This document shows positions 1-64,000 of a stretch of 64,000 nucleotides of DNA, piece after piece (positions within the stretch are counted from its first letter, which is position 1; the number at the start of each line of letters is the position of its first letter). The position numbers were made by a program, and so were the translations under genes. Location: IMG/VR virus record IMGVR_UViG_3300023218_000062. The stretch is one strand, 5' to 3'. Source of the stretch: a virus. Taxonomy: Duplodnaviria; Caudoviricetes. The notes under the pieces are model-generated. The model was given only the letters and a program-made list of their open reading frames with translations. It was not told the DNA's origin and ran no database searches.

Positions 1-1
1 A

Positions 2-211
2 TCTACAGATGGTCCTACAGGAGACTATGATAAACATGAACTATCTTCTAAGCATAAGGATAGTAGAATGGAAAATCCTAAAAAAAATGAACATGGTTTG
101 GATGACCCATCTTTTGGTGATGAGATTACTTCAGGTGGTAAAGAGGGGTCCTCACCAGATAAAGAATATGATATAAGAAAAAAACATAAAAAAAATGACC
201 ACACGGTGTAA
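2..211 (+). CDS. 3' end of an upstream gene (partial), probably a prohead core/head morphogenesis protein
   Basis: Open frame from window start to TAA at 209-211 (STDGPTGDYDKHE...KKNDHTV), charged low-complexity, 8 nt before the protease ATG. Confidence 0.5.
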   Translation, partial: STDGPTGDYDKHELSSKHKDSRMENPKKNEHGLDDPSFGDEITSGGKEGSSPDKEYDIRKKHKKNDHTV

Positions 212-219
212 GTGATAAT

Positions 220-849
220 ATGCAAACTCTTATTGAACATATCTCGCCATCCGATGCTCACATAGTATGCGAAAATGCAAATGATTCTAAGTCCATGTGG
301 CTTAACGGAATCTTTATGCAAGCAGATGTACAGAATAGAAATAAACGAGTATATCCAGTCTCAGAAATGACAAATGCTGTGGCCAAAGCTTCAGAAACCA
401 TTAAAGAAAATGGTGGAATTTTTGGAGAACTCGACCATCCAGCGGAGCTAACCATAAACATGGATCGAATATCACATGCCATCAAAGAAATGTATGTTGA
501 TGGAAACAATGTGTACGGTAAAGCACAATTACTAAAAACCCCCATGGGATTAATTGCAGAAGAGCTTGCACGTTCTGGAGTTCGTTATGGAATATCAAGT
601 CGCGGTGCCGGTCAAGTGAATGAAAGTGATGGCCAAGTAAGCGGGTATATATTTGTTACTGCTGATCTTGTAGCAACCCCCTCTGCCCCCGGCGCATTTC
701 CAAAACCCGTTTATGAAGGACTACAAAACAGCAAAGAGGGAAATAGAGTTCTGTCTCTATCAGAAAGCATGCAACACGACGAATCTGCACAAAAATATTT
801 TCAAAAATCTATTATACAATTTGTTGAAAATGTTTTTAATAAAATGTAA
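220..849 (+). CDS. gp21: Prohead core protease (T4 gp21-like)
   Basis: GIFMQADVQNRNKRVYP, GELDHP, G+SSRGAG and ADLVATPSAPGA motifs of T4-type prohead proteases; lies upstream of scaffold and capsid genes. Confidence 0.92.
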   Translation: MQTLIEHISPSDAHIVCENANDSKSMWLNGIFMQADVQNRNKRVYPVSEMTNAVAKASETIKENGGIFGELDHPAELTINMDRISHAIKEMYVDGNNVYGKAQLLKTPMGLIAEELARSGVRYGISSRGAGQVNESDGQVSGYIFVTADLVATPSAPGAFPKPVYEGLQNSKEGNRVLSLSESMQHDESAQKYFQKSIIQFVENVFNKM

Positions 850-852
850 ATG

Positions 853-898
853 TTGAAAAAACACACCTTTCATGATATGATATCATGAAAGGTGTGTT
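853..898 (+). promoter_or_regulatory. sigma70-like promoter (TTGAAA-N17-TATGAT) embedded in a perfect 18-bp inverted repeat covering the RBS/start region of the endonuclease gene
   Basis: Arms 860-877 aacacacctttcatgata and 881-898 tatcatgaaaggtgtgtt with 3-nt loop; -35 at 853-858, -10 at 876-881. Confidence 0.7.
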
Positions 899-2403
899 CA
901 ATTATTATAATGTCTGCAGAAGAGTTATATTTTCTAACCGAAAAATACCCCCCAAGACGCAGCACATCTAATGTGCGTATAAAATATCCTAAAGAATACG
1001 AAAAACTAATAGAATTAACAAGTTTCTTACCTGATACTGCAACAACATCCCAACGCTTATGGCATGTTCGCCATGATAAATTTGAATTCCCTATATGTGA
1101 ACATGAAGATTGTATTAAACCCACAAAATGGACTCCATCATATTCAGATTATGCACGCTTTTGCTCTACAAGATGCTTCAATAAAAATAAAACAAAGAAT
1201 GCAGAAATTAACAAACATCGTAAAAACATAGAAAAGTACGGTGAAAACTATGAAGATTTGACGACATTAGATAAAATGAAACTAACTAATGTTAAACGAT
1301 ATGGTGTGGATAACCCATTTAAAAATGTCAATAGGATACGAAAAAGAAATAATGAAAAATATGGATGTGATTTTCATTTTCAGCAACATTTATCCGAAGA
1401 CTCTTTGAGTAAATTGAATGATAAAGAATGGTTAGTTGAAATGAATCATAATCAGAAACGTAGTTGTGTAGAAATTTCAGAAAAATTAGAGGTTAATAAT
1501 TCTACAGTAAATAAAGCAATGTATAGACTAGGGCTTATACCTAGTTATCTCTATTCATCAAGTTACTCTGAGAAACAATTAGCAACATATTTAAAAGATC
1601 AGCATATTACAGTAGTCGAAAATGATAGGTCTGTCATAGCCCCGTTAGAACTGGATATTATGCTACCAGATTACAATCTAGCGATAGAATATTGTGGATT
1701 GTACTGGCATAATGAACTGCACAAAGATAATAATTATCATGAAAATAAGTACAAAAAATGTAAAGAGATAGGAATTGATTTATTAACCATATATGAAGAT
1801 GAATGGCATGATAAATCTGAATTAATAAAAAAGATGATAATGCATCGAATAGGAATGAATACAGCTACTAAAATATACGCTAGAAGTTGTAAAATAGCTG
1901 AGGCGTGTTCAATGGATAAAAAAGAATTCTTTGATAATACGCACATTCAAGGAAATGGCCCAAGTTCTATTAATGCAGGATTATATCATAATGGTAGTTT
2001 AGTGGCTTGTGTGGGGCTGATAAGAACTAAAAATGAAAAAATGGTATTGAATAGATTTTCTACAAAATATATTGTCCCCGGAGCATTTTCGAGATTGTTA
2101 AAATATATATTAAATAAGTATAAACCAAGCGAAATAATAACATTTGCGGATCTTAGATGGGGAGATGGGAAATTATATCAAGCTAATGGTTTTACATTAG
2201 ATAAAAAACTAAAACCTGATTATTATTATGTTTATCAAAATAAACGATTTCATAAATTTAATTTTAGGCATAACAAACTCAAAAAACTATTATCTTATTA
2301 TGATAATGATAAAACTGAACATGAAAATTGCGTAAACAACAATATTTTCCGAATATATGATTGTGGAAAATATAGATACGTTTTAGGAAATGACTATAAA
2401 TAG
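892..2403 (+). CDS. Free-standing homing-endonuclease-like protein (Hef/Vsr-like PD-(D/E)xK) with C-terminal Mom/GNAT-like domain; start may be ATG 910
   Basis: Zn-finger CEHEDC...CSTRC, YGVDNPF-type repeats, HTH-like segment, SxxE...ELDIMLPDYNLAIEYCGLYWH, IYEDEW, then RFST..PGAFSRLL...TFADLRWGDGKLYQANGF. Confidence 0.75.
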   Translation: MCSIIIMSAEELYFLTEKYPPRRSTSNVRIKYPKEYEKLIELTSFLPDTATTSQRLWHVRHDKFEFPICEHEDCIKPTKWTPSYSDYARFCSTRCFNKNKTKNAEINKHRKNIEKYGENYEDLTTLDKMKLTNVKRYGVDNPFKNVNRIRKRNNEKYGCDFHFQQHLSEDSLSKLNDKEWLVEMNHNQKRSCVEISEKLEVNNSTVNKAMYRLGLIPSYLYSSSYSEKQLATYLKDQHITVVENDRSVIAPLELDIMLPDYNLAIEYCGLYWHNELHKDNNYHENKYKKCKEIGIDLLTIYEDEWHDKSELIKKMIMHRIGMNTATKIYARSCKIAEACSMDKKEFFDNTHIQGNGPSSINAGLYHNGSLVACVGLIRTKNEKMVLNRFSTKYIVPGAFSRLLKYILNKYKPSEIITFADLRWGDGKLYQANGFTLDKKLKPDYYYVYQNKRFHKFNFRHNKLKKLLSYYDNDKTEHENCVNNNIFRIYDCGKYRYVLGNDYK

Positions 2404-2434
2404 ATCATAATAATAATAAACAGTAGTAATATTT

Positions 2435-2459
2435 GGCCCCGTTAATTGGGGCCTTTTTT
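2435..2459 (+). terminator. Rho-independent terminator
   Basis: ggcccc-gttaatt-ggggcc followed by T6. Confidence 0.8.
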
Positions 2460-2514
2460 CGTCCCTAAAAATAACTTCTAAATATAAGTGCTTATACAGA
2501 CGAGGTAGCATAAC

Positions 2515-2871
2515 ATGGAATATAAAGAAGAGTTTTTTGGAACGTTAATTTTGAAAGTAGTAAGGGATGATAAAAACCCAAATAAAGAGTATGTAAATTG
2601 GGTTATCGTCGATACTGAAAAGACGGTGGATAGAGAAAGAGAAATAGAAGATGGGGATTTCTTACAAGTTTTTGATGGCTCTGGCAGATTGATGTTGAAT
2701 AAAATAATATATAGAGATTATGATAGTTTATATGATCATAGACATGGTATCCAATTATACAATGGAATGCGCGTGGCTTGGTTACCCACGGGAATAGAGA
2801 CTGGATTTTGGAGAAGTCTTTTTTTAGATCAAGCTAGAGCAAGATTGCTCAAAAGAGATAACGAGGATTGA
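2515..2871 (+). CDS. Hypothetical protein
   Basis: 118-aa ORF with gaggt RBS. Confidence 0.6.
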   Translation: MEYKEEFFGTLILKVVRDDKNPNKEYVNWVIVDTEKTVDREREIEDGDFLQVFDGSGRLMLNKIIYRDYDSLYDHRHGIQLYNGMRVAWLPTGIETGFWRSLFLDQARARLLKRDNED

Positions 2872-3059
2872 TAGTGCCATTATTTGAATTTAAATGTAAT
2901 AAGTGTAACAAGAGCATTGACAAAATAATGTCATTTGCAGAATCAGAAAAATATGTTGTTCCATGTGAATGTGGAACAGGAGAAATGAAGAAAACGTTAG
3001 TTAACCAGTTCAATGTGAAATATAAAGGAAATTGGTTTTCAAAAAATAAGACATATTAA
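2868..3059 (+). CDS. FmdB-like zinc-ribbon protein
   Basis: PLFEFKCNKC...PCECG...FNVKYKGNW pattern. Confidence 0.6.
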   Translation: MIVPLFEFKCNKCNKSIDKIMSFAESEKYVVPCECGTGEMKKTLVNQFNVKYKGNWFSKNKTY

Positions 3060-3060
3060 T

Positions 3061-3087
3061 AAAAAGGGGAGAATTTCTCCCCTTTTT
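3061..3087. terminator. Bidirectional Rho-independent terminator
   Basis: aaaaaggggag...ctccccttttt inverted repeat with A- and T-tracts. Confidence 0.8.
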
Positions 3088-3298
3088 ATTGCACAACTTA
3101 CTGATAATATAGATTTTTTATTAGTATAGATAAACGTTATAGAAAAAAAATGAAAATATTATATAAAAATATAATTAAAAAAAATCCAATAAAAACAAGT
3201 ACTTATAAATTAATTAAATTATTGTAAATTATTTCTTTTGATTGTAATAAATAATTTACGTAAATTTTATACTCAAAAATTAAGAGGAGAATTCAGAC

Positions 3299-4243
3299 AT
3301 GGATGAGTTGCTGCAAAAACTAGTCGAAAGTGAGCTTCTGACCGAAGATACCAAAAAACAACTGGAAGAAACTCTATCGCGGAAGATGGAAGAAAAAGCT
3401 CAGCAAATAAGAGAAGAGGTCGAGGCTGAAGTTAAGACCGACCTCGCTGAAAAATATGCACAGGATAAAGAAGAGTTGGTTGAAGCAATGGACACCGCTC
3501 TGGAAAAAGCTCTAAATGAAGAAATAGCAGAACTTAAAGAAGATATAGAACGGTTCAGAGATCTGGAAGCTGAGTATGCTGAGAAGTTAGTGGAAACTCG
3601 TCAGCAGATGGCCGAAAATGTAAAAAATGATATGACCAAGCTCTTAGAAGGATTGGACGCTTATGTTGATCAAAGATTGCATGCAGAGCTTGACGAACTC
3701 AGGGAATCAATTGAAGATGTTCGTAAAGAAAATCATGGGCGTAAGATTCTAGAAACAATCGGTGAAGAATACCGAAGAATGTTTACTGAAGAAGATGACT
3801 ATGAACAGAAAGTGCTGGAAAAAGAAGAGGCCTTAAACAAAGTTAACGAACAGCTTAAAGAAGCAAAAGATAGATTAAGATCAGTTGAACGTGAGCAGAA
3901 GATGGAAGATGTACTTGAAAGTTTATCTGGTCAGAAAAGAGAAGTTATGGCTGCAATTCTGCAAGGTATTCCAACAGAACGCCTTGATGAAGCGTACCGC
4001 CGTTACATTGGTAAAGTTTTAAGAGAATCTAATGAAGATAGTTCGGAGAAGGATAATTCAGTACTTGCCGAAGGAAAAAACGAGGAAAACACGGATAGTG
4101 ATGATTTTGTAGTAGCAACCGGTGATTCTAAAGTTGTTGTTGAAGATGTTGACACAATAACAGAATCGGTTGATGGCTTCCCAAATTATAAACTTGATGA
4201 GGTAACTCGTAACCGTTTGAAAATACTGAGTGGTATCAGTTAA
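3299..4243 (+). CDS. gp22: Prohead core scaffold protein (T4 gp22-like)
   Basis: Acidic coiled coil between protease and capsid genes; strong RBS gaggag; TAAATA at 3248-3253; LxE-type cleavage motifs and C-terminal RLKILSGI. Confidence 0.85.
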   Translation: MDELLQKLVESELLTEDTKKQLEETLSRKMEEKAQQIREEVEAEVKTDLAEKYAQDKEELVEAMDTALEKALNEEIAELKEDIERFRDLEAEYAEKLVETRQQMAENVKNDMTKLLEGLDAYVDQRLHAELDELRESIEDVRKENHGRKILETIGEEYRRMFTEEDDYEQKVLEKEEALNKVNEQLKEAKDRLRSVEREQKMEDVLESLSGQKREVMAAILQGIPTERLDEAYRRYIGKVLRESNEDSSEKDNSVLAEGKNEENTDSDDFVVATGDSKVVVEDVDTITESVDGFPNYKLDEVTRNRLKILSGIS

Positions 4244-4301
4244 CCAATAATAGTGTGTAAAAACATAATAGTTAATAACAATAATAAAGGAGACTATAAA
4301 A

Positions 4302-5741
4302 ATGGACGATAAACAAACACTAGTAGAAAATTGGAATGAGACCAAGGATGTCCTTCTTAGCGGGCTTAAGCCTTCACAGAAAGAAATCGTTGGGCCTCTT
4401 CTAGAAAACCAGCGCAAGCATATGTTGAATGAATCTGCTGCACAGGGTGCGGTACAATCTCATGATGTAGCAAACTTTCGTAAAACATTGCTTCCGATGA
4501 TTCGCCGTATTATTCCCGGAACAATCGGGAGTGAAATCGTAGGTCTTCAGCCTATGTCAGGACCTGTATCACTTGTTTATACGCTGAGATACAAGTACGA
4601 AGAAGATATGACTCATAATCCTGATCGTTCACCATTTGGTGGATTTGATATCGAACCGGGGGATGAAGCTTTTGGAAATGACAAGTTGATTCGTCAGTTC
4701 TATGCTGGACAGGTTGCAGAATCAGGTACACCATTTGAAGGTATTGATCAAACTGCAGGGGCTTCTGGTATTGCAGGGCCAAATGCTGCTGAAGCTGATA
4801 TTGACGCTGATACAGCCGATGGTCAGGGTTGGCACTCTGAAGAAGACGTAACCACATATGAAACTGGAACTACACTATTCGGTGAGCCAGTTGGTGGATC
4901 GTTGAAGGGTGGTTCTGGTAGCTTGATAGAAGGTTCAGGCGGACGTAAGATGACCCTAGAGATCATCAACCAAGCCGTTGAAGCTCATACCCGTAAGCTA
5001 CAAGCAGGTTGGACAATGGAAGCAATGCAGGACATGGATAGCCAGCATGGTATCGATGTTGAGTCAGAGCTTACCAAGGCACTATCTGCTGAAATCGTGC
5101 AGGAAATTGATGCTGAAATCATCACTGACCTTCTTTCACTAGCAGGAACAGTCAGAACATATGATTTTAACGCAACAGGTGGTTCTAATGGTTATGCACC
5201 AGCCTTCGTTGGTGACCGTTTCGCTAACCTAGGCGTTCGTATCAACGAAGTTGCAAATGAGATTGGCCGTAAGACACGTCGTGGAGCGGGTAACTATATC
5301 GTTGTATCACCAATGATTGTTTCTGTTCTACAGTCTGCAGCTAAAGCAGTATTCGCTCCAGCAGTTGAAGGTAGCTTCAAAGGACCCAACAACACATATC
5401 TAGCCGGTATTCTAAACGGTCAGATTAAGGTCTACAGCTACTTGTGGAACGCTGCACAGCCAACTGATGGTGAAGTATTTAGTGCAGGTCAGGGTCTTGG
5501 AAATGATCAGGTCCTAGTTGGATACAAGGGTGGTAACGGTGAAGTAGATGCCGGTTACTGGTATGCACCTTACATCCCACTGATGAGTACAGGCGTTGTT
5601 GTTAACCCAGTTACCTTCCAGCCTGTAATGAGTCTAATGACCCGTTACGGTAAGGTTGCTCTAACTGACACGACAACATCTCTCGGGAATTCTGCGGACT
5701 ACTATGGTAAAATTAATATTACTAACCTAGCATTCATTTAA
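4302..5741 (+). CDS. gp23: Major capsid protein (T4 gp23-like)
   Basis: LLPMIRRIIP, IVGLQPMSGP, RKLQAGWTMEAMQD, GHGIDVESEL-like, YAPYIPL and MTRYG motifs. Confidence 0.97.
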   Translation: MDDKQTLVENWNETKDVLLSGLKPSQKEIVGPLLENQRKHMLNESAAQGAVQSHDVANFRKTLLPMIRRIIPGTIGSEIVGLQPMSGPVSLVYTLRYKYEEDMTHNPDRSPFGGFDIEPGDEAFGNDKLIRQFYAGQVAESGTPFEGIDQTAGASGIAGPNAAEADIDADTADGQGWHSEEDVTTYETGTTLFGEPVGGSLKGGSGSLIEGSGGRKMTLEIINQAVEAHTRKLQAGWTMEAMQDMDSQHGIDVESELTKALSAEIVQEIDAEIITDLLSLAGTVRTYDFNATGGSNGYAPAFVGDRFANLGVRINEVANEIGRKTRRGAGNYIVVSPMIVSVLQSAAKAVFAPAVEGSFKGPNNTYLAGILNGQIKVYSYLWNAAQPTDGEVFSAGQGLGNDQVLVGYKGGNGEVDAGYWYAPYIPLMSTGVVVNPVTFQPVMSLMTRYGKVALTDTTTSLGNSADYYGKINITNLAFI

Positions 5742-5766
5742 TCCGCAAAAGAGTTAAAACCCCCTG

Positions 5767-5793
5767 AAAGCCCTGCAGTTGCAGGGCTTTTTT
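5767..5793 (+). terminator. Terminator after major capsid gene
   Basis: aaagccctgc-agtt-gcagggcttt plus T-tract. Confidence 0.85.
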
Positions 5794-5814
5794 ATTTCTA
5801 TAAAAGGAACACTG

Positions 5815-5873
5815 CAAACTACTTTCGTTTTCAAGTTCAAGCTATTATAATAAATATATCAAAAGGTAGTTTG
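5815..5873 (+). promoter_or_regulatory. RBS-sequestering hairpin with late promoter (TAAATA) in its loop
   Basis: caaactac (5815-5822) pairs with gtagtttg (5866-5873), overlapping the aaaggtag RBS of ATG 5876; TAAATA at 5851-5856. Confidence 0.6.
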
Positions 5874-5875
5874 TT

Positions 5876-7483
5876 ATGAAAAAAGAATATTATGATTATA
5901 TTGTTAACGAAATAAAACTAAGGCCCAAGAATATAGATTTGGGCACAAATAATGTACAGGATATAGAATGTCTTTTATGTGGTAACACATTTAAGGCAGG
6001 CGTGAAAGGTAAGGTAAATAATTATAGAAAACATGGGATGAAAGGGTGTAAAGAATGTACTTCAATCCAAAGATATGAAAATATAAGAAATGATAGAATA
6101 AAAGAATTAGAGGAAAAATTTGAGCTATATAATATTGACCCTAAGACTGTAAATAATATGTCTATGGTTAAAGTTCGCAATAAAAAATGTGGTCACTTTT
6201 TTAAAGTAAAATACGGAAATCTATTAAATCGTGACGTAAATTGCCCCATATGCAACACAGAACGAAAAAGAGAGCAATTTAGACAATTTAATGACGAGCG
6301 CCATGAAGAGTCATACTTATTGAAAGAAGGTTTCGACGCATATAAACAGAAAGTGTATAAGTTCACTAGAGAAACATATAGAAAACATAAAGACAAGATC
6401 AATCCTGAGAACCATACAAGAGTATTAAGTGGTGAGAAAGGCTACCATTTAGATCATATCATATCTGTAAGAAATTCCTTTGATTTAGGAGTCCCACCAG
6501 AAGTATGTGCAGATTATAGAAATATGCGCATGGTGAAATGGAAGGATAATAATAAAAAGTGGAAGCGCTCTTCTCTTAGAATACCAGAACCCTATTATCC
6601 ATATGTTAATAATACATCAGATGAATTTATAAAAATAATGAACAATTCTGTAAAAACAGATTTTAATGCATATGTAGATTTCTCTAAATTCATGCTGACC
6701 CTATATAATGAAAAGGAAAAATTTGGTATATATTACGCTCCACTTTCTACTAATACACAGCAGATATTAGGCTCTAAGAATTATTTTAAGCAGATGAAGG
6801 AATACTTTGCTGAAAAAAGTATCACATTATTAATAATATTTGAAGATGAATGGATCAAGAATAGATTATTAGTTATCGACAAAATACAACATTATATGAA
6901 CCAGAGTGAAAAGACTACCATATATGCTAGAAAATGTGAAATACAGGAAATAGGAGTAACTGATAAGAATAGTTTTTTGAATGCAAATCACATACAGGGT
7001 ACTTGTGTAAGTCAAATAAATTTGGGGGCCTTTCATGATGGAAAATTGGTAGCAGTTATGACATTTTCTAAGCCTAGAATATTGATGAATAAAAAAGAGC
7101 AAGCTGGAGGCGTGTATGAACTTGCGAGATTTGCGACAGATGTACAATATCGTATACCGGGAATTGCCTCTAAATTGTTGAAACATTTTCAAAGAAACTA
7201 TAATTATAGTGAGATATATTCATATGCAGATAGGCGCTGGTCCGATGGTAACCTTTATGAAGTATTGGGATTTGAGAAAACAATTGTCAACCCACCAAAT
7301 TATCATTATATTATAAACAACCAACGAAAACACAGATGGGGTTATCGAAAGGATGCTTTGAAGGAGAAATTCCCGGAGAGATATAATAAAGAGTTGACAG
7401 AATATCAAAATATGCTTGAAATGGGATATGATAGAATATGGGATTCTGGTTCGATAAAATATGCAATATATAATAGTTATTAA
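5876..7483 (+). CDS. Homing-endonuclease-like protein: Zn ribbons + HNH-like motif + degenerate PD-(D/E)xK + Mom/GNAT-like C-terminus
   Basis: CLLCG/CKEC/CPIC; YHLDHIISVRNSF...NMRM..W.DNNKK; IIFEDEW; YELARFA..PGIASKLLKHF...SYADRRWSDGNLYEVLGF. Confidence 0.75.
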   Translation: MKKEYYDYIVNEIKLRPKNIDLGTNNVQDIECLLCGNTFKAGVKGKVNNYRKHGMKGCKECTSIQRYENIRNDRIKELEEKFELYNIDPKTVNNMSMVKVRNKKCGHFFKVKYGNLLNRDVNCPICNTERKREQFRQFNDERHEESYLLKEGFDAYKQKVYKFTRETYRKHKDKINPENHTRVLSGEKGYHLDHIISVRNSFDLGVPPEVCADYRNMRMVKWKDNNKKWKRSSLRIPEPYYPYVNNTSDEFIKIMNNSVKTDFNAYVDFSKFMLTLYNEKEKFGIYYAPLSTNTQQILGSKNYFKQMKEYFAEKSITLLIIFEDEWIKNRLLVIDKIQHYMNQSEKTTIYARKCEIQEIGVTDKNSFLNANHIQGTCVSQINLGAFHDGKLVAVMTFSKPRILMNKKEQAGGVYELARFATDVQYRIPGIASKLLKHFQRNYNYSEIYSYADRRWSDGNLYEVLGFEKTIVNPPNYHYIINNQRKHRWGYRKDALKEKFPERYNKELTEYQNMLEMGYDRIWDSGSIKYAIYNSY

Positions 7484-7511
7484 TTATATCAACAAATGTC
7501 TCATTTGTCAA
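7483..7511 (-). promoter_or_regulatory. Perfect sigma70 consensus promoter on the minus strand, antisense to the endonuclease gene
   Basis: Minus strand TTGACA (7511-7506), 17 nt, TATAAT (7488-7483); spacer region holds inverted repeat acaaatg-tct-catttgt. Confidence 0.75.
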
Positions 7512-7514
7512 CAA

Positions 7515-7664
7515 TTAGTTTTTTGGACGAGAGGAACTACAGATGCCTCTCATTAAGGATTCCTCCTTCCTAGAAATGTTAATTGCTGCATTTAAATCTG
7601 CATTTTGAAAGCAATGTTTTGGTTTGAGAAGTGATTTCTCTAGGAAGTAATTTTGGAATGTCAT
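7515..7664 (-). mobile_element. Remnant of the 3' end of a tnpB (IS200/IS605- or IS607-type) gene
   Basis: Minus-strand 49-codon frame ...KHCFQNADLNAAINISRKEESLMRGICSSSRPKN* with the RuvC-III-like xADxNAAxNI motif, and a gagagg/cctctc hairpin near its end. Confidence 0.55.
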
Positions 7665-8081
7665 CTCCAGATCAAATCAATTATTTGTTTAACAACATTT
7701 CGGTATTCATCAATGATCGATTATGATGAAGAAGGATCGAAACCAAGTTGGATACATGTTATGTATGCTCCTAAATTAAAGAGTGGAAAACATTTTGAAA
7801 GATTAACAGGATTTAAATTAGATGATCTGATTATGTATGCGGCAAAAATATCCAGTAATAGATCACTTCCACAAGCTGCCCGTAGAAAGTTCTCTAAAGA
7901 ATTCTCTGCGAGAGTATGGGAAGAAGACACGTTTGCGCATGATTTTGTATCATTCGTAGGTAACACTGAAACATATTTACCAGACCTTCTCAGATATAGT
8001 AATTGGGGTGTATATAACAACATTCCAGTAATAATAGATTTAGGATTAAGCAAAGATGTCTACATACAACACTACTCCTGA
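7653..8081 (+). pseudogene. N-terminally truncated protein-kinase-like ORF
   Basis: DLLRYSNWG (catalytic-loop-like) and PVIIDLG (DFG-like) present; no Gly-rich loop or catalytic Lys; no RBS; abuts the tnpB remnant. Confidence 0.45.
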
Positions 8082-8110
8082 TGGTGTTTCTAACTTAACA
8101 CAAACATGTC

Positions 8111-8118
8111 TATAAATA
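8111..8118 (+). promoter_or_regulatory. T4-type late promoter TATAAATA
   Basis: Exact T4 late consensus; identical boxes at 24692, 36631, 38531, 48787, 61681 (+) and 48749, 52460 (-). Confidence 0.7.
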
Positions 8119-8148
8119 TCAGAAGGAAATAAAAAGGGTTATATAGTT

Positions 8149-8493
8149 TTGAAAAATATCAAAGAATTATCTTTTTCGGAATATTACCGTTCGAAACAAA
8201 AGTTGTTAGAAAGGGCGGAAGATACACCTAGGATGTACTCGGTATATGAACTTACAACATATAAGAAAGTTCCGTTAAAAGATTCTTATGACGAAGATGA
8301 TAAAACCTATATTAGCTTTAAACCCAAGGACCGGATAAAAATATTATGGGAATATGAAGATATTTATTATCCTACTGCTAGAAATTTTGTGGTATTATCT
8401 GAAAATAATTCTAAAACGTATTATCCCTGTTGGGGAAGCAAGAAGCTCTTAAAATGGGTTTTGGTTAATACTAGAGAGGTTACTGATGAATGA
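8149..8493 (+). CDS. Hypothetical protein
   Basis: 114-aa ORF (TTG start) after late promoter. Confidence 0.55.
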   Translation: MKNIKELSFSEYYRSKQKLLERAEDTPRMYSVYELTTYKKVPLKDSYDEDDKTYISFKPKDRIKILWEYEDIYYPTARNFVVLSENNSKTYYPCWGSKKLLKWVLVNTREVTDE

Positions 8494-8845
8494 AATACAG
8501 TTAAATCCAACGGTGTATAAAAATCCATATAATGAAAAAGATTTTTTAAAAATGGGTGACAAGATAAACAAATTATGTCATAAAAAATTTGATGTTCATT
8601 ATCTATATATTTTACAAAATGAATTAGAATCTATAGATAATGAAAATAATAAACTATTCAATAAAAAAATAAGAAATGAATTAAAATCCCGAATGTTAGA
8701 ATATACAAAATATTCTCCTTGTGCAGAAATTTTTTATTCATCTATATTTTGTGAACTATTTAACACTTATAAAAATGAACCGTTATCCGATCTTATTTTT
8801 TTTATTGAAAGATTAACATTAATGTCTAAAAATGCTGAAGAATAG
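8486..8845 (+). CDS. Hypothetical protein
   Basis: 119-aa ORF overlapping previous stop, gagg RBS. Confidence 0.55.
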   Translation: MNEIQLNPTVYKNPYNEKDFLKMGDKINKLCHKKFDVHYLYILQNELESIDNENNKLFNKKIRNELKSRMLEYTKYSPCAEIFYSSIFCELFNTYKNEPLSDLIFFIERLTLMSKNAEE

Positions 8846-8891
8846 AATAAATATTAGTTAGTGTTCTAAGGGGTTTAAAAAGATTTTAATC

Positions 8892-9587
8892 ATGATGGAT
8901 ATTCTAGAGTTTTTAAAAGAGTATGGTGTAGGGGGTATAATAGGTCTAGCTATTGGTGGGGGGCTTTATGTTTTATGGCAATCATATGTGAAATATATTT
9001 TCAAAAAATTGTATGATAGATACGACACTAAGCATGATATTAAAAAAGAAAAGAATTATCTCGACAACAGAAAAAAGGCACTCCAATCTCAAGAATTTTT
9101 CCCCAATATTAAGTTTAAAATGAATGTAGATATCCCATCAGAAGATTTTTCCATCGATGAAGGCCGAAGATGTTTATACAAAAACATTATGTTGGCATTA
9201 TTTGAATCATATTATAATAATATGATTGAATTTTCTAGGGGGTTAGACACTTCATGGGATAACAATGAATGGGCAAATTCCCTGAATAGTGTAAATTATA
9301 AAATAATCGAAGATTTCAAGGCTAATTGTGCTCAGAGAGAAATACCTAAAGATATAGTAAAATATTTTATTATTTGGTTCACCCCAATTATGAAACAGAT
9401 ATATTTTTATGTTAAAAAAATAGCTGCAATGAATAATAAAAATTCAATAGAGAATACTAATACTTATTTATTATTGTTAGAGCTCATATTAATGAATACT
9501 TTATCAGATATAAAGAATTTTGATATGGCCGACAACCATTTAGAGGGTTTGGAATATAAGGGGAAAATAATAGATAAGTTTGAATAA
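8892..9587 (+). CDS. Single-pass membrane protein, possible holin
   Basis: N-terminal TM GVGGIIGLAIGGGLYVLW, Met-Met start, large soluble C-terminal domain (T4 T-like topology); no direct motif match. Confidence 0.35.
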   Translation: MMDILEFLKEYGVGGIIGLAIGGGLYVLWQSYVKYIFKKLYDRYDTKHDIKKEKNYLDNRKKALQSQEFFPNIKFKMNVDIPSEDFSIDEGRRCLYKNIMLALFESYYNNMIEFSRGLDTSWDNNEWANSLNSVNYKIIEDFKANCAQREIPKDIVKYFIIWFTPIMKQIYFYVKKIAAMNNKNSIENTNTYLLLLELILMNTLSDIKNFDMADNHLEGLEYKGKIIDKFE

Positions 9588-9616
9588 ATACTAGACATGA
9601 AATAGTTAATTAGAAT

Positions 9617-12565
9617 ATGTCTATATATGATTCATTTGCAGATAAACCTAATAGAATTAGGGAAGAAGGGCAAGAAATAACATTAAGATTTTCTCGCATA
9701 GATGATAATACAGGAAAAATTACGTGGAATATACCACCCAATTTTAAAGGATGCAAAGGAGATGGTGTTTACGACGGTATTGTAATTACAGTAAGCCGAA
9801 AACCGGCCGACTATATTGAATCTTCTCCTAAAGATGGAACTTACTACATAGGAGACAATAGCGTAGACCCTGACTTACATGCCGGTAGCAAGATTATCAA
9901 TAGCGAAGAAGTAAAAGTTTTAGTAGTTGGGGCATTTTATAATGATAGAACAACTACAGAACTTGAGGTTATGAATCTTGAGCCTAGGACGGCATATTAC
10001 TTTTCGGGATATGCAGTAGATAATGTTGCTAGATATCATAGAGAGGGAGTTCATTCGTATTCCCTACCTACAGGAATTGAAGAAAGCAATGAAGAGATGC
10101 TTACACCTGCGGAGCATGTCATTGATTTAGATGATGATATAAAATTATCATCAGCAACAGGGGTGGAAGAAGGGAAGGAGTATAATATCATTGCAGACAT
10201 CAATGAAGAGGAAGATGTAGAAATAAAAATAAATGGCAATGAAGCAAAAACATATGCTTCTATGATAGAAAGTATTAACAAAAGATATATGGAACTTGAC
10301 GATCCGTATTATTCACCCACCTTTCCGTTTAAAGGAGTTGTTTTTGAAATAGATAATCAGTTTTATTTATGGGATGGTGAAAAGAGAATTGAAATATTTC
10401 CATTAGAAAGCGCCACATTGCCTAACATAGCACATGAGGGTGATCTATGGTATGATACCTCATCAGAGGTCCTTAATGAGTATGATTCTGGACAGTGGGT
10501 GCCCCAAACTGTTATAAAATATGGCTTTGATATAACGAACCCATCTGACGGCACTATATGGTTTGACGGCACAGTAGCTAGAGAATGGAAAGGTGATTTG
10601 TGGTGTGACTTGAATACTATAATAAGTACTAGAAATCCCCTCCTTCCGCCAAAATTACGGAAAAACGTTTATTGGTTCAACACTGGTACTGGAGAATTTT
10701 TTGAGAGGAACACTGAATTAAAGAGATGGGAAGATGCTTTAGTTATTCACTATTCTAAAGATCCTGAAGATATAGATATAGGTGATTTTTGGTTTGATGA
10801 GACTAATGAAAAGGTGTTTCAATTGGTTAGTGGGTTTTTATGGGAAGAAGTTGAGAATATAGTATTTGAGGAAACCAATTCTACACCATCTTTCAATGAG
10901 GTAAATGGTGAAGAGTTTGAATATAGATATGTGATAGATGAACAGACGTTATATGAATGGAAAGCTACTGATCTTGAGTGGGTTCAAGTCCCTATCGCAA
11001 TATTCCCTACTGATCCTAGAGATAGAGAGTCATGCGGCTTATGGTGGGACTCCTCACCAAGTGTGGATACCGTATTCTTATGGGATGCCATAAATAATAT
11101 ATGGACCCCTTCTGATGATTTTTTCCAACAGTCGAGAGACCCAGCACTCCCAGCGCTGCTGGAAGAAGGTAGCGTTTGGTATAACCCTGACAATGAAGAA
11201 CTTCTAAAGATACTTAGTGAGAATTGTGAAAAAGTAGAATTTATAAATGAATCTTTTAATCCTGTTGGCGGTACTCCTATTAGTATTTTTTGGAAAGATG
11301 ACGAAACATTCAAAGAATGGAATGGGACAACTTGGGTAGAATTGGACCCACAACCCCTACAGTGGGATACAGATCCTACAATTATAGATGTGGGGACATA
11401 TTGGTTAGATTCTATACAGAACGTGCTGTTTGTATGGAGTGGCACTGATTGGGTAGAAGTAGAAGTTTCTGATACCGACCCCAAACCGGAGGAAGAATTT
11501 TTATGGTATAATACTGTAGAAAACCAATTATATGAATGGACACAAAAGGAACAGTGGGAGAAAACTACAGGTAAAGTATTTGTTGAATTTGTGCCTAAGA
11601 AAACTGTAGAAGGCAGGGCGCTGCTAGAATTTAAGACTCGCAAGAAGGGTTGTGATGCTATGTTAACCCTTAAGGCTCGTAAGGATAATATTCTATCAGC
11701 GTTGAAAACCAATATCCGCTATAGACATCCTAAAGAAGGGAGGGATCTAGAAGAAGGTAATCCAATGTACAAACGTCTTGGTGTTGGTGATGATGGGAGC
11801 CCAGACGAAAGAAGAGAACTTCATGACACCATAAGACAAATTTTAGGTGAACCTAGTACTAAAGTTGAACTATCAAAGTCTAATATTGATGTGTGCATAG
11901 ATAATGCCCTCACACAACTTAGAAAATATGGCGGGATATCATATAAAAGAGGATTTTTTTTCTTGGATCTTAAACCCAACCAACAACATTATGTATTAAA
12001 TGACCGCTGTACCGGGTTCAATGAAATTGTAGAAGTTAAAGGAGTATTCAGATTACGTAGTGGCTTTTTTCAAGGAGCATATTCAGGACATGATATTTAT
12101 GGATATGCAGCATTGAAACAGTTATATACATTAGGTTCATTTGATTTATTGACCTTCCATAATGTTTCACATTTCATTGAAGAGCTAGAAACTCTTTTTG
12201 CGACCAGAATAACGTATCAATGGGTGGAACGAAAGAGAGAACTTAGGTTACTTAATGCCATTTATCATCCAGAAAGAGTACTGGTGGATGCCAGTATTGA
12301 AAGAAGCGAACAAGATTTGATTGTAGATCGCGGAACCAAATTATGGCTACAACGCTGGGCAGTTGCTGAAGCCAAAATGATGTTATCTCAGAGCAGAGGT
12401 AAGTTTCAAACTTTGCCGGGCCCTAATGGAGGTACTGTTCTTAATGCACAAGAATTGATCACCCAATCTGAAGCTGAAAAGGCTGTATTGATGGAAGAAT
12501 TAGAAGATATGGCAATGCAGGGAGTAGAAGAAGTAGGACTGAGTGCGTATTTTGTACTGGGATAA
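9617..12565 (+). CDS. gp13: Neck protein (T4 gp13-like) with long N-terminal extension
   Basis: C-terminal LG.P.+.VEL...ID.CID.AL and WLQRWAVAEAKMMLSQSRGKF..LPGPNG.+.LNA motifs; N-terminal region has many GxxWxD/W.. repeats. Confidence 0.75.
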   Translation: MSIYDSFADKPNRIREEGQEITLRFSRIDDNTGKITWNIPPNFKGCKGDGVYDGIVITVSRKPADYIESSPKDGTYYIGDNSVDPDLHAGSKIINSEEVKVLVVGAFYNDRTTTELEVMNLEPRTAYYFSGYAVDNVARYHREGVHSYSLPTGIEESNEEMLTPAEHVIDLDDDIKLSSATGVEEGKEYNIIADINEEEDVEIKINGNEAKTYASMIESINKRYMELDDPYYSPTFPFKGVVFEIDNQFYLWDGEKRIEIFPLESATLPNIAHEGDLWYDTSSEVLNEYDSGQWVPQTVIKYGFDITNPSDGTIWFDGTVAREWKGDLWCDLNTIISTRNPLLPPKLRKNVYWFNTGTGEFFERNTELKRWEDALVIHYSKDPEDIDIGDFWFDETNEKVFQLVSGFLWEEVENIVFEETNSTPSFNEVNGEEFEYRYVIDEQTLYEWKATDLEWVQVPIAIFPTDPRDRESCGLWWDSSPSVDTVFLWDAINNIWTPSDDFFQQSRDPALPALLEEGSVWYNPDNEELLKILSENCEKVEFINESFNPVGGTPISIFWKDDETFKEWNGTTWVELDPQPLQWDTDPTIIDVGTYWLDSIQNVLFVWSGTDWVEVEVSDTDPKPEEEFLWYNTVENQLYEWTQKEQWEKTTGKVFVEFVPKKTVEGRALLEFKTRKKGCDAMLTLKARKDNILSALKTNIRYRHPKEGRDLEEGNPMYKRLGVGDDGSPDERRELHDTIRQILGEPSTKVELSKSNIDVCIDNALTQLRKYGGISYKRGFFFLDLKPNQQHYVLNDRCTGFNEIVEVKGVFRLRSGFFQGAYSGHDIYGYAALKQLYTLGSFDLLTFHNVSHFIEELETLFATRITYQWVERKRELRLLNAIYHPERVLVDASIERSEQDLIVDRGTKLWLQRWAVAEAKMMLSQSRGKFQTLPGPNGGTVLNAQELITQSEAEKAVLMEELEDMAMQGVEEVGLSAYFVLG

Positions 12566-12568
12566 TAT

Positions 12569-14284
12569 ATGACTGATGATAATAAAGTAGACTGCTATCC
12601 AGAAGAGGAAGATACTGTTAAGGATTGTCCCGAGGGTGGTGTTATAGGTCCAAATGACCCCACCTTCGACAATCCTACTACAAATGATCCCTGTGCAGAC
12701 AACCCACAGAATCTACCATGCGCTACTGAAGAGCCGTGCTATCCATGGCAGTTTACAAATTTTTCGGAAGAAGTTTGTTCTATAGAAGGTTATATAGAAG
12801 CATCTATTAATATAGGTGGTGCGGTAGTAAATGTACATAAATTGTTGGGGGTTCATGAACAGAATAAACTAGTAGACGCTACTGGAGTGGGTAAGGCTAT
12901 ATCGAACGGCGACCATCCTAATTTTCCAGCAAAAAATGCGTTTGACAAATATGACACAGAATGGAGATCTGAACAGCTAGGTAAAGATGTTGTCCGTAAA
13001 TCTTATATAGGGTACGACTTTGGCCCCATAAGGTTAGACAATGGGCGAGTTAGATATTCGATAGAGACCTTCGTAAAAAAGAATGTTGCTACAATACGAT
13101 TACAACAAGGTTGTGATTCTAAAAATAGAGTTACCAAGGTTCGTTTGGAACGTTCATACGACGGTGAAAAATGGTATGGTGTGTCAGCAATTAAAATACC
13201 AGATTGTGAAGGTCTAGTAACTATACATTTTAAATCGACGGCACCCGCCAGATATTGGAGAGTTCGTCCGTTAGAATTTAACGGTGGAAAAACAGACTAT
13301 TGGGCAGTCAAGGCATTACAATTATCTGAACATGAAAAAACAGACATGAGAAATATACAAGACAAAGTATTTTTGGAAAATAGAGATCGAAAATATTCAA
13401 AAGAATCTGTGAGGATTAAAGGTTCATATGCACCAGTAGAATATTCTGCATTTCTTTCTAAAATAGGTATGAACAGCCCGTATAATGCTGAACAATTTGT
13501 TTTTGAATTTTCGTTCAGGCAGATAGTTAGAGAAATTGGACGACCGTTAGTTATTGGTGATATAATACAGATACCAAGTGAGACGTATTTCAATACCTCA
13601 TTGGACTCAAAGCTTAAATATCTTGAAATAACAAACGTAGCGTGGGCCACAACAGGTTTTAGCCCCCAATGGGTCCCTACCATGCTTAGAGTTATTGCAG
13701 AGCCAGCAATGGCCTCTAGAGAGACGCAAGATATATTTGGGAAGCTTACCGAAGACTTTGATGAAGTTGGAACATCAGATATTAATGATGGAAATAGAAG
13801 AAAGAAAAATTATCAAGACATACATGATGTTTCTGATGCCGTGGCGTCCGAAGCTAATACACAAGTCCCCCACCGAGGACAGGATTATGCTAATAAACAG
13901 AAACTAAGTAATGAGTTGCGGCAGTGGATAGAAGAAGATTTAAATGGAAAGAAAAACCCCGACAGGCTTGAACGCAACAGACCGGTTTGGGCAATCGATG
14001 GATTACCCCCTAATGGAGAAGATTTCACGGAAGGTGAAAAATTTCCTGATAATCCAAAAGATAGGGACTATCACAGGCTAACATATGATAGTATAGATAA
14101 AAACCTATCCCCTGCTTTATATAGATTTTCTAAAGCAAAAAATAAATGGATTTATATGGAAACGGATCTGCGGCATGAATGGAAAGAAACTAAAGCTACT
14201 CTGACGAGCTTTCTTAATCCTGCTGGCGAGAACAAGGACTTCCGTAGTGATGTGGATGAAATTGAGGATAATTTGGATGACTAA
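12569..14284 (+). CDS. gp14: Neck/head-completion protein (T4 gp14-like) with inserted discoidin (F5/8 type C)-like domain
   Basis: Follows gp13; D.+FLENRDRKY, GRPL.IGDIIQ.P motifs; insertion AKNAFD..TEW.S..YIGYDFG..S.DG.KW..ARYWR. Confidence 0.7.
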   Translation: MTDDNKVDCYPEEEDTVKDCPEGGVIGPNDPTFDNPTTNDPCADNPQNLPCATEEPCYPWQFTNFSEEVCSIEGYIEASINIGGAVVNVHKLLGVHEQNKLVDATGVGKAISNGDHPNFPAKNAFDKYDTEWRSEQLGKDVVRKSYIGYDFGPIRLDNGRVRYSIETFVKKNVATIRLQQGCDSKNRVTKVRLERSYDGEKWYGVSAIKIPDCEGLVTIHFKSTAPARYWRVRPLEFNGGKTDYWAVKALQLSEHEKTDMRNIQDKVFLENRDRKYSKESVRIKGSYAPVEYSAFLSKIGMNSPYNAEQFVFEFSFRQIVREIGRPLVIGDIIQIPSETYFNTSLDSKLKYLEITNVAWATTGFSPQWVPTMLRVIAEPAMASRETQDIFGKLTEDFDEVGTSDINDGNRRKKNYQDIHDVSDAVASEANTQVPHRGQDYANKQKLSNELRQWIEEDLNGKKNPDRLERNRPVWAIDGLPPNGEDFTEGEKFPDNPKDRDYHRLTYDSIDKNLSPALYRFSKAKNKWIYMETDLRHEWKETKATLTSFLNPAGENKDFRSDVDEIEDNLDD

Positions 14285-14297
14285 ATAGTTGCCCCTC

Positions 14298-14326
14298 TTG
14301 CTATATACTAAACAACCCTTTATAAT
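14298..14326 (+). promoter_or_regulatory. sigma70-like promoter for helicase
   Basis: TTGCTA-N17-TATAAT. Confidence 0.65.
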
Positions 14327-14358
14327 CTCCGAAATATTGGAATTAATAATAGGATTTA

Positions 14359-15861
14359 ATGAATAATAAAAAACAAAAACACATAATCAATAATATGCTA
14401 AATTCACCGGACCTTTTGGGGCGATGTATTGATATTATACAACCGTCATATTTCGATCCAGAATATATCCCACACATAAAATTTTTGGTGGATTATCATA
14501 TTAAATATAATACTAATCCATCTCTTGAGCTAATGAATTCTGAAATAGATTCAGATATTATATATGAAGCCTATCCAATTCCGACTGATGAATTAGAATA
14601 TACTTCTGAGGAAGTAGAGGCATTTTGTAAACAATCTGCCATGCGCGATGCTATAACAGACAGTTTTTCATTAATTCAAGATAATGAATTCGGCGAAGTG
14701 TATAAAAAAGTATCTGATGCGTTAAATGTTAGTTTGAAAAAAGATTTGGGATTGGATGTATATGAAAATCCGGAAGAAAGACTACAAAAAATGTTAGAAG
14801 ATTTGGATTATATTCCTTCTGGAATCAATACTTTAGACGAATTGATGGGGGGTGGGGCATTAAGGAAACAATTTCAAATTGTATCAGCAAACTCTGGTGG
14901 CGGCAAGTCAGTATTTTTGTCCAATATAGCGAATAATTATTCTTTACAGGGGCTAGATGTTGTGTACATTTCACTAGAATTGCCGCCTGAAATGATATTT
15001 TTGCGTCAGGCATATATCATGACTTCTTTCTCTCATCGTATATGGAAAAGTAAAATACCTGAAATTGCGGCTAAAATGTCTGAGTTTAAGAAATTTGGAG
15101 TGGGAAATTTTAGGATTGTAAGACTTCCAATTGGAAGTAATGCTAATTCCATTCGAGCGTATCTTAAACAATATGAGATAGAATTTGGTAAGAGCCCAGA
15201 TGCGTTGATAGTAGATTATTTAGATTTGATGTCTCCGATTTCAGGAACTAAAAATAAAGGCGTGTCCGAGCAAGATAAAGAAATATCTGAAGAAATATAT
15301 GAATTACTTCATACATATGATATGATAGGTTGGTCCGCTTCTCAGCAGAATAGAGAAGCGTTAAAAATGAATTCTCCCGACCAATCAGTCGTTGCTGGGG
15401 GGCTTTCCAAGGTCAATATATGTGATAATTGGATATCTGTTTTCATGAGTGGAGACATGAGACTTGCCGGGGAATTGATGATTTATATGCTGAAAACTCG
15501 CTACGCGGATGGACAACATAAAAGTTCTATGCTGGCGTTTGATGATGGAAGTTTAAAGATATCAGATCATGAATCTCCTGACAAATCAGAAGATTTAATA
15601 AGAAAAATCGAAAAGAGAAAACAAAATAACAAAAAATCAAAAGAAAAAAATGTGTTAGACGCTGCGGTTGACTCTGGTGACATAGATCTACCCGAGGTGC
15701 AGAATGAAGCGAAAACTAGGACTATAAATAGCAGATTAGATTCATTACGAAATGAATTGGTGGATTTTTCAGATGAAGATGAAAATCCTCCAATACACAA
15801 AAACCAAGATTTACTAGATTTAATAAATTTTACAGATCATTTACAAGTAAAGGAGAATTAA
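14359..15861 (+). CDS. gp41: Replicative DnaB-family helicase (T4 gp41-like)
   Basis: Walker A ANSGGGKS, VVYISLEL, Walker B LIVDYLDLM, SASQQNR, KTRY. Confidence 0.9.
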   Translation: MNNKKQKHIINNMLNSPDLLGRCIDIIQPSYFDPEYIPHIKFLVDYHIKYNTNPSLELMNSEIDSDIIYEAYPIPTDELEYTSEEVEAFCKQSAMRDAITDSFSLIQDNEFGEVYKKVSDALNVSLKKDLGLDVYENPEERLQKMLEDLDYIPSGINTLDELMGGGALRKQFQIVSANSGGGKSVFLSNIANNYSLQGLDVVYISLELPPEMIFLRQAYIMTSFSHRIWKSKIPEIAAKMSEFKKFGVGNFRIVRLPIGSNANSIRAYLKQYEIEFGKSPDALIVDYLDLMSPISGTKNKGVSEQDKEISEEIYELLHTYDMIGWSASQQNREALKMNSPDQSVVAGGLSKVNICDNWISVFMSGDMRLAGELMIYMLKTRYADGQHKSSMLAFDDGSLKISDHESPDKSEDLIRKIEKRKQNNKKSKEKNVLDAAVDSGDIDLPEVQNEAKTRTINSRLDSLRNELVDFSDEDENPPIHKNQDLLDLINFTDHLQVKEN

Positions 15862-15862
15862 C

Positions 15863-16162
15863 GTGGCATTTGATGTAGAAAAAACACATTATTTTACATT
15901 AGCAGACGGTAGCAATATCTTAGTCTCTAAACTCCCAGATGCGATAAAGGATCAGGTGAAGATATTTGATGAGATAAGAGAACATATAGTCGCAAAATCC
16001 TTTGAAGCTCAAGTATACCAATTAGCAGGTGAGCAGAAGAAGATACAACTCCAAAAAATGTTGGAAAACTATATAGAGGCACAAAAAACGGAGGAAGAAG
16101 ACACCGCTAACGCCAATACAGAAGAGAGTTCTAAATCTGAATCCACGAATTTTAAATTTTAA
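15863..16162 (+). CDS. Hypothetical protein
   Basis: 99-aa ORF, GTG start with aaggag RBS. Confidence 0.6.
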   Translation: MAFDVEKTHYFTLADGSNILVSKLPDAIKDQVKIFDEIREHIVAKSFEAQVYQLAGEQKKIQLQKMLENYIEAQKTEEEDTANANTEESSKSESTNFKF

Positions 16163-16204
16163 AAACCACGTCTGAAAAGAAAAAAGTTAAATAATTGTGA
16201 GGCA

Positions 16205-16735
16205 ATGTTAAATATCATGAATGATGATGAAGATTATAAAAAAGTTGAAACTGAAAAGAAAGCACATGCTTTAGAAAAATGGTTAAACTTGGAAGAAGGA
16301 TCAACAGAAGTTGATAAGGTAAGGTACGAGTTTCCCAGAAAGGAATCTGAGAGGTATGATCCCAAAGATCGGGAAATAGAGGAGCAAGCTCATAAAATAT
16401 TTGAAGAGGCCATGGCAGGCTATCATACATTAGAGTCGCTACTTGAAAAAATCGAACCCAAATACAGGGCTAGGATGGCAGAAGTAGCATTAGCTTATTT
16501 AAATACAGCACTTAGTGCCACTGATAGCAAGAGTAAACAAAAAGAATCATTAGAAAAGCTCAGATTGCAAGAGGAAAAAATAACCAGAAACAGCCAGAAA
16601 AAACCGGGTAGTACAATATTTGTTACAGCAGACAGAAATAAATTACTAAAAGAATTGAGGAATCAAGAAGATGAGGAAAACGGCGTCATTGATGTAAGTC
16701 CAGATGATATGAAGGAGGAAGAAAACGATGATTGA
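16205..16735 (+). CDS. Probable terminase small subunit (T4 gp16-like)
   Basis: RMAEVA..YL helix and C-terminal IFV...N.LLKEL resemble gp16-type TerS; TAAATA upstream; 3.5 kb before TerL. Confidence 0.55.
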   Translation: MLNIMNDDEDYKKVETEKKAHALEKWLNLEEGSTEVDKVRYEFPRKESERYDPKDREIEEQAHKIFEEAMAGYHTLESLLEKIEPKYRARMAEVALAYLNTALSATDSKSKQKESLEKLRLQEEKITRNSQKKPGSTIFVTADRNKLLKELRNQEDEENGVIDVSPDDMKEEENDD

Positions 16736-17543
16736 TGCTAATCATAGGAAAGATCAAATAATAAAATTGATTCGAGAATGTATTGTATCATTGCGACAAA
16801 ATGGAACAATTTTTATAAATGAGGAAAGGTACGAAGACATATTAAATTTCATTCCAACTATAAAATTATTATGCAACTTTTTGACAAAAGATTCAAATAA
16901 CTGTGAAATATATTGCGAAAGAATAAAAGACACAAATAATATTGTTGTTTACAAGGGAGACTTTGATCATCTTGGGGAATTATATAATATAATTTGCTCA
17001 GATACTGTAACATTTTCCGGAACAATAGGCGTCCAACAGGTTGAAAAGGATGGGGGAGTTTCAGCGCATATGGATTACCTTAGATTATTTCTTGAGCCAA
17101 GAGGATTGGATTTTATAGCTAAGAATTTGGATCTTCAAAATAAAGATGTAAAAGATGAATCAAATGTTATAAAATTATATATGAATTTATATGCGAGATT
17201 AAAAAGATATTTTGAAGATTTTCCTATGGCGATGTATTCCTTAATGACAGGAATTAAAAAGGTATATGAGCTTCCTAACCGTGGGATAATAATAACACCA
17301 GATAAATTTGAAATGGTAGATTTTAGAAATTTTAAGAATGTAAACCTTATTAATAAATCACAGGATTCCTTCACGTATAAATTATCTGATAATACACCAA
17401 ATTTGAAAATTTACCATGAAGGTATTAAACTAATGCATCTTAGAACCAAAATAGATTATAAAAGCAAAAAGTTCAGACTTCGTTTTATGATGGAAACGGG
17501 CAAGAATTTTTTTAAAGTATTTGAAAAATTATCGGAGAACTAA
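16728..17543 (+). CDS. Hypothetical protein
   Basis: 271-aa ORF overlapping previous stop. Confidence 0.6.
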   Translation: MIDANHRKDQIIKLIRECIVSLRQNGTIFINEERYEDILNFIPTIKLLCNFLTKDSNNCEIYCERIKDTNNIVVYKGDFDHLGELYNIICSDTVTFSGTIGVQQVEKDGGVSAHMDYLRLFLEPRGLDFIAKNLDLQNKDVKDESNVIKLYMNLYARLKRYFEDFPMAMYSLMTGIKKVYELPNRGIIITPDKFEMVDFRNFKNVNLINKSQDSFTYKLSDNTPNLKIYHEGIKLMHLRTKIDYKSKKFRLRFMMETGKNFFKVFEKLSEN

Positions 17544-17546
17544 AAA

Positions 17547-19253
17547 ATGGTATTTACAAGATTTGAAAATATGGAAGATTTTTTAGCTAAGTATAAAGCT
17601 GCGCATAAGTCAAAACTTAAAATTGAAGAATTGGCTTATATAATGAATGTAAAGCCTGATACTATAGCCAGAAGAAAAATAACAGTCAAACATCATATGG
17701 GAGTTGAACTTCCGCAATTAAAAAGGTATGGGGGAGATTTAAAGAAAGTAAATTCTGTTATACCGTCAGAAGAGAGTAATGAAAAATTTTGTAGAGAATT
17801 AGCCAAACTGGAAGAAGCAAACAAAAGGTTTGTAGTTGAAGAAAAGAGAGAAAAACGTAAAATTTATGTTATAACGTCAGCCCAAAATGCCACTCCGATA
17901 TTTACAAGCTTTCTAGATTGTATAAAGGTTTATCTCAGGGAACGGAACGCCGAACTTATGGTTATTCCTAATAGATATCGAAACCCGACATCAATATGGT
18001 CTGATATGAATAAAGACAATGAATGGTGGGATCACCGAATTCAAAAATATTTGGTCGAAAAAAGAGTTAAACTCAACAACAATATTGATATAATGGGGAA
18101 TATAAAAATACAACCCACTGCAGTTAACCCATTAAGTGGTTTTGAAACTTATACCGGAGAGTCTTCTGCCATATTTGGACATCCGTCAATTCAATTGAAG
18201 AGTGTTCCAACTCCAGCCAAATCCATGCCTAAAATATTATCTACTACAGGTTCAATAACACAACCTAACTATACAGATAGTAAAGCGGGACACAAAGGAG
18301 AATTTAACCACTGTTATGCAGGGACTATTGTGGAAATAGATGGTGACGCTTTTTATACTAGACATATTCATGCAAATGATGATGGTGAATTTTATGATTT
18401 AGATCGTTATTATACTGCGGATGGATCTCGTAAAACAGATTCGATTCCTGCACTTATAACGGGAGATATACATGCAGTATTTCATGATGAAAATGTAGAA
18501 AAGGCAACATATACCAACGACGATTCTATAGTTAACACACTAAAACCAGAAAATTGGGTTATTCATGATTTAGAGGATTTTTATTCTAGAAATCATCACC
18601 ATAGAGACAATGATATATTAGCATTTGGAAAGCATCATTTTAAAAAACGGGATAATGTTGAAGAAAGCCTACAAATTTCAGCAGATTTCGTTGATAAACA
18701 TTCCAGACCTTTTATGCAAAATATAATTGTTAGGTCTAATCATGATGAGGCTTTTGATCGGTGGTTAAAAGAGGCTGATCCTAAAAAAGATCCAGAAAAT
18801 GCACTTTTTTATCATTATATGAAATATTATCAATATAAAAATGTGGTAGAAACACCCACTAGCTATAAAACCATAGATGCATTTGAATTTTGGTGTAAAA
18901 ATCCAGAGTCGTGTAGAGGATTAGCAAATATAGAAAATACTACATTTCTTAGTAGAGATGAGAGAGATCCTAAAAGAGTTATAAAAGGAATAGAAATAGG
19001 TTACCATGGTGATAAGGGGCCTAATGGAACACGGGGGAATTTAAGTAATCTATCTAAAATGGGACCCAAAATTATTATAGGTCACAGTCATACCCCCGGA
19101 ATATTACATGGAACATATCAAGTGGGGGTCAGTGCCAGAATAGATTTGGAATATGCTTCTGGTCCTTCAAGCTGGCTTCATACACATTGCTTGATATACC
19201 CCGATGGTCATAGGACGCTAATACATATAGTAAAGGGAAAATGGAGATTATAA
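17547..19253 (+). CDS. Calcineurin-like metallophosphoesterase with N-terminal HTH-like segment
   Basis: GDIH, HDLED, SNHD, GYHGD, GHSH motifs. Confidence 0.8.
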   Translation: MVFTRFENMEDFLAKYKAAHKSKLKIEELAYIMNVKPDTIARRKITVKHHMGVELPQLKRYGGDLKKVNSVIPSEESNEKFCRELAKLEEANKRFVVEEKREKRKIYVITSAQNATPIFTSFLDCIKVYLRERNAELMVIPNRYRNPTSIWSDMNKDNEWWDHRIQKYLVEKRVKLNNNIDIMGNIKIQPTAVNPLSGFETYTGESSAIFGHPSIQLKSVPTPAKSMPKILSTTGSITQPNYTDSKAGHKGEFNHCYAGTIVEIDGDAFYTRHIHANDDGEFYDLDRYYTADGSRKTDSIPALITGDIHAVFHDENVEKATYTNDDSIVNTLKPENWVIHDLEDFYSRNHHHRDNDILAFGKHHFKKRDNVEESLQISADFVDKHSRPFMQNIIVRSNHDEAFDRWLKEADPKKDPENALFYHYMKYYQYKNVVETPTSYKTIDAFEFWCKNPESCRGLANIENTTFLSRDERDPKRVIKGIEIGYHGDKGPNGTRGNLSNLSKMGPKIIIGHSHTPGILHGTYQVGVSARIDLEYASGPSSWLHTHCLIYPDGHRTLIHIVKGKWRL

Positions 19254-19266
19254 AATGGAGATTATA
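19239..19266 (+). repeat. 14-nt tandem duplication at a gene boundary
   Basis: (aaatggagattata)x2, supplying ggag RBS for ATG 19269; a second 14-nt tandem (taa[a/g]gtcttctctt)x2 lies at 20195-20222. Confidence 0.8.
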
Positions 19267-19268
19267 AA

Positions 19269-20197
19269 ATGAATAAAGTAGGAAAAAATTTATATCATGT
19301 AAAAGTAGACTTCTCTGCTAGTTGGGAAAAAACGCCAATTACTAAAAAGGAAAAATATTTAGATAGTTTACGACGGAGTTTAAAACACAATTTTCCAGAG
19401 TACTCGTGGATAGTGACGGATGATAGGATAAGCATAGAAAGTATTTCTCCAACCGACGCACCAGAACTTTATGAAGTGGATGAATTATACAACCATCAAC
19501 AGCTTATGTTAGATAACATGAAATCTGATGGTAATACTATTATTGAAACGTCTAGACGATCTATACCCTGCTGAAATATATTAAATATATATTAGAACAT
19601 AACGAAGGCTATCTTATTCGGTACAACGGACCAAATTCATATTTTACTAGTGGTACATTTCAAAAACTAGAGAACCTGTTAAGGTCTGATACGACTATCT
19701 TTTCCCCGCCTGATTCGGAATATAAAATAATAAAAAATGAACTGAGTTATAGGGGTAACACCGTAAGAACACAATCTGGTAATGATAATGGTGACATTAG
19801 GGGAATGCGATATAATGGAGTAATAGACATTTATGATAATGTACGTATAGATAATAAATTTTTTACTAAGTTAAGCGACAAACCAATTGTAGAATCTTCA
19901 TGTGATGGAAATCATAAAATTATATGTATGCGTACTGGAACCCCTGATAGTTTATATAGAAAAGCACTATTAACTGGAGAATTAGGTAATATAAAATTCA
20001 AGAACAAATTGAAATTAGATTATACTGAGTTAGATTTATTAAATGATAGAGAAAGTGACATACTAAAACTTTCAGATAATAGAAAATATGAACACCTTAA
20101 ATCTACATTGGGAGAAGAAAATTTTGAGCAAGAATATGGTTTAAAATTGGAGTTTTCTAATATCTCGCCATATTATTATGCTAAAACAAAATTTTAA
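19269..20197 (+). pseudogene. Hypothetical gene apparently broken by frameshift(s) near 19545-19575
   Basis: ORF 19269-19574 overlaps a second frame open from 19556 without ATG and continuous with ORF 19805-20197. Confidence 0.45.
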
Positions 20198-20278
20198 AGT
20201 CTTCTCTTTAAGGTCTTCTCTTTAAAGTCGTTTATTTAAAACAATAATAAATATCTGTGACCCTTCATAGATATTTGC

Positions 20279-20899
20279 ATGAGTAGACGTAGAGACCCTA
20301 GATTAAAAAAAGCACATGAAGAAATAGAATTTGATCAGAGTATGGTCAGAGAACTCATGCGCTGTTCTACTGATCCAAAGTATTTTATAAAAAATTATAT
20401 CAAGGTTAAACACCCCAAAAGGGGTAAAATTCCTTTTGCATTGTATGACTATCAGGAAGAAATGGTAGATCTTTATAATAGTGATGATGATGTAATTATT
20501 ATGAGTGCCAGACAAACAGGTAAAACCGAATCAATTTGTGCCTATCTTCTTTGGTATGCAATATTTAATGAAGATGTAACAGTTTTGGTAGTATCTAATA
20601 ACTCTACTAATGCGATGGAAATTATTTCAAAAGTTCAATATGCATATAAAGAATTGGATAATTGGATTAAACCCGGAATTGATGATGATTCATGGAACAA
20701 GCACGAATGTAAATTTGATAATGGCTCAAGGATAGTTTCTACTACTACCACTGAAGATTCTGGCCGAGGTATGGCGATATCGTTATTGTATTGTCATCAT
20801 AAAGATTCTACTGTTACTGTACGAGATAAATTGACTGGCGAGGTTAAAGAGATTACACTAGAAAAGCTTTATGATGATTTGTCTAATGGAAAAGAGTGA
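20279..20899 (+). CDS. terL: Terminase large subunit, piece 1 (171-aa N-extein + 35-aa split-intein N-fragment)
   Basis: Walker A ARQTGKT; ...GRGMAISLLY then intein block A CHHKDSTVTVRDK.TGE.KEITLEKLYDDL from nt 20792. Confidence 0.92.
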   Translation: MSRRRDPRLKKAHEEIEFDQSMVRELMRCSTDPKYFIKNYIKVKHPKRGKIPFALYDYQEEMVDLYNSDDDVIIMSARQTGKTESICAYLLWYAIFNEDVTVLVVSNNSTNAMEIISKVQYAYKELDNWIKPGIDDDSWNKHECKFDNGSRIVSTTTTEDSGRGMAISLLYCHHKDSTVTVRDKLTGEVKEITLEKLYDDLSNGKE

Positions 20900-22526
20900 A
20901 ATAATAGAATATATTGAAAAAAAGAGGAAAATATCAAACAAATTTACCAAACCTCCTAAAGAATTTGTTGATAGTTTAAAAAGACATACGTCGCATTTAA
21001 AAATTTGTGATAGAACGCCAGTAACTGCACAACTCATATGGCATTTTGAATATAATAAAGACACGCCATCCTGTCAAGAATGTGGTGTTAAAAATGTTAA
21101 ATGGAATGAAGCAAAAAGAAATTATAGATCTTTTTGCTCGCCAAAATGCGCAAATAACAACAAGCATAAAAAAGAAAAAATAAAAAAAACCCAAGAAGAA
21201 AATGGGGGACATCCCTCTATCAGACCTGAAGTACAGAAACGATCAAAAGAAACTAATATGGTTAGATATGGAACACCATATATCTTAAAAAATAAAAGCA
21301 TACGAGCTAAAGCAATTAAAACTAATTTAGAAAGATATGGTTTCCCATCTTATACCCAAACACCTAAAGCACGAAAGGAAAAAAGTGAATGGCTGAAAGA
21401 CAACCCAGATCACATGAAATTAATGCACCAAAAATCTAAAGAATATAAACAAACAGAAGAATATAAAAATAATTATAGGGATACATGTATAAAAAGGTTA
21501 AATATAAATGTAAAGAATGAAAGCGAGTTTAAAAATTATTTAAAAAAACAACATATAGAGAATAAAAAAACCGCTACAGAGATATCTCAAGAAATAGGGA
21601 TGCATATTAGTAGTGTTTGCAAATGGTTAGGAAAGATGGATGTTGATCGTAAATATTATTACACATCAACAGAACAAAATGAAGTATATGATTTTTTAAA
21701 AGAATATGATGTAGATCTACGATCTAATGTCAGAGATGTCATCAGTGGGATAGAATTGGATATATATGCACCAGATAAAAAAATCGCAATAGAATATTGT
21801 GGGCTATATTGGCATTCTGAGATACATAAACATACAACATATCATAGAGAAAAATATTTGAAATGTAAAGAACAAGGAATAAAATTAATAACCATATTTC
21901 AGGATGAGTGGTTACATAAAAAAAATATAGTAAAAAAAATGTTATTGGCAAAACTTGGTCTTTTATCTGATACTAAATTGTATGCTAGAAATACTTATTG
22001 CAAAGGCGTCTTGGATTATAAAAATGTTGAGAATTTTTTAGAGCGAAACCACATTCAGGGGAGGTCTAGTGGATCATTTTACATAGGGCTGTTTGATGAT
22101 TCAAATGAATTAGTTGCTATTGGGGTTTTTAGGAAAAAGTCTGAATGTGAATATGAATTGACACGATATGCTACTAGTACTTTAGTTATAGGTGGATTTT
22201 CAAAAATATTGAAAGGGCTTGAACGGAAAATCGAAAAGGGTAAATCGGTTATAATTTCGACCTTTGCAGACCTCAGATATTCAGAAGGAAATCTATACCA
22301 AAAGACCGGTTTTAATTTGGTAAAAGAATTAAAACCTGATTACAGTTTTGCTAAAAGAGATATCAGAATGCATAAATTTAATATGCGAGAACTAGTACGA
22401 GAAAACTCGAAAGAGTTAGAGAATGATAACTATTCTATAAATAAAATAGCCAGCATATTAGGGTATTATAAAATATATGATTGCGGGAAACAAAAATACA
22501 CAAAAACAATCACTGGTAGAAAATAA
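20886..22526 (+). CDS. Free-standing Hef/Vsr-like endonuclease with Mom/GNAT-like C-terminus, inserted within split intein 1 of terL
   Basis: CQECG...FCSPKC Zn finger, YG repeats, HTH, ELDIYAPDKKIAIEYCGLYWH, IFQDEW, TFADLRYSEGNLYQKTGF; different frame from both flanking terL pieces. Confidence 0.8.
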   Translation: MEKSEIIEYIEKKRKISNKFTKPPKEFVDSLKRHTSHLKICDRTPVTAQLIWHFEYNKDTPSCQECGVKNVKWNEAKRNYRSFCSPKCANNNKHKKEKIKKTQEENGGHPSIRPEVQKRSKETNMVRYGTPYILKNKSIRAKAIKTNLERYGFPSYTQTPKARKEKSEWLKDNPDHMKLMHQKSKEYKQTEEYKNNYRDTCIKRLNINVKNESEFKNYLKKQHIENKKTATEISQEIGMHISSVCKWLGKMDVDRKYYYTSTEQNEVYDFLKEYDVDLRSNVRDVISGIELDIYAPDKKIAIEYCGLYWHSEIHKHTTYHREKYLKCKEQGIKLITIFQDEWLHKKNIVKKMLLAKLGLLSDTKLYARNTYCKGVLDYKNVENFLERNHIQGRSSGSFYIGLFDDSNELVAIGVFRKKSECEYELTRYATSTLVIGGFSKILKGLERKIEKGKSVIISTFADLRYSEGNLYQKTGFNLVKELKPDYSFAKRDIRMHKFNMRELVRENSKELENDNYSINKIASILGYYKIYDCGKQKYTKTITGRK

Positions 22527-23481
22527 TAGATATGAAATATTAACACCAAATGGATGGGAAGATTTTTTAGGAGTAACAAAAAATCAAAAAGATTTTGAAT
22601 CTATAGAAATAGAGACTAAATCCGGAAAAACAATTCACTCAACTAAAAATCATAGACATTGTTCAAAATCTGGTGAATATATTCCGGTTAATGAATTTAA
22701 AGAGAATGACGAAATTCATACTACCGAGGGATTAGAAAAAATAATACATATTACAGAAAAAAATCTCAGTGAGACTTATGATATATTTAAAACTGATTCT
22801 AATACTGTAATTGTGAATAAAGTATACACCCATAATTGTGACGAACTCGCATTCGTTAAGTCCAGTATACAGGAAAAGTTCTGGACATCTATATCTCCAA
22901 CTTTGGCTACGGGAGGAAAGTGTATAATATCTTCTACTCCAAATGGAAACTCAAATTTATTTGCAGAATTATGGCGGGGAGCAAATAATGAGATAAATTC
23001 GTTCAAATATAAGCATGTTCCATGGGATGCCCCACCGGGTAGGGATGAAGAATTTAAACGTCAGCAAATAGGGAAGATCGGTAAAAGAAAATGGTATCAA
23101 GAGTATGAGTGTTGCCATCCGACCTCGTTAATAGAGTTGAGCGACAATGATGAACGCATGTTTGTTAAAGTACCAATTTCTTTAGCATATGAGTGTCTAC
23201 GCAACAATAAAGATATATTTAATTTATCACCACCGTGCCTGACTGGAAAATATGTCATTTCTCCATTAGATGGAAATAAGTATTGTAGAAAAAACGGTAG
23301 ATTTTTGATGCACCTTAAGGAAAATGGATATATATCATATGAAGATTTTTTTGAAAGTTTATTCCCCCAGCACAAAAAAGTCTGTTCCTATTGTAGAAAA
23401 ACAGCTTCTTTCAACAATTCTACCATGAGTTATTTACGAACATGTGGGGATCGTGTATGTGTTGGAAAAGAAACATCTTAG
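22477..23481 (+). CDS. terL: Terminase large subunit, piece 2 (intein-1 C-fragment + 91-aa middle extein + intein-2 N-fragment)
   Basis: YEILTPNGW..F.G, T.NH, YDI...VYTHN|CDELAFV (Walker B), SSTPNG, WYQEYE|CCHPTSLIEL (second block A at nt 23110). Confidence 0.9.
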   Translation: MIAGNKNTQKQSLVENNRYEILTPNGWEDFLGVTKNQKDFESIEIETKSGKTIHSTKNHRHCSKSGEYIPVNEFKENDEIHTTEGLEKIIHITEKNLSETYDIFKTDSNTVIVNKVYTHNCDELAFVKSSIQEKFWTSISPTLATGGKCIISSTPNGNSNLFAELWRGANNEINSFKYKHVPWDAPPGRDEEFKRQQIGKIGKRKWYQEYECCHPTSLIELSDNDERMFVKVPISLAYECLRNNKDIFNLSPPCLTGKYVISPLDGNKYCRKNGRFLMHLKENGYISYEDFFESLFPQHKKVCSYCRKTASFNNSTMSYLRTCGDRVCVGKETS

Positions 23482-23538
23482 GACACCATAATTTGCAAAT
23501 GTTGGATAGTAGAGAAAATAGAAGGAAGAGTTTCAAAT

Positions 23539-24684
23539 ATGAATAACTTGGCGTTCAATGATAATAACTGGAAAATAAAATCAATCAATGGCTATGAATC
23601 TTTTACAGGAATAGCTAATATGGGAAGTAAGAAAATTTATGAAGTAAACTTTTCTGATAATACTAAAATTAAGGTTACTAAACACCACAAATTCATTAAT
23701 ACGAACCTAGATGTGATTGAAGTTATTAATTTAAAATCAGGAGACCAACTATTATCAACAAATAGCAATGTTGTTAAAATAGTCAACGGCATACATAAAA
23801 CAGATGAAAAAACAGACGTATACGATGTAATTGAGTCTTCCAGTAATATGTTTTTTTTGAATGGTGTATTAAGTCACAATTGTCGCTTTTTATCAGAAGA
23901 TCATACTCTTATTGATACCATGATCATCAACAACATTGAAAATGAAATGGATGAGAAATATAAGGATAACGGCGGAGACCCACCAGTAGCATTCAAGATT
24001 GGAGATCTTGAATTCTTTAAGAAGATAAATAAATCCATGGCATATTTAGTGTCTGTTGACGTTGCATCAGGATCAGGAAGTGACTTTTCTGTTATTGAAG
24101 TAACGGAATTTCCGAGTATGGAACAGGTGTTGGAATTTAGATCTAATAACACAAATGAAAAATTTTTATATTCCAGACTTAAGAATATTCTCCTATTTTT
24201 GCAACAAAATAGTAAAGAAGTCTATTTCTCTGTAGAGAATAATGGATTGGGTGCAAGTATATTGGCATTGTATGAATATGATGAATCACCACCGCAAAGC
24301 GCATACCTCATTTCTGATAGTAACAACAAGAGGCTAGGTCTTTCAATGTCTGAAACAACTAAACGTACAGCTAGTATGAAACTTAAAAATATGATTGAAA
24401 CAAGATCATATAAATTTTATTCTAAACAAATAATTAAAGAACTAAAGAGCTATACGCGTCAAGGCGCCAACTTTAAGGCAGAGGTGGGATCTACTGATGA
24501 CACTATATCAGCATTATTAATCCTAATGAGAATGTTAGAAGAAATGGCTGACTATAATCCATATGCGTTCGATAAGATTTATAATATAAAAGGACAGGAT
24601 GATAAACAGGAAGAATTTGATGAAGAATTTGTAGACGATCCTAAGACACTAGATGATATGCCGATGCCTATTAGTATAGCCTGA
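23539..24684 (+). CDS. terL: Terminase large subunit, piece 3 (intein-2 C-fragment + 267-aa nuclease C-extein)
   Basis: WKIKSINGYESF.G, T..H.F, VYDV...NGVLSHN|CRFLSEDHTLI; nuclease motifs VSVDVASGSGSDFS, VENNG, TDD.+SA. Confidence 0.9.
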   Translation: MNNLAFNDNNWKIKSINGYESFTGIANMGSKKIYEVNFSDNTKIKVTKHHKFINTNLDVIEVINLKSGDQLLSTNSNVVKIVNGIHKTDEKTDVYDVIESSSNMFFLNGVLSHNCRFLSEDHTLIDTMIINNIENEMDEKYKDNGGDPPVAFKIGDLEFFKKINKSMAYLVSVDVASGSGSDFSVIEVTEFPSMEQVLEFRSNNTNEKFLYSRLKNILLFLQQNSKEVYFSVENNGLGASILALYEYDESPPQSAYLISDSNNKRLGLSMSETTKRTASMKLKNMIETRSYKFYSKQIIKELKSYTRQGANFKAEVGSTDDTISALLILMRMLEEMADYNPYAFDKIYNIKGQDDKQEEFDEEFVDDPKTLDDMPMPISIA

Positions 24685-24722
24685 AGATTTATATAAATAG
24701 AACATAATATATAATGTTATGA

Positions 24723-25280
24723 ATGAAACTAGAATCTCTATTTTTATTTGAAAGGACAATGGGTTCTTTAGTATCGGTGACTAGAAACTCATTTGGTCCC
24801 GATAGAGACACTAATTCTAATGCGGTACAAGTTAAGGATGTACAATATATACCATTGGTTGAGCAAGGAATGATGCAAGTTAAAGCTAGGACCTTTAGTG
24901 GCCCTGATGCTAATGAATATCAATCTATCATATCGATAGATGATGTTGAATATATAAATGAAGAAGAATTTAATAATATGCAAGGAACGAGCGAGGTAGT
25001 ATTTGAACTTATATCTTCTGGTGGAACGCCATTTTATGTTAAAGATAATAGAACAAATAATGATGTAAAGGTTAGATGTACTTGTGAGGATTTTAGATGG
25101 AGATTTGCCAAATATAATTATAATGATCAGAGTCTACAAGGTGACCCACCAGAAGCGTATGCGAAGAAAACGGATAGACCCTCTGTGAATCCACATAATA
25201 CACCGGGAGTTTGTAAACATCTAATTAAACTTAAGAAAGAATTAGAAAGAGACGATTTTTTTAGAACAGTGTTGCAGTAA
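24723..25280 (+). CDS. SWIM-type zinc-finger protein
   Basis: VRCTCEDFRW...GVCKHL; late promoter TATAAATA at 24692. Confidence 0.65.
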   Translation: MKLESLFLFERTMGSLVSVTRNSFGPDRDTNSNAVQVKDVQYIPLVEQGMMQVKARTFSGPDANEYQSIISIDDVEYINEEEFNNMQGTSEVVFELISSGGTPFYVKDNRTNNDVKVRCTCEDFRWRFAKYNYNDQSLQGDPPEAYAKKTDRPSVNPHNTPGVCKHLIKLKKELERDDFFRTVLQ

Positions 25281-25428
25281 TACATTCAAGACTATATAAT
25301 GTTCTAAGAACATTGGATACATCCTGTATCCATAGAAAAAGGCACATGGGGTGCCATAGAGATAGTACGATTAGAAACGATACTAGACAGCCTAAGAAAC
25401 TTAAGAAATTTAAGAAAGGAGATTAAAT
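25272..25428 (+). promoter_or_regulatory. Promoter plus structured/repeated leader of SSB gene (gene-32-like translational operator)
   Basis: TTGCAG-N17-TATAAT (25272-25300); hairpins tggatac/gtatcca and ggcac/gtgcc; TAAGAAA three times at 9-nt period (25393, 25402, 25411) running into aggag RBS. Confidence 0.55.
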
Positions 25429-26418
25429 ATGGCTAAAAAATTAACGATGAAAGAAATTCAAGAGTTAGCAAAAAAGAAAACTTCTGGTGGGGATAAACAA
25501 AAGTTTAAGAACAGTGATATATATCCATTTTGGCTAATGGCGGAAGATGAAATCGCTAAGGTAAGATTTCTTCCAGATAAAAATAAAGAAAATGTTCTTC
25601 CATTTATAGAAAAATTGGAGCATAAATTAACGATAGGCGGTAATATTAGAAAAATTCCATGTCCTAAAATGTATGGACATAAATGCCCTATTTGTGACTT
25701 ATCTCAGGAATACTATAAATCAGAAGGGGATGATTCTAGTAACGGAAAATACTACTACCGTGATCGGATGCATTTAATTAGAGCAATTATAATAGAGGAT
25801 CCTCTTCCACCTGATTCTGAAACGGGAGAAACGTATGTAGGAAAGACTGCAACACTGCAATTAGGCTTTCAAATATATGAAAAGATTATGGAGCAATTAG
25901 GAACATTTTTCGACGATGACGACATGCCACCATGGGATTTTGATGAGGGGTATAATTTCAATATTAAAAAAGTGAAGCAAGGTAAATATTTTAAATATGA
26001 TATAGGATCATCATTTGACCGTAAACCTAGTTCTATACCTGATGAATATTTGGAAAATGTCGAGCTTATAGATTATAGAACTCTTCTACCAGAAGAGATT
26101 ACTTATGATAAAGCTAATGAATTTCTTGAGAAGCACATGTCTGGTGGTGTGGACGATGAAGATAGCTTAGAGAATAAAAAGGTAAAGTCACTAGATGGCG
26201 CTGAAAAACGCGCAGCAATGCTGGCACGTTTAGAAGGTAACTTTGAAGAAGATGAAGAAGATGAAGAAGATGAAGGTGAGGAAGGTGAGGATGATGAACA
26301 GGATGATGAACAGGATGAAGCAAAAAAAGCAATAGAAGAAATTGCTAAAGAGGCTGAAGACGACGACGAAGATGCTGAATTACAAGCAATAATAAACCGC
26401 CGAAGAAAGAAATCTTGA
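25429..26418 (+). CDS. gp32: Single-stranded DNA-binding protein (T4 gp32-like)
   Basis: PFW...AKVRFLPD, Zn site CP...CPIC, GYNFNIK, YD.SSF, very acidic C-terminal tail. Confidence 0.85.
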   Translation: MAKKLTMKEIQELAKKKTSGGDKQKFKNSDIYPFWLMAEDEIAKVRFLPDKNKENVLPFIEKLEHKLTIGGNIRKIPCPKMYGHKCPICDLSQEYYKSEGDDSSNGKYYYRDRMHLIRAIIIEDPLPPDSETGETYVGKTATLQLGFQIYEKIMEQLGTFFDDDDMPPWDFDEGYNFNIKKVKQGKYFKYDIGSSFDRKPSSIPDEYLENVELIDYRTLLPEEITYDKANEFLEKHMSGGVDDEDSLENKKVKSLDGAEKRAAMLARLEGNFEEDEEDEEDEGEEGEDDEQDDEQDEAKKAIEEIAKEAEDDDEDAELQAIINRRRKKS

Positions 26419-26426
26419 GTTGCTCA

Positions 26427-26470
26427 TTGACGTAAAACAATAAAGACTATATCATATTGATATAGTCTTT
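26427..26470 (+). promoter_or_regulatory. sigma70-like promoter overlapping a perfect 13-bp inverted repeat (probable terminator of SSB transcript)
   Basis: TTGACG-N17-TATCAT; arms 26442-26454 aaagactatatca and 26458-26470 tgatatagtcttt, followed by T-rich tract. Confidence 0.65.
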
Positions 26471-26489
26471 TCTTTAAAAGGAGAAATTA

Positions 26490-27515
26490 ATGGCGAACCC
26501 ATTGAATAAATTTAAAAAAGATATAGAAAAAATGAAAGATGTTACGACTAATTCTGCGCCACCTAAATATTGGCTCAGTACCGGTTTCTATATTATTAAT
26601 AAAACGATTACGGGATCATATGACAAAGGATATGCATCGAGTAGAGTATCTATGTTGACAGGCCCTTCTAGTGCTGGAAAGAGTTTTATGGCCATTCAAT
26701 CTGCAGTAGAAGCTCAAAATATGGGATATATTGTGTTTATAGTTGATTCAGAACATGCTTTAGATGATAATTATATGAAAGCTGTAGGATTAGATGTAAA
26801 CTCAGAAACATTTTTTTATAATGATGTTAAATCATTAGAAGCTGCTAAAAAAGTGACCGCTGCATTCATCAATATGTACAGAGATAATAAAGACGAGTTG
26901 CCACCTGCGTTAATCTTGATTGATAGTATGGATCAGCTTAAAACAAAAACACATGTAGAAAAATCTGAAAAAGGTGAAGTGCATAATGATCAGGGACAGC
27001 ATGCTAAACAGCTTAAACAATTTGCGGCGGATATAGCGCATGAGATAAAAAGCTTAGATATATTTTGTATTATGACAAAACAGCCGTATAAAAATCAAGA
27101 TCCCATTATGGCAAAAGTGCAACCATATATAATTACAGATGCCATGCGATTTCCATTTAGCCAAATTATACTTTTGACTAATAGGAGACTTAAAGATAAA
27201 ACAACTAAAAAGGTTGAAGGTATAGCCCTAAAAGTATTCGCAGAAAAAACTAGATTTACTAAACCATTTCAATCCTGTGTGGTAGACATACCATATGATA
27301 GTCCAATCGATCCATATAGTGGAGTGTTAGAAGCAGCAGAAAATATAGGAATAATAAAAAAAACTGGTGCATGGTATGATTTTGAAGGGAATAAGTTTCA
27401 AGAACGCAATTCAAACCATGTTATAGAAGAAATATATAATAAACTTAGAGAAATGGATGAGGACGAAAATGTTGTATTAGAGTTTGGGAATGATGAGGAA
27501 AAGGATGAGAAGTAG
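26490..27515 (+). CDS. uvsX: RecA-like recombinase (UvsX)
   Basis: GPSSAGKS, VDSEHALD, LIDSM, KTRF.KPF, GAWY. Confidence 0.9.
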   Translation: MANPLNKFKKDIEKMKDVTTNSAPPKYWLSTGFYIINKTITGSYDKGYASSRVSMLTGPSSAGKSFMAIQSAVEAQNMGYIVFIVDSEHALDDNYMKAVGLDVNSETFFYNDVKSLEAAKKVTAAFINMYRDNKDELPPALILIDSMDQLKTKTHVEKSEKGEVHNDQGQHAKQLKQFAADIAHEIKSLDIFCIMTKQPYKNQDPIMAKVQPYIITDAMRFPFSQIILLTNRRLKDKTTKKVEGIALKVFAEKTRFTKPFQSCVVDIPYDSPIDPYSGVLEAAENIGIIKKTGAWYDFEGNKFQERNSNHVIEEIYNKLREMDEDENVVLEFGNDEEKDEK

Positions 27516-28089
27516 TAAGGTAAATTTAAAAAAATTATTTAAAAAAAGAGAGCAGCATTATTTAGCGACTACTCAAGAAATACTGGAAGTTTTTTTACCA
27601 CCATTGAGTGATGCTATTAAAGATGTAATATATGATGGTAAACCCATAAACATATTAGTAAAAGGTGTTTATCCAGTAATTGATAATTTAAACTATATTT
27701 CCATCATTGCTAAAGTTTCAGATTTTTCTATAGGAGATATAATTTCTGTTATAGATGACAGTAATACAGAAAATGTTGCAGAAAATGTTGCAGAAAATGT
27801 TGCAGAAGATGTTACAGAAGATATAGAAATAACTAAAAATAATTACTGGAAATGGGCCAGTACTATAACGTTAAATATGCCTATATCAGTGTTGGAAACT
27901 CAAGATGAAAATGCTATGATGGAGTTTCTTAATGAAGTATATGATGAAGATAGCATAGAAACAACCTTTATAAATGAAGATGGAAAAATATTAGATGACG
28001 AGACGTTTGATGAAAGTAAACTAGATAAAACACAACAAGAATTATTAGGGCTACAAGTGTATGGCAAAAATAATGGAATAAAACATTAA
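27484..28089 (+). CDS. Hypothetical acidic protein
   Basis: About 200-aa ORF; ENVA x3 tandem (12-nt unit, 27769-27816). Confidence 0.6.
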   Translation: MGMMRKRMRSSKVNLKKLFKKREQHYLATTQEILEVFLPPLSDAIKDVIYDGKPINILVKGVYPVIDNLNYISIIAKVSDFSIGDIISVIDDSNTENVAENVAENVAEDVTEDIEITKNNYWKWASTITLNMPISVLETQDENAMMEFLNEVYDEDSIETTFINEDGKILDDETFDESKLDKTQQELLGLQVYGKNNGIKH

Positions 28090-28091
28090 AT

Positions 28092-28565
28092 ATGAGTTCA
28101 AAAAATTTAAAAAGAATAAGAAAAGATTTTGCACATGCCTTGACAATAATAAATGAGTATGAGAAAAAACTATATGGGTGGAAAAATAATCTAAGTTTAG
28201 ACAATAAAAACATAGAACGCGTTAATATAGAACAATCATCATGGCTTGCTTATTATGATGAAATAAAGGTTAATTTGAAAACTATGGTGGAGTATTTAGA
28301 ATACCTGTTAAAAAATCAAAAAGCACAGGATATACGAGTGTTAATGCGAACTTCAGAAAAGTCTCTAACCGACCGCATGTTAGATAAATTGGCGGAAGAT
28401 AGTCAAGACTATAAAGATATATTTATGGTATATTTGGAAGTAAAGGAGTTATATCTTATAGCGGACTCTATTGTTAATCAATTGTACCAACGAGGATATA
28501 GTATTAATAATATAGTAAAAATACGAGAAAAGGAAATGCAGGGAATAACCCTACATTTAAAGTAA
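28092..28565 (+). CDS. uvsY: Recombination mediator UvsY-like
   Basis: Helical 157 aa between uvsX and uvsW; C-terminal RGYSINNIVKIR as in UvsY family. Confidence 0.7.
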   Translation: MSSKNLKRIRKDFAHALTIINEYEKKLYGWKNNLSLDNKNIERVNIEQSSWLAYYDEIKVNLKTMVEYLEYLLKNQKAQDIRVLMRTSEKSLTDRMLDKLAEDSQDYKDIFMVYLEVKELYLIADSIVNQLYQRGYSINNIVKIREKEMQGITLHLK

Positions 28566-28566
28566 T

Positions 28567-30144
28567 ATGGTCAATTTACCAAACAAGGTGGCTACTATAG
28601 TTATAGAAGATTATGTCCATGCAACTATTGCGGGTTTACAAATAGAAGATACTAATGACTTGGTTGCCAAATATTCTGTATATACTAAGAATTACTTTTT
28701 TAATCCTGATTATCAAATGAACAGATGGGATGGTAAATTTAAATTTTTCACAAATGGAAACCGAACATATCTTAGCATTTTATTAGATATAGTAGATGAT
28801 TTAAAATCCAATGGCTATACGATAAAGATAAAAAACAATAGACATGATTTTAAGTTAGATATTATGCCGGTAAATAAAGATTACTTTTCTGAATATGGAT
28901 GGGAGCTAGGTGATCATCAAGTTAAAGCCATAAACAATATTTTAGAGGCACATGATGGAATAATACGAGTAGGTACCGGTGGTGGAAAAACATTAATCAC
29001 TGCGGTTCTTGCTGACATATATAGTAAAAAACAATTAAAAGTTATAGTAGTAGTACCAAATAAAGACCTTATACATCAGACCAAAGATGAAATTGCTTCA
29101 TTTAAGTTGGATGTTGGCGCATATTATGCAGATGAAAAAACAATTGATAAACCAATTGTTGTATCTACATGGCAATCATTGGTTAAAAACCCTAAACTAT
29201 TATCAACTTTTCATGCGGTCATGGTAGATGAATGTCATGGATCACAAGCACAGAGTTTATTTAAGCTTCTTTCTAATCAAGGAAAGAACATTCCGGTTAG
29301 AATAGGGCTGACTGGCACTATTCCAGAGCATATGTGTGATAAGTTGAAAGTTTTTTCAGTGTTGGGGCCAGTAAGGGCAAAAGTTCCTGCGAATTATTTA
29401 ATGAAGATAGGTTGGTTAGCTCAACTTAAACTTCTTATGGTAGAATATAAGGAAGATTTTACCGAAGAATGGAATAGATTCAAAGGGATTGCTGGGACGG
29501 AAGAAGATAAAAAAATGTCATATACTGAATTTAAAAACCATAAATTATTTCCTGCATATGAAAATGAAAAATCGTATTTAATACGAAATCCCGAAAGATT
29601 TGACAGTATTGCAAGTCTTGTTCAGTGTTTGACAAAAGAATATGGAAACTCTTTTATCTTAGTGAATACTATAGATTTTGGAAATAAATTACAAAAAATA
29701 CTAGGAGAAAATGCAATATTCATCAGTTCTAAAATAAAAGATAGAAAACCCATTTATGAAGCATTTAAGACGGAAAATGAAATTATTGGTATAGCTACAT
29801 ATAATCTTGCTAGTACTGGCCTCAATATACCTAGAATATTTAATATGTTTCTAATTGATGGTGGCAAATCTTCTATTAAAATTGTGCAGTCTATTGGGAG
29901 AGGGCTTAGAAAAGCTAAAGACAAGGAAAGCGTAAACCTTATAGATATATACTCAAATGTTAAATTTTCTATGCGACATGCTAGAAAAAGAAAAAAAATA
30001 TACAAAGAAGAAAAATATTTTTTTGACCATATAAAAGTAGATCATGAAAATAAAGAAATGACTGTACAAAAATGTTTAAAGAAAGTAAAATTGCTTAATC
30101 GCGACCCTAAAAAAGAAGAACTGGAAAAGGAAGTATTAGAATAA
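28567..30144 (+). CDS. uvsW: UvsW-like SF2 DNA helicase
   Basis: GTGGGKT, MVDECH, GLTGT, STGLNIPRI, QSIGRGLR. Confidence 0.9.
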   Translation: MVNLPNKVATIVIEDYVHATIAGLQIEDTNDLVAKYSVYTKNYFFNPDYQMNRWDGKFKFFTNGNRTYLSILLDIVDDLKSNGYTIKIKNNRHDFKLDIMPVNKDYFSEYGWELGDHQVKAINNILEAHDGIIRVGTGGGKTLITAVLADIYSKKQLKVIVVVPNKDLIHQTKDEIASFKLDVGAYYADEKTIDKPIVVSTWQSLVKNPKLLSTFHAVMVDECHGSQAQSLFKLLSNQGKNIPVRIGLTGTIPEHMCDKLKVFSVLGPVRAKVPANYLMKIGWLAQLKLLMVEYKEDFTEEWNRFKGIAGTEEDKKMSYTEFKNHKLFPAYENEKSYLIRNPERFDSIASLVQCLTKEYGNSFILVNTIDFGNKLQKILGENAIFISSKIKDRKPIYEAFKTENEIIGIATYNLASTGLNIPRIFNMFLIDGGKSSIKIVQSIGRGLRKAKDKESVNLIDIYSNVKFSMRHARKRKKIYKEEKYFFDHIKVDHENKEMTVQKCLKKVKLLNRDPKKEELEKEVLE

Positions 30145-30145
30145 T

Positions 30146-30640
30146 ATGATGTTTTTAGATGAAAATAATTATCCTATAGTATTAGAGAGCATCGATATTC
30201 CTACTGAGTCGGAATATTTTTGGTCTTTTTCTTTAAAAGAAAAGGATTTTATGCTAAATGAAATAATAACGTTTGAGGAAATGGAAATATCTTCACTACT
30301 TGTATCTATAATGGGGTATGTAATAGAATTACCAACAAATTGGAATATATTAATATATTCACAAGAAACCTCACAACTGGATATATTAGAAGTGCATGAA
30401 TTGACTAAAGGTAATTATGATGCGGTAGTGTATAACCATAAACTAGATTACGTAGAATCTGGAATGGGGTTAGTTAGAGTATTGGACTACTGTCCTTCTA
30501 CTAAAATACGAACACCCTCATTACATAAGAGTACAATGCTATGTCATCCCATTGGTCCAACACATTGGATATGCGTGTCACCAACAGATAACTACAATAA
30601 ATATTTAAAGAATAGTGTAATAGGAGATCTCTATTTATGA
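30146..30640 (+). CDS. Hypothetical protein
   Basis: 164-aa ORF coupled to uvsW. Confidence 0.6.
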   Translation: MMFLDENNYPIVLESIDIPTESEYFWSFSLKEKDFMLNEIITFEEMEISSLLVSIMGYVIELPTNWNILIYSQETSQLDILEVHELTKGNYDAVVYNHKLDYVESGMGLVRVLDYCPSTKIRTPSLHKSTMLCHPIGPTHWICVSPTDNYNKYLKNSVIGDLYL

Positions 30641-31128
30641 ATAAGAAAACAAAGAAAAAGTTTACAGTTCCTGAGTTTAAAACTTGGTTAACCGGAATTA
30701 TGCAATTTCAGAATAAAGACTGGTCGCCTAATCGTGAGCAATGGGAAGAAATATATTCTAAGATAATGTACCTGAAAGAGCCAGTTACCATGGAAAAACT
30801 ATCATTAACTGATGATGCTCTGGATGAAATTAATAATATAGTGTATTATCATATTACAGACGCTTTAAAGGAAAAAATTTCTCAGCAGCTTCAACAAGCA
30901 CAACCACAACCACATACGCAACCTATAATGGGCCAACAAACTCCTATACCAAATCCAAACCCAAATCCAAATCCAAATTTACAACCTGATTCTAATTTAG
31001 CCAATGTCTCTCTAAGCGAATTAAAGAAACAGGCCGAAGAAAAGGCGAGTGCTATTGGAAGTCAACAATCCTCCCATAAACTGCCAGATCAAATCGAAAG
31101 TAATAGCATCCCAGAAGATTATGTATAA
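30637..31128 (+). CDS. Hypothetical protein with Q/P/N-rich linker
   Basis: 163-aa ORF, ATGA overlap; (PN)n repeat. Confidence 0.6.
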   Translation: MNKKTKKKFTVPEFKTWLTGIMQFQNKDWSPNREQWEEIYSKIMYLKEPVTMEKLSLTDDALDEINNIVYYHITDALKEKISQQLQQAQPQPHTQPIMGQQTPIPNPNPNPNPNLQPDSNLANVSLSELKKQAEEKASAIGSQQSSHKLPDQIESNSIPEDYV

Positions 31129-31142
31129 TAAATAATATCCAC

Positions 31143-31715
31143 ATGGGAAGAAGCATATACTATGAAAAATTAAATTTTAGGGATTTATGGATTGACGGGA
31201 AAAGCTCCATAAATATAAATGGGCTGTATGATAAAATTTTGACAGGAGATTTAAATTTTTTTGGCTCTGATGTTGTGTCAGAAAACGCCAAACAAGAAAT
31301 TATTAGGTTTGCTTCGTTGTCAAATATAGAAATGCCTAAAGTTACTGTAAAATCTAGTCCCACCAATAATTCTCTTAACACTAGTTTTGCCATTCCGAAA
31401 AGTTATATGGATGCAGATATTCAAAAAATAATCATGCAAAGTTTTAAAAAACGGCATAATATTTCTAATATGAGTAATAAAGAAAAAGAAAAAAGATTAT
31501 ATAGAATTGCAGATGAAATCGAAAAATATAACGAGTTAGGTATGTATGATGTACTTCGATGTATGATATATATAATTGATACTTTTAAAGAGAATAATGT
31601 AATATGGGGCCCCGGAAGAGGGAGTGCATGTTGTTCGTATATATTATATTTGTTAGAAGTACATGATATAGATAGTTTTTATTTTGAATTAGATATTAAG
31701 GAATTCTTGAGGTAA
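31143..31715 (+). CDS. DNA polymerase III alpha-like fragment 1 (GRGS-motif half)
   Basis: RL..IADEIE...KENNVIWGPGRGSACCSYILYLLEVHDIDS..FELDIKEFLR aligns with DnaE GPGRGS...DLDPL.FDLLFERFL. Confidence 0.8.
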   Translation: MGRSIYYEKLNFRDLWIDGKSSININGLYDKILTGDLNFFGSDVVSENAKQEIIRFASLSNIEMPKVTVKSSPTNNSLNTSFAIPKSYMDADIQKIIMQSFKKRHNISNMSNKEKEKRLYRIADEIEKYNELGMYDVLRCMIYIIDTFKENNVIWGPGRGSACCSYILYLLEVHDIDSFYFELDIKEFLR

Positions 31716-31855
31716 CATCTCTAATCTAACATCTTATCTTACATATTCACTAAATGTCAAGTAAAAAATGTATTACTAAATACTATAGAATATAGACAAA
31801 TAAACAAAGAGAGAGAGATCTTTTTGGGTTTGGAAAGAAAAGGAGAATATTATAT

Positions 31856-32153
31856 ATGGCTACTAGAAAAACAACCAGTGTTAAAGGCGAAATAGTAGAT
31901 TTTGATCTGCTGGAAACTAAGCAAAAAATAGAACAATAAACCTAGAATTATGGACGTGCAGAAAAGAGAAGATTTTGTTCATAGACGGAGGAGAAAAAGT
32001 AGACGTTCTTCCATGGATAACATTAAAGATAATAAAAATCCGAGTCCAGAAATAAAAAAAGAAGAAACAAAAACTAAAACCACGCCAAAAAATACTAATA
32101 AAAAGAGAACTATTGTTAAAAAAGATACATCAAAAAATGAGGAAAATAAATGA
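31856..32153 (+). pseudogene. Small basic protein split by a +1 frameshift near 31932-31939
   Basis: Strong aaggag RBS and ATG 31856 give 27 codons then TAA; removing one base joins it to ORF 31950-32153. Confidence 0.45.
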
Positions 32154-32470
32154 AATCGATTAATTTAATTGAAGATAAAATAGCATTTACGTTTTTAGAA
32201 AATACGAGTAATAGGGGATTTTCCAAAAAAACAGATGCAGGACTTATTGTGCAAGAGAATGAAGAGCATCAAATAAATCAAGCAAGATGGGGAAAAATAC
32301 TTAAGTGCTCGCCAAATGTTACAGAAGTAAAAAAATCTCAGTTCATATTAATAGAGCCAATGGAATGGACGCGAGCTATAAAATTGGATGAAGTTTCCGA
32401 TGAAGAATTCTGGATAACTAGTGAAAGCAAAGTGTTAGCTGTAAGTGATACAGAACCAGAACTAATTTGA
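32150..32470 (+). CDS. GroES-like co-chaperonin (T4 gp31-type)
   Basis: I..+EDKI, KT.AGLIV, WGKILK.SPNV.EVKK..FIL pattern; 106 aa. Confidence 0.65.
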   Translation: MKSINLIEDKIAFTFLENTSNRGFSKKTDAGLIVQENEEHQINQARWGKILKCSPNVTEVKKSQFILIEPMEWTRAIKLDEVSDEEFWITSESKVLAVSDTEPELI

Positions 32471-33450
32471 TAAATATTATTATAAAAAAAACAAATATGA
32501 CATTTTTAATTTTAATGATATGTGGCACGTTACTTATAGCTAGTGCAGCTGTATTTTTTAGTGTGCTTGGATTAGTGCAAACCTTTTCAGAAACCGCCGT
32601 TTATTGGGGTACTGCAATTGAGGTTGCGAAACTAATATTAGCGTCCTTTTTATATAGATTTTGGGATAAAACTACTAAAATATCTAAAGTAATTATAATT
32701 ATTTTAATAATGTTTTTGATGACTATAACTTCATTAGGGATATATGGTCATATAATAACATCTTACCAAGAAGGCAATTTACAAGTAACAAATCAGAATA
32801 TAAAATTAGAAACTGCCCAAAACAGAGTTGATAGGACATTAGAAAAAATAGAAATAATAAATGAAAGAATAGACGACAATAAATCTCGTATACAAGATAT
32901 AGATGATGAAATATCTAGGGTCCCTGATAATTTTGTTACCGTTAGGAGGGAATTAATACAAGAAAGAGAACCTGAAAAAACCGAACTTAGAAATAGAATA
33001 GATGAATTGTTTAGTGAACGAGAAAAATTATTTAATGAATTAGAAAAGCAGCAGGAAAATATTTCTGTATTACGAATAGAAACGGGAGAAGTGGAACAGA
33101 AAGTGGGTCCTATAATATTTGTTGTAGAAACTCTAGGAGCTACAGGAGAAAAAGCCGTATTTTGGTTTGTTCTTATCATTGTACTTTCATTTGACCCTGC
33201 CGCAGTGGCATTAACTGTATATACTAATAAAGTAGCTATGTCGTTAAAAGAGAATAAGCAGCCCCCCTACGCAATAACATCTACGGTTAATGAAGAAAAC
33301 AAATCTGATAATGAAGGGCTGAAACAGTTTTTTACTGGAGTGAATGATTCTATAAAGGAAAACAATAAACGGCTAAAACAAATGCAAGAAACATTCGATA
33401 AAGATAAAAAACGAAAAAAACTAATTGACGAGGTAAAAAACAGAAGTTGA
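32467..33450 (+). CDS. Multi-pass membrane protein with coiled-coil
   Basis: Three N-terminal hydrophobic helices, long coiled coil, further TM with FDPAAV. Confidence 0.6.
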   Translation: MINIIIKKTNMTFLILMICGTLLIASAAVFFSVLGLVQTFSETAVYWGTAIEVAKLILASFLYRFWDKTTKISKVIIIILIMFLMTITSLGIYGHIITSYQEGNLQVTNQNIKLETAQNRVDRTLEKIEIINERIDDNKSRIQDIDDEISRVPDNFVTVRRELIQEREPEKTELRNRIDELFSEREKLFNELEKQQENISVLRIETGEVEQKVGPIIFVVETLGATGEKAVFWFVLIIVLSFDPAAVALTVYTNKVAMSLKENKQPPYAITSTVNEENKSDNEGLKQFFTGVNDSIKENNKRLKQMQETFDKDKKRKKLIDEVKNRS

Positions 33451-33508
33451 AATTTTCCCCTCAAGCATGTATTATTCCACCATAATTTAAATATGGAATA
33501 ATACATGC
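33448..33508 (+). promoter_or_regulatory. Perfect 15-bp inverted repeat burying RBS and ATG of clamp-loader gene, with internal promoter
   Basis: gcatgtattattcca (33465-33479) / tggaataatacatgc (33494-33508); TTGAAA-N16-TATTAT (33448-33475); TAAATA in loop. Confidence 0.65.
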
Positions 33509-34446
33509 CTACAAAACTTTGGTGGACCAAACATAGACCGGACACATTAAAAAATTTTATATTTCAAAACACTGATCAGGAAAGACAAATTAATAAATTT
33601 ATATCAGATGGGGATATACCCCATCTTCTTTTTTATGGTGTCAGAGGCTCAGGAAAAACCACTTTGGCTTATATATTAATAAATCATTTGGTTGAGAAGG
33701 AGAATATGTCAGATGTATTAGTGATCAATGGCTCATTAGATGGTAAAATAGATGGCATACGCACTAAACTCATAAACCATGTAACTTCTGTTCCTATGGG
33801 TGACAAAAAGATTGTATTTATTGATGAAGCAGATGGGCTATCATTGAGCGCCCAAAATTCACTTAGAGGTATATTAGAAAAATATGAATCTAATTCAAGA
33901 GTAATATTTACTGCAAATTACATTAATAAATTGACGCCCGAATTAAGATCAAGATTCTCAGAATTTAGATTTTCTAAACTTAGCGCGTCTAAAATATTAG
34001 AATACTGTATCGATATATTGGATTCTGAAGGTGTAGATATTGAAAATAAGAGTAATATCGAAGTACTTAAAACTCTTTCTAAAGCATATTCCCATGATTT
34101 TCGGCAACTAATAACTGCACTACAAAATGCCACTGATGATAATAAATTATGTGCCAGTGCGGTTGATGATGGCACATTGAGCGACAAATTAGATCTAATA
34201 GATTTAATGAATAAAGATAATTGGATACAGGCTAGAGAACTTGTGGCGGAGAATTTTTCGGATGAAGAACTTGTAGAGGTTTATCGATTCTTATATGATT
34301 ACTTATACGAAATAGAAAAGTTTGCAGATAACAATAAATGGAAGCGGGGGATTATTATAATATCAGATTATATGTATCGCCATGCAATACACCCTGACCA
34401 AGAAGTAAACTTTGCAAGCTGTCTAATAAAACTATCGGAGATATAA
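33505..34446 (+). CDS. gp44: Sliding-clamp loader AAA+ subunit (T4 gp44-like)
   Basis: W..KHRP.T, GVRGSGKTT, FIDEADGL, LRSRF (SRC-like). Confidence 0.9.
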   Translation: MPTKLWWTKHRPDTLKNFIFQNTDQERQINKFISDGDIPHLLFYGVRGSGKTTLAYILINHLVEKENMSDVLVINGSLDGKIDGIRTKLINHVTSVPMGDKKIVFIDEADGLSLSAQNSLRGILEKYESNSRVIFTANYINKLTPELRSRFSEFRFSKLSASKILEYCIDILDSEGVDIENKSNIEVLKTLSKAYSHDFRQLITALQNATDDNKLCASAVDDGTLSDKLDLIDLMNKDNWIQARELVAENFSDEELVEVYRFLYDYLYEIEKFADNNKWKRGIIIISDYMYRHAIHPDQEVNFASCLIKLSEI

Positions 34447-34451
34447 TAGCC

Positions 34452-34754
34452 ATGAGATTGACAGAAGAACAGGTAAAAAACGAATTAAAGGAAGTAAGTA
34501 AATTTGCAGATAATGCAGAAAAATTATCGTGGCAACGCAAATATAAAAAATTACAAAAATTAATAGATGAACTAAAACCATATGAAGAAAAAATGCTTCA
34601 ATTATATCAAGAGAGAATGCCTATTATGGATAAAATACATATGTTGCGTCAAATGATGGTAAATGAATGTATTCATCCTAAAAACTATCTAACACATAAA
34701 GGAACCTATATACACTGTAAATTTTGTGATAAAATAATAGCGCCCAAGAGATAA
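34452..34754 (+). CDS. Hypothetical protein
   Basis: 100 aa, C-terminal C.H...CKFC. Confidence 0.55.
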   Translation: MRLTEEQVKNELKEVSKFADNAEKLSWQRKYKKLQKLIDELKPYEEKMLQLYQERMPIMDKIHMLRQMMVNECIHPKNYLTHKGTYIHCKFCDKIIAPKR

Positions 34755-35183
34755 ATGGATATATTTGAACAAATTTCTAAAATAGATTCACAGGATTTTA
34801 AAGCTATCAAGGATGAGAAATTTTTTAAAGATTTTTTTCCGCTGCTGGTGCTTCGTTGGTATTCAGGTACTAAAGATCCTGTCCAAATTCAACTCTTAAA
34901 TTCATTAGTGAATCCTATGATATTTTCTCTTCATAAGGAAAAGACACTTTTATATTATCTTTTCTGCTGTTGCTCTTCAGGAAAGGGCAAACGTTATTCA
35001 TGGATAAAACGACCGAAAAAGGTTAATGTAGATGTTGTAAGAATGATATGTTCGTATTACGGGATTAGTACCAATGAAGCTAAATATGCTATCAAAAATT
35101 TAAACAAAGAAGATTTACTTGAAATATTAGATTATATGGATTATGATAATAAAAAGTATAACAAAATAAAAAAAGCAATATGA
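34755..35183 (+). CDS. Clamp loader small subunit (T4 gp62-like)
   Basis: F.PLLVLRWYSG...Y+W+K...YYG+S..EA; adjacent to gp44. Confidence 0.55.
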   Translation: MDIFEQISKIDSQDFKAIKDEKFFKDFFPLLVLRWYSGTKDPVQIQLLNSLVNPMIFSLHKEKTLLYYLFCCCSSGKGKRYSWIKRPKKVNVDVVRMICSYYGISTNEAKYAIKNLNKEDLLEILDYMDYDNKKYNKIKKAI

Positions 35184-35869
35184 TACCAATCTATTATCAA
35201 TGTGACTTCTGTGATAAGACATTTGTAAATGAAAAGAACTTAAAAAAACATAATTGTGATTTTAAAGATCGTTATGAATTTATCGTAAATACCCCAGTTG
35301 GCCAATCTATGTATAGTTTATATATTTTTTGGTTGAGATCTAATGCAAAAAATACGAAATATGTTGACAAGCATACTTTTATACATTCTATACATTATAA
35401 GCCGTTTAAAAGATTTATGGATTTTTGCAAGAAAAAATCTATACCAAACAAAAAAACATATATAAAAATATGTAATAGTTATAATTTATCTCCTAAAGAT
35501 TGGTCTAATGAAAGTACGTATGAAACTTTTTTAGAAATATATGATGAATTGATACCTGTAAACAAACAAATAGATATATCACTTGAAACATTATATCAGC
35601 TTTCGGATGCTTTAGAGATAGAAATAAATAACGTGTTTACGGAATTGGATCCTCGGGATGTTGCAAAACTGATTAAGAGTAGAAAAATATCTCCATGGTT
35701 ATTTTTAAACAGCAAAAAGTTTAAAGAGTTCTTAATTAATTATGCTAGTGCTGATATAAGAAACCATATACAAAAATCAACAAATACAGAACGATGGAAG
35801 GAAATATTTAATAAAAACTCTAAAAAACGTAATACAGTTCGCAAAATAATTAAACAGTTAGGGTTGTAA
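35180..35869 (+). CDS. Hypothetical protein with N-terminal C2H2-like zinc finger
   Basis: CDFCDKTF....L.KH.C. Confidence 0.6.
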   Translation: MIPIYYQCDFCDKTFVNEKNLKKHNCDFKDRYEFIVNTPVGQSMYSLYIFWLRSNAKNTKYVDKHTFIHSIHYKPFKRFMDFCKKKSIPNKKTYIKICNSYNLSPKDWSNESTYETFLEIYDELIPVNKQIDISLETLYQLSDALEIEINNVFTELDPRDVAKLIKSRKISPWLFLNSKKFKEFLINYASADIRNHIQKSTNTERWKEIFNKNSKKRNTVRKIIKQLGL

Positions 35870-35975
35870 TATATTCTTATATTATACTATATGGATGGGT
35901 GGTTTTCTTCTTGACAATTTATTTTTATCGTTAACGATAAATAAGTAATGAATAAATATTTTTAATTTATACTAA

Positions 35976-36611
35976 ATGGTTAACTGTCAATCATCCTCAT
36001 ATGAAATAAATAAAACTGATTCTGGAACTGATCCTATATTACTATTAAAGGGTAAGATAGACCAAGATTCACTTGATATAACCTTACTCGGGAAGAGACG
36101 TAGAGAATATGGTGAAATTTTTAATGAAAATTTACTTCATCTTCTAGAAAATTTTGCTTCACCTGAAGATTCTTCAAATCCGGGAAATCCAGATACATCG
36201 GTAACATCAGGAAATTTATTAGAAAATCCTACGGTTGGCCAGTTTTGGTATAATTCGACAGTTCATCATTTATATTATTATACCGGCACTAAATGGAAAT
36301 CATTATCCCAATCAGGTGATGTGGCAGGAAATTATGGGACTATCCTTGATGGTGAACAAATACCACAACCAGTTAGTCCTGTTACAGGATATATTTTTCC
36401 ATACTCGGAATGTACGTGGGTAGTGTCTCCAACAGGATATGATTCTAATATAGATTTTATGAAATGTTTTACTGATTTAGCAGCAAACGTTGTGTTTAAA
36501 TTTAGAAAAAATGGGTCTTCTACCCTGTTTAGTGGGATTGCGAACTATTTGATAATAGGAATTCGGAACGATAGCAATGCTGGCGAGCAAATAATGCCAC
36601 AAGATCCATAA
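35976..36611 (+). CDS. Tail/baseplate-associated structural protein (paralog 1)
   Basis: [35 protein letters not shown].+SP shared with 36851 and 39072. Confidence 0.6.
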   Translation: MVNCQSSSYEINKTDSGTDPILLLKGKIDQDSLDITLLGKRRREYGEIFNENLLHLLENFASPEDSSNPGNPDTSVTSGNLLENPTVGQFWYNSTVHHLYYYTGTKWKSLSQSGDVAGNYGTILDGEQIPQPVSPVTGYIFPYSECTWVVSPTGYDSNIDFMKCFTDLAANVVFKFRKNGSSTLFSGIANYLIIGIRNDSNAGEQIMPQDP

Positions 36612-36668
36612 TATTCAGATGCGTAAAAGTTATAAATATAACTTGATTATAAATAATTTTTTAAAATA

Positions 36669-36842
36669 ATGTACATATTAGTTAACACAAAAAATGTTAT
36701 AGTAGCAAGCTCAAATAGAAAACCCAGCGAAGAAATGGCGTCTGCCAACAATCAGCGGGTATATGAATTGGATGACTCCGAGTTTAATACGGAAATGATA
36801 GGATCAGTGTTAGAAGATTTTATATTGGTAGAGGAAAACTAA
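36669..36842 (+). CDS. Small hypothetical protein (57 aa)
   Basis: ATG 36669 to TAA 36842 after late promoter 36631; below ORF-track cutoff. Confidence 0.45.
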   Translation: MYILVNTKNVIVASSNRKPSEEMASANNQRVYELDDSEFNTEMIGSVLEDFILVEEN

Positions 36843-36850
36843 AAATTTCA

Positions 36851-38497
36851 ATGTCTGAATATAAACTAGATTTTACTGACATACAAACAGATTCTATATT
36901 TGTAGATTCTCGTGATATTGATACAGAGAGTGTTGATATAACTCTCTTTGGGTTTAAACGATTAAATTATGGAGAAGAATTAAATGAGAATTTTGTACAT
37001 CTCTTAGAAAATTTTGCATCAGAAGAAGACCCCTCTAATCCCGGTAACCCAGATACGTCTAAAACTAATTCTATTATTTCTCCCAATGGCGATCCTTTAT
37101 TAAAAAATGGAAAGCAAATAGAGGGTCAAATTTGGTTTAATAAATCTAATTTTTTACCATACATATATCATGATAATGAATGGAGACCTTTAGATGCTGT
37201 TGGTGAAGAAATAACGGCAAATTGGGGCCAAATATTAAATGGAGAACAGATACCAAGACCTGCAACAAATGACGGATATGTTTTTCCTTACTCAGAATGT
37301 AGTTGGATTGTATCTCCTTTTAATCAGTTGGATACTTTAGAAACTATGGTATGTAGAACCGATGAAAATGCTAATGTTACCATGGAATATGTATTTTCGG
37401 GGTCGGGCTCTCCAGAATCTGCTGTAGCAAATTATATGATTGTAGGGATTACAGGTAATAATAATTTAGGTGATATTCAAGATCCTAATCCACCCCCTAC
37501 GCCTACTCCTTCAGGAAGCATGGGGGCGACGCCTACACCTTCGGCAAGTGTAGGGGCCTCACCTACGCCTACACCTACGCCTACACCCGATTCATTAACT
37601 CTGACTATTAATGATCCGTTCTCTGCATCATGTGCTGCTAGCTCTGGCAGTCAATGTATTGCTACAGATCAAATAGTCTTAGGAACGGATTATAATATCG
37701 CTGGTGGTAGTGGTAACTTTTCTTATAATTGGAGTTATTTTGGCGGGGATGTGTTTAGTATATCTAATCCGTCAAGCCCTAATCCTAGTCTTAGTAGAAA
37801 ATTGTTCACCGGATTAACCGGATCAGGCATCGGAACTATTCAAGTTTCTGACCTAGAAACAGGAGAAACCACATTTGGATCTTTTACATTTAATACTATA
37901 CATAACGAATCATTGGCACCAACTCCAAGCCAGACTCCTACTTCTACACCTGCACCATCAAATAGTGCAGATGTGACACCAACACCCACGCCTACACCAT
38001 CAAATAGTGCGGGTGTAACTCCAACTCCTACACCATCAATTAGTGCAACTCCTACGCCCACTCCTACGCCCACTCCTACACCATCAGAAATATTGAGTGG
38101 GACCATTTCGGATGGTGCAATAACTACAGTGGCGGTGGTCACAGATAATCCAGCAACATTATCAATATCATTATTAACTGATGGTTCAATCGACGGAAAC
38201 CCATCAAATAGTACTACGGGAGCAAACACATGGGCAATATTTAATTCCGGCTTTGATGCGTCGGACTTTAATTATCAAATAATTGATATACAACAAGCAA
38301 ATGTATTATCATTTACAGGGCCGTCAGAAGGTTCTGTTGGAAGTTTATCGAGTGACTTAATATACAGTGCAGAAATGGGCGGTAGCTCAGTAGACCGAAA
38401 CTTAACTATAATCTTAGATATCGTAGATGTTAATAATTCCACTAATGTTGGACGGATAAATTTAACCTTAACGACTGAACCCTCTACTGCTCCATAA
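36851..38497 (+). CDS. Tail/baseplate-associated structural protein with Pro-Thr-Ser linkers (paralog 2)
   Basis: Same N-terminal module; PTPTP tracts near 37490-37590 and 37915-38085. Confidence 0.6.
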   Translation: MSEYKLDFTDIQTDSIFVDSRDIDTESVDITLFGFKRLNYGEELNENFVHLLENFASEEDPSNPGNPDTSKTNSIISPNGDPLLKNGKQIEGQIWFNKSNFLPYIYHDNEWRPLDAVGEEITANWGQILNGEQIPRPATNDGYVFPYSECSWIVSPFNQLDTLETMVCRTDENANVTMEYVFSGSGSPESAVANYMIVGITGNNNLGDIQDPNPPPTPTPSGSMGATPTPSASVGASPTPTPTPTPDSLTLTINDPFSASCAASSGSQCIATDQIVLGTDYNIAGGSGNFSYNWSYFGGDVFSISNPSSPNPSLSRKLFTGLTGSGIGTIQVSDLETGETTFGSFTFNTIHNESLAPTPSQTPTSTPAPSNSADVTPTPTPTPSNSAGVTPTPTPSISATPTPTPTPTPTPSEILSGTISDGAITTVAVVTDNPATLSISLLTDGSIDGNPSNSTTGANTWAIFNSGFDASDFNYQIIDIQQANVLSFTGPSEGSVGSLSSDLIYSAEMGGSSVDRNLTIILDIVDVNNSTNVGRINLTLTTEPSTAP

Positions 38498-38568
38498 TGA
38501 TAATCTTAAATTTTAATCAAATATAATAAATATAAATATAAATGTAGTGACAAAAAAGGAGAACTAAA

Positions 38569-39024
38569 ATGGAATTAATAATTTTAGGAGTAGGAGCAGT
38601 AATTATGGGCCTTGTGGTATTTGCCTTTGTACGTAGTGGAAATGATAATAATTCGGAAAATATTACAGAAGTTGATGATACTTTTGTTTCATTTTCTTCG
38701 TTTGAACAACTTCCAAATGAAAATGTTCAAACTAGTATAAAATTTGTAAAAGATGGTAGGGTTTTGAAATCTTCTATAGTGTTGGGAAATATTTTAACCG
38801 ATGAAGATATTGGTTCTTGGGGAATTGATTCTTTTAATAATACACCAAGTTTTGCTCTAGTTGACATCGAAGGAAATTTATCTGGGCCTAGAAATGGAAT
38901 ATTAGATTCTACTATTGAATGGTTTATAACACCAGCACAAAGAAGTAGCGCTATAATTGAATTAACCGATGGAGTTACGACTAAGCGATTTAGGATTATA
39001 TTAACATCGCGGGTTATCGGATAA
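38569..39024 (+). CDS. Hypothetical membrane-anchored protein
   Basis: N-terminal TM; aggag RBS; late promoter 38531. Confidence 0.55.
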   Translation: MELIILGVGAVIMGLVVFAFVRSGNDNNSENITEVDDTFVSFSSFEQLPNENVQTSIKFVKDGRVLKSSIVLGNILTDEDIGSWGIDSFNNTPSFALVDIEGNLSGPRNGILDSTIEWFITPAQRSSAIIELTDGVTTKRFRIILTSRVIG

Positions 39025-39071
39025 TTATTAAAGGATTTACAATTATATAATTGTAGATTATAATATATAAA

Positions 39072-40448
39072 GTGATTACATATAATATAAATTTTACAGA
39101 TTCGACCAAAGAGCCTATACAAGTCGAAGAAAAAGGTCTAAATGACTCTTTTAGCGTAAAATTTCCCGGACGTATAAAACTTGAATGGGGAGAAGATGTA
39201 AATGAAAATTTATTACATCTTTTAGAAAAATTTGCGGTATCAGCCGAATCTACTGAAAATATAAATGTACCAGATGATGCCGCTTCTAATCAAATATTAG
39301 CTAACCCTGTAGAAGGACAATTATGGTTTAACAAAACAAATACTAGATTATATTCCTATAATGGTACTGAATGGATACCATATACAATAAATGGCCAAGA
39401 ATATGGTGCGAACTGGGGGCAAATAAATCACGGTGAACAAATACCATTACCCGTTTCCCCTGCAGGGTACAATTTCACATATGAAGAATGTATATGGACA
39501 ATATCACCATTTACATATTTTGATGGCTTTGATTATGTTCAGTGCTTTTCTGACATAATAGATTCTACGGTTACGATGATATATAAAAATAATTCCGGTG
39601 AAGTAATAGAGGGCGTTGCTAATTATTTAATCGTGGGAATTAGAGGAAATGGAAATTTGGGAGAATTTATTACACCTTTACCAATTCCTTCACCTACACC
39701 TACACCTACATCATCAATAACACCATCAGTAACACCTACTTCTACACCAACACCAACATCAACACCAACACCAACACCATCAAATAGTGCTGGAGTTACT
39801 TCTACACCAACACCAACATCTACACCATCAAATAGTGCTGGAGCTACTTCTACACCAACACCAACATCTACACCATCAAATAGTGCTGGAGCTACTTCTA
39901 CACCAACACCAACACTAACACCAACACCAACACCATCAAATAGTGCTGGAGTCACTTCTACACCAACACCGACACCTACACCATCAAATAGTGCTACACC
40001 AACTCCAACACCTACTTCTACACCTACACCAACACCATCTACTTCTATCACTGATGATGGAAACGTAGTAGAAGGCCCTACTGATATAACTAATATAGAA
40101 GATGCGGGCGTTACGATATCAACAATAGAGTTTTCATCAACCGGCGGAATTTTCACAAGCAATTCAGCAAACTCTAATTGGTTAAATGGTCCTTTCCGTG
40201 CTGGCGAAGATGGGTCAGATTTTACATATACAATATCCCCAGACGTGGATGGAACAGATAATGGTGCTTCATACCCACCACTTTCGGGTGATTTATCATC
40301 TACAATTTCGTTTATTTCTCAAACTAACACGAATGGAAACGGATCATTGACTGCAACTATGACAATAACTGGCCCTAGAAATAGTGGGGTATTTAATATA
40401 TCCGTATTTGCCGGAAGTAGCGGTGGCGGCGGCGGTAACCCAGTATGA
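39072..40448 (+). CDS. Tail/baseplate-associated structural protein with long Pro-Thr-Ser linker (paralog 3)
   Basis: Same N-terminal module; about 120 aa PT/S tract with 48-nt tandem units near 39685-40040. Confidence 0.6.
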
Positions 40449-41203
40449 AGAAAATACAAAATGTGAAAACACGTCAATCTAGTAAACAAGAAAATGATAA
40501 AATACTGGCTCTTAAATCTAAAAAAAAATATTATCTTAAGAATACTGACTGGACCCAAATAAATGATGTAAGAATTAAAAACAATGATGAAATAAAGAAA
40601 TGGCGTAAACGTTTAAGAGATTTTGACATAGATGACCTCTCATATGAACAGTCTGAAAAAGAATTAGAAAAAATTATATCTGAGATGCCAATGCCAATTA
40701 TAGGAAAAAAGGTTGACACTGTTGACAAAGAAAAAGAGTACAATAGTGACGATATATCTACTGTATATAAAGAATTAAAAACGATAAAGGAGAATATATC
40801 TACCATATATAAAGAACTGGATAACGATAATGAAATAATAGAATTAGAAGAACAGGAATTTAGAAATGTAATCTTAAAATTGTTTACTGAAGATGCCAAT
40901 AAATTATTAATGGAAAATGGAATATTGGAATATAACCTGATGACTATTTTATTGGAAGAAGCGATAGATAGACAATTTTCAGATGATAGCTATGGACCAT
41001 TATTAGATCAATATTTGGAATCTTTAAATTCGTTATCGTTGGAAGAAATTATTAGCAATTGCAGGAGTTTCTTCAAAAATATTAATGGTTTGTATACTAA
41101 CATAGCTAAACAACGAGCAAGGATGTATAATATGTCTATAGACTCTTTAAATAATTGGTGTGTAGAAAATGGACATAGATATAGATGTTACAACAACGAC
41201 TAA
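40445..41203 (+). CDS. Tail fibre assembly chaperone-like protein
   Basis: L.NTDWTQ+.D......W..R..LRD motif of phage tail assembly chaperones. Confidence 0.5.
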
Positions 41204-41750
41204 CCCGCCTGATATATTCAATAATATAACATCTGCTTCTATAGTAGAAAATGGAGAACTAAAGCGACATAATGTTGGATATTATTTTCAGAATATACCA
41301 ATAGATCCTCACACGGGATTATCAGCAATACCATATAAAAAGGCATTAGATTTTGATTATTTTAAAATTGATATAATTCACTTGAAACTTTTGGATTATT
41401 TTGATTCAAAAAAAGAATTAATACAGTACATGCACCGCAAACCAAAATGGGAAATGTTATGGGATAGAAATATAGTTCCTAAACTATTTCATTTTTCAAA
41501 ATCATATGAATTGCTAAATAAAATTAGGCCCAAGAGTATATTAGAAATATCTGATTGTTTAGCTCTTATACGGCCCGGCAAAAGAAAATTAATAAATAGG
41601 TATTTGAAAGAGAAAAATAAAAATAAAATTAGGATAGAATTATATAAGAAAGAGCAGGCAAGCGATCTTCGAAAATCGCACGCTTTGCCATATGCATATT
41701 TAATAATTGCACAATTAAATTTAATAAGGGATGGTAAATATGAAACTTAA
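41169..41750 (+). CDS. DNA polymerase III alpha-like fragment 2 (catalytic-aspartate half)
   Basis: Starts MDIDID (DxD), H.+G, FKIDII (third Asp), LALIRPG, KSHA..YA. Confidence 0.8.
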   Translation: MDIDIDVTTTTNPPDIFNNITSASIVENGELKRHNVGYYFQNIPIDPHTGLSAIPYKKALDFDYFKIDIIHLKLLDYFDSKKELIQYMHRKPKWEMLWDRNIVPKLFHFSKSYELLNKIRPKSILEISDCLALIRPGKRKLINRYLKEKNKNKIRIELYKKEQASDLRKSHALPYAYLIIAQLNLIRDGKYET

Positions 41751-42036
41751 AAATATTATGGAACAAGAAAATATATTATTATCTTCTACACAAAAAAAAA
41801 TAATATTAACGATATACATATCGATAACACCGTTACTTGCATTCGAAGAAATACAAGATAGTGAAACAGATATCATTGCTGTGGATTTATTAAATCGATA
41901 TGGTTATATTAATATATATGAAAATGGAGCAGAGTTAACCTCAAAAGGACAAGAGGCGTTAGTGTCATACGGACTGGTTGATGAAAATGGGGAAGTAACA
42001 GATATGGGCCAAAAAATTTTAGATAATTATGAATAA
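41731..42036 (+). CDS. Hypothetical protein (likely start ATG 41740)
   Basis: MKLKNIME N-terminus. Confidence 0.55.
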   Translation: MVNMKLKNIMEQENILLSSTQKKIILTIYISITPLLAFEEIQDSETDIIAVDLLNRYGYINIYENGAELTSKGQEALVSYGLVDENGEVTDMGQKILDNYE

Positions 42037-42503
42037 TAGTCTATAGTTTTAGTAAAATCTACAACATTTTTCTGAAATGTGGCCTTTTCTTTAGGTATTT
42101 TTCGTTTTCTCTTTCTAGTTTTAACTGGATTGTTCATCTCAAAAACAAATACCGGCCCTATTAATCTAGACACATAATCAATAGAGTAGGCTTTTATTAT
42201 TTTTGAAGTAATAAATTCAACACCTTTTTTACAAAACTCTATGGATATAGGGTAATTCTCTTTATTAGTATGGTACCATTCGTTAGCTATCTTGATAATA
42301 TCTAATTCGGAGATTTGTTGAGGATGACATAAATCTAAACAATATGCAGATATATGTCTCTTTGTTACATTGTCTATTATACTTAAATTAATTTCATCAT
42401 TATATTTAATCAACGTAATAAATGGACATCCATCATAATCCTTGGGGTAATCTTCTACAATTATAGGGAAATGGGAATTACTTTTAATTTTAGTTATTTG
42501 CAT
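42027..42503 (-). CDS. Hypothetical protein
   Basis: 158-aa minus-strand ORF not overlapping a + gene. Confidence 0.65.
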   Translation of the reverse strand: MQITKIKSNSHFPIIVEDYPKDYDGCPFITLIKYNDEINLSIIDNVTKRHISAYCLDLCHPQQISELDIIKIANEWYHTNKENYPISIEFCKKGVEFITSKIIKAYSIDYVSRLIGPVFVFEMNNPVKTRKRKRKIPKEKATFQKNVVDFTKTIDYYS

Positions 42504-42566
42504 ATACTTTTCTTTTATAATTATATAATAAAACTATTTATATAACCGTATTGATTTTGAATAAAT

Positions 42567-42956
42567 ATGTGTATAATTATTAGAAGGCTCATAATGTTTA
42601 AAATTTTTCGTTATGAAAATGATATAGAAGCGTCTGAAGATGCACTTGAAAATGAAACTGGCTTCAATGAGGATGAACAGGAACAGCAAGATCATAATTT
42701 TGAAGGCACCATAAGAACGGTAGCCGGAGCCTGTCTAGTGTATAAGAGAAAAGAAACTGGAAATACTTTTGAAGAGTTATGGATTTATTCTATAGATTCT
42801 AGGAACATAAAAATTGAAAATGATATACGTAATAGTATATTAGCAGGGACTGATATAGATCCACAAACGCAAAGATCTCCTGAAGGTGATCAAAGGGCCT
42901 CTACAGAAAGTGTCGGAAATGTTCAGTTTTTACATATAACAGGATTACCAAATTAA
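42567..42956 (+). CDS. Hypothetical protein
   Basis: Acidic ORF of about 120 aa, likely ATG 42594. Confidence 0.55.
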   Translation: MCIIIRRLIMFKIFRYENDIEASEDALENETGFNEDEQEQQDHNFEGTIRTVAGACLVYKRKETGNTFEELWIYSIDSRNIKIENDIRNSILAGTDIDPQTQRSPEGDQRASTESVGNVQFLHITGLPN

Positions 42957-43343
42957 ATGTATACTGGATATGAACTAACACAGCACTCAAGGAACAAATT
43001 GGAAAAATTATTTTCACCAAAATACCCTAATTTTTTAGGACATCATATTACAGAAAAATTTGGGGAAACTGACCCCAATAATATACCGAACAAACCAAAC
43101 GATATTAAGGTGGTAGGATACGTCAATGATAACAAGGGTATAGAGGGTCTTCTTGTATCCATTAACGGGATCACAGAGCGTCCAGATGGTAGTCATTATC
43201 ATATAACATGGAGCTTAAATTCGAGTAAGGGATACAAACCCGCATATACTAACAAAATAATTAAAAATGCTAAAAGAGTACCACCTATTGATATAGATGC
43301 CATTCCTAAATTCTTTTCAGGTTCTACACAACAAGAACTTTAA
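42957..43343 (+). CDS. 2H phosphoesterase-like protein
   Basis: Two HxT motifs (GHHIT, HYHIT) in 128 aa. Confidence 0.6.
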   Translation: MYTGYELTQHSRNKLEKLFSPKYPNFLGHHITEKFGETDPNNIPNKPNDIKVVGYVNDNKGIEGLLVSINGITERPDGSHYHITWSLNSSKGYKPAYTNKIIKNAKRVPPIDIDAIPKFFSGSTQQEL

Positions 43344-43445
43344 AAAATAAACTCTAAAAGATTATGTAAACATTTGACAAATTAACCTCTTGCATATATT
43401 ATATTTCGTAAGAAATACAAGGGATAAAACCCATGGACAATAAAA

Positions 43446-43982
43446 ATGATATATAGTTTTTCTGGACCCCCCGGACAAGGAAAAAGTGAGGCCATTTCTT
43501 TCTTTCAAGAAGAAGGTTTTTTGACTATACCAACTAAGAGAGCAGATTGTACTACCTCAATTGTGCAATTTCAAAAAATACAAGAAGAGATTTTAGATGA
43601 TAAATTTGCTATTATATCTGAGCGTTCTAATGATCTACCACTAATCATAGAGTCTTCATTTGTAGATATGTTCATTTACAGTATGTTAATTCTTGGAGTA
43701 CATTATGATCATTCTACTTGGTTGAATAGTTTTTATAATAAATGTATACACTATCAAAAAATAATAGATTTGACTATTTTATTTCCTTATATACAAAGGG
43801 AAAATCAAGGAATGAATGAATTTTCGGCTGAATCTTTTTATATATTAGCTGAACACTATTTAAATCTGAATAACTTTATTTTTATGAAAGGCCACGGTTT
43901 AGATAATAATATACAATTGTTAATAAAGAATGAGGAACTTAATTATAAGGAAAAGGACACGAAAAACTATTGGAAGAATTAA
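43446..43982 (+). CDS. P-loop nucleotide-kinase-like protein (NadR/AAA_28-like)
   Basis: YSFSGPPGQGKS; upstream TTGACA-N17-TATTAT promoter. Confidence 0.5.
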   Translation: MIYSFSGPPGQGKSEAISFFQEEGFLTIPTKRADCTTSIVQFQKIQEEILDDKFAIISERSNDLPLIIESSFVDMFIYSMLILGVHYDHSTWLNSFYNKCIHYQKIIDLTILFPYIQRENQGMNEFSAESFYILAEHYLNLNNFIFMKGHGLDNNIQLLIKNEELNYKEKDTKNYWKN

Positions 43983-44110
43983 TGTCAGAAGACATAATGA
44001 AAGAAATTGATAGAGGAAAACTCTAAAAAATGTCTGCCTAGGAATTTAAAGATTCACTTTAAGAACGAAATAATGAAAGAGCATAATATGGAACAAGGAG
44101 TTACTAACAA

Positions 44111-44725
44111 ATGATAACTGATGGAAATTATTATCTGGCTGTTCATGTAGAAACTACTGGAATAAACCAAGAAACCGATAAAAAAATTACTGATGGGCAC
44201 TCTATTGTGGCTTTAGCGTTGGTTATATGTGATAAGGAGTTTAATAGAGTAGAGGATAAGATAATCTTTATTGATAATGGCATAAATGACGCAGAGTTGG
44301 GAACTCGCTGGCACGGGATATCTAACTCTTTCTTAAAAGAAGAGGGTGTATCAGAAGAAGATGCAGTATTGCAATTTGCTAATTTTATATTAGAATATTT
44401 TTCTCCAGAGGATGATATAGTTTGTTTAGGACAAAATCCACATTCTTTTGCTCTTCCGTTCCTTAAAAAATTATTGTATAAACATAAGGTATATATTAAC
44501 TTTTCTACCAATAGCCTAGATTTATTCTCTCTTACCGCACCTACTATGGGAGAGCTATCGATACGCGAAGTTATAGATATATTTGGAGATGTAGATGATT
44601 TGCCGACTCATTATCAGCAACATGAATACTGTTGTTTATTGAAGGTCATATCATTTATAGAAACTTTTAGGAGATTAAAGAAAGCATGGATATCAATGAC
44701 GAGAAAAGTAAAGTTAAAGAAATAG
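44111..44725 (+). CDS. DEDDh exonuclease-fold protein (Pol III epsilon-like), apparently catalytically degenerate
   Basis: ExoI reads HVETTG (D to H), ExoII N..SFALPFL (D to A), no clear ExoIII H/D. Confidence 0.6.
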   Translation: MITDGNYYLAVHVETTGINQETDKKITDGHSIVALALVICDKEFNRVEDKIIFIDNGINDAELGTRWHGISNSFLKEEGVSEEDAVLQFANFILEYFSPEDDIVCLGQNPHSFALPFLKKLLYKHKVYINFSTNSLDLFSLTAPTMGELSIREVIDIFGDVDDLPTHYQQHEYCCLLKVISFIETFRRLKKAWISMTRKVKLKK

Positions 44726-44994
44726 AAAAATGGACAAGCAAAATATCGGAATGGACTATTACTTGTGCTAATACCATAAACAACCTTGTTTCTAAAAGTA
44801 AAGATATTGAAGAAAAGACAAATAAATTAGAGCAAGATCTTAAAAAGACCAAACAAAATCTAATAAATATAACTAGACAACATAACAATACTCTACGAAG
44901 GTTGAAACAGATAGAGTATGAAAATAGAAATATGAGACAAGATTTGGATAATATTGCTAGAACTAAAACTACTAAGGGAAGTAAAAGTACATAA
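44686..44994 (+). CDS. Coiled-coil hypothetical protein
   Basis: 102 aa heptad-rich. Confidence 0.5.
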   Translation: MDINDEKSKVKEIEKWTSKISEWTITCANTINNLVSKSKDIEEKTNKLEQDLKKTKQNLINITRQHNNTLRRLKQIEYENRNMRQDLDNIARTKTTKGSKST

Positions 44995-45407
44995 TGGCTA
45001 TTATAAGCACTGCTGCACTCGGAAAAACAGCATTAAATTTTTTACAGATAGCATGGAAACCTCTAGCATTGATGATTGGGGGAATTATCCTAGCTCATAT
45101 AATATATTATGGACCTAAAATTGATAATAAAAATTTAAAATTGGAACTCCAAAAACAAGAAGTTTTTCGTATGGAATCTATCATAAAAGATCAAAATGAA
45201 AAAATACAAAAAGCATCGGAACAATCCAGAAGAGAATTTGATACAATATTAGAAGATCTTAGAAAAAATTTATCAGATAGAAATAGAGTTTCGGAAGAGA
45301 CCTTACAACGTATATTAGATAGTGCAACTCCAGAAAGTTGTTTAGAAATTAATACTTTTTTATTAGAACAAATTGGCAATTTACAATGGGGGGCCGAAAA
45401 TGAATAA
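44994..45407 (+). CDS. Inner-membrane spanin (Rz-like)
   Basis: N-terminal TM followed by coiled coil, overlapping a lipoprotein gene. Confidence 0.65.
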   Translation: MAIISTAALGKTALNFLQIAWKPLALMIGGIILAHIIYYGPKIDNKNLKLELQKQEVFRMESIIKDQNEKIQKASEQSRREFDTILEDLRKNLSDRNRVSEETLQRILDSATPESCLEINTFLLEQIGNLQWGAENE

Positions 45408-45894
45408 AATATTGATAGCGTTGTCACTACTTATATTTGTTTCGGGTTGTGGTACAAGGGAGGTCATTAAAGAAGTAGAAAAAAAGGTTCCGATATATAT
45501 GGTACCAGAGCCTCCAAGCCTAGAGCGTCCAGAGCTTCCTATACATTCGGACATCGGACAAGATGCAGGTAAATTGGCAAAAGCTTATGTAGTATCATTA
45601 AGGCTAGTCATGAATTGGGGCACAGCCATGAATCAAATTGTATATGCGTATGAAAAAATGGCGGAAAGAGATTTTTCATTAACCCCTATGACGTTTGCAG
45701 ATGGAAGTACACTTGCGGCCGAACAACCCAATAGGATATTGCCAGAAGATATAGAAAGAAATGATGGTGATTTTGCAACATTAAAAATTTTTGCCGATGA
45801 AGAATTTAATAGAATAATTAATAAATATGAATATAACAAAAATTTAATATTGGAAGAATATAATGCGCCTGAAGCAGATAACAAAACTGAATGA
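45400..45894 (+). CDS. Outer-membrane spanin lipoprotein (Rz1-like)
   Basis: MNKILIALSLLIFVSG|C lipobox, Pro-rich VPEPPSLERPELP. Confidence 0.65.
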   Translation: MNKILIALSLLIFVSGCGTREVIKEVEKKVPIYMVPEPPSLERPELPIHSDIGQDAGKLAKAYVVSLRLVMNWGTAMNQIVYAYEKMAERDFSLTPMTFADGSTLAAEQPNRILPEDIERNDGDFATLKIFADEEFNRIINKYEYNKNLILEEYNAPEADNKTE

Positions 45895-46171
45895 AGCAGA
45901 AAAAAACGAAATTCAGTTTAAGGATCTAGAGCCTAGAAAGCCTTTACCGGAATTGATCTATAAAAAAATTAAAAGAAAAGTGCGGGATGGTGCAAAAGAT
46001 TATGATCAAGAGTGGAAGAATGCTATGGATTTGGTAGATTGGTCGTTCGAAGAGCTAAATATAAATAAGCCGTTAGCATCTGATCCTAGATGGTCACAGT
46101 ATCTTGATTTGATTAGAGAAGCAGTCAAAGAGTTACATAAAGCCAGAGGGGAATGGAAACTAGGAGTTTAA
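45863..46171 (+). CDS. Hypothetical protein
   Basis: 102 aa, MRLKQITKLNE N-terminus. Confidence 0.55.
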   Translation: MRLKQITKLNEAEKNEIQFKDLEPRKPLPELIYKKIKRKVRDGAKDYDQEWKNAMDLVDWSFEELNINKPLASDPRWSQYLDLIREAVKELHKARGEWKLGV

Positions 46172-46175
46172 AATA

Positions 46176-47948
46176 ATGAGTGTACAAAAAACGTTAGAAG
46201 TATTAAGAATGAGAAAATTGATGGGGAGTGATGAACTCATCGCAGAAAATTTTGATGTTTGTGATGAATTTGAAGAATTGTCAGAAACTGAGTGGGCTGA
46301 TCTTCCTACAGAAATGAGGGCTATTATTGAAGATAAGAAGCATGTACTAACATATTCTTATGGAGATAGTTCATTTAAATTGAAACCTATCAAAGTCAAC
46401 AACGACGATGAAGATATCCCTGATTTAGCTAAACCTTCTGATTATGAAAAAGACGGCGGAGATACCAAAAAAGTCAATAAAAACATGGTTGATAATGAAA
46501 AAATAAATGAATCAGATTTTACGCACACATATCAAAAAGAAAAGGATGGCGAATATACAATATGGCTAACATCAGAAGATACCGGCGATAAAAAAGATCA
46601 AGTAAGTAGTGCAAAGTCTAAAGAAGAAGCTCTACGAAAGATCAATAAATTAAATAAAGAGTTAAAAGAATCATCATATTATGGTAAAGATAACAATATT
46701 CCGGAGGAAAAGCCGGAACCGGGTAAATATGAGAAATCTAGAAGAGATATTGCAGATGCAATATTAAAACACAAACGGGCAGATCATTGGAAAACATACT
46801 CGCATGATGATGAAAAATATCATATTGAAGATGCGGAAGAAGAAGAAGCTAGAAAAAAAACGGAAGATCGTAAAAAAAGAAAAGAAAAAGCAGATGAATT
46901 GCTGAAAACGTCTAAATTATCATCCGCAACGTTTGAAAGCTATCAGAACAGACAAGAATTTGATAATGATGACGACGCTGATATATATTTTGGGCATAAA
47001 CACCCTCGAACAACAAAAGTACCGTCACCAAAGGAGATAAAATCCGCAATTAATGATACTATAAATCGTATAAAAGATTATATGAACGACAATGAATATA
47101 AGGAATTTAAGGATGGGGAAAAGGCTATAGATGCTATGGTGCGTATAAAATCTGAATTGTCTAGTGGGGATTATGAAGGATTCTTAAAAGCACAAACATT
47201 TTTTCAAACGTTGATGGGGCCAATAATTGATTTCTTCCCTTCAGAGTTGGTAACTTTTTTGTCTACTGGTCACCAAAATCAAGATGGGGATTCCGGCTAT
47301 AATAAGGAAGTTGAACCATACGAAACAGAACTTCCTACTAATAATACTTTACCATTTAACACCAAATTATCAGAATCATATATGTTTAATAGGGAAGAGC
47401 GTTTTAATCAATTCTTTATAGATGAAGTTCTTCCAGAAGTGGTTAAAAAATATGGTTTTGATGATAAACCAGCAATACGTCAAACTTACAATGATACACT
47501 AGATTCATATGAGAAAGATGGAATGTTACCACCGAATTCTAGAAATTGGACACTACCAGACCAAGTTGTAGATAATCCATCAAACTATATAACAGAATCA
47601 ACTAGAATAATTGTTGAATATGGTAGTAACTCTTTTGATGAATCAAATACTGCTATTGAAACATGGTTTGAACGAGATCGTCAATATGTGGGGTTATATC
47701 CCAAAGATGATGAAGGTAAGCCTGATACGAATAAAAATGCTATAGTTGAATGGCAGGATGAAGCCGTGACAGAAGCAATAGAGGATGGATTTTTAGATCC
47801 AAGAGATTGGCATGGAAGTGCTCTTGCTTATGCAAAAAATGTTGGATTGATCAAGGAGTCTAGAAGAATTAGTATACGTGAATCAATAAAAATAAGAAGA
47901 AAGAAACAGATACTTCTAACCCATGCTGGCCCGGATACAAGCAAGTAG
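46176..47948 (+). CDS. Probable internal head protein/polyprotein; true C-terminus may be in the -1 frame to 48001
   Basis: Highly charged; repeated xxES sites (INES, LKES, TFES, LSES, ITES, IKES, IRES); PCWPGYKQVGMKK...VPNCVP lies in another frame at 47921-48001. Confidence 0.6.
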   Translation: MSVQKTLEVLRMRKLMGSDELIAENFDVCDEFEELSETEWADLPTEMRAIIEDKKHVLTYSYGDSSFKLKPIKVNNDDEDIPDLAKPSDYEKDGGDTKKVNKNMVDNEKINESDFTHTYQKEKDGEYTIWLTSEDTGDKKDQVSSAKSKEEALRKINKLNKELKESSYYGKDNNIPEEKPEPGKYEKSRRDIADAILKHKRADHWKTYSHDDEKYHIEDAEEEEARKKTEDRKKRKEKADELLKTSKLSSATFESYQNRQEFDNDDDADIYFGHKHPRTTKVPSPKEIKSAINDTINRIKDYMNDNEYKEFKDGEKAIDAMVRIKSELSSGDYEGFLKAQTFFQTLMGPIIDFFPSELVTFLSTGHQNQDGDSGYNKEVEPYETELPTNNTLPFNTKLSESYMFNREERFNQFFIDEVLPEVVKKYGFDDKPAIRQTYNDTLDSYEKDGMLPPNSRNWTLPDQVVDNPSNYITESTRIIVEYGSNSFDESNTAIETWFERDRQYVGLYPKDDEGKPDTNKNAIVEWQDEAVTEAIEDGFLDPRDWHGSALAYAKNVGLIKESRRISIRESIKIRRKKQILLTHAGPDTSK

Positions 47949-48071
47949 GAATGAAAAAAGGAATTAAAGGTAAAAAAGATGTACCCAACTGTGTCCCATA
48001 AGATGACAAATAAGGCTTGACAATTAGTTCCATTGTTATTGTTATTATAAAGGAAAGGAAAAATAATAGTA

Positions 48072-48281
48072 ATGGAACATAAAAAAGAATAGAAATTTAT
48101 TTGGATACTGGTGTTGTGTATTCGTATGAAGTTGAAAACCTCAATAAAGCACGGGAGCATGCCAGACAAGTATAAAACTGAATGTGCAGTAGAATCATAT
48201 CGTAATTTTTATAATAACGAAAAGTATCATTTGTTTGAGTGGGATAAAAGACCTAGACCTGCATGGACAATCGGGTACTAA
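48072..48281 (+). pseudogene. Fused remnants of two small genes, the second resembling the C-terminus of DenV-related phage proteins
   Basis: IEIYLDTGVVYSYEV..KAREHA joins MPDKYK.ECAVESYRNFY..EK...W.KR..PAW at shared gcatgcca; A6 frameshift at 48081. Confidence 0.4.
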
Positions 48282-48733
48282 TTAAAATTTTTGAAATGTA
48301 TATCTTTATTTTTAACTAGCTTGCCCATTTCGGCTTCAAATTCATCACCATCTATTTCTTTATTGATAGTTTCTTTATTCCAGAATTTATTATTTGAAAC
48401 TAAGTTATTCCAATATTCGATATCAATATCTTTTTTGGAGAATGAATGATTAGCAATAACATACTTATATTCTGAACGATTACTCGCAGCTTCTAACATT
48501 GTCATGTATCCCATATTCAAAGTTTTAAAAACTTTTTCAGGATCATCAAATATATTAACAAATTCATGTAAAATATATTTTGAATTTTTCTTAATAACTG
48601 CTATACAGAATAATTTGGTAAAATCTTTATTATATACGATCCAATCTTTTTGATATCCATCTTGGAACTCTTTGGACATGTCTATTGTCTTTTCATTTAG
48701 CGATGATAGGAATTCTAGTTTCATAGTTTTCAA
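48278..48733 (-). CDS. Hypothetical protein, late promoter
   Basis: 151-aa minus ORF; TATAAATA on minus strand at 48749-48756. Confidence 0.65.
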   Translation of the reverse strand: MKTMKLEFLSSLNEKTIDMSKEFQDGYQKDWIVYNKDFTKLFCIAVIKKNSKYILHEFVNIFDDPEKVFKTLNMGYMTMLEAASNRSEYKYVIANHSFSKKDIDIEYWNNLVSNNKFWNKETINKEIDGDEFEAEMGKLVKNKDIHFKNFN

Positions 48734-48763
48734 CTAATATAGCACAAATATTTATACGAAAAC

Positions 48764-48794
48764 TTGACACATAAAATTATTTCTGTTATAAATA
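48764..48794 (+). promoter_or_regulatory. Overlapping sigma70-like and late promoters for hsp20
   Basis: TTGACA (48764)-N17-TATAAA(TA) (48787). Confidence 0.7.
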
Positions 48795-48800
48795 TAATAC

Positions 48801-48869
48801 GCAGATGCTTCAGTGGGGAAGGTCTGCATTTAAATATACTTGCTTAACTATACAAGGAGGATATTTATG
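48801..48869 (+). promoter_or_regulatory. ROSE-like RNA thermometer
   Basis: 5' hairpin gcagat.cttc/gaag.gtctgc; 3' hairpin aaatat-a-CUUGCU pairing with AGGAG-g-atattt, bulged G opposite the SD, just before ATG 48867 of an Hsp20 gene. Confidence 0.7.
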
Positions 48870-49328
48870 AATGCAATAGCAAAAAGAAAAAGTGATCCAT
48901 TTGGAGTAACAAGCATAATGAGAAATGAGTTTTCCGATCCTTTCACAGGATGGATAGATGATTTTTTTAAGCACACGTTTGCTGAAAATACAGGAGTGTC
49001 TTATCCACCGTATGATATTATAAAAAAGGATTCCGGAAAATATGTACTAAACGTAGCGGTTGCCGGATTATCCAAAGACGATATTGAAACATATATTGAC
49101 AAAGATGGAAATCTGTGCATAAGTGGAGAAAAAACTGAAGACACTGAGGAATATATGTATCAGGGCATTGCTAAAAGAAAATTTAATTTAAAATTTAGAA
49201 TGCCACGAGATTCTGAAGTTGATAGTTGCAAACTCGAAGATGGCATGCTACAATTAGAAATCTTAGCTCGAGAAGAGGAAAATAGTAGGAAATCTATTCC
49301 TATTAATGTAAATCATCGGAGCGGCTGA
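48867..49328 (+). CDS. Small heat shock protein (Hsp20/IbpA family)
   Basis: YPPYDI, Y.L.+A+AG, Y+YQGIA.R.F...F, LEDG+L.+. Confidence 0.9.
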   Translation: MNAIAKRKSDPFGVTSIMRNEFSDPFTGWIDDFFKHTFAENTGVSYPPYDIIKKDSGKYVLNVAVAGLSKDDIETYIDKDGNLCISGEKTEDTEEYMYQGIAKRKFNLKFRMPRDSEVDSCKLEDGMLQLEILAREEENSRKSIPINVNHRSG

Positions 49329-49344
49329 AATGCCGCTCTTTTTT
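49319..49344 (+). terminator. Rho-independent terminator
   Basis: gagcggc-tgaaat-gccgctc plus T6. Confidence 0.8.
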
Positions 49345-49380
49345 ATTAAGTATGCTAAGTAATAGGCATTTAAAATTAAA

Positions 49381-49887
49381 TTGAAAAATTCCATAACCAA
49401 CGAAAATGGAGGCCCAAAATTTATAATGCTAGTAGGGTTGCCGGCATCAGGAAAAAGTACATATATTAAAAGTGTTCTGCAAAAAAATCCAGATTTCACA
49501 GTATTATCAACAGATGATTACATAGAGCATAAGGCACGAGAGCAAAAATCTACGTATAGCGAAGTGTTTCAGACGTATATTAAAGAAGCGACTAGAAATA
49601 TGTATAATGAATTACAAAGTGCATTAAAAGAGCGTAAAAATATAATATGGGACCAAACTAACCTTACTGCAAATAGTAGAAAGAAAAAGTTGGCTAACGT
49701 TCCAAATATATACTTTAAAGAAGCAATTATGTTTATAATATCAGATGATGAGCTTTTAAAAAGGGTTGCAAAAAGAAAAGAAGAAGACGGGAAGGAAATT
49801 CCTCTTCATGTATTAAGAAATATGAAGAATAATTTTGAAATACCTACAAAAGATGAAGGTTTTGATAAAATAAAAGTAATGACATAA
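49381..49887 (+). CDS. P-loop kinase (AAA_33 / polynucleotide kinase-like)
   Basis: MLVGLPASGKST, LSTDD, IIWDQTNL...R, EIP.K.EGF. Confidence 0.75.
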   Translation: MKNSITNENGGPKFIMLVGLPASGKSTYIKSVLQKNPDFTVLSTDDYIEHKAREQKSTYSEVFQTYIKEATRNMYNELQSALKERKNIIWDQTNLTANSRKKKLANVPNIYFKEAIMFIISDDELLKRVAKRKEEDGKEIPLHVLRNMKNNFEIPTKDEGFDKIKVMT

Positions 49888-49900
49888 GGAAAATTAAAAA

Positions 49901-50515
49901 ATGAATATACAAAGGGTTGAGGATTTGCCATTGATATTACAGTTAAATGCTGGTGGCGAACCGGTTAGTTGGATTAATTATGAAAAATCTGCATATTTTT
50001 ATGCTAAAAACCGTGTTTTGTGGGATTTGGGTGAGCATGAAGTAATGCTTCGTGGTGGAACTAATGCCAAAACTGGTGAGCAATCAAAACTTTTGATGCA
50101 GACTATCATAGCGGTAAAATGCAACCATAGCCCTAGAAAGTTTAGAAGTGGTGTTCCTTCATTGACAAATAAGACTCTTTTCATAAGGGATCATAATGTA
50201 TGTGGATACTGTGGAAACCAATTTGGTAAATCCGAATTAACTAGGGACCATGTTGTTCCTCGTTCAAAAGGTGGTGAAGATAGTTGGACCAATTTGGTTA
50301 CAGCTTGTAAAAAGTGTAACCATAAAAAGGCTGCTAAGACACCTGCTGACGCCAATATGCCTTTGTTGTATGTTCCATATGTTCCGAACTATAACGAACA
50401 TTTAATTTTACAGAATAGAAGAATTTTGTTTGATCAAATGGAATATTTGAAAAAGGGAATATCAAAGGAAAGCCGTATTCATCAAATGATTAAGGATAAT
50501 TATTTTTTTCATTAA
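49901..50515 (+). CDS. HNH endonuclease (McrA-like)
   Basis: CGYCG...LTRDHVVPRSKGG.DSW.NLV.AC..CN..K. Confidence 0.85.
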   Translation: MNIQRVEDLPLILQLNAGGEPVSWINYEKSAYFYAKNRVLWDLGEHEVMLRGGTNAKTGEQSKLLMQTIIAVKCNHSPRKFRSGVPSLTNKTLFIRDHNVCGYCGNQFGKSELTRDHVVPRSKGGEDSWTNLVTACKKCNHKKAAKTPADANMPLLYVPYVPNYNEHLILQNRRILFDQMEYLKKGISKESRIHQMIKDNYFFH

Positions 50516-50534
50516 AAATGATTTAATTTGATGT

Positions 50535-50572
50535 AAAACGGGGGGGGGGGGGGGCATGACCCCCCCCCGTTT
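50535..50572. terminator. Bidirectional terminator with G15/C9 stem between convergent genes
   Basis: aaaac-G15-catga-C9-gttt. Confidence 0.65.
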
Positions 50573-50574
50573 CT

Positions 50575-50865
50575 TTAGTAATAATAGTAACTTAATTGTG
50601 TATTTGGTTTCATATTCAGTTCTGCATAGCGGATACACGCTCTAAAGGCATCTCTGTCCTTGTCAGATCCAATGAGAACGATCTTATTACTTTCTTTCAG
50701 CATTGGTATGAATACATTTAAGAAGTTCCTTAGAGGAGCGTTAGGAGCGTTAAATAAAGTTCCATTTCTATACTCAATAGGACTTCGAGTATCAATAACA
50801 GAATACCCTCTTTTTTCTACTAATGATTTCAAAAAATTTATATCATTTATTTTCTTTGCGAACAT
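50575..50865 (-). CDS. Rhodanese-like domain protein, no active-site Cys visible
   Basis: VIDTRSPIEY..G.+.NA.N.PL; active-site loop reads LIGSDKDRD. Confidence 0.55.
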   Translation of the reverse strand: MFAKKINDINFLKSLVEKRGYSVIDTRSPIEYRNGTLFNAPNAPLRNFLNVFIPMLKESNKIVLIGSDKDRDAFRACIRYAELNMKPNTQLSYYYY

Positions 50866-50936
50866 TTTAATTCTCCTTGTAAAGTGTCAACTTAAACACT
50901 ATAACACACTAACTTAATATTTGCAATATTGCATTT

Positions 50937-51518
50937 TTAGCTTTTTCCCTCAAGGATTTCTCGTTCTCTATCAGTGTTTCTATTCTTGGCGGATTCTTGG
51001 CTAAATTTATCACCGAAACGAGCTTTAAGCTTGTTAATAATTCTTTCCCACTGTTCATCCCATTCCACACCTAGTGCATCTGTCCCAATAGCCTTATACC
51101 AGTCGCCGTCAAACATTTCTTCGGCTACATTCACTACATCAAACTCTCCAGTATCAAGAGCATGCTTGAGGGCTTCACCTAGTTCACCAGCTTCTGTCAT
51201 AATACCAATAATAGCATGACATATTCTGGTATCCAGATAATCAACAGTTTCTTCCTGTGTAATCCCTTCCATGTTTTGTATTTGAATAATTTGATGTAAA
51301 TTACCTGACAATTCATTAATGTTTTGGAGTCTCGCAGGTAATTCATTTTTTAATTTTTCCGAGTCTCCATAGAAGGCTTGCTTCTTAATGGCATCTAACA
51401 TTTCAGAAACTTCGATAAACATCAAAGTCACTATACCTAGATAGTGACGGTTGATGGCTAGGGAATCTACAAGCGATTCAGTTTTCTTAGCATTTTCAAT
51501 AAATTCTTTATGATCCAT
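50937..51518 (-). CDS. MazG-like nucleotide pyrophosphohydrolase
   Basis: HA..G+.TEAGEL.+A.K, EE+.D..WY, N.+KL..RF.DKFS. Confidence 0.75.
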   Translation of the reverse strand: MDHKEFIENAKKTESLVDSLAINRHYLGIVTLMFIEVSEMLDAIKKQAFYGDSEKLKNELPARLQNINELSGNLHQIIQIQNMEGITQEETVDYLDTRICHAIIGIMTEAGELGEALKHALDTGEFDVVNVAEEMFDGDWYKAIGTDALGVEWDEQWERIINKLKARFGDKFSQESAKNRNTDREREILEGKS

Positions 51519-51585
51519 AATAAAAAATCACCTTTTTAGCTTGATTAAATATGAATCTATATTATTAATCCTTGAAGCTGTTAAG

Positions 51586-52452
51586 TCAACTGTCTTCTAC
51601 ACATTTAATCCATGATTTTACAAAATCACTTCTGACTATATCATGTTTGTTGAAATGAATTACATCAAAAAATTTATTATTTTTTAATACTTCAGATAGT
51701 TTATCTAGATATGAAGAATCATGCTTTGATTTATATAAGTCACTCTGATTAGAGTCACCTGCAATAATAATTTTCGAATTGTGTCCTATTCTCGTCATAA
51801 TCGTGTTTATTTCATGGAAATTTAAATTCTGTGCTTCATCTACCACTACCACAGTATCATCCCAAGTCTGACCTCGTAGAAAACTTGTTGGCATGAAATT
51901 TACTTTACCAAATTGTTTAAATTTGTTATATGACGTAGGCATATCGAATAAAAATGAAAATAAATCTCTATAGGGTGCTTCATATATCTCGATTTTTTCT
52001 TCTAATCCGCCGGGAAGATACCCCACCTCACGCGTTGGTACTACACTTCTAACTATGTTTATGTTTTTATAGGGTTGCTGTTTATCTAACATATCATTTA
52101 GGGCTAAGTATAGAGCAAGCATCGTCTTACCGGTACCTGAGCTACCGGTGGCTAAAATTGAAGAACCAGAAAAATATGATTTCATCATTTGCTCTTGGGA
52201 TGTCGTGAGCGGTTTAATGGCTTTAAGATCATGTTTTGATAAACTTTTATTTTTATGATGTTCCATTCTAGCTACATTATCTTCGTGTATTTCTTTCCTT
52301 TTAGCTTTTTTCATTATTGTTTTTTCTCCTTTGTGGGTTAATAAAAATGAAATATTATGGGGGGATGTAGATGGAGAGGGAATTTGCGAACTATAATCTG
52401 AAACTTTAGTATTAGCGCTAAAAAACATATAGCTGCGCATTGTCTTCATCAT
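51586..52452 (-). CDS. phoH: PhoH-family ATPase (start may be an internal ATG)
   Basis: KPLT..Q, GSSGTGKT, RS.VP...+G+LPG, FLRG.T, +DEAQN, TR+G...K++..GD..Q. Confidence 0.9.
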   Translation of the reverse strand: MMKTMRSYMFFSANTKVSDYSSQIPSPSTSPHNISFLLTHKGEKTIMKKAKRKEIHEDNVARMEHHKNKSLSKHDLKAIKPLTTSQEQMMKSYFSGSSILATGSSGTGKTMLALYLALNDMLDKQQPYKNINIVRSVVPTREVGYLPGGLEEKIEIYEAPYRDLFSFLFDMPTSYNKFKQFGKVNFMPTSFLRGQTWDDTVVVVDEAQNLNFHEINTIMTRIGHNSKIIIAGDSNQSDLYKSKHDSSYLDKLSEVLKNNKFFDVIHFNKHDIVRSDFVKSWIKCVEDS

Positions 52453-52491
52453 AATTTATTTATACATACTTCTAGGGATAACGGAAAATGT

Positions 52492-52689
52492 ATGTCAGAA
52501 CAAATAGATGCTTGCGTTTATAATGGTATAGAGTATATAATAACAGGAAGATCAGCCGTAAAGAAACTTGGTAATAAAACTCTAGTAGAATTGAGACCAA
52601 AATTTTCAGGAGGATTTAAGGATGAACTCAACATATGGGTTTCTCCTTCGGAATTATATCAAATACAAGAGGAAATAGAGAATGAATAA
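52492..52689 (+). CDS. Hypothetical protein
   Basis: 65-aa ORF coupled to DHFR. Confidence 0.5.
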   Translation: MSEQIDACVYNGIEYIITGRSAVKKLGNKTLVELRPKFSGGFKDELNIWVSPSELYQIQEEIENE

Positions 52690-53236
52690 CACACATGTTA
52701 GTGCAATAGTTGCAATGGATATTCATAATGGAATAGGGAAAGATGGGAGGATTCCGTGGTATATTCCCGAAGATTTTAAACATTTTAAAGAATATACGAA
52801 AAGAAAAACGTGTCTTATGGGAAGGCGCACATATGAAGATATACTTTCATATAAAAAGAATTCTGAAGGTGATTTTCTTCCACGGCGTGATTGTGTAGTC
52901 TTAACTACAGACCCTACCACATATACATTTTTTGATAAAAATACATATAGTTCCATAATTTTCGTTAATAAAAATATGGATGGAATACGTGAAGATATAC
53001 AACAGGGGTTGATGGGTGATTCAGTATGTATAATTGGTGGAGCATCTTTATTTGAGGAATTCGTAGATATTTATGATGAGATATCAATTACAGAAATATC
53101 TAAAGATTTTGAATGTGACACGTTCGTAAATCGAGAAGAACTTGTTTCTAATATGACAACATATCAATATGAGCCGTTAGATACAAACAAAGATTATGAA
53201 GTTAGTTTATTTTTATACAGAAAAGGGCTATTTTGA
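52682..53236 (+). CDS. folA: Dihydrofolate reductase
   Basis: IVA.D..NGIG..G.IPW..PED..HFK, MGR.T+E, LP.R..+VL, IIGG..+, CD.F. Confidence 0.9.
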   Translation: MNNTHVSAIVAMDIHNGIGKDGRIPWYIPEDFKHFKEYTKRKTCLMGRRTYEDILSYKKNSEGDFLPRRDCVVLTTDPTTYTFFDKNTYSSIIFVNKNMDGIREDIQQGLMGDSVCIIGGASLFEEFVDIYDEISITEISKDFECDTFVNREELVSNMTTYQYEPLDTNKDYEVSLFLYRKGLF

Positions 53237-53502
53237 AATCAAAAACAATATATGATAGTATGAAAAAATTTGCAAGAAAACTTGGTGATGAAAATCTAAC
53301 GGTTTCTCTTGCTATATGTGAAAATGAAGCATATATATCAGTTTCTTGCCATAGCTCTCGGAAACTTAAATTCGACCACGGTGGGCTGCAGAGAACCGCA
53401 AAAATAGATTTAGAGGATATGGGCAGAAAAATTAATGATATACTGGGCGAATTAATCGATAAATACAAAAAACACTTAGTACCGAGAGACGAGGAAAAAT
53501 AG
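53233..53502 (+). CDS. Hypothetical protein
   Basis: 89 aa, TTGA overlap. Confidence 0.5.
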   Translation: MKSKTIYDSMKKFARKLGDENLTVSLAICENEAYISVSCHSSRKLKFDHGGLQRTAKIDLEDMGRKINDILGELIDKYKKHLVPRDEEK

Positions 53503-54048
53503 ATGCTTCTTAAAGAATTGAAGAGATACCCTATGCGCCCAGTTGATGATGAAAATACTGAATATGGTGTCAATGCTGGAAAATATGTTGGTGTCAGATT
53601 TACACCAGAGACTAAACAAACTCTTTCAGATATAATTCATAAAGAAAAGGTACCAAATTCCATAGATATTGAAAAACTTCATAGTACAGTGGCATACAGT
53701 AAAGGAAGTAACATTCCGGGATATGAAGTTTCTGGAGAGTTTGAAGAGCCAATACGAGGGGAAATAAAAGAGTTTGATATATTTCCTAGTCAAGATGGTT
53801 GTAATTGTTTGGTAGCTAAACTGAATTGCCCAGAACTTGATGACTTACATAATCAAACTATGGAACATGGTGCAACATATGATTATGACGAATACATTCC
53901 CCATGTGACTCTTTCATATGATGCAGGAGACTGGTCTAAAGATGATTTAAATAAATTGACTAAAAAGTACAAGGGCACTAAAATCGACATCAGTGAGGAA
54001 TATGAAACTGAAATAGAAGAGGATTTTGGTAAGAGTTCTTCTGTTTAA
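53503..54048 (+). CDS. acb1: Anti-CBASS 2H phosphodiesterase Acb1 (T4 gp57B-like)
   Basis: YV.+.F...T, VPN.+..EKLHSTV.YS, GAT.DYD.Y.PH+TLSY match T4 57B/Acb1 HxT/HxS motifs. Confidence 0.8.
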   Translation: MLLKELKRYPMRPVDDENTEYGVNAGKYVGVRFTPETKQTLSDIIHKEKVPNSIDIEKLHSTVAYSKGSNIPGYEVSGEFEEPIRGEIKEFDIFPSQDGCNCLVAKLNCPELDDLHNQTMEHGATYDYDEYIPHVTLSYDAGDWSKDDLNKLTKKYKGTKIDISEEYETEIEEDFGKSSSV

Positions 54049-54054
54049 AGGTTC

Positions 54055-54083
54055 TTGACATTGTGAAATATGTTATGTACAAT
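54055..54083 (+). promoter_or_regulatory. sigma70-like promoter for ligase
   Basis: TTGACA-N17-TACAAT. Confidence 0.7.
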
Positions 54084-54111
54084 TATCTCTATTAAATATT
54101 GGAGAACAATT

Positions 54112-55977
54112 GTGAATACAGATTCTGAGAAAATTCAAGATCTTAAAAAATTTGATGAAGCATATTTTCAGGGAAGCCCGATTATCCCTGACGTACAATA
54201 CGATAAATTAAAAAAAGAATTACATAAAAAATATCCAAATAACCCATACTTTTTAGAGGTCGGGGCTGCGCCTAAAGGGGGGAAAATCGATCTTCCATAT
54301 CCTATGGGAAGTTTAAATCAAGTTTATGAAAACGAAGTACAGAAATGGATAGAAAAATACAATTTAGAATCTGAAAGAATTGTAATAACTGAAAAACTTG
54401 ATGGTGTAAGTGTATTATTGATTTACAATGACGGTAAATTTAAACATGCTTATACTAGAGGGGACGGCAGAAAGGGTGAAGATATTACACACCATATCAA
54501 AAACGTGCCTTCAGTTGTGCAAGACGTATCTTCTCATGATGTAGATTATCTTGCGGTAAGAGCAGAAGTCATCATGAAGAATAATACTTTCGTAAAATAT
54601 TCTAGAAAGTACAAGAACCCTAGAAATACTGTTGCAGGAACGTTGAACAGGAAAAAGTCTGACACCAAATTATTGAAAGATGTAGATGTGGTAGCGTATG
54701 AAATTATTGACAGTACCGGATTGGATTCTGACAACAAACTGGACAATTTAAAATCATTGAAGAGTATGGGATTTTTGGTAGCCCGTCGCCAAATTGCATC
54801 TGGTAAAAATATTTCTGATGAAATGTTATCTGATACTCTAAAAGATTTTAAAAGTAGTGGAGACTATGAATTAGATGGAGTAGTAGTAACAGTAAATGAT
54901 TATTCTAATTTTGAAAACGTTTCAAAATCATCATCATTGAATCCTGAGCATTCTGTTAAATTTAAAGTTTTGGATGGGTATTCTGTAATGGAAGCTGATG
55001 TAGTTGATGTTCACTGGAAAGTATCCAAGACTGGATTTTATAAACCTAGGGTGGAAATTAGACCGATAGAACTTATGGGTTCTACTATAACATATGCAAC
55101 AGGGTTTAATGCTAAGTATATCCATGAAAATAGAATTGGACCGGGTGCAAAGATTTTACTAACCAAGGCAGGAAGTGTAATACCATATATAATTTCGGTA
55201 TTGAAAGATAGTAATCCTAAAATGCCAGATGCCGAGTGGGATTGGGATGAAAATAAAGTAGAAGCTGTTATTAAAGGAAGTTATGAACAAACATTAATGC
55301 AAGTAGTTCATTTTTTTAAGACTCTTGGTGTAGAGAATGCTCAAGAAACCTCCATTAAGAAAGTTGTAGAAGATCAAAGTCTAGAAGGAAAGTCATTCTC
55401 TACTATTGTTTATGAACTGATATGCATGTTTGACATAGAATGGAAACGGGTCTTGGGAGAAAACGGAATAAAGGTTTATGATAGTTTACATAAAAAACTG
55501 TCAACATTAAAAGAAGAAACTCTATTAGGTGCAACACCCTTTTTCGGGAGGGGGTTTGGTGTAAGAAAGTCTAAGAAGATATTAGAACAAATGTCGTTTG
55601 ATGAATTCAAGAATGCCACACTCAGCCAAATTGAAAACATAGGGGGATTTGATAAAACATCAGCAGACATTTATAATGGTATAAAAGACTTTAATAATTT
55701 CTTTAAAAGTATAGAAGAAGTTATAACTTTTGAGGAAAAAGATCAAGTTGATAATACATTAGAAGGCGAAAAAATCGTTATGACAGGATTCCGTGATGCA
55801 GATTTACAAGAAAAAATAGAATCTAGGGGTGGAAAAGTATCATCTGGAGTATCTAAAAAAACGACAATGGTTATTGCCGCAGACGTTGGTTCTACTAGTG
55901 GAAAAGTAAAAAAGGCTAAAGAGCTAGGAGTCCCGGTAATGTCACAAAGAGAGTTTAGTTTCCAATATATAAAATAA
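54112..55977 (+). CDS. ligA: NAD-dependent DNA ligase
   Basis: Y..G.P++.D..YD, EKLDG, TRGDG..GED+T, NPRN.+AG, ELDG+V, C-terminal BRCT (TGFR..L...IE..GG.V.S.VSKKT); GTG start. Confidence 0.92.
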   Translation: MNTDSEKIQDLKKFDEAYFQGSPIIPDVQYDKLKKELHKKYPNNPYFLEVGAAPKGGKIDLPYPMGSLNQVYENEVQKWIEKYNLESERIVITEKLDGVSVLLIYNDGKFKHAYTRGDGRKGEDITHHIKNVPSVVQDVSSHDVDYLAVRAEVIMKNNTFVKYSRKYKNPRNTVAGTLNRKKSDTKLLKDVDVVAYEIIDSTGLDSDNKLDNLKSLKSMGFLVARRQIASGKNISDEMLSDTLKDFKSSGDYELDGVVVTVNDYSNFENVSKSSSLNPEHSVKFKVLDGYSVMEADVVDVHWKVSKTGFYKPRVEIRPIELMGSTITYATGFNAKYIHENRIGPGAKILLTKAGSVIPYIISVLKDSNPKMPDAEWDWDENKVEAVIKGSYEQTLMQVVHFFKTLGVENAQETSIKKVVEDQSLEGKSFSTIVYELICMFDIEWKRVLGENGIKVYDSLHKKLSTLKEETLLGATPFFGRGFGVRKSKKILEQMSFDEFKNATLSQIENIGGFDKTSADIYNGIKDFNNFFKSIEEVITFEEKDQVDNTLEGEKIVMTGFRDADLQEKIESRGGKVSSGVSKKTTMVIAADVGSTSGKVKKAKELGVPVMSQREFSFQYIK

Positions 55978-56009
55978 TAAATACATCCACAGTTAAGAAT
56001 GGAGAGCTT

Positions 56010-56699
56010 GTGGAAACAGAAAATGCGATACTCGCCAGTTTAGGGACAGAAACAAATAAGATAAAACACTATACACAAATTGTAAATACTAATATTCATC
56101 ACTTCTATTTTTATGGTGAAATCGAAGATAATATGGATCGCTATTCAGATTTTATTAATATCGTTAAAACTTCATCTGAAAATGATGTAATATACATTTA
56201 TGTAAATAGTGAGGGTGGTAGTATGAGGATGGCTTTACAAATAGTTAATTCTATGCGAGCATCAAATGCTAGAATAATTACTTGTTTAGATGGGGAGGCC
56301 ATGTCAGCCGCAACCATGATATTTCTTGCTGGTGAAGAGTATGTAGTAAACCCAAATTGTACTTTTATGATACACACATATAGCGGTGGAATGCGAGGAA
56401 AAGGAAATGAACTCTTATCACAGTTAGAACATGTTCATGCAAATGTGAAGAAGGTATTAAGAAATTTTTATTCTAAAATTTTAACTGATGATGAACTTGA
56501 ACAGGTTTCTAATGGCCGAGATATATGGATGGATTCTGATGAATTGATAGAAAGATTAGACAAAGGTAATGGTAACGTAAATTCAGATGAACTTGAACTA
56601 AACTTTCCTGTCGATAATACTGTATCTGATCCGGTAGAATCTAAAAAGAAAACTGCTAAAAAAAACTACACTAAAAAGAAAACTACTAAAAAGGATTGA
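56010..56699 (+). CDS. clpP: ClpP-like protease
   Basis: YVNS.GG, catalytic Ser in AMSAATMI, His in FMIH. Confidence 0.8.
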   Translation: METENAILASLGTETNKIKHYTQIVNTNIHHFYFYGEIEDNMDRYSDFINIVKTSSENDVIYIYVNSEGGSMRMALQIVNSMRASNARIITCLDGEAMSAATMIFLAGEEYVVNPNCTFMIHTYSGGMRGKGNELLSQLEHVHANVKKVLRNFYSKILTDDELEQVSNGRDIWMDSDELIERLDKGNGNVNSDELELNFPVDNTVSDPVESKKKTAKKNYTKKKTTKKD

Positions 56700-56724
56700 C
56701 AAAATTCCTAAATAGTGACATAAT
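56696..56724 (+). promoter_or_regulatory. sigma70-like promoter for tmRNA locus
   Basis: TTGACA (56696-56701)-N17-CATAAT (56719-56724). Confidence 0.7.
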
Positions 56725-56730
56725 GTGAAA

Positions 56731-57250
56731 GCGTTGCAGGGTGAGGTTAAAACCCTCTCCAAAGCCACAATACATTAGAAGTAACCTAGGCTCGGCTTCT
56801 GTGGCTTTCTGAGGCTTATAGGATGAATCAGAAGTGGCTTTTTGGGGAGAGTAATAAAATTGTTAAGAAATATTTAAAGAATTCGATGATATCGATTGTA
56901 AGCATGACGGACGGGAGTTCGAATCTCCCCTACTCCACCAAAAGTGGATCAATAAGTGCCAGTCGAGGGAAGATCAGGTATCTTTCCAGTATAGCAAACA
57001 AAAAAGCCTAAGACGAGAGAGGTAATGCGTCAGCAATCCCGGAAACGGGGCAATGATTGGTCCACTTCTGATGGGGTAGTACTTGGTTTCGACGGTGTGA
57101 CTGAAGATCGATGGAGAATCGTCAAGAAAGACGCAAAAATCACTTAAAGTAAGTGCAAATGATGATATATTTGCACCGGAAGCACTAGCTGCGTAAGTCC
57201 GGTTGAGGTTTGGGTGGCTCCCCCTCATTACCCAATGAGCCGCCATTTAA
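56731..57250 (+). ncRNA. ssrA: Circularly permuted (two-piece) tmRNA; acceptor piece ends 56940, coding piece starts 57073; tag ANDDIFAPEALAA (57155-57196)
   Basis: T-arm gggag-ttcgaat-ctccc and CTACTCC-A-CCA (to 56940) precede GGGGTAG...TTCGAC (57073); 7-bp acceptor stem with G3:U70; gatcgat/atcgatt P2 helix; tag frame ends LAA-stop; outer ends approximate. Confidence 0.92.
56941..57072 (+). other. 132-nt structured intervening segment of permuted tmRNA
   Basis: Closing helix aagtggatcaat/attggtccactt; hairpins gggaagat/atctttcc, gacg/cgtc, cccg-gaaa-cggg. Confidence 0.75.
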
Positions 57251-57252
57251 GG

Positions 57253-57299
57253 GGCAGGGTGGAAACACCTTGCCTTTTTTAATGCTTTTGTGATATAAT
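57253..57299 (+). terminator. Terminator after tmRNA, overlapped by extended -10 promoter for downstream genes
   Basis: ggcagggtg-gaaa-caccttgcc + T6; TGaTATAAT at 57291-57299. Confidence 0.8.
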
Positions 57300-57324
57300 T
57301 AATTGTAGGTATAAGGAGAGTGAT

Positions 57325-57525
57325 ATGCGTATTCTAAAGGCCGTTTCAAAGATTTTCCACCAGTGCCAGCACTTTCATGTACGAGAAACAATGGCCTGTG
57401 AGGCTATCCGTCTAGAGTGTGGACGTAATCTCGGATTTATTCAAAATTGGAGAGAGACTAACAAGGGAAATACAGATGTATCAGAGATAGATGATCCAAG
57501 GTCATGGCGACTCCATGGTACTTAA
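57325..57525 (+). CDS. Small hypothetical protein
   Basis: 66 aa with aaggag RBS. Confidence 0.45.
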   Translation: MRILKAVSKIFHQCQHFHVRETMACEAIRLECGRNLGFIQNWRETNKGNTDVSEIDDPRSWRLHGT

Positions 57526-58634
57526 ATATGAATTTATCCATGTCTGAAAAGAAAACTATAAAAGACATTCGTGAAGAGATACAGAAGCGCAACGAGATAG
57601 AATTAGATCAATCTACTATTCAAGATGTTGTGAAAGAACACGTATCGTTTTCAGATTTTACGCCAACAGATTGGAATAGGGTATACTGCGCAGTATGCGG
57701 CGATGGCTCAAAAACCAAAGGCCCTAGAGGGGGTTGGAAGTTTGAGGGAGAAAATTGCATGTATAATTGCTTTAATTGCGGAATTTCTGGAGCGTTTACA
57801 CCAGAAAATGAAATTTTCATGTCTAGAGACATGAAGACTATATTTGAATCATTTGGAATCCCTAAGAGGGATTATGGAAAAATACTATTTAGGCTGCGAA
57901 GGGATGGTGTTGAGAAACTAGAAAAACCGGATTTTAAAAAAGAAACTGTAGAGTCACAACTAGGTGAAGGAATACAACTTCCAGATTATCTTGTTGATTT
58001 AGAAACGGCTAAAAATACTAATATTGGCCGAAAGGCTATAGAGTTTTTAGCAGAAGAAAAATGTATAGACTATAAAGATCATCCATTCTTCGTAACATAT
58101 GGAAAAACAAATAGCAAAGATCAACAAGAAAAAATTAATGCCAAAATAATGATCAACCGTTTAGTTATCCCAATATATTACAAAAATAAATTGCTGCTGT
58201 TGCAAGGTAGAGATTTGGATGGAACAAAAAAGAAAAAGTATATAAACATAGGAAATGTTTCATCAACTCTATATGGTTTAGATAGATTGAAGGACAATCA
58301 CAAATATATATTTGTGACGGAAGGATTTTTTGACGCTTATCATCTAAATGGCGTAGCATGTATAACAAATAAATTAACAAGTCAAAAAATAAAAGCATTG
58401 AGCTTATTAGAAAAAGATAAAGTCATAGTACCCGATAGGGGAGAAAAAATAAACACAATGTTGGCAAAGGGGCTGGATTGTGGATGGGGGTTCAGCGCCC
58501 CTAGAGAACTCCAAAATTGTAAAGATGTTACTGAAGCAATTAAAAAGTATGGAAAGTTATACGTACTTTACATTATAATGAAATCCGTTAAAACAGGAGA
58601 AGAAGCAGAGTTTTTGGGGCGAGCATTTCTATAG
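57504..58634 (+). CDS. gp61: DNA primase (T4 gp61/DnaG-type)
   Basis: Zn finger CAVCGD...YNCFNCG; +IP, KKYIN, TOPRIM FVTEGFFDA, VPD, KD. Confidence 0.85.
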   Translation: MATPWYLNMNLSMSEKKTIKDIREEIQKRNEIELDQSTIQDVVKEHVSFSDFTPTDWNRVYCAVCGDGSKTKGPRGGWKFEGENCMYNCFNCGISGAFTPENEIFMSRDMKTIFESFGIPKRDYGKILFRLRRDGVEKLEKPDFKKETVESQLGEGIQLPDYLVDLETAKNTNIGRKAIEFLAEEKCIDYKDHPFFVTYGKTNSKDQQEKINAKIMINRLVIPIYYKNKLLLLQGRDLDGTKKKKYINIGNVSSTLYGLDRLKDNHKYIFVTEGFFDAYHLNGVACITNKLTSQKIKALSLLEKDKVIVPDRGEKINTMLAKGLDCGWGFSAPRELQNCKDVTEAIKKYGKLYVLYIIMKSVKTGEEAEFLGRAFL

Positions 58635-58674
58635 AATATAAATAAAAATAGATAGCAAATATGTAAAATAACAT

Positions 58675-58869
58675 ATGCTCCGATATTTGATAACCAGTCA
58701 TACAGAAATTTTAGAAGAATATAGATGTAGTAAGGAAGAAGATTTTAAAAGAAATTATAAAATTAGTTTGAACGAGAATGGTACAGTATTTGACAAGGTA
58801 AATAAAAAATGTTATGATACACTTTCACAATGGGCAAAATCAATTAAAGGAGATTTACATGAAAATTAG
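58675..58869 (+). CDS. Small hypothetical protein
   Basis: 64-aa ORF. Confidence 0.45.
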   Translation: MLRYLITSHTEILEEYRCSKEEDFKRNYKISLNENGTVFDKVNKKCYDTLSQWAKSIKGDLHEN

Positions 58870-59161
58870 AGAAACAATCGCATTAATTTTAGTGGCAGGG
58901 TCTCTATTTCTACTATCGGGATGCTATGCATATGGTGGAAATTATAATGGGAAGTATTATAAAGATGATGGTCCTACACATAATGTAGGATATAGACATA
59001 AATATCATTATAACCCACGTTACCATCATTATAGATATCGACATTATAGGCATGGATATCGCCCATATGGTGCGGTAGAATATAGACATTATCGACGATA
59101 TCAACGTTCATATCGTAGAGAATGTTGGAATCATATACATAAAACTCATTATTATTGTTAA
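58859..59161 (+). CDS. Tyr/Arg/His-rich putative lipoprotein
   Basis: aaggag RBS, signal IALILVAGSLFLLSG|C, low-complexity YRHY repeats. Confidence 0.55.
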   Translation: MKIRETIALILVAGSLFLLSGCYAYGGNYNGKYYKDDGPTHNVGYRHKYHYNPRYHHYRYRHYRHGYRPYGAVEYRHYRRYQRSYRRECWNHIHKTHYYC

Positions 59162-59188
59162 ATTCCAAAAAAGAACGTTAATTTTTCA

Positions 59189-59222
59189 GAAGGAGCCTCT
59201 TTAAACCAAAAGAGGCTCCTTC
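59189..59222. terminator. Perfect 14-bp hairpin, probable terminator
   Basis: gaaggagcctcttt / aaagaggctccttc. Confidence 0.65.
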
Positions 59223-59263
59223 GCTTCTTTGATAAATATCAAGAAGTTTAATAATTTTATTTA

Positions 59264-61624
59264 ATGACCACATCAAATTCATCAAGAGCTATAGACTCAT
59301 TCCTAGAATATTTTAGGGAAGCTAAACCATACCACACAAAACTTTTAGAAGTCATTGAAGAATATAGATTCTCTGAGGATATGTACGTATGTACATGCGA
59401 AGATTTGTTTACAGATATTACAATTATAAACACCCCTCTATGCAAACAAACTGGATTTGGGTTAGATTATGATGATGATTGTGGGTATGATGCAATAGAT
59501 TGTTGTGATTTATTTGATTGTGACGGCGGATATGGGTTTATATTTGATAACTCTGATCTCCTTGTTGAAGAACCCATAACATCTATTAATGAAACAGCAG
59601 TTTCTGTGGGAGTTTCAGGAAATAAAATATCAGATGTCAGAATTCAAGTTGAAGAAATAATAAACTCTAATACTGCTTTATTAAAAGGGGATTTAACTAA
59701 TTTATTAAATACACACTCTATATTTTTATATGTTAATGTATTGCAATTTGAAGTAGCATCTAATATAGAGAATACTATTATATTAGACGGAAACCACATT
59801 AGTTTTATTAAAACCAAAAATAATTTTAGAATAGAAGGAAGTGAAACCAAATATAATGGTCATTACACGGTTAGAAGCGTTGATTATGATCCTGTTGAAG
59901 ATAAAACAATAATAAAATTTGTATTTCATACGGTAATACCTGATGATGCCCTCGTAGGAATAAAATTACAATTTAGAAATAATAATCCAAATTCTGGAAT
60001 ATATCAGGTAGATTCCTTTTCATTTGATGGTAATAATACTTTAGTACAAGTATCTGGAAATTATTTTGAGCACATTGATATACCTGTTGAAATGTTGGGA
60101 TCATTTCAATTTAGAACGGGCCTACATCACTTTAGAGAAGTTGACATTATATATCCAGAAGATAATCATCATACTATATTATATGCCGAATATAATTATC
60201 CGACTAATGAAACTGTTTTATATTTAGATGGAGATGTTGATTCATACGAAACCGAATTAGACACCGTAAAATTATTTGGGTATTTTTTTGGATCAGGGTT
60301 TGACGGAGAAGAAGAATGTATTAAACCAAAAAATACTCACATATATTCATTAATGGAAGAAAAATTATTAATTAACGTGGATGATTCACTAGTATTACCA
60401 TCACCAACACCATCAGTAACACCAACGGCTACTCCTACGCCTACACCATCGGCAACACCATCAGTAACACCAACGGCTACTCCTACGCCTACACCATCGG
60501 CAACACCATCAGTAACACCAACGGCTACTCCTACGCCTACACCATCGGTAACAGCAACGCCTACACCGACACCAACACCGACACCATCGGTAACAGAAAC
60601 GCCTACACCGACACCAACACCGACACCATCGGTAACACCATTTGCATTAACTGCTAGAAACTTAGAGCCGCAATATGTTACATGTGCAGATATAGTTACT
60701 TTATCAGATAATGTGGTAATTTTGTTTGACGGTAATATAAATGATCTAACCTATTCATGGAACCAAATATCTGGAGATATAATAACAATTCAAAACCCTA
60801 ATACCCTTGATGCAACTATCGATCTAACAGACGCAAATACATCTAACAGAATATTTGAATTAACCATAAATGAGGGCTTAATAAATGAGAGAACAGTAGA
60901 AGTGCCCATATTTGAACAAATTATAGATTTTATGGATAATTCTATTAATAACAATTTATCTACTGTGAAACGTGGGGCCTATGATGCTATAGTACGTTAT
61001 ACAGTTAGAATGTTTACAGATCTTAATATTAATGAAACTTTATCGTGCAATGATATTAAACCCCCTGCCATTTTTGTTGATAATATAATTGGCTCTAATA
61101 CTAAAATTATAAGTCAAGAATTGCAAGAATGGAATAATGGTTGGAATACAAATACTATTATTACCAATATAAGGGGTAATTTTTCTACAACAAGATTCGA
61201 AATAACCGAAAACATATTGTATAGACTAAAAACAATATTTGCAAATAAAATTACGGGTGTTGAACATATAGAAGTTTCTAATGTAATAGCTTCAAACGGC
61301 GTAAACAGAGTAGACAACACTATATTATTAAGTAACGATAAAATAACAAATGGATTGTCTACATCAGAAAATGGCGATTTTTCTATAAACAGAATAGAAC
61401 GAAGCTTAGTAGTAAAAACGGTTGATCCTACTGATAACACTTTTACAACCGATATCAGTGCAAATAATGTAACACCATCGTTTAATATAAACAGAATAGA
61501 AAGAACGCAAATAGTAAAAACTGTTGATTCTACTGATAACACTTTTACAACTGGTATTAGTGCAAATAATATAACACCATCGTTTAATATAACCAGACTT
61601 ACTGGAAGTAGTATATCTATTTAA
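59264..61624 (+). CDS. Large virion structural protein (baseplate/tail-associated) with PT linker, PKD/Ig-like segment and 34-aa C-terminal repeats
   Basis: AKPYHTKL N-terminal motif; 48-nt PT tandem units near 60398-60640; [10 protein letters not shown]; 102-nt repeats 61384-61594. Confidence 0.6.
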
Positions 61625-61720
61625 TTGTTTTGAGAGATTAATTATAATTTTTTAAGGAAGTCTCTCTTTCGTGTTTAGTTTATAAATAGATTCTATAAAA
61701 TAATAATTTGAGGTACATAA

Positions 61721-64000
61721 ATGTTTAACAATATTGTAACTATACAAAAGAAAGACATCAATACTGGTGAAATAACAGAAGAGTGCTCTTCTAGCAATAG
61801 CCAAACATTAGGGTCCATAAAAACCTATGTTACGGGCGGGGGTAGCCTATCTTCAAGTACTGCTCTTATATCGCCAAAGGCAGATATCGGGACCCCGAGG
61901 TCATTCATCCAATTAATAGACGGTTCCGATCTCGAAAATGTAATTAATGAAGCTACCACGACCCCTCGCGAAATACCGTCGGTTAGTCAACACAAAACTG
62001 CTCAAATTACAGGAATAAATCAGCCTATAGTATCATTTGATGCCACCAATAAAATTGTAGAATATGAATTTAATGGTAGATTAGATCCGCCCTCTACGGG
62101 TAATACTAGATCTATAACATCAGTACAATTAGCAGTAGGAGAATTTGATAATAACTTTGGTTTGCCGGGGTTTGCAGTTATATTGGAAGCCCCTTGTGAA
62201 CAAAATGATCAGGAAATTTTAGATATATTTTATAGAGTACGAATTACCGGAAACACAAATTCAAATGATTATTATTGGGCAACATATCTTCCTCTTAAAT
62301 TTTATCCAGAGGAGAAATTTGATGCTAATGGGAACCTCATAGGGGCGTCGAATAGTTTCCGCATTCCTAATGTAATGGGGCCAAATATTATTTTATCATA
62401 TGGGCACCCAAATAATAGAGATAAAATGCCCGTATCTATTACTTATGGTATTTTGGGTAATGACTCAATTGAAGGGTTTTCTAATTTTAACTTGACCCAA
62501 CTCACGGGGATAAAAAACTGGTCTTTTGGCATAGAAGATCAAGTCGGACAAACTTATAATAGCATAAACTTTTTTACAGGGAGAAACGAAGAGCTAGATC
62601 CTAATGCACAATTAGGATTTATAAATGATTCTACAGCAGCATTATATCAATTTTCCCATCAGATTTTACCAGATGATATTTCTCCGTTGCAGGGAAAATT
62701 TTTGCATGCGTCGGATGCAGTACGACCATATCTAGACCCTTCTAACTTAGGATCGGGACAAGGTGATATAACATTTGATGGAAGTTCTTGGAATGAGGAT
62801 GAATCTGTTGTATATAGACTATTATTTACGACTGGAGGAGATGTTGGGAGTGCTGAATATAAACTGTTTAAAAAAATCATATTTGGTTATCCTAATAATA
62901 AATATATAAATGAATTTTGGGGTGGAAAAAGATTATTAGTATTACCTCCTCAACGTTTATCTGGTGTTGGTGTCAGAACACAACATAGTTTAAATAAACC
63001 TGATTCATATTGGGCACAAGGATCTTCAAAAGATTTTATACATTTTGAGGATGAATTTTTTGATAACGGAGTAATGCCCAATGTTATACGTTATGATAGC
63101 AAACATATAATATCTTTTAATACTAGCGGATTATCTATTATCAATATTTATACAGATAATTATGTAAATATTAATTCACAAACTACGCCATCGTTAAATA
63201 CAAACAATATTAATGATGTAGTAGTAAATGAAATAACTGGAGAAATATGGGTAGCTACCACCGACGCCGGATTATTTCGAATAAGCGCAGATTTTCAAAC
63301 TATCACATCTATAACAGTTGGAACGCCATCCATAACAGATTCTATATGCCGAAGTGTAGATTATAAAAACAATGGTGATGTATGGGCAGCATTTTCAGGA
63401 GGACTAGCATTATCTACAGATAATGGTTCTACATGGACGGAATTTAATGAAGGGACCACCCCGCAATTTTCTTTTGCCGGTATAAGTGATAATAATTGGG
63501 GTAATATACAAGGAATTGTAGTAGATAAAGATAGTACAGATGATAGGTTATTAATAGTAAAAGCGGGTAATAAATTAACCACCACTATAATTTGGTGGTC
63601 TCGCGTAGGAAGTTCAACATCATCAGACGCCTTTGATTCTACAATAAATCCAAATGAACAGGATTTAGGAGGAAATACTGATTATCGCTCAGGTGAATTC
63701 TATAATAATATTCAAGCATTTGCAGTTAGTAAATGGATAAAATATTATCCCGGCACTAATGGAACATTTTTTATACTAAGTAGTTATACTCCATCAGCGG
63801 GGTGGGCGTCCAGCACTGAGTATAAAACAGTGAATTTTGGTGAGACTCAGAACCGAGCTAATTTTGTTATTAGCCACTCCGACCATGATACACCACGTAT
63901 GAAAGAAATCGCGTTTGAACAGGATTCTTCTGGAAATTATGGAACAATAATTATAGGGCAGCCAAGTGTAGATAGTAAAAATCAGTGGGCAATAAATTTA
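61721..64000 (+). CDS. Large virion protein with beta-propeller/Asp-box repeats (3' truncated by window end)
   Basis: ATG 61721 after late promoter 61681 and gaggt RBS; no stop found; GEIWVAT.DAGL, LSTDNGSTW (BNR) motifs. Confidence 0.65.
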   Translation, partial: MFNNIVTIQKKDINTGEITEECSSSNSQTLGSIKTYVTGGGSLSSSTALISPKADIGTPRSFIQLIDGSDLENVINEATTTPREIPSVSQHKTAQITGINQPIVSFDATNKIVEYEFNGRLDPPSTGNTRSITSVQLAVGEFDNNFGLPGFAVILEAPCEQNDQEILDIFYRVRITGNTNSNDYYWATYLPLKFYPEEKFDANGNLIGASNSFRIPNVMGPNIILSYGHPNNRDKMPVSITYGILGNDSIEGFSNFNLTQLTGIKNWSFGIEDQVGQTYNSINFFTGRNEELDPNAQLGFINDSTAALYQFSHQILPDDISPLQGKFLHASDAVRPYLDPSNLGSGQGDITFDGSSWNEDESVVYRLLFTTGGDVGSAEYKLFKKIIFGYPNNKYINEFWGGKRLLVLPPQRLSGVGVRTQHSLNKPDSYWAQGSSKDFIHFEDEFFDNGVMPNVIRYDSKHIISFNTSGLSIINIYTDNYVNINSQTTPSLNTNNINDVVVNEITGEIWVATTDAGLFRISADFQTITSITVGTPSITDSICRSVDYKNNGDVWAAFSGGLALSTDNGSTWTEFNEGTTPQFSFAGISDNNWGNIQGIVVDKDSTDDRLLIVKAGNKLTTTIIWWSRVGSSTSSDAFDSTINPNEQDLGGNTDYRSGEFYNNIQAFAVSKWIKYYPGTNGTFFILSSYTPSAGWASSTEYKTVNFGETQNRANFVISHSDHDTPRMKEIAFEQDSSGNYGTIIIGQPSVDSKNQWAINL

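Follow-up and report, generated by a model that had tools for sequence, protein, structure and literature searches.

Here we describe the large-terminase locus of a metagenomic T4-like jumbo phage, in which the essential DNA-packaging motor TerL is encoded as three separate proteins. The whole stretch of DNA that was analysed (the window) comprises 64 kb of a contig of ~246 kb. Its terL gene consists of three open reading frames (ORFs) on one strand, at 20279-20899, 22477-23481 and 23539-24684. Piece 1 ends in ...SLLY/CHHKD... (slashes mark the junctions), with a 35-aa N-terminal intein fragment (IntN) and a TGA stop; piece 2 begins with a 120-aa C-terminal intein fragment (IntC) running up to THN/CDELAF and reads ...QEYE/CCHPT... 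in its C-terminal part; piece 3 begins with a 114-aa IntC running up to SHN/CRFLSED. A first-pass annotation of this DNA had proposed a terL in three pieces with two split inteins, and the ORFs, their ends and the junction peptides were all found as it gave them. The halves of the intein at site 1 lie in different frames with 84 stops between them, and those at site 2 are separated by a single TAG, which is present again in other sequencing runs. Two points were absent from that annotation: the tail of piece 2 is the stub of an endonuclease, and pieces 2 and 3 share a reading frame, with one TAG (23479-23481) and 19 sense codons between them. The features of the locus are the following.

20279-20791, + strand: TerL N-extein, 171 aa, Walker A region up to ...AISLLY (Terminase_6N, phrog_5989)
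20792-20899, + strand: IntN1, 35-aa N-fragment from Cys1, then TGA (similar to the site-1 IntN family)
20871-22526, + strand: FHE1, free-standing homing endonuclease gene, 551 aa, in the third frame (phrog_3339)
22477-22836, + strand: IntC1, 120-aa C-fragment with block B TKNH and THN before Cys+1 (motifs, weak matches to solved inteins)
22837-23109, + strand: TerL middle extein, 91 aa, with the Walker B Asp-Glu in CDELAF, an SSTPNG motif and the end ...WYQEYE (alignment with P0012)
23110-23238, + strand: IntN2 core, N-fragment from Cys1, ~35-43 aa (invariant Cys, site-2 IntN family)
23239-23481, + strand: remnant of a second homing endonuclease, its first ~80 aa, Cys-rich and Zn-ribbon-like, in frame with IntN2 up to the TAG (match to L018)
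23482-23538, + strand: 57-nt spacer sharing the frame of pieces 2 and 3; its purine-rich AAGGAAGAG lies 8 nt ahead of the piece-3 ATG
23539-23880, + strand: IntC2, 114-aa C-fragment with block B TKHH and SHN before Cys+1 (match to CatC)
23110-23880, + strand: whole intein-2 element, 771 nt or 257 codons (missing from a co-occurring allele)
23881-24684, + strand: TerL C-extein, 267 aa, covering the last part of the ATPase domain and the nuclease domain (P0012, phrog_36964)

The three exteins resemble large terminases both separately and when joined. The N-extein matched Pfam Terminase_6N (28.8 bits, cut-off 22) and phrog_5989, terminase large subunit (E 5e-54), and was 97.7% identical to residues 1-172 of P0012, an uninterrupted metagenomic TerL. 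The middle extein, in which CDE aligns with the Walker B IDE of T4 gp17, was 95.7% identical to residues 172-263 of P0012, and the C-extein, which matched phrog_36964, terminase large subunit (E 5e-20), was 90.7% identical to residues 261-529 and shared 42.7% identity with TerL from Stenotrophomonas phages CM1 and RAS14. Joining the exteins at SLLY/CDELAF and QEYE/CRFLS gives the 171 + 91 + 267 = 529 aa of the first-pass annotation, a sum borne out by nine uninterrupted 529-aa metagenomic TerLs, to which the joined sequence aligns from 1-529 on 1-529 with 0 gaps. The best of the nine was P0012 (94.1% identity), itself a match to the structures of T4 gp17 (E 2e-45, residues 7-482). The assignment to the T4 type likewise agrees with the Terminase_6N score above cut-off and with this 94% identity to a gp17-like protein; after the predicted splicing, the Terminase_6N ATPase, Walker A and B and a C-terminal nuclease would be combined in one protein. 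Both sites are conserved positions of terL, site 1 within Walker B (LLY/CDE) and site 2 at QEYE/C, near the end of the ATPase domain; in alignments with the TerLs of Xanthomonas phage Xoo-sp13 and Stenotrophomonas phage RAS14, which are contiguous, the interruptions fall exactly at IYC/DELAF and QEFE/CRFLS. The order TerL, small ORF, gp32, RecA is the same as in Xoo-sp13.

Both inteins carry the residues of class-1 inteins, including a Cys nucleophile at position 1 (after LLY in piece 1 and after QEYE in piece 2), a block B TxxH (TKNH in IntC1 and TKHH in IntC2, the His being invariant in the alignment) and a terminal His-Asn followed by Cys+1 (THN/C and SHN/C). The +1 Cys is native at both junctions in intein-less relatives. 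In both cases the halves are on separate polypeptides and have the proportions of atypically split inteins (IntN below ~40 aa, IntC above 100 aa with blocks B, F and G), with 35 + 120 aa at site 1 and ~43 + 114 aa at site 2. IntN1 resembles the site-1 IntNs of other loci (pattern C...TV.VRNK.T...ITL..L), and IntC1 clusters with the site-1 IntCs of other phages at identities of at most 37%; its matches to solved split inteins were weak (DnaE 7qil, E 0.01; gp41-1 6qaz, E 0.012; CatC, E 0.11). IntN2 is similar to the site-2 IntN family, and the column of its Cys1 is invariant in 33 middle pieces. IntC2 matched the 'consensus engineered intein CatC' (PDB 6dsl_B; E 5e-6, residues 6-113) and gp41-1 (E 4e-4), was 48% identical to the site-2 IntC of the related locus L024, and scored 25.9 bits on Pfam Intein_splicing, under the cut-off of 35.8. 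IntN2 and IntC2 were predicted to dock in a complex prediction (score 0.85, best control 0.04). Among 78 solved complexes 51 reached that mark, against 2 among 108 mismatched pairs; the prediction may echo the solved Cat structure and does not separate cognate from cross pairs.

IntN1 as encoded is short (35 aa), but the 'IntN' of piece 2 measures 123 aa, of which the last 80 are left over from an endonuclease. Homology breaks off after ~43 aa of IntN2 and a foreign stub follows, which shares 46% identity (E 3e-26) with residues 10-89 of the site-2 endonuclease that locus L018 has intact (506 aa), also matches the N-terminus of the site-2 endonuclease of L008 (E 2e-5), and is likewise fused to IntN2 in the relative L003. 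The gene past the stub is deleted. The stub belongs to the same endonuclease family as FHE1, which is 32% identical to the L018 site-2 endonuclease (E 6e-70) and matched phrog_3339, homing endonuclease (E 8e-100, profile positions 26-533 of 536), and Pfam DUF7487 (30.6 bits, cut-off 27); its score on the PD-(D/E)xK-type model REase_MTES_1575 was 29.5 bits, under the cut-off of 38.2. FHE1 shares its first 29 nt with the end of piece 1 and its last 50 nt with the start of piece 2, and a 126-nt in-frame length variant (21192-21317) occurs in runs X2 and X3. The same-strand endonuclease gene between intein halves that marks a fractured gene is present at site 1 and lacking at site 2, because only the truncated 80-aa remnant is left there. 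Site 1 has the classic form of a fractured locus, in which the free-standing homing endonuclease gene is intact and would spread the element. Site 2 is a decayed fractured locus, its endonuclease gene reduced to the stub fused to IntN2, so that intein 2 would no longer be mobile. The AAGGAAGAG stretch upstream of piece 3 is a candidate ribosome-binding site.

Contigs from three further runs of the same study (Logan) covered 20000-21416, 20734-23103 and 23079-23910 and repeated all junctions without differences, insertions or deletions; the comparison is one of assembled contigs rather than raw reads, all from a single study, and the window itself may derive from two of the four runs. Since contigs of other runs agree at these positions, an error in any one assembly does not account for the stops and frame changes, which speaks against the single-base assembly errors that the first-pass annotation had named as a way for its reading to fail. 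Runs X2 (depth 2.5) and X3 (depth 25) also contain an allele that lacks exactly the 771 nt of intein 2, with 23109 joined to 23881. Intein 2 is polymorphic in the sampled population, and the second splice is therefore not needed by every genome there. Group I and group II intron families were not detected in the window, which disfavours RNA splicing; a search of sequencing runs did not find an RNA run containing this DNA. Neither a second terL nor a further intein was found in the 64 kb of the window.

Two different split inteins should join the three TerL proteins. Piece 1 would be the N-extein fused to IntN1, piece 2 IntC1 fused to the middle extein and to IntN2 with the stub, and piece 3 IntC2 fused to the C-extein. 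Each short IntN would dock on the long, partly folded IntC and complete the HINT fold, and the class-1 steps would follow (N-S acyl shift at Cys1, trans-thioesterification to Cys+1, Asn cyclisation and S-N shift), so that Walker B would be restored and the exteins joined into a single TerL of 529 aa. Either reaction could come first; splicing itself, its order and the absence of cross-reaction between the two pairs are what we infer from the sequence. In our judgement, this T4-like jumbo phage most probably (probability about 0.85) has a large-terminase gene that is doubly fractured and whose three polypeptides would become one TerL through two trans-splicing split inteins.

Fractured genes, including one 'Terminase' locus from Lake Gatun, were described by Dassa, London, Stoddard, Schueler-Furman and Pietrokovski (2009; PMC2677866). 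Site 1 shares with them the order of host N-part fused to IntN, free-standing endonuclease gene and IntC fused to host C-part on the same strand, a long IntC that carries all N-terminal motifs but the first, and a non-LAGLIDADG endonuclease; the Terminase locus also has a gp17-like host and an IntC of 122 aa (120 aa here). Endonucleases of fractured genes are of the GIY-YIG or Vsr-like family, the one there being Vsr-like; FHE1, which reaches a PD-(D/E)xK REase model only below cut-off, is at most a candidate for that family. In contrast to those loci, one gene here carries two such elements and is in three pieces, with the second endonuclease reduced to 80 aa on IntN2. AceL-TerL, GOS-TerL and Cat (Thiel 2014; Bachmann and Mootz 2015; Stevens 2018; PDB 6DSL), as summarised in a review (PMC11766414), also lie in TerL, with IntNs of 25-37 aa, IntCs of 104-115 aa and Cys+1, to be compared with 35 and ~35-43 aa (core) and 120 and 114 aa here; IntC2 aligns with CatC along its whole length (E 5e-6). 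Those inteins were studied as single pairs, whereas the present gene has two putative pairs only 28% identical to each other, one with a foreign 80-aa tail on its IntN. The TerL mini-intein of Nitratidesulfovibrio phage SRB7757 is of the same HINT type and lies at or next to Walker B, but it is contiguous and cis-splicing and is inserted three residues downstream (FIDE/C). Loci L014 and L015 have a 150-aa in-frame intein (450 nt, without stop) exactly at site 1, but there in a single, cis-splicing polypeptide.

Equivalent middle pieces of ~245 aa (IntC1, extein and short IntN2) make up at least 32 protein clusters from public metagenomes, with junction cysteines that are invariant across the 32. 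Three-piece genes occur in many diverged lineages (37-46% identity); complete loci with two endonuclease genes were found on 14 contigs from several samples, other phages have site 1 alone or site 2 alone occupied, and one relative has terL in four pieces. The three-piece layout is real and common in uncultured phages and combines known elements; the earlier view that a TerL requiring two trans-splicing events is unusual does not hold, as genes cut into three pieces, and even into four, are found widely across metagenomes. A literature search found no paper describing a three-piece terminase.

The common frame of pieces 2 and 3 raises the question of a cis-splicing intein at site 2, made if the TAG were read through or suppressed and the two pieces formed one precursor, with trans-splicing confined to site 1. 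With the TAG as a residue, the 257-aa stretch scores 31.6 bits on Pfam Intein_splicing, still under the cut-off of 35.8, and a stop in a decaying endonuclease domain has been described as an origin of split inteins (bioRxiv 10.1101/2025.01.02.630785). This reading is nevertheless very improbable. At least six further long ORFs of the window end in TAG, which is therefore an ordinary stop here, no tRNA gene, suppressor or other, was found in the 64 kb, and piece 3 has its own ATG with the purine-rich stretch ahead. Site 2 of the relatives L005, L008, L013, L018, L024 and L045 is out of frame or contains 9 to 53 stops, so the site-2 intein family is truly split, and 19 stop-free in-frame codons would arise by chance in about 1 of 10 cases (a rough estimate). 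We consider it just as improbable that the allele is dead or dying, its lineage being non-viable or relying on the intact terL of co-infecting relatives or on a second terL elsewhere. Such a state would be in keeping with the intein-2-free allele in the same samples, the existence of close uninterrupted TerLs, the decayed site-2 endonuclease and a genome seen only in part (64 kb of ~246 kb). However, the extein motifs and the catalytic residues of the inteins are all intact, the same sequence occurs at substantial depth in four runs on contigs of up to ~246 kb, and equivalent genes persist in many diverged lineages, which is unexpected of dead ones. In piece 1, a second strain in run X3 carries 16 synonymous and 4 conservative changes relative to the window, which count as evidence of selection in favour of the three-piece reading.

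There is a similarly slight chance that conditional or competing splicing tunes or delays packaging activity, for example by IntN1 + IntC2 skipping the Walker B segment or IntN2 + IntC1 cyclising piece 2. The inteins are located in catalytic motifs, so the unspliced TerL pieces must be inactive, and the short IntN of GOS-TerL is reported as exchangeable with that of AceL-TerL in the same review (PMC11766414), which indicates some promiscuity in the class. Against regulation, a selfish homing element would by itself predict the endonuclease genes, the empty allele and the presence and absence of the inteins among relatives, with a host function unneeded. The two inteins are also only 28% identical, belong to separate site-specific lineages and show opposite, weak charge trends in the presumed docking strands (IntN basic and IntC acidic at site 1, reversed at site 2), which suggests that cross-reaction is avoided rather than used and would fit the orthogonality that the first-pass annotation took to be required.

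Returning to the doubly fractured gene, we think it somewhat probable that, in phages whose terL is cut by two to three atypical split inteins, the intein pairs have co-evolved in one cytoplasm and are mutually orthogonal; the opposite charge patterns of the docking strands may be the mechanism. If so, such loci would be a natural source of pre-tested orthogonal short-IntN inteins for the one-pot ligation of three to four protein segments, and the TerL of these phages would be the first natural essential enzyme built by tandem protein trans-splicing.

The terL gene of this T4-like jumbo phage lies at 20279-24684, where four ORFs are arranged head to tail on the same strand:

20279-20899, + strand, ORF1 (piece 1), 206 aa, N-terminal part of a T4-type large terminase
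20871-22526, + strand, FHE1, free-standing homing endonuclease of 551 aa in a frame other than that of ORF1
22477-23481, + strand, ORF2 (piece 2), 334 aa, 120-aa IntC ending THN, terminase middle and Cys-led tail
23539-24684, + strand, ORF3 (piece 3), 381 aa, 114-aa IntC ending SHN and 267-aa terminase C-part from CRFLSED

ORF1 scored above the cut-off of Pfam Terminase_6N and matched phrog_5989 (E 5e-54); its ...AISLLY is followed by a 35-aa peptide with Cys as first residue (IntN1). FHE1 matched phrog_3339 'homing endonuclease' over its full length (E 8e-100) and Pfam DUF7487, while a PD-(D/E)xK REase model scored below that model's cut-off. The middle part of ORF2 comprises 91 aa of terminase (CDELAF to WYQEYE), followed by 123 residues starting with Cys. 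No further terL piece and no further intein were found in the window. Below, site 1 (LLY/CDELAF) and site 2 (QEYE/CRFLSED) denote the points at which intein 1 (IntN1 and IntC1) and intein 2 (IntN2 and IntC2) interrupt the terminase.

Xanthomonas phage Xoo-sp13 and Stenotrophomonas phage RAS14, whose TerLs are contiguous, have ...SLIYCDELAFV... and ...QEFECRFLSSD... where the terminase is interrupted here. The three exteins, joined by script, gave a protein of 529 aa, and residues 1-529 aligned without gaps to nine uninterrupted 529-aa metagenomic TerLs, which bears out the first-pass annotation of a terL in three pieces (171 + 91 + 267 = 529 aa). The closest of the nine (P0012, 94.1% identity; junctions ISLLYCDELSFV and WYQEYECRFLSEDHTL) matched T4 gp17 structures (E 2e-45), with LLYCDE opposite the Walker B motif MIYIDE; site 1 therefore falls inside Walker B, two residues ahead of the catalytic Asp-Glu, and site 2 follows the last helix of the ATPase part. 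The T4-type assignment and the restoration of Walker B by splicing, both proposed earlier, agree with this match and with boundaries that are exact relative to Xoo-sp13 and RAS14. In an AlphaFold model of the intein-less P0012, site 1 lies in a short strand within a low-confidence region (pLDDT <50 at residues 158-197), and site 2 follows a helix at moderate confidence.

Both inteins possess Cys1, a TxxH block (TKNH in IntC1, TKHH in IntC2), a terminal His-Asn and a host-native Cys+1. Block B is located in the C-fragment of both, which are therefore split after block A, a position shared with those published TerL inteins that have 25-37-aa N-fragments (PMC11766414, PMC2677866). The full length of IntC2 could be aligned with CatC, the consensus atypical intein (PDB 6dsl_B, E 5e-6); IntC1 gave weak matches to solved split inteins (E 0.01-0.1), and the Pfam intein model scored below its gathering score. 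Complex prediction supports binding of IntN2 (ORF2 residues 203-250) to IntC2 (ORF3 residues 1-125), with a score of 0.85 against 0.04 for the best control, a level that 51 of 78 solved complexes attained, as did 2 of 108 mismatched pairs; the method is blind to cognate versus cross pairs, and the score could stem from the model having learned the solved Cat structure. Most site-1 inteins of relatives end in His-Gln (SHQ/C) rather than His-Asn, and some end in TKN or SSN without the penultimate His (ends surveyed in alignment A4, the site-1 IntCs of loci L008, L011, L012, L014 and L019, and the site-2 IntCs of L016, L026 and L008/L011), whereas the two inteins of the window keep the canonical HN end.

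Four runs of one study contain the locus, which was found in no RNA run. The Logan contigs of the four (contigs, not raw reads) were compared over 20000-25000. One contig was identical across the entire stretch and may be the source of the window. Contigs of two other runs, covering 20000-21416, 20734-23103, 22175-23108 and 23079-23910, showed 0 differences and 0 indels, and therefore reproduce, at contig level, all three points that the first-pass annotation had singled out for possible assembly errors; an assembly or frameshift artefact was rejected on these indel-free matches from other runs of the study. RNA splicing, which had been named as a refuting alternative, found no support, since a search with Rfam gave no intron family in the window and both interruptions have intein boundaries. 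In two runs, 23109 is joined directly to 23881, skipping 771 nt, which are exactly the 257 codons from Cys1 to the terminal Asn of intein 2, so an intein-2-free allele (QEYE/CRF) coexists as DNA. A further in-frame variant in two runs of the source study (X2 and X3) lacks 126 nt (21192-21317), corresponding to the loss of one 42-aa repeat unit in the DUF7487 region of FHE1. Piece 1 of a second strain carries 16 synonymous and 4 conservative changes, a pattern indicative of purifying selection.

The tail of piece 2 had no Pfam match and no BLASTP match to the window's own FHE1. The last 80 residues of ORF2 showed 46% identity (E 3e-26) to residues 10-89 of an intact 506-aa endonuclease, which in a related phage (locus L018) is located between the site-2 intein halves and is itself 32% identical to FHE1 (E 6e-70). 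The tail is thus the N-terminus of an endonuclease, and the window's site-2 endonuclease gene is therefore fused in frame to IntN2 and ends after the Cys-rich N-terminal module. A novel domain in this position was rejected, as the tail matches the N-terminus of the relatives' site-2 endonucleases. The same fusion occurs in a relative with 62% identity (L003), where the endonuclease is split into further ORFs and site 1 is empty. ORF2 and ORF3 share one frame and are separated by one TAG and 19 sense codons, an arrangement that would permit read-through of the single TAG to join them; this is very improbable, as TAG serves as a normal stop codon in the rest of the window, the window has no tRNA gene, and at site 2 the relatives have either a shifted frame or many stops. 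The shared frame is therefore taken as coincidence. General recoding of TAG was likewise rejected, since TAG terminates other long ORFs in the window, which is without tRNA. We conclude with a probability of roughly 85% that the doubly fractured terL is real and intact-looking and that two protein trans-splicing reactions are most likely required.

A protein search with ORF2 yielded 1018 matches, the best 120 of which include about 38 clusters of 230-290 aa. All 32 of these clusters that were aligned consist of IntC1, the middle extein and a 30-36-aa IntN2, with invariant junction cysteines. The earlier view that a motor needing two sequential trans-splicing events is unusual thus did not hold, as the three-piece layout is common. 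One middle-piece protein was found on 14 contigs from several samples, in a doubly fractured locus that encodes, in order:

TerL-N::IntN1, 212 aa
endonuclease, 309 aa
middle piece, 245 aa
endonuclease (DUF7487), 312 aa
IntC2::TerL-C, 365 aa

Exact-sequence look-ups of P0012 and of the piece 2 of this window gave no record. Used alone as the query, piece 2 gave no match in a scan of viral contigs, whereas an alignment-based scan did find loci. Occupancy was surveyed by tblastn of the exteins against 80 IMG/VR loci from the latter scan and loci fetched earlier.

Occupancy of the two terL sites (L numbers denote related loci)
Both sites occupied: window, L005/L006, L007-L010, L011
Site 1 only: L012, L014/L015, L016, L019, L026
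Site 1 occupied, site 2 outside coverage: L033
Site 2 only: L003, L013, L018, L024, L045
Both sites empty: all remaining surveyed loci

L005 (2631-6837) encodes a four-piece TerL, with a third split intein at the Walker A site (PRQSGK/C ... SHN/S) that carries a 369-aa endonuclease gene, and split inteins at sites 1 and 2 that are both without endonuclease genes. L014 and L015 have a cis intein of 450 nt at site 1, in frame and stop-free (a contiguous 150-aa mini-intein). The same ORF (~4300-5340) also has an IntC at the Walker A site (...SHN/TTT), so a split and a cis intein coexist in one terL. The cultured Nitratidesulfovibrio phage SRB7757, suggested by tblastn as a three-piece case, was rejected because its intein is contiguous: the unannotated record (PV062637.1; L004:3254-5329) encodes a 691-aa TerL with a cis mini-intein at FIDE/C, three residues downstream of the window's site 1. 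In Campylobacter phages CP8, CPX, NCTC12673, CP81 and about 35 others, the annotated large-terminase genes aligned by tblastn, at 32% identity, with query residues 17-212, which span IntC1 and the middle extein; judging from these matches, the phages may carry a site-1 split intein. The window's endonuclease also has DNA similarity to their 'Hef-like homing endonuclease' genes.

IntC1 and IntC2 of the window share 28% identity; the nearest relatives of IntC1 are site-1 inteins (<=37% identity) and those of IntC2 are site-2 inteins (48%). A tree built from 20 IntCs separates them by insertion site: with site 1, site 2 and the Walker A site as labels, just two changes are required, the smallest number possible (0 of 200 shuffles as low). 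The branches that define the site-1 and site-2 groups are weakly supported (74/62 and 38/58).

Approximate charges of the intein fragments
IntN residues 8-20: site 1, about +1 (VRNK); site 2, about -2 to -4
First 16 residues of the conserved IntC strand: site 1, about -3 to -4 (YEILTPNGWEDFEG); site 2, about 0 to +2 (WKIKT...)

These opposite patterns, a trend in few sequences, fit electrostatic partner choice. Cross-reaction, if it occurred, would yield a product of pieces 1 and 3 without Walker B, or a cyclised piece 2; we infer that it is avoided between the two pairs.

The window also encodes a gp21-type prohead protease, a gp23 capsid protein, a DnaB-like helicase, gp32 and RecA/UvsX. The nearest cultured TerLs are those of Stenotrophomonas and Xanthomonas jumbo phages (about 42% identity), and the gene order TerL, small ORF, gp32-like SSB, RecA matches that of Xoo-sp13 and RAS14. 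The terL-flanking ORFs at 17547-19253, 19805-20197 and 24723-25280 (all + strand) had no informative family match; the one just upstream of terL (130 aa) has the same position as the small terminase of Xoo-sp13 and had no PHROG match. Other features of the window are:

910-2403, + strand, FHE1-family member, 32% identity over 556 aa
5876-7483, + strand, FHE1-family member, 30% identity over 269 aa
56880-57196, + strand, permuted tmRNA gene (Rfam RF04321, 97.4 bits, gathering score 47, E 1e-17)

The two endonuclease genes adjoin the genes of the prohead protease (220-849) and the gp23 capsid protein (4302-5741), and no intein halves were found beside them. The tmRNA gene was also called by ARAGORN, with the tag peptide ANDDIFAPEALAA; phage-borne tmRNAs of the two-piece type are unusual.

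Fractured genes were described in 2009, one of them a terminase with a 122-aa IntC (PMC2677866), and single pairs of atypical TerL split inteins have been characterised in detail (PMC11766414). The locus is assembled from known parts and is not a new kind of system. A full-text literature search, with many subscription papers outside its coverage, found no paper on a natural gene cut into three pieces by two split inteins. The joining of three protein segments by orthogonal split inteins is an engineered technique, of which the locus, judged by sequence comparison, appears to be a natural counterpart in an essential phage enzyme and in many lineages. Pairs that are matched by nature and presumably orthogonal, with N-fragments short enough to be synthesised, would be of use in protein semisynthesis, and the locus is a likely source of such inteins. 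Since terL takes the form of three short ORFs in such phages, annotation pipelines will overlook it or give it a wrong name. Several stages of the homing cycle occur together here: the element at site 1 is active, the one at site 2 has decayed, and the same samples also contain an allele whose site 2 is empty. If confirmed, the arrangement would mean that split inteins can build up in one gene without killing it.

Follow-up and report, generated by a model that had tools for sequence, protein, structure and literature searches.

[quoted passage not shown] They are referred to here as ORF A and ORF B (Table 1). They lie about 9.5-10 kb apart with a dozen unrelated genes between them, and together they encode 383 aa. 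The source phage is uncultured and AT-rich (about 32% GC).

Table 1. Features of the two open reading frames and of neighbouring replication genes, with positions numbered along the window.
Feature	Position	Strand	Description	Evidence or conservation
UvsW-type SF2 helicase	28567..30144	+	three genes upstream of ORF A	ResIII, Helicase_C, weak UvsW_N; phrog_16 E 2e-66
ORF A	31143..31715	+	190 aa, N-terminal half of minimal Pol III alpha	PF07733, phrog_11127
ORF A residues 1-85	31143..31397	+	small beta/alpha domain, fold unrecognised	AF2 secondary structure
GS nucleotide-binding motif codons	31608..31625	+	G156-P-G-R159-G160-S161 (= DnaE G359-S364)	invariant, 29 relatives
Clamp-loader large subunit	33505..34446	+	between the halves	phrog_168 E 7e-70; AAA, DNA_pol3_delta2 (Pfam)
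Probable clamp-loader small subunit	34755..35183	+	between the halves	phrog_225 E 2.5e-9
ORF B	41169..41750	+	193 aa, C-terminal half of minimal Pol III alpha	PF17657, phrog_11778
D2-I-D4-I-D6 codons	41172..41186	+	D2/D4 = DnaE D401/D403	invariant, 28 relatives
K66-I-D68 codons	41364..41372	+	= DnaE K553-F-D555; third catalytic Asp	K66, D68 invariant; hhalign on 'KFD'
R135-P136-G137 codons	41571..41579	+	= DnaE R639-P-G	R135, P136 invariant; hhalign
K169-S170-H171 codons	41673..41681	+	= DnaE K758-S759-H760	H171 invariant, K169 at least 90% conserved

The entry helices of the palm and the W-G-P-G-R-G-S loop, which binds the triphosphate, lie in ORF A, whose last residues are EFLR. Positions 3-94 of 260 of the Pfam family PF07733 (DNA_pol3_alpha) match this protein (E 3e-10; 40.6 bits, with a cut-off of 23.9), as does phrog_11127 (E 5e-35). 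Residues 120-189 were aligned by phmmer with E. coli DnaE 323-392 (2hnh), a structure alignment (VIA) of the AF2 model has paired residues 86-190 with DnaE 279-393 (4jom; Z 12.6, rmsd 2.6, 105 residues), and comparison of the ORF A family with DnaE 285-395 by hhalign gave a probability of 97.6. R159-G160-S161 correspond to DnaE R362-G363-S364, and W155, G156, G158, R159, G160 and S161 are invariant among 29 relatives. DnaE R390 is aligned with a conserved glutamate of ORF A (E187), which means that the two proteins differ in their nucleotide-binding pockets.

The first 85 residues of ORF A were modelled with a pLDDT of about 71-91, and L15, D18 and G19 are invariant or nearly so among relatives. 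This domain was covered by no match in a search of PDB structures, and an atlas search carried out with it returned only its own family. It is common to XacN1-like and metagenomic relatives and is not detectable in the A halves of RaK2 or PA5oct type, in which tblastn covers only residues 67/110-190. A PHP domain in ORF A was not found by Pfam, residues 1-85 being too short and matching nothing.

ORF B, whose start overlaps the end of the gene located directly upstream (40445-41203), includes the catalytic Asp strand, the remaining palm and condensed fingers. It is matched by PF17657 (DNA_pol3_finger; E 2e-5, 24.2 bits, with a cut-off of 22) and by phrog_11778 (E 3e-58). The AF2 model of this protein has a pLDDT of 94, and its residues 1-193 were superimposed (VIA) on DnaE 401-784 (2hnh; Z 10.4, rmsd 3.7, 187 residues), a region that ORF B spans at half its length. 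Among 28 relatives D2, D4, D6, H34, G37, K66, D68, R135, P136, R168, H171 and Y175 are invariant, and a DxDx[DE] motif is found close to the N-terminus in 100 of 102 representative B modules. The third catalytic Asp and the RPG and KSH motifs, which a first-pass annotation of this DNA had recognised in the condensed second piece, have all been mapped on DnaE. In the E. coli enzyme D401, D403 and D555 are active-site residues and H760 presumably acts as the steric gate that keeps ribonucleotides out, the role of S759 being likewise described (PMC8485763). The sole clear structural match for either half was Pol III alpha.

The same annotation had placed the break between the GS motif and the catalytic DxD, and it does fall there. 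Across this point E. coli DnaE reads ...FERFLN(393)PERVSMPDFDVDF..., and the C-terminal EFLR of ORF A corresponds to ERFLN, so that ORF A stops at the equivalent of N393; with D2 and D4 of ORF B at D401 and D403, about six linker residues are absent. The same C-terminal end point is found in 29/29 aligned relatives of ORF A, and no extra residues at the break ends were detected in 57 aligned relatives of both halves. Since nothing is appended after the DnaE-393 equivalent or before the 400 equivalent, an intein is excluded and the halves must stay non-covalent. The spacing between DxD and HxGG is 32 aa in ORF B versus 110 in DnaE, which indicates that the thumb is gone, and the spacing between RPG and KSH is 34 aa versus 119, a condensation of the fingers by about 85 aa; the protein ends about 22 aa beyond the KSH motif. 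A Pfam search of ORF A and ORF B yielded no further domain, and in particular no PHP, clamp-binding, HhH or OB domain. This search and the boundaries of the proteins bear out the earlier description of a 383-aa total devoid of PHP, clamp-binding, OB and intein parts. With regard to the features that define family C polymerases, the palm with three catalytic Asp and the GS loop is present, split over both ORFs, and the RPG and KSH finger motifs are present in ORF B in condensed form. Neither half alone has a complete active site, because its residues are shared out over two chains.

Like bacterial DnaE (E. coli 2HNH, 5FKV; T. aquaticus 2HPI, 3E0D; M. tuberculosis DnaE1 5LEW), the pair has a Pol-beta-type palm with the GS loop, the Asp triad and the RPG and KSH finger motifs. 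However, it consists of two chains instead of one and of 383 aa instead of about 1160, and the PHP, thumb, clamp-binding, HhH, OB and tau-binding parts are missing together with about 85 aa of the fingers. A dnaE-type catalytic subunit encoded by two distant genes also exists in cyanobacteria (DnaE-n and DnaE-c). The cyanobacterial halves each bear part of a split intein and are joined to a single full-length chain by protein trans-splicing, whereas neither IntN nor IntC is present in the phage proteins and ORF B begins with M-D-I-D at the equivalent of DnaE 400/401, with no Cys/Ser/Thr nucleophile there.

A structure prediction of ORF A together with ORF B passed with an ipSAE of 0.91, compared with 0.18 for the best control, a mark that was reached by 58 of 80 solved complexes and by 2 of 110 mismatched pairs. 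Contacts agreed between runs by at least 96%, and the partner pLDDT was 92. In the predicted interface, residues 151-164 of ORF A (GS loop) lie against residues 1-8 of ORF B (Asp strand), and residues 173-190 against residues 168-178 (KSH helix). Residues 5-21/78-84 of ORF A, which have no aligned counterpart in solved DnaE, lie against residues 40-48 of ORF B. As both proteins are halves of one fold, part of this result may stem from solved single-chain DnaE structures that the model had learned. The prediction points to the formation of a heterodimer by ORF A and ORF B and, together with the existence of fused relatives, lends computational support to the non-covalent two-chain nucleotidyl transferase or polymerase proposed in the first-pass annotation.

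A search of 1.84 billion proteins with the B profile retrieved 398 cluster representatives (E <= 1e-3), almost all of them about 190 aa long. ORF A was present in 10/10 large B-carrying IMG/VR viral records (171-350 kb), and the distance between both genes was 8.6-19 kb in the five records in which it was computed. In cultured phages this distance is as small as about 5 kb in RsoM2USA and as large as 224 kb in Phosso, and the genus counts of A and B agree. When full-length DnaE was used as query against four complete relatives, only the A and B pieces were found. The best cultured matches were Xoo-sp13 and XacN1, with identities of 35.5% for ORF A and 51-55% for ORF B. In relatives of 30-80% overall identity the catalytic residues stay invariant.

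In three relatives the minimal A and B modules, recognisable by the same motifs, are joined in one polypeptide of 336-398 aa. In P0258 (375 aa) an A-like segment (8-183, E 1e-21) is followed by a B-like one (191-372), P0288 (336 aa) is a shorter fusion, and in P0304 (398 aa) the order is swapped, with the B-like segment at 6-195 and the A-like segment at 235-311. These single-chain forms are rare, each being seen once and on a short contig. They are located on small contigs by PF03090 Replicase or PF13481 genes and not in a jumbo-phage core: the end of a PF03090 Replicase gene, of the replication-initiator kind, overlaps P0288, and a PF13481 AAA_25 helicase-type gene lies downstream of P0304 and overlaps it. 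To our knowledge, single-chain or permuted forms of this mini Pol III have not been described in published work.

The suspicion that the split genes might be known already was well founded. The pair represents the split minimal Pol III alpha that Iyer, Anantharaman, Krishnan, Burroughs and Aravind described from sequence in 2021 in 'group 2.2' jumbo phages (Viruses 13:63, PMC7824862), with an equal guess at its function. Examples of this group are XacN1, Xoo-sp13, RaK2, K64-1, 121Q, PA5oct and Atu_ph07 (PHROG families 11127 and 11778). As in those phages, the N-terminal half, assigned to NTP binding, and the C-terminal half, assigned to Mg2+ and template binding, are standalone proteins, each about 190 aa long and encoded by genes far apart, with no other Pol III domains in the two ORFs, and the setting is a T4-like replisome and a gp23-type capsid. 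In the window this setting comprises genes for UvsW, a gp32-like SSB, UvsX, the clamp loader, DnaB and primase, as well as a gp23-type head protein. No 3'-5' proofreading partner was evident. A literature search for a biochemical or genetic test of any member of the split mini Pol III family has found none.

These data suggest that ORF A and ORF B are probably two subunits of one small enzyme, a split family C core working as an accessory DNA polymerase. Another reading would be a Pol-beta-fold nucleotidyl transferase without template-directed DNA synthesis, for example one that adds tails independently of a template, synthesises RNA or mixed strands in the manner of a primase, or makes a signalling nucleotide. 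Many members of the Pol-beta superfamily are non-polymerase transferases, and DnaE R390 is not kept in place. Moreover, the parts with which DnaE grips the duplex (the DNA-holding thumb, beta-clamp-binding, HhH and OB) are all missing, so stable binding of a primer-template is not assured and another substrate is possible. Nevertheless, the finger motifs that face the nucleotide and the template (R135-P-G and K169-x-H171, including the presumptive steric-gate His) are kept and invariant, the fused relatives belong to replication modules with Replicase and AAA_25 helicase-type neighbours, and the genes in the window sit amid those of UvsW, the clamp loader, UvsX and gp32. This alternative is therefore considered unlikely, and the first-pass suggestions of priming and signalling-nucleotide synthesis find no support, given the retained His and template-side finger motifs and the replication modules of the fused relatives.

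The idea that the mini Pol III is the main replicative polymerase of the phage would agree with the result that no family B polymerase is encoded within the 64-kb window. However, a family B polymerase (PF00136) scored above the Pfam cut-off in 5/5 related large records tested, group 2.2 phages also carry one (PMC7824862), and a 383-aa core with neither thumb nor clamp binding nor proofreading is a poor fit for copying about 247 kb. A main replicase role thus appears very improbable, in line with the earlier proposal of a task other than bulk replication; in this respect the pair differs from bacterial DnaE, as it is most likely neither the only polymerase of the phage nor the principal one. 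That the ORFs are functionless remnants of a decayed dnaE, or act independently of each other, might be thought from their short length, the loss of most DnaE domains and the unrelated genes between them. This is contradicted by the identical boundaries in all relatives, the invariant catalytic residues and the confident folds, and also by the hundreds of clusters, the strict co-occurrence, the single-chain fusions and an active site split over both chains, which make it the least credible of all the explanations considered.

The putative function of the pair is thus most likely that of a two-subunit accessory DNA polymerase beside a T4-like replisome. In this enzyme the entry helices of the palm would come from ORF A, as would the G-R-G-S loop, which grips the triphosphate of the incoming nucleotide. 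ORF B would provide the Asp strand that binds the metals (D2, D4), D68 as the third Asp together with the adjacent Lys, and condensed fingers with R135-P-G and K169-S-H171, in which H171 is the presumptive steric gate. Only on association of both proteins would the active site be formed, with no covalent link, intein or splicing, and the lineage-specific residues 1-85 of ORF A are predicted to offer a second contact surface on ORF B. The main replicase would most likely be a family B polymerase with its gene in another part of the genome, which is about 247 kb in size. In that case template-directed DNA synthesis by the mini Pol III would be accessory, probably distributive and dNTP-using, and would take place with the replication and recombination machinery of the phage, candidate tasks being primer extension, gap filling and repair synthesis.

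Two ORFs that had been proposed as the N-terminal (ORF A) and C-terminal (ORF B) halves of a split minimal DNA polymerase III alpha subunit, hereafter mini Pol III, are present on the plus strand as claimed (Table). ORF A matches the Pfam Pol III alpha NTPase/palm domain PF07733 above the curated cut-off (profile positions 3-94 of 260, E 3e-10), and ORF B matches the Pol III alpha finger domain PF17657 barely over the cut-off. In PHROGs, both proteins gave end-to-end matches with families of like size annotated as 'DNA polymerase', phrog_11127 for A (171 positions, E 5e-35) and phrog_11778 for B (197 positions, E 3e-58), so that small size characterises these families and does not stem from a truncation in the window. 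ORF B has an ATG start of its own, in an overlap with the 3' end of the gene before it. This protein is placed by profile and structure, not by sequence alone. [quoted passage not shown]

Table. Coordinates of the features described in the window.
Feature	Position	Strand	Match or description
ORF A	31143-31715	+	190 aa
N-terminal domain of A (residues 1-85)	31143-31397		Separate small beta/alpha domain in the predicted model
ORF B	41169-41750	+	193 aa
Three paralogous HNH/homing-endonuclease genes	892-2403, 5876-7483, 20871-22526	+	phrog_3339, phrog_559, E 1e-67 to 1e-109
ORF, possible piece of large terminase	22477-23481		Part of large-terminase family phrog_36964 only
ORF, possible piece of large terminase	23539-24684		Part of large-terminase family phrog_36964 only
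Three adjacent paralogs	35976-36611, 36851-38497, 39072-40448	+	Common module of about 200 aa at the N-terminus; phrog_15511, E about 1e-87 to 1e-93
Region resembling the phrog_15511 paralogs	59264-61624		Weaker resemblance
Gene after the phrog_15511 paralogs	40445-41203		Weak likeness to tail-fibre assembly chaperones
Permuted (two-piece) tmRNA	56880-57196	+	Rfam RF04321, 97.4 bits (gathering score 47), E 1e-17
Permuted tmRNA, ARAGORN call	56848-57287		Tag peptide ANDDIFAPEALAA

Residues 120-189 of A aligned with DnaE 323-392 (phmmer), and the A family profile with DnaE 285-395 (97.6% probability). At the break the E. coli protein (from NC_000913.3) reads FERFLN(393)-PERVSM-PDFDVDF, while A ends in KEFLR and B begins with MDIDIDV, so that about six linker residues are dropped and the break lies one residue ahead of the catalytic D401/D403, between the GS motif and the catalytic DxD, where the first-pass annotation had put it. 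Neither side of the break carries appended residues, and a split intein is thus ruled out, in agreement with the intein-free genes described earlier. In A, R159-G160-S161 corresponds to DnaE R362-G363-S364; in B, D2/D4 corresponds to D401/D403, K66/D68 to K553/D555, R135-P-G to R639-P-G and K169-S-H171 to K758-S-H760. This residue map and the spacings bear out a B half that is condensed and keeps the third Asp, RPG and KSH. Between DxD and the HxGG strand, B has 32 aa where DnaE has 110, the missing stretch being the thumb, and between RPG and KSH it has 34 aa versus 119, with part of the fingers missing. In DnaE, the active site holds the Asp residues D401, D403 and D555, and H760 is the presumptive steric gate against ribonucleotides (PMC8485763); H171 is its counterpart in B. 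The retained motifs are those facing the metal ions, the incoming nucleotide and the nascent base pair.

Residues W155, G156, G158, R159, G160 and S161 were invariant among 29 relatives of A (30-75% identical), all of which terminate at the same EF[LF][RK] position, and D2, D4, D6, H34, G37, K66, D68, R135, P136, R168, H171 and Y175 were invariant among 28 relatives of B. An exhaustive search of 1.84 billion proteins with the B profile (E <= 1e-3) returned 398 cluster representatives, almost all of about 190 aa and beginning at DxD. Both halves were found in the same cultured-phage records (Xoo-sp13, XacN1, CM1, RAS14, RsoM2USA, Atu_ph07, Phosso, K64-1 and others) at distances of about 5 to 224 kb, with matching genus counts. 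In IMG/VR there are 62 B-encoding loci, and A was present in all 10 of the B-encoding records examined (171-350 kb), so that the co-occurrence of the halves across phage genomes, a point raised by the first-pass annotation, holds in these large records. A family B polymerase, the presumed main replicase of such phages (PF00136), was above the Pfam cut-off in 5/5 related records, and a full-length DnaE query in four complete genomes gave no match beyond the A and B pieces. In the record of a related 244-kb viral contig (locus L032, G005:C1:90907-94077), the family B polymerase match spans two open frames of 558 and 367 aa, with the matched parts about 2 kb apart, pointing to either an inserted element or a gene that is split.

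AlphaFold2 models from the family alignments had a mean pLDDT of 88 (A) and 94 (B), and their clear PDB matches were Pol III alpha chains only (E. coli, T. aquaticus and M. tuberculosis DnaE1), PolC being weaker. With a second structural aligner, A 86-190 matched DnaE 279-393 (Z 12.6, rmsd 2.6, 105 residues) and B 1-193 matched DnaE 401-784 (Z 10.4, rmsd 3.7, 187 residues). For the predicted N-terminal domain of A no covering PDB match was obtained, and an atlas search gave its own family or sub-threshold rows only. This domain is kept in XacN1-like and metagenomic A halves and was not detectable in RaK2- or PA5oct-type A halves.

The active-site residues are divided between the two proteins, with the GS loop on A and the Asp triad and the steric-gate helix on B. 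Prediction of the A+B complex gave a score of 0.91, compared with 0.18 for the best control, a mark attained by 58 of 80 solved complexes and by 2 of 110 mismatched pairs; contact agreement among runs was at least 96% and the partner pLDDT was 92. This prediction supports the complex as a likeness and not as proof, because a model may pass the halves of a fold that it knows from solved single chains. In the predicted interface, A 5-21 and 78-84 (including the conserved L15, D18 and G19) touch B 40-48 (including the conserved F40, Q41, P44 and D46), and these contacts cannot stem from solved DnaE structures since the A residues belong to the unmatched N-terminal domain.

Rare single-chain relatives of the pair emerged from the exhaustive profile search, on three short contigs, each seen once. 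P0258 (375 aa, contig L070) carries an A-like part (8-183, hhalign E 1e-21), a 14-residue linker and a B-like part (191-372); P0288 (336 aa, L072) is a shorter fusion of the A palm part to B; and P0304 (398 aa, L071) has the reversed order, B-like 6-195 followed by A-like 235-311. All three are uninterrupted ORFs. The P0288 gene overlaps a PF03090 Replicase gene (plasmid-type replication initiator) at the latter's stop, and after the P0304 gene comes, with an overlap, a PF13481 AAA_25 gene (RecA/DnaB-like ATPase family). On another contig (L073), a standalone B is overlapped at its start by a gene that was rejected as an adjacent A half, its translation having neither GRGS nor other A features. 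In a quick B-module tree with an arbitrary root, the single-chain forms occupied three separate places among the split forms, two of them on long branches, and consequently no order of split and fusion events is claimed. These relatives are independent genomic support for halves that act as one DNA-replication enzyme. The divided active site, the complex prediction and the single-chain relatives support the non-covalent two-chain enzyme proposed at the outset, and A and B very probably form one heterodimer with a shared active site.

The window is a T4-like jumbo-phage core that includes a gp23-type head protein and a portal-side adaptor, a DnaB-type helicase, a gp32-type SSB, UvsX, UvsW, an NAD-dependent ligase, a primase and PhoH, with the clamp-loader large subunit and a probable small subunit located between A and B. 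The A and B proteins are also recorded on a 246,638-bp contig. No family B polymerase was found within the 64-kb window, and its presence in this phage is inferred from relatives. Between 30000 and 42600, sigma-70 promoter-like sites (59, fewer than the 71.3 in shuffles) and terminator-like sites (8, near the 5.3 expected) were uninformative on the co-regulation of A and B. Permuted tmRNAs are typical of alphaproteobacteria and of some cyanobacteria and some betaproteobacteria, and the one found here may give a clue to which host this AT-rich phage infects. The third homing-endonuclease gene terminates within the start of the first terminase-like ORF, and the large terminase may be encoded in pieces. 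The two longer phrog_15511 paralogs continue after the module with Pro/Thr/Ser-rich linkers and divergent C-termini, and these paralogs are probably virion or fibre proteins.

The retained motifs, the fused relatives in replication modules and the family B polymerase of related phages make an accessory DNA polymerase the best reading, and template-directed DNA synthesis is moderately favoured. Mini Pol III would be a two-subunit, probably distributive, dNTP-using enzyme that helps the main replisome to extend primers, fill gaps or carry out repair; a role other than bulk replication, already suggested in the first-pass annotation, is supported by the same family B polymerases. The absence of the thumb and the clamp-binding parts would also suit another kind of nucleotidyl transferase, which is considered unlikely beside the motifs and relatives that point to an accessory polymerase. 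A bolder extension of the polymerase reading, put forward tentatively and rather doubtful, is that the core of about 340-400 aa, whether two-chain, one-chain or permuted, could be a self-sufficient DNA replicase module, serving as second polymerase in jumbo phages and as replicase of small mobile elements, which would combine it with either a primase-type Replicase or a RepA/DnaB-type helicase as its direct partner.

To our knowledge, there is no precedent within the Pol III alpha family for a polymerase of demonstrated activity made of two non-covalent chains, or for one lacking the thumb, clamp-binding and PHP parts. The suspicion that these genes might already be known proved correct, the A/B pair being a copy of the exact system described computationally by Iyer, Anantharaman, Krishnan, Burroughs and Aravind (Viruses 2021, 13:63; section 3.4.1 and Fig. 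3b; PMC7824862), a phage-specific minimal Pol III alpha of the T4-like group 2.2 jumbo phages. In that work, the N-terminal NTP-binding protein and the C-terminal Mg2+/template-binding protein are encoded by distant genes alongside a family B polymerase, and the enzyme was proposed to aid the synthesis of one strand or to act in repair (PMC7824862). A literature search found no experimental work on the split mini Pol III after the 2021 description; a paper on phage PaBG concerns other Pol III subunits and has no bearing on it. The present analysis adds an explicit residue map with deletion sizes, the N-terminal domain of A with its predicted interface role, co-occurrence counts, a complex test with controls and, in need of confirmation, single-chain and order-swapped relatives adjoining replication genes. 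The single-chain relatives would make simpler constructs for an initial assay of activity. Mini Pol III is retained alongside a family B replicase in hundreds of T4-like giant phages. If the core were a self-sufficient module, it would be the smallest working family C polymerase and a natural case of a polymerase whose active site withstands being split, fused again and circularly permuted.

What the first reader, a model, noticed from the sequence alone, without database searches (positions are those of the whole stretch)
56731..57250. Phage-encoded circularly permuted (two-piece) tmRNA with its own degradation tag
Seen: the tRNA-like 3' end (T-arm, CCA at 56938-56940) lies upstream of the 5' end (GGGGTAG at 57073). 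The acceptor stem has G3:U70, the tag is ANDDIFAPEALAA, and there is a dedicated promoter and terminator. Established: permuted ssrA occurs in Alphaproteobacteria, some Betaproteobacteria and marine cyanobacteria; phage tmRNAs are mostly described as one-piece. Inference: the AND...LAA tag and permuted form point to an alphaproteobacterial-type origin or host. No smpB is visible in this window, so it may use host SmpB to rescue ribosomes stalled by host anti-phage RNases or tRNA nucleases.
Basis: partly seen in the sequence, partly recalled or inferred. Interest (0 to 1): 0.8.

Follow-up and report, generated by a model that had tools for sequence, protein, structure and literature searches.

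The report
Phage two-piece tmRNA beside ClpP protease
An uncultured T4-like jumbo phage carries a complete, circularly permuted (two-piece) tmRNA gene for rescuing stalled ribosomes; phage genes of this kind are already published, but its conserved position beside a phage ClpP-type protease gene appears not to have been described.

Summary
ARAGORN and Rfam both call a permuted tmRNA (RF04321, 97 bits against a threshold of 47).

The gene lies inside a T4-like phage genome. The locus assembles in four samples of one study and is syntenic in at least nine related uncultured phage variants. It is neither host contamination nor a relic: 25 phage homologues keep G3:U70 and fully paired stems through compensatory changes.

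- Phage two-piece tmRNAs are already published (Buchholz 2022 counted 53 two-piece structures in public phage genomes).
- The nearest Rfam subtype is beta_tmRNA, not alpha.
- The cultured relative XacN1 infects a Xanthomonas (gammaproteobacterial) host and carries the same kind of gene.
- No SmpB or ClpX was found among 50 window ORFs. Eight related phage genomes have no SmpB, and the five searched have no ClpX-type ATPase above cut-off, so host factors are needed.

Three features go beyond the finding:
- The tmRNA is conserved next to a catalytically intact ClpP-family protease (14 of 14 clade loci; 38 % of an independent phage tmRNA sample).
- The 132-nt intervening segment is unusually conserved (the scan flagged it separately on this same stretch, e1-5341814).
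- The window has a unique 150-nt leader insertion.

Verdict: a new member of a known kind, of moderate interest.

The parts
56010..56699 (+). ClpP-family serine protease gene (229 aa) with a Lys-rich C-terminal tail, directly upstream of the tmRNA
   Evidence: Pfam CLP_protease 76.8 bits and phrog_1827 'ATP-dependent protease' 182 bits. Ser99, His122 and Asp171 align to the ClpP triad and are invariant in 13 homologues. It is below the NCBIfam cut-offs for true ClpP and for the ClpP-like head-maturation protease. The phage has a separate T4 gp21-type prohead protease at 220-849.
56696..56724 (+). Sigma-70-type promoter TTGACA-N17-CATAAT with TG extension, overlapping the ClpP stop codon
   Evidence: 11 of 12 matches. 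It is the only perfect TTGACA-N16-18-YAWAAT site in 64 kb. Relatives have equivalent promoters abutting the acceptor piece.
56731..56878 (+). Leader of about 150 nt between the promoter and the acceptor piece; part of an insertion (56696-56850 in alignment A1) found only in this phage
   Evidence: Absent from all five aligned relatives. No paralogue in the window or in fetched loci. Not significantly structured (z = -0.37). No Rfam match. Present in all four samples; four non-compensatory SNPs in the variant sample.
56880..56940 (+). Acceptor piece: 3' strand of P2, T-arm (56913-56929), 3' acceptor strand (56930-56936), ACCA (56937-56940)
   Evidence: covariance-model alignment. Covariation across 25 phage homologues.
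56941..57072 (+). Intervening segment (IVS), removed on maturation; forms a helix that extends the acceptor stem plus internal hairpins
   Evidence: Precursor fold -55.6 kcal/mol, z = -4.7. 64-92 % identical in four relatives, as conserved as the mature parts. The consensus fold has 7 pairs with compensatory changes.
57073..57281 (+). Coding piece: 5' acceptor strand GGGGTAG (57073-57079), D-loop analogue, 5' strand of P2, hairpin 57120-57133, tag frame, pseudoknot, terminator
57155..57196 (+). Tag reading frame GCA...GCG TAA, encoding ANDDIFAPEALAA plus stop
   Evidence: Identical in L329. In relatives the tags are 13-18 aa, all starting A(A)ND or AVND. Six of the seven distinct tags end in LAA (five ALAA, one RLAA) with an in-frame stop; L336, not called by ARAGORN, reads ...SIAA.
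57205..57244 (+). Post-tag H-type pseudoknot: GAGG (57205-57208) pairs with CCTC (57223-57226); GGTGGCTC (57213-57220) pairs with GAGCCGCC (57237-57244)
   Evidence: Read. The second stem appears in the MFE fold and in the beta_tmRNA alignment. Compensatory changes are visible in L329, L327, L330 and L331.
57253..57280 (+). Intrinsic terminator: 9-bp stem, GAAA loop, six T
   Evidence: Different hairpins plus T-runs sit at the same place in relatives.

Best explanation
This is a functional phage ssrA gene of the circularly permuted type. It belongs to a large lineage of two-piece tmRNAs carried by aquatic T4-like and jumbo myophages.

Inferred mechanism:
1. Host RNA polymerase transcribes a precursor of about 550 nt from the strong sigma-70-type promoter at 56696-56724 to the terminator at 57253-57280.
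2. The intervening segment folds as an extension of the acceptor stem. tRNA-processing enzymes cut at G57073 (RNase P) and trim to CCA at 56940.
3. This releases an acceptor piece of about 61 nt (after removal of the leader) and a coding piece of about 205 nt. The two pieces stay paired through the acceptor stem and P2.
4. Host AlaRS charges the RNA through G3:U70. Host SmpB and EF-Tu deliver it to ribosomes stalled on broken or non-stop mRNAs.
5. Translation resumes at GCA 57155 and appends ANDDIFAPEALAA.
6. The C-terminal ALAA degron sends the product to Clp-type proteolysis.

The phage supplies only the RNA and, from the gene immediately upstream, a catalytically intact ClpP-family peptidase. 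It relies on the host for SmpB, AlaRS and the unfoldase (ClpX or ClpA). The likely benefit is to keep ribosomes recycling and to clear and recycle truncated proteins while the phage or host defences degrade mRNA and tRNA.

Shown here: the gene anatomy, conservation, covariation, synteny, and the absence of smpB and clpX from what was searched. Inferred: processing sites, charging, tagging, and the functional coupling to the phage ClpP.
For: - Two independent detectors call it: ARAGORN tmRNA* and RF04321 at 97.4 bits, full length.
- All defining elements are intact.
- Across 25 phage homologues G3:U70 is universal. There are 10 distinct T-stems and about 15 distinct acceptor stems, all fully paired.
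- The tags vary from 13 to 18 aa in the clade. All start A(A)ND or AVND, and six of seven distinct tags end in LAA with an in-frame stop.
- The post-tag pseudoknot and the terminator are kept through compensatory changes.
- The precursor helix is highly stable (z = -4.7).
- The context is phage on both sides: gp23, gp21, gp32, UvsX, clamp loader, ligase and primase.
- The locus assembles in four samples.
- Synteny DHFR-Acb1-ligase-ClpP-tmRNA-primase, or most of it, holds in 13 of 14 relatives' loci with ClpP 51-86 % identical; in L340 the tmRNA lies upstream of ClpP.
- No SmpB or ClpX-type ATPase among 50 window ORFs. No SmpB in eight related phage genomes, and no AAA_2 match above cut-off in the five searched.
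- The ClpP triad is invariant.
- ClpP linkage: 15 of 80 loci found through ClpP have a permuted tmRNA within 3 kb. From the tmRNA side, 15 of 39 tmRNA loci with enough flank have a co-oriented ClpP-like gene within 3 kb.
- In the cultured relatives XacN1, Xoo-sp13 and RAS14, ligase-ClpP-primase is contiguous. The tmRNA therefore became adjacent to ClpP separately in the window's clade, and on the opposite side from the other group.
Against: - There is no expression, processing, charging or tagging data. The phage is uncultured.
- The window's score against the clade-specific beta_tmRNA model is below that model's threshold (69.9 against 84). It is a divergent lineage, so compatibility with an unknown host's SmpB and AlaRS is assumed.
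- The 150-nt leader would have to be removed or tolerated, and no relative has it.
- The ClpP link is not universal. In G002, G003 and XacN1 the tmRNA lies far from ClpP, and 62 % of sampled tmRNA loci show no ClpP within 3 kb.
- Much of the adjacency may be inherited synteny rather than repeated selection.
- The protease is below the NCBIfam cut-offs for genuine ClpP, and its ability to dock ClpX is untested.
Confidence: 0.78

Rival explanations
1. Decoy or inhibitor. The RNA mainly titrates host SmpB (or AlaRS/EF-Tu) to shut down host trans-translation, rather than performing tagging itself. This was proposed for the tRNA-like-domain-only molecule of mycobacteriophage DS6A.
For: The phage lineage encodes no SmpB, so any phage tmRNA competes with the host tmRNA for it. 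Hudson et al. 2014 (PMC4131195) note that a TLD-only molecule strongly inhibits tmRNA. The strong promoter would give high copy number.
Against: A decoy needs only the tRNA-like domain. Here the resume codon, the in-frame tag with an ALAA end and stop, the post-tag pseudoknot and P2 are all conserved, with covariation and despite changes in tag length.
Confidence: 0.08
2. Sensor or regulator. The tmRNA is used to sense host translational stress or to tune the abundance of particular phage or host proteins, controlling timing (for example of lysis) rather than rescuing ribosomes in bulk.
For: Al-Shayeb et al. 2020 (PMC7162821) mention phage use of tmRNA to sense host state. The tags in this clade are longer and more variable than the 10-aa tags of the larger phage group, which could mean specialised recognition.
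Against: No specific target or regulatory partner is visible. The gene sits among DNA-metabolism and stress genes rather than lysis genes. The anatomy is that of a canonical rescue tmRNA.
Confidence: 0.08
3. Non-functional passenger: a host ssrA captured by imprecise excision or recombination and decaying, or a remnant attachment site.
For: tmRNA genes are common integration sites, and prophages carry ssrA fragments (discussed in PMC9004378). The window-specific leader insertion shows that the locus tolerates insertions.
Against: The gene is complete. It is conserved in more than 25 phage loci with compensatory changes. No integrase lies nearby in a T4-like lytic genome. In the variant sample the mature parts carry 2 SNPs in about 270 nt, while the first 300 nt of the neighbouring coding sequence carry over a dozen.
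Confidence: 0.04
4. Host contamination or a chimeric assembly placed a bacterial ssrA inside a phage contig.
For: None beyond the general risk that comes with metagenome assemblies.
Against: An independent Logan contig has the identical gene order. Contigs from four samples cover the locus, and in two of them a single contig spans the whole 1.2-kb stretch. The same arrangement occurs in at least nine distinct related phage variants from unrelated studies.
Confidence: 0.01

Closest known systems
Two-piece ssrA of marine T4-like phages: Methylophilales phage Melnitz, Pelagibacter phage Mosig and relatives (Buchholz et al. 2022, PMC9004378)
   Same: A circularly permuted tmRNA gene in a lytic T4-like aquatic myophage, behind an early-type promoter. 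Presence in the phage group is common but not universal. It is found by ARAGORN as tmRNA*.
   Different: Melnitz's gene is reported as alphaproteobacterial-type, carries a glutamine riboswitch in its 3' domain, and sits upstream of the late-transcription coactivator. The window's gene is nearest to the beta model, has no riboswitch, sits between ClpP and primase, and has a long conserved intervening segment. I could not score Melnitz itself with the same models.
Betaproteobacterial two-piece tmRNA (Rfam RF01850; lineage of Sharkady and Williams 2004, as cited in PMC9004378 and PMC11915505)
   Same: Same gene order (acceptor piece, IVS, coding piece). It is the best-matching clade-specific model over its full length. 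The first post-tag helix aligns. The AND...ALAA style of tag is shared.
   Different: The window scores 69.9 bits, below the 84-bit gathering score. The IVS is 132 nt against a few tens in the model. The last helix of the model is not matched. The carrier is a phage. No close bacterial relative was found.
Unannotated permuted tmRNA of Xanthomonas jumbo phage XacN1 (AP018399.1, 37231-37530 and 356026-356325)
   Same: XacN1 is the closest cultured phage (major capsid 66 % identical). Its tmRNA scores RF04321 123 bits and beta_tmRNA 107.8 bits, with tag ANANTFDYALAA. The genome has no SmpB and shares the ligase-ClpP-primase backbone.
   Different: XacN1's tmRNA lies among tRNA genes, in two copies about 319 kb apart near the two ends of the record, next to a GOLLD RNA and not beside ClpP. 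The GenBank record has no feature at that position.
One-piece phage tmRNAs: cluster C mycobacteriophages (Bxz1 and others) and Bacillus phage G (PMC4131195, PMC12484599)
   Same: A phage-borne ssrA without phage SmpB in most cases. Phage G also encodes ClpP (and ClpX).
   Different: They have the standard, non-permuted gene form. In phage G, ClpP/ClpX (ps159-160) and the tmRNA (between ps444 and ps445) are far apart.

Membership tests
tmRNA (ssrA), permuted / two-piece form | Score above the curated threshold of the family covariance model | tested here: met
   RF04321 at 97.4 bits against a gathering score of 47, model positions 1-213 of 213. ARAGORN calls tmRNA*.
tmRNA (ssrA), permuted / two-piece form | tRNA-like domain: 7-bp acceptor stem, T-arm, discriminator A plus CCA | tested here: met
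   GGGGTAG pairs with CTACTCC; GGAGG-type T-arm GGGAG-TTCGAAT-CTCCC; ACCA at 56937-56940. Fully paired in 25 of 25 homologues with many compensatory variants.
tmRNA (ssrA), permuted / two-piece form | G3:U70 alanine identity pair | tested here: met
   G57075 pairs with T56934. Conserved in all 25 phage homologues; two script mis-picks were corrected by eye.
tmRNA (ssrA), permuted / two-piece form | Circular permutation: the 3' half of the tRNA-like domain is encoded upstream of the 5' half, separated by an intervening segment | tested here: met
   CCA at 56940, then 132 nt, then G1 at 57073. The IVS extends the acceptor helix.
tmRNA (ssrA), permuted / two-piece form | Tag reading frame starting at an Ala resume codon and ending in a hydrophobic Ala-rich degron plus stop | tested here: met
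   GCA at 57155 through TAA at 57196, encoding ANDDIFAPEALAA. The frame and the degron end are kept across tags of 13-18 aa in relatives.
tmRNA (ssrA), permuted / two-piece form | Inter-piece helix P2 and at least one pseudoknot | tested here: met
   P2 is aligned by the covariance model with two non-canonical pairs. Outer P2 pairs co-vary in L331, L338 and L339 (read). The post-tag pseudoknot has compensatory changes.
tmRNA (ssrA), permuted / two-piece form | Maturation into two RNA pieces, alanylation, SmpB binding, tagging activity | not testable with these tools
   No RNA data could be laid on the locus; this needs experiments.
tmRNA-SmpB system (complete, self-sufficient) | A dedicated SmpB partner encoded by the same genome | tested here: not met
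   No PF01668 hit among 50 window ORFs or in eight related phage genomes. The rest of this phage's genome could not be searched.
Rfam beta_tmRNA (RF01850) subtype | Score at or above the gathering score of 84 bits | tested here: not met
   The window scores 69.9 bits, full length, and this is the best family of clan CL00001. Relatives L331, L338, L339 and XacN1 do pass at 99.6-116.7 bits. The window is beta-like but divergent.
Rfam alpha_tmRNA (RF01849) subtype | Best-scoring clade-specific model | tested here: not met
   It was out-competed by beta_tmRNA within the clan for the window and for all but one scored relative. Only L328 gave a partial alpha match (51.5 bits, tRNA-like domain only).
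ClpP peptidase family (MEROPS S14 / Pfam PF00574) | Family profile above threshold and a Ser-His-Asp triad | tested here: met
   PF00574 at 76.8 bits against 20.2. S99, H122 and D171 align to the ClpP triad and are invariant in 13 homologues.
Bona fide ClpP (ClpX/ClpA-dependent proteolytic core) | Equivalog-level similarity; tetradecamer formation; docking of the ClpX IGF loops | tested here: inconclusive
   NCBIfam ClpP equivalogs score 35-59 bits, far below their cut-offs. The best model is 'ClpP-related head maturation protease' at 81 bits against 120. Oligomer state and ClpX docking were not tested. The phage has a separate gp21-type prohead protease.

The most novel reading that the evidence does not exclude
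The phage tmRNA and the adjacent ClpP-family protease form a co-inherited 'tag-and-degrade' module. The phage installs its own degron writer (tmRNA) and its own proteolytic chamber, using only the host's SmpB and unfoldase. This redirects protein quality control and amino-acid recycling during infection. In the window's subclade, the unusually conserved 132-nt intervening segment would be released by processing as a third, separately functional small RNA.
Probability: 0.25. Interest if true: 0.7.

Novelty: new member of a known kind. Interest (0 to 1): 0.42.

Why it matters
The headline of the finding, a two-piece tmRNA in a phage, is already in the literature, so on its own it is a well-documented further example rather than a discovery.

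What the analysis adds:
- This kind of tmRNA forms a very large phage-borne lineage. More than 120 IMG/VR contigs share one 16-nt motif of it. It appears to be inherited among phages whatever form the host's own tmRNA takes, so it should not be used naively to infer hosts.
- None of the genomes I could search in this group encodes SmpB. That defines exactly which host factors the phage depends on.
- The RNA is repeatedly found beside a catalytically intact ClpP-family protease, in two different gene orders. I found no paper describing this link. It gives a concrete, testable hypothesis about how large phages take over ribosome rescue and proteolysis.
- XacN1 is a cultured relative in which these questions could be tested. 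Its tmRNA is not annotated in the public record.

Tried and rejected
- blastn of the locus against 50,697 GenBank phage records found no match.
- An exact 34-nt pattern was not found in IMG/VR, so the window's own contig is not held there.
- No whole genome is held for the window. The long metagenome contigs of relatives cannot be searched as records. smpB and clpX could therefore be excluded only for the window and for eight related phage genomes.
- The primase as an anchor found no relatives in IMG/VR.
- My single metagenome scan and single genome scan used a pattern (GGGGTAG-N3-4-TGGTTTCGAC) that proved too permissive. It returned mostly standard tmRNAs and chance matches, with only one permuted gene (L173) and nothing close to the window. 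The betaproteobacterial and alphaproteobacterial loci I picked from it held no tmRNA. No bacterial donor or nearest bacterial relative was identified, and no tree was built.
- Sharkady and Williams 2004 (PMC516066) is not held. The features of the three bacterial lineages are cited second-hand.
- No RNA holder is listed for the locus, so expression and processing could not be examined.
- The terminator scan reported none because the stem can absorb the T-run. Folding shows the hairpin.
- Leader 56731-56878: no Rfam hit, no significant fold, no paralogue, no compensatory SNPs. It remains unexplained.
- The 62-aa ORF at 56823-57011 reads through the tRNA-like domain and lacks a proper ribosome-binding site. 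I treated it as spurious.
- Scripts failed on parsing. The 'zero ClpP' output was an artefact of a missing query file and is superseded.
- I did not fold the protease or run a complex prediction. Sequence evidence already places it in the ClpP family, and a fold would not settle ClpX docking.
Full report
**1.

ARAGORN finds exactly one RNA gene in the 64-kb window: a permuted tmRNA (tmRNA*) at 56848-57287 on the + strand, with tag ANDDIFAPEALAA. Rfam's tmRNA_permuted model (RF04321) matches 56880-57196 over its full length at 97.4 bits, against a gathering score of 47 (E = 1e-17).

Reading the sequence directly gives these coordinates:
- T-arm GGGAG-TTCGAAT-CTCCC at 56913-56929.
- 3' acceptor strand CTACTCC at 56930-56936, followed by ACCA at 56937-56940.
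- 5' acceptor strand GGGGTAG, 132 nt downstream at 57073-57079. It makes seven pairs, including G3:U70.
- Tag frame from GCA 57155 to TAA 57194-57196.

The promoter TTGACA-N17-CATAAT, preceded by TG, lies at 56696-56724 (11 of 12 matches). It is the only perfect site of that type in the window. A 9-bp GC-rich hairpin with a GAAA loop and six T follows at 57253-57280. The one refinement is that 56731-56878 is not tmRNA (section 5).

**2. It is phage DNA, not contamination**

The window encodes T4-type core genes:
- major capsid gp23 (4302-5741), prohead protease gp21 (220-849), gp32, UvsX, a clamp-loader subunit and a gp41-like helicase;
- around the tmRNA: PhoH, DHFR, Acb1, NAD-dependent ligase, a ClpP-family protease and a primase.

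Earlier notes of this scan call the genome an uncultured, tRNA-rich, T4-like jumbo phage, and my Pfam results agree. An independent Logan assembly has the identical gene order. Contigs from four samples of one study cover the locus, one of them as a roughly 98 % variant. By major capsid identity, the closest cultured phages are the jumbo myophages XacN1 (66 %), Xoo-sp13, and CM1/RAS14 (about 62 %), followed by RsoM2USA and SCTP-2.

**3. The gene is conserved and under selection as a tmRNA**

The adjacent protease served as an anchor in the large protein database. I fetched 14 loci from relatives whose protease is 51-86 % identical, representing at least nine distinct variants. Every one has a permuted tmRNA beside the protease gene.

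I combined these with 14 IMG/VR phage tmRNAs and XacN1, giving 25 homologues:
- All have G3:U70.
- There are 10 different T-stems and about 15 different acceptor stems, all fully paired.

Tags in the clade run from 13 to 18 residues: ANDDIFAPEALAA, AVNDANFDQTPIALAA, AANDADFDSNANGFALAA, AANDDYFDAEPLRLAA, AANDAYFGQEMALAA and ANDDYYFDSQVALAA. Each keeps the Ala resume codon, an N-terminal A(A)ND or AVND, a C-terminal LAA and an in-frame stop. The post-tag pseudoknot and the terminator are also retained through compensatory changes. In the variant sample the mature RNA carries 2 SNPs and the IVS none, while the downstream coding gene carries many. This is the signature of a working tmRNA, not of a relic or a pure decoy.

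**4.

Phage two-piece tmRNAs are published:
- Buchholz et al. 2022 describe the two-piece ssrA of OM43 phage Melnitz. They report that 53 of 133 unique tmRNA structures in 18,146 phage genomes are two-piece, 50 of those from aquatic phages (PMC9004378).
- The 2025 tmRNA database lists 79 phage sequences and is the source of RF04321 (PMC11915505).
- Huge phages with tmRNA, and sometimes SmpB, were noted by Al-Shayeb et al. 2020.

The alphaproteobacterial inference is not supported:
- PMC11915505 recommends the three older clade-specific Rfam models for subtyping. Among them beta_tmRNA is the best for the window (69.9 bits, full length, below its 84-bit threshold).
- It is also the best for all but one scored clade locus, and it passes its threshold in L331 (100.9), L338 (99.6), L339 (116.7) and XacN1 (107.8). 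Only L328 gave a partial alpha match.
- XacN1 infects Xanthomonas citri, a gammaproteobacterium. It carries two copies of such a permuted gene about 319 kb apart, near the two ends of its record. The GenBank record has no feature there.

The permuted form therefore travels with a phage lineage. It is not a reliable indicator of the host, and I could not identify a bacterial donor.

**5. Anatomy specific to this phage**

Aligning the ClpP-to-primase intergenic regions shows that in relatives the acceptor piece starts a few bases after a promoter that abuts the ClpP stop codon. The window has an extra insertion (56696-56850 in the alignment) that leaves about 150 nt of leader (56731-56878) between its promoter and the acceptor piece. 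This leader:
- has no paralogue in the window or in fetched loci;
- has no Rfam match;
- has no significant fold (z = -0.37);
- shows four non-compensatory SNPs in the variant sample, yet is present in all four samples.

I cannot explain it. It would have to be trimmed or tolerated.

The 132-nt intervening segment folds as a long extension of the acceptor stem (z = -4.7), as expected for a precursor cut by tRNA-processing enzymes. In four relatives it is 64-92 % identical to the window's. That matches the mature parts (63-84 %) and exceeds the post-tag region (43-62 %). Its consensus fold has compensatory pairs, an invariant GACG/CGTC hairpin with a conserved 12-nt loop, and conserved single-stranded blocks. 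More distant clade members have unrelated intervening segments. With only five sequences this is suggestive, not proven. The scan flagged this same stretch as a separate finding (e1-5341814).

The gene is also mosaic. The window shares its tag and 3' end with L329 (100 % and 89 %) but its IVS with L327 (92 %). That implies recombination within the gene.

**6. Which partners the phage brings and which it borrows**

No SmpB and no ClpX-type ATPase were found among 50 Pfam-scanned window ORFs. Eight related phage genomes have no SmpB: five IMG/VR records, four of them at least 90 % complete, plus XacN1, RAS14 and Xoo-sp13. Six of the eight carry a permuted tmRNA. The five IMG/VR records have no AAA_2 match above Pfam's cut-off. 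The rest of this phage's own genome could not be searched.

The gene immediately upstream (56010-56699) encodes a ClpP-family protein:
- Its Ser99-His122-Asp171 triad aligns to solved ClpPs and is invariant in 13 homologues.
- It has a conserved Lys-rich C-terminal tail.
- It is not the head-maturation protease, because a gp21-type enzyme is present.
- It is too divergent to be called an equivalog of cellular ClpP.

**7. The ClpP link**

- Searching from the protease side, 15 of 80 IMG/VR loci with a ClpP-like gene also have a permuted tmRNA within 3 kb, mostly directly upstream.
- Searching from the tmRNA side with a 16-nt pseudoknot motif (more than 120 contigs; 56 of the 80 returned loci confirmed by ARAGORN), 15 of the 39 loci with at least 3 kb of downstream flank have a ClpP-like gene within 3 kb. 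All 17 ClpP hits are on the same strand as the tmRNA.
- In the window's clade the order is reversed (ClpP, then tmRNA). In the cultured relatives ligase-ClpP-primase is contiguous with no tmRNA between. The juxtaposition therefore arose at least twice.
- It is not universal. In G002, G003 and XacN1 the two genes are far apart.
- I found no paper describing the link.

A tag ending in ALAA is the classic ClpXP/ClpAP degron (established knowledge from E. coli). The functional reading, in which the phage supplies both the degron writer and a proteolytic chamber, is therefore attractive. It remains an inference, and I give it roughly one chance in three or four.

**8. Verdict**

- The feature is a genuine, very probably functional phage two-piece tmRNA that depends on host SmpB.
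- It is a new member of a known kind.
- Its conserved partnership with a ClpP-family protease, its unusually conserved intervening segment and its unexplained leader make it moderately interesting rather than routine.

Noticed in passing
window 56941-57072: The intervening segment of the permuted tmRNA is as conserved as the mature RNA in four relatives (64-92 % identity). It has compensatory pairs, an invariant GACG/CGTC hairpin with a conserved 12-nt loop, and conserved unpaired blocks, so it may be a functional RNA in its own right. The scan flagged it separately as e1-5341814.
   Followed up: partly
window 56731-56878: A leader of about 150 nt sits between the promoter and the acceptor piece and is absent from all relatives. 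It is unique, not significantly structured, has no Rfam match, and is fixed in all four samples. Its origin and role are unexplained.
   Followed up: partly
window 48840-56699: A cluster of stress, proteostasis and RNA-related genes lies upstream of the tmRNA: Hsp20/IbpA-like chaperone (48840-49328), AAA_33 / polynucleotide-kinase-like kinase (49381-49887), HNH endonuclease, PhoH, DHFR, Acb1 (anti-CBASS 2H phosphoesterase, 53503-54048), NAD-dependent ligase and ClpP-like protease.
   Followed up: partly
window 56580-56699 (C-terminus of the ClpP-like protein): The ClpP-like protein ends in an acidic linker followed by a Lys-rich tail (K-T/A-K-K repeats). The character of this tail is conserved in all 13 homologues aligned. 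Canonical ClpP has no such tail. Nucleic-acid binding is one possible role.
   Followed up: no
L344 1471-1891 and 2840-3253 (Xanthomonas phage XacN1, AP018399.1, about 37.2-39.0 kb; second tmRNA copy at 356026-356325): The cultured phage XacN1 has a strong permuted tmRNA (tag ANANTFDYALAA) with no feature in its GenBank record. A GOLLD RNA (227 bits) lies about 1 kb downstream, and two tRNAs with anticodon CTA (labelled tRNA-Sup in the record) lie about 1 kb upstream.
   Followed up: partly
L332-L335 near 3770-3800: In an abundant relative (its ClpP protein is indexed in 84 blocks of the contig collection) the tmRNA gene lacks the encoded CCA: the acceptor strand is followed by AAAAG instead of ACCAAAAG. 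CCA would therefore have to be added after transcription. In the same loci the Acb1 gene is called as two pieces.
   Followed up: no
window 31143-31715 and 41169-41750: Two separate short ORFs match different parts of bacterial DNA polymerase III alpha: the N-terminal NTPase domain (PF07733) and the finger domain (PF17657). They lie about 10 kb apart, which suggests a fragmented or split polymerase gene.
   Followed up: no
window 57155-57280 compared with L329 and L327: The tmRNA gene is mosaic. The tag and 3' region are 100 % and 89 % identical to L329, but the IVS is 92 % identical to L327, whose tag is only 59 % identical. This indicates recombination within the gene among co-occurring phages; several related tmRNA variants are present in the same samples.
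   Followed up: partly
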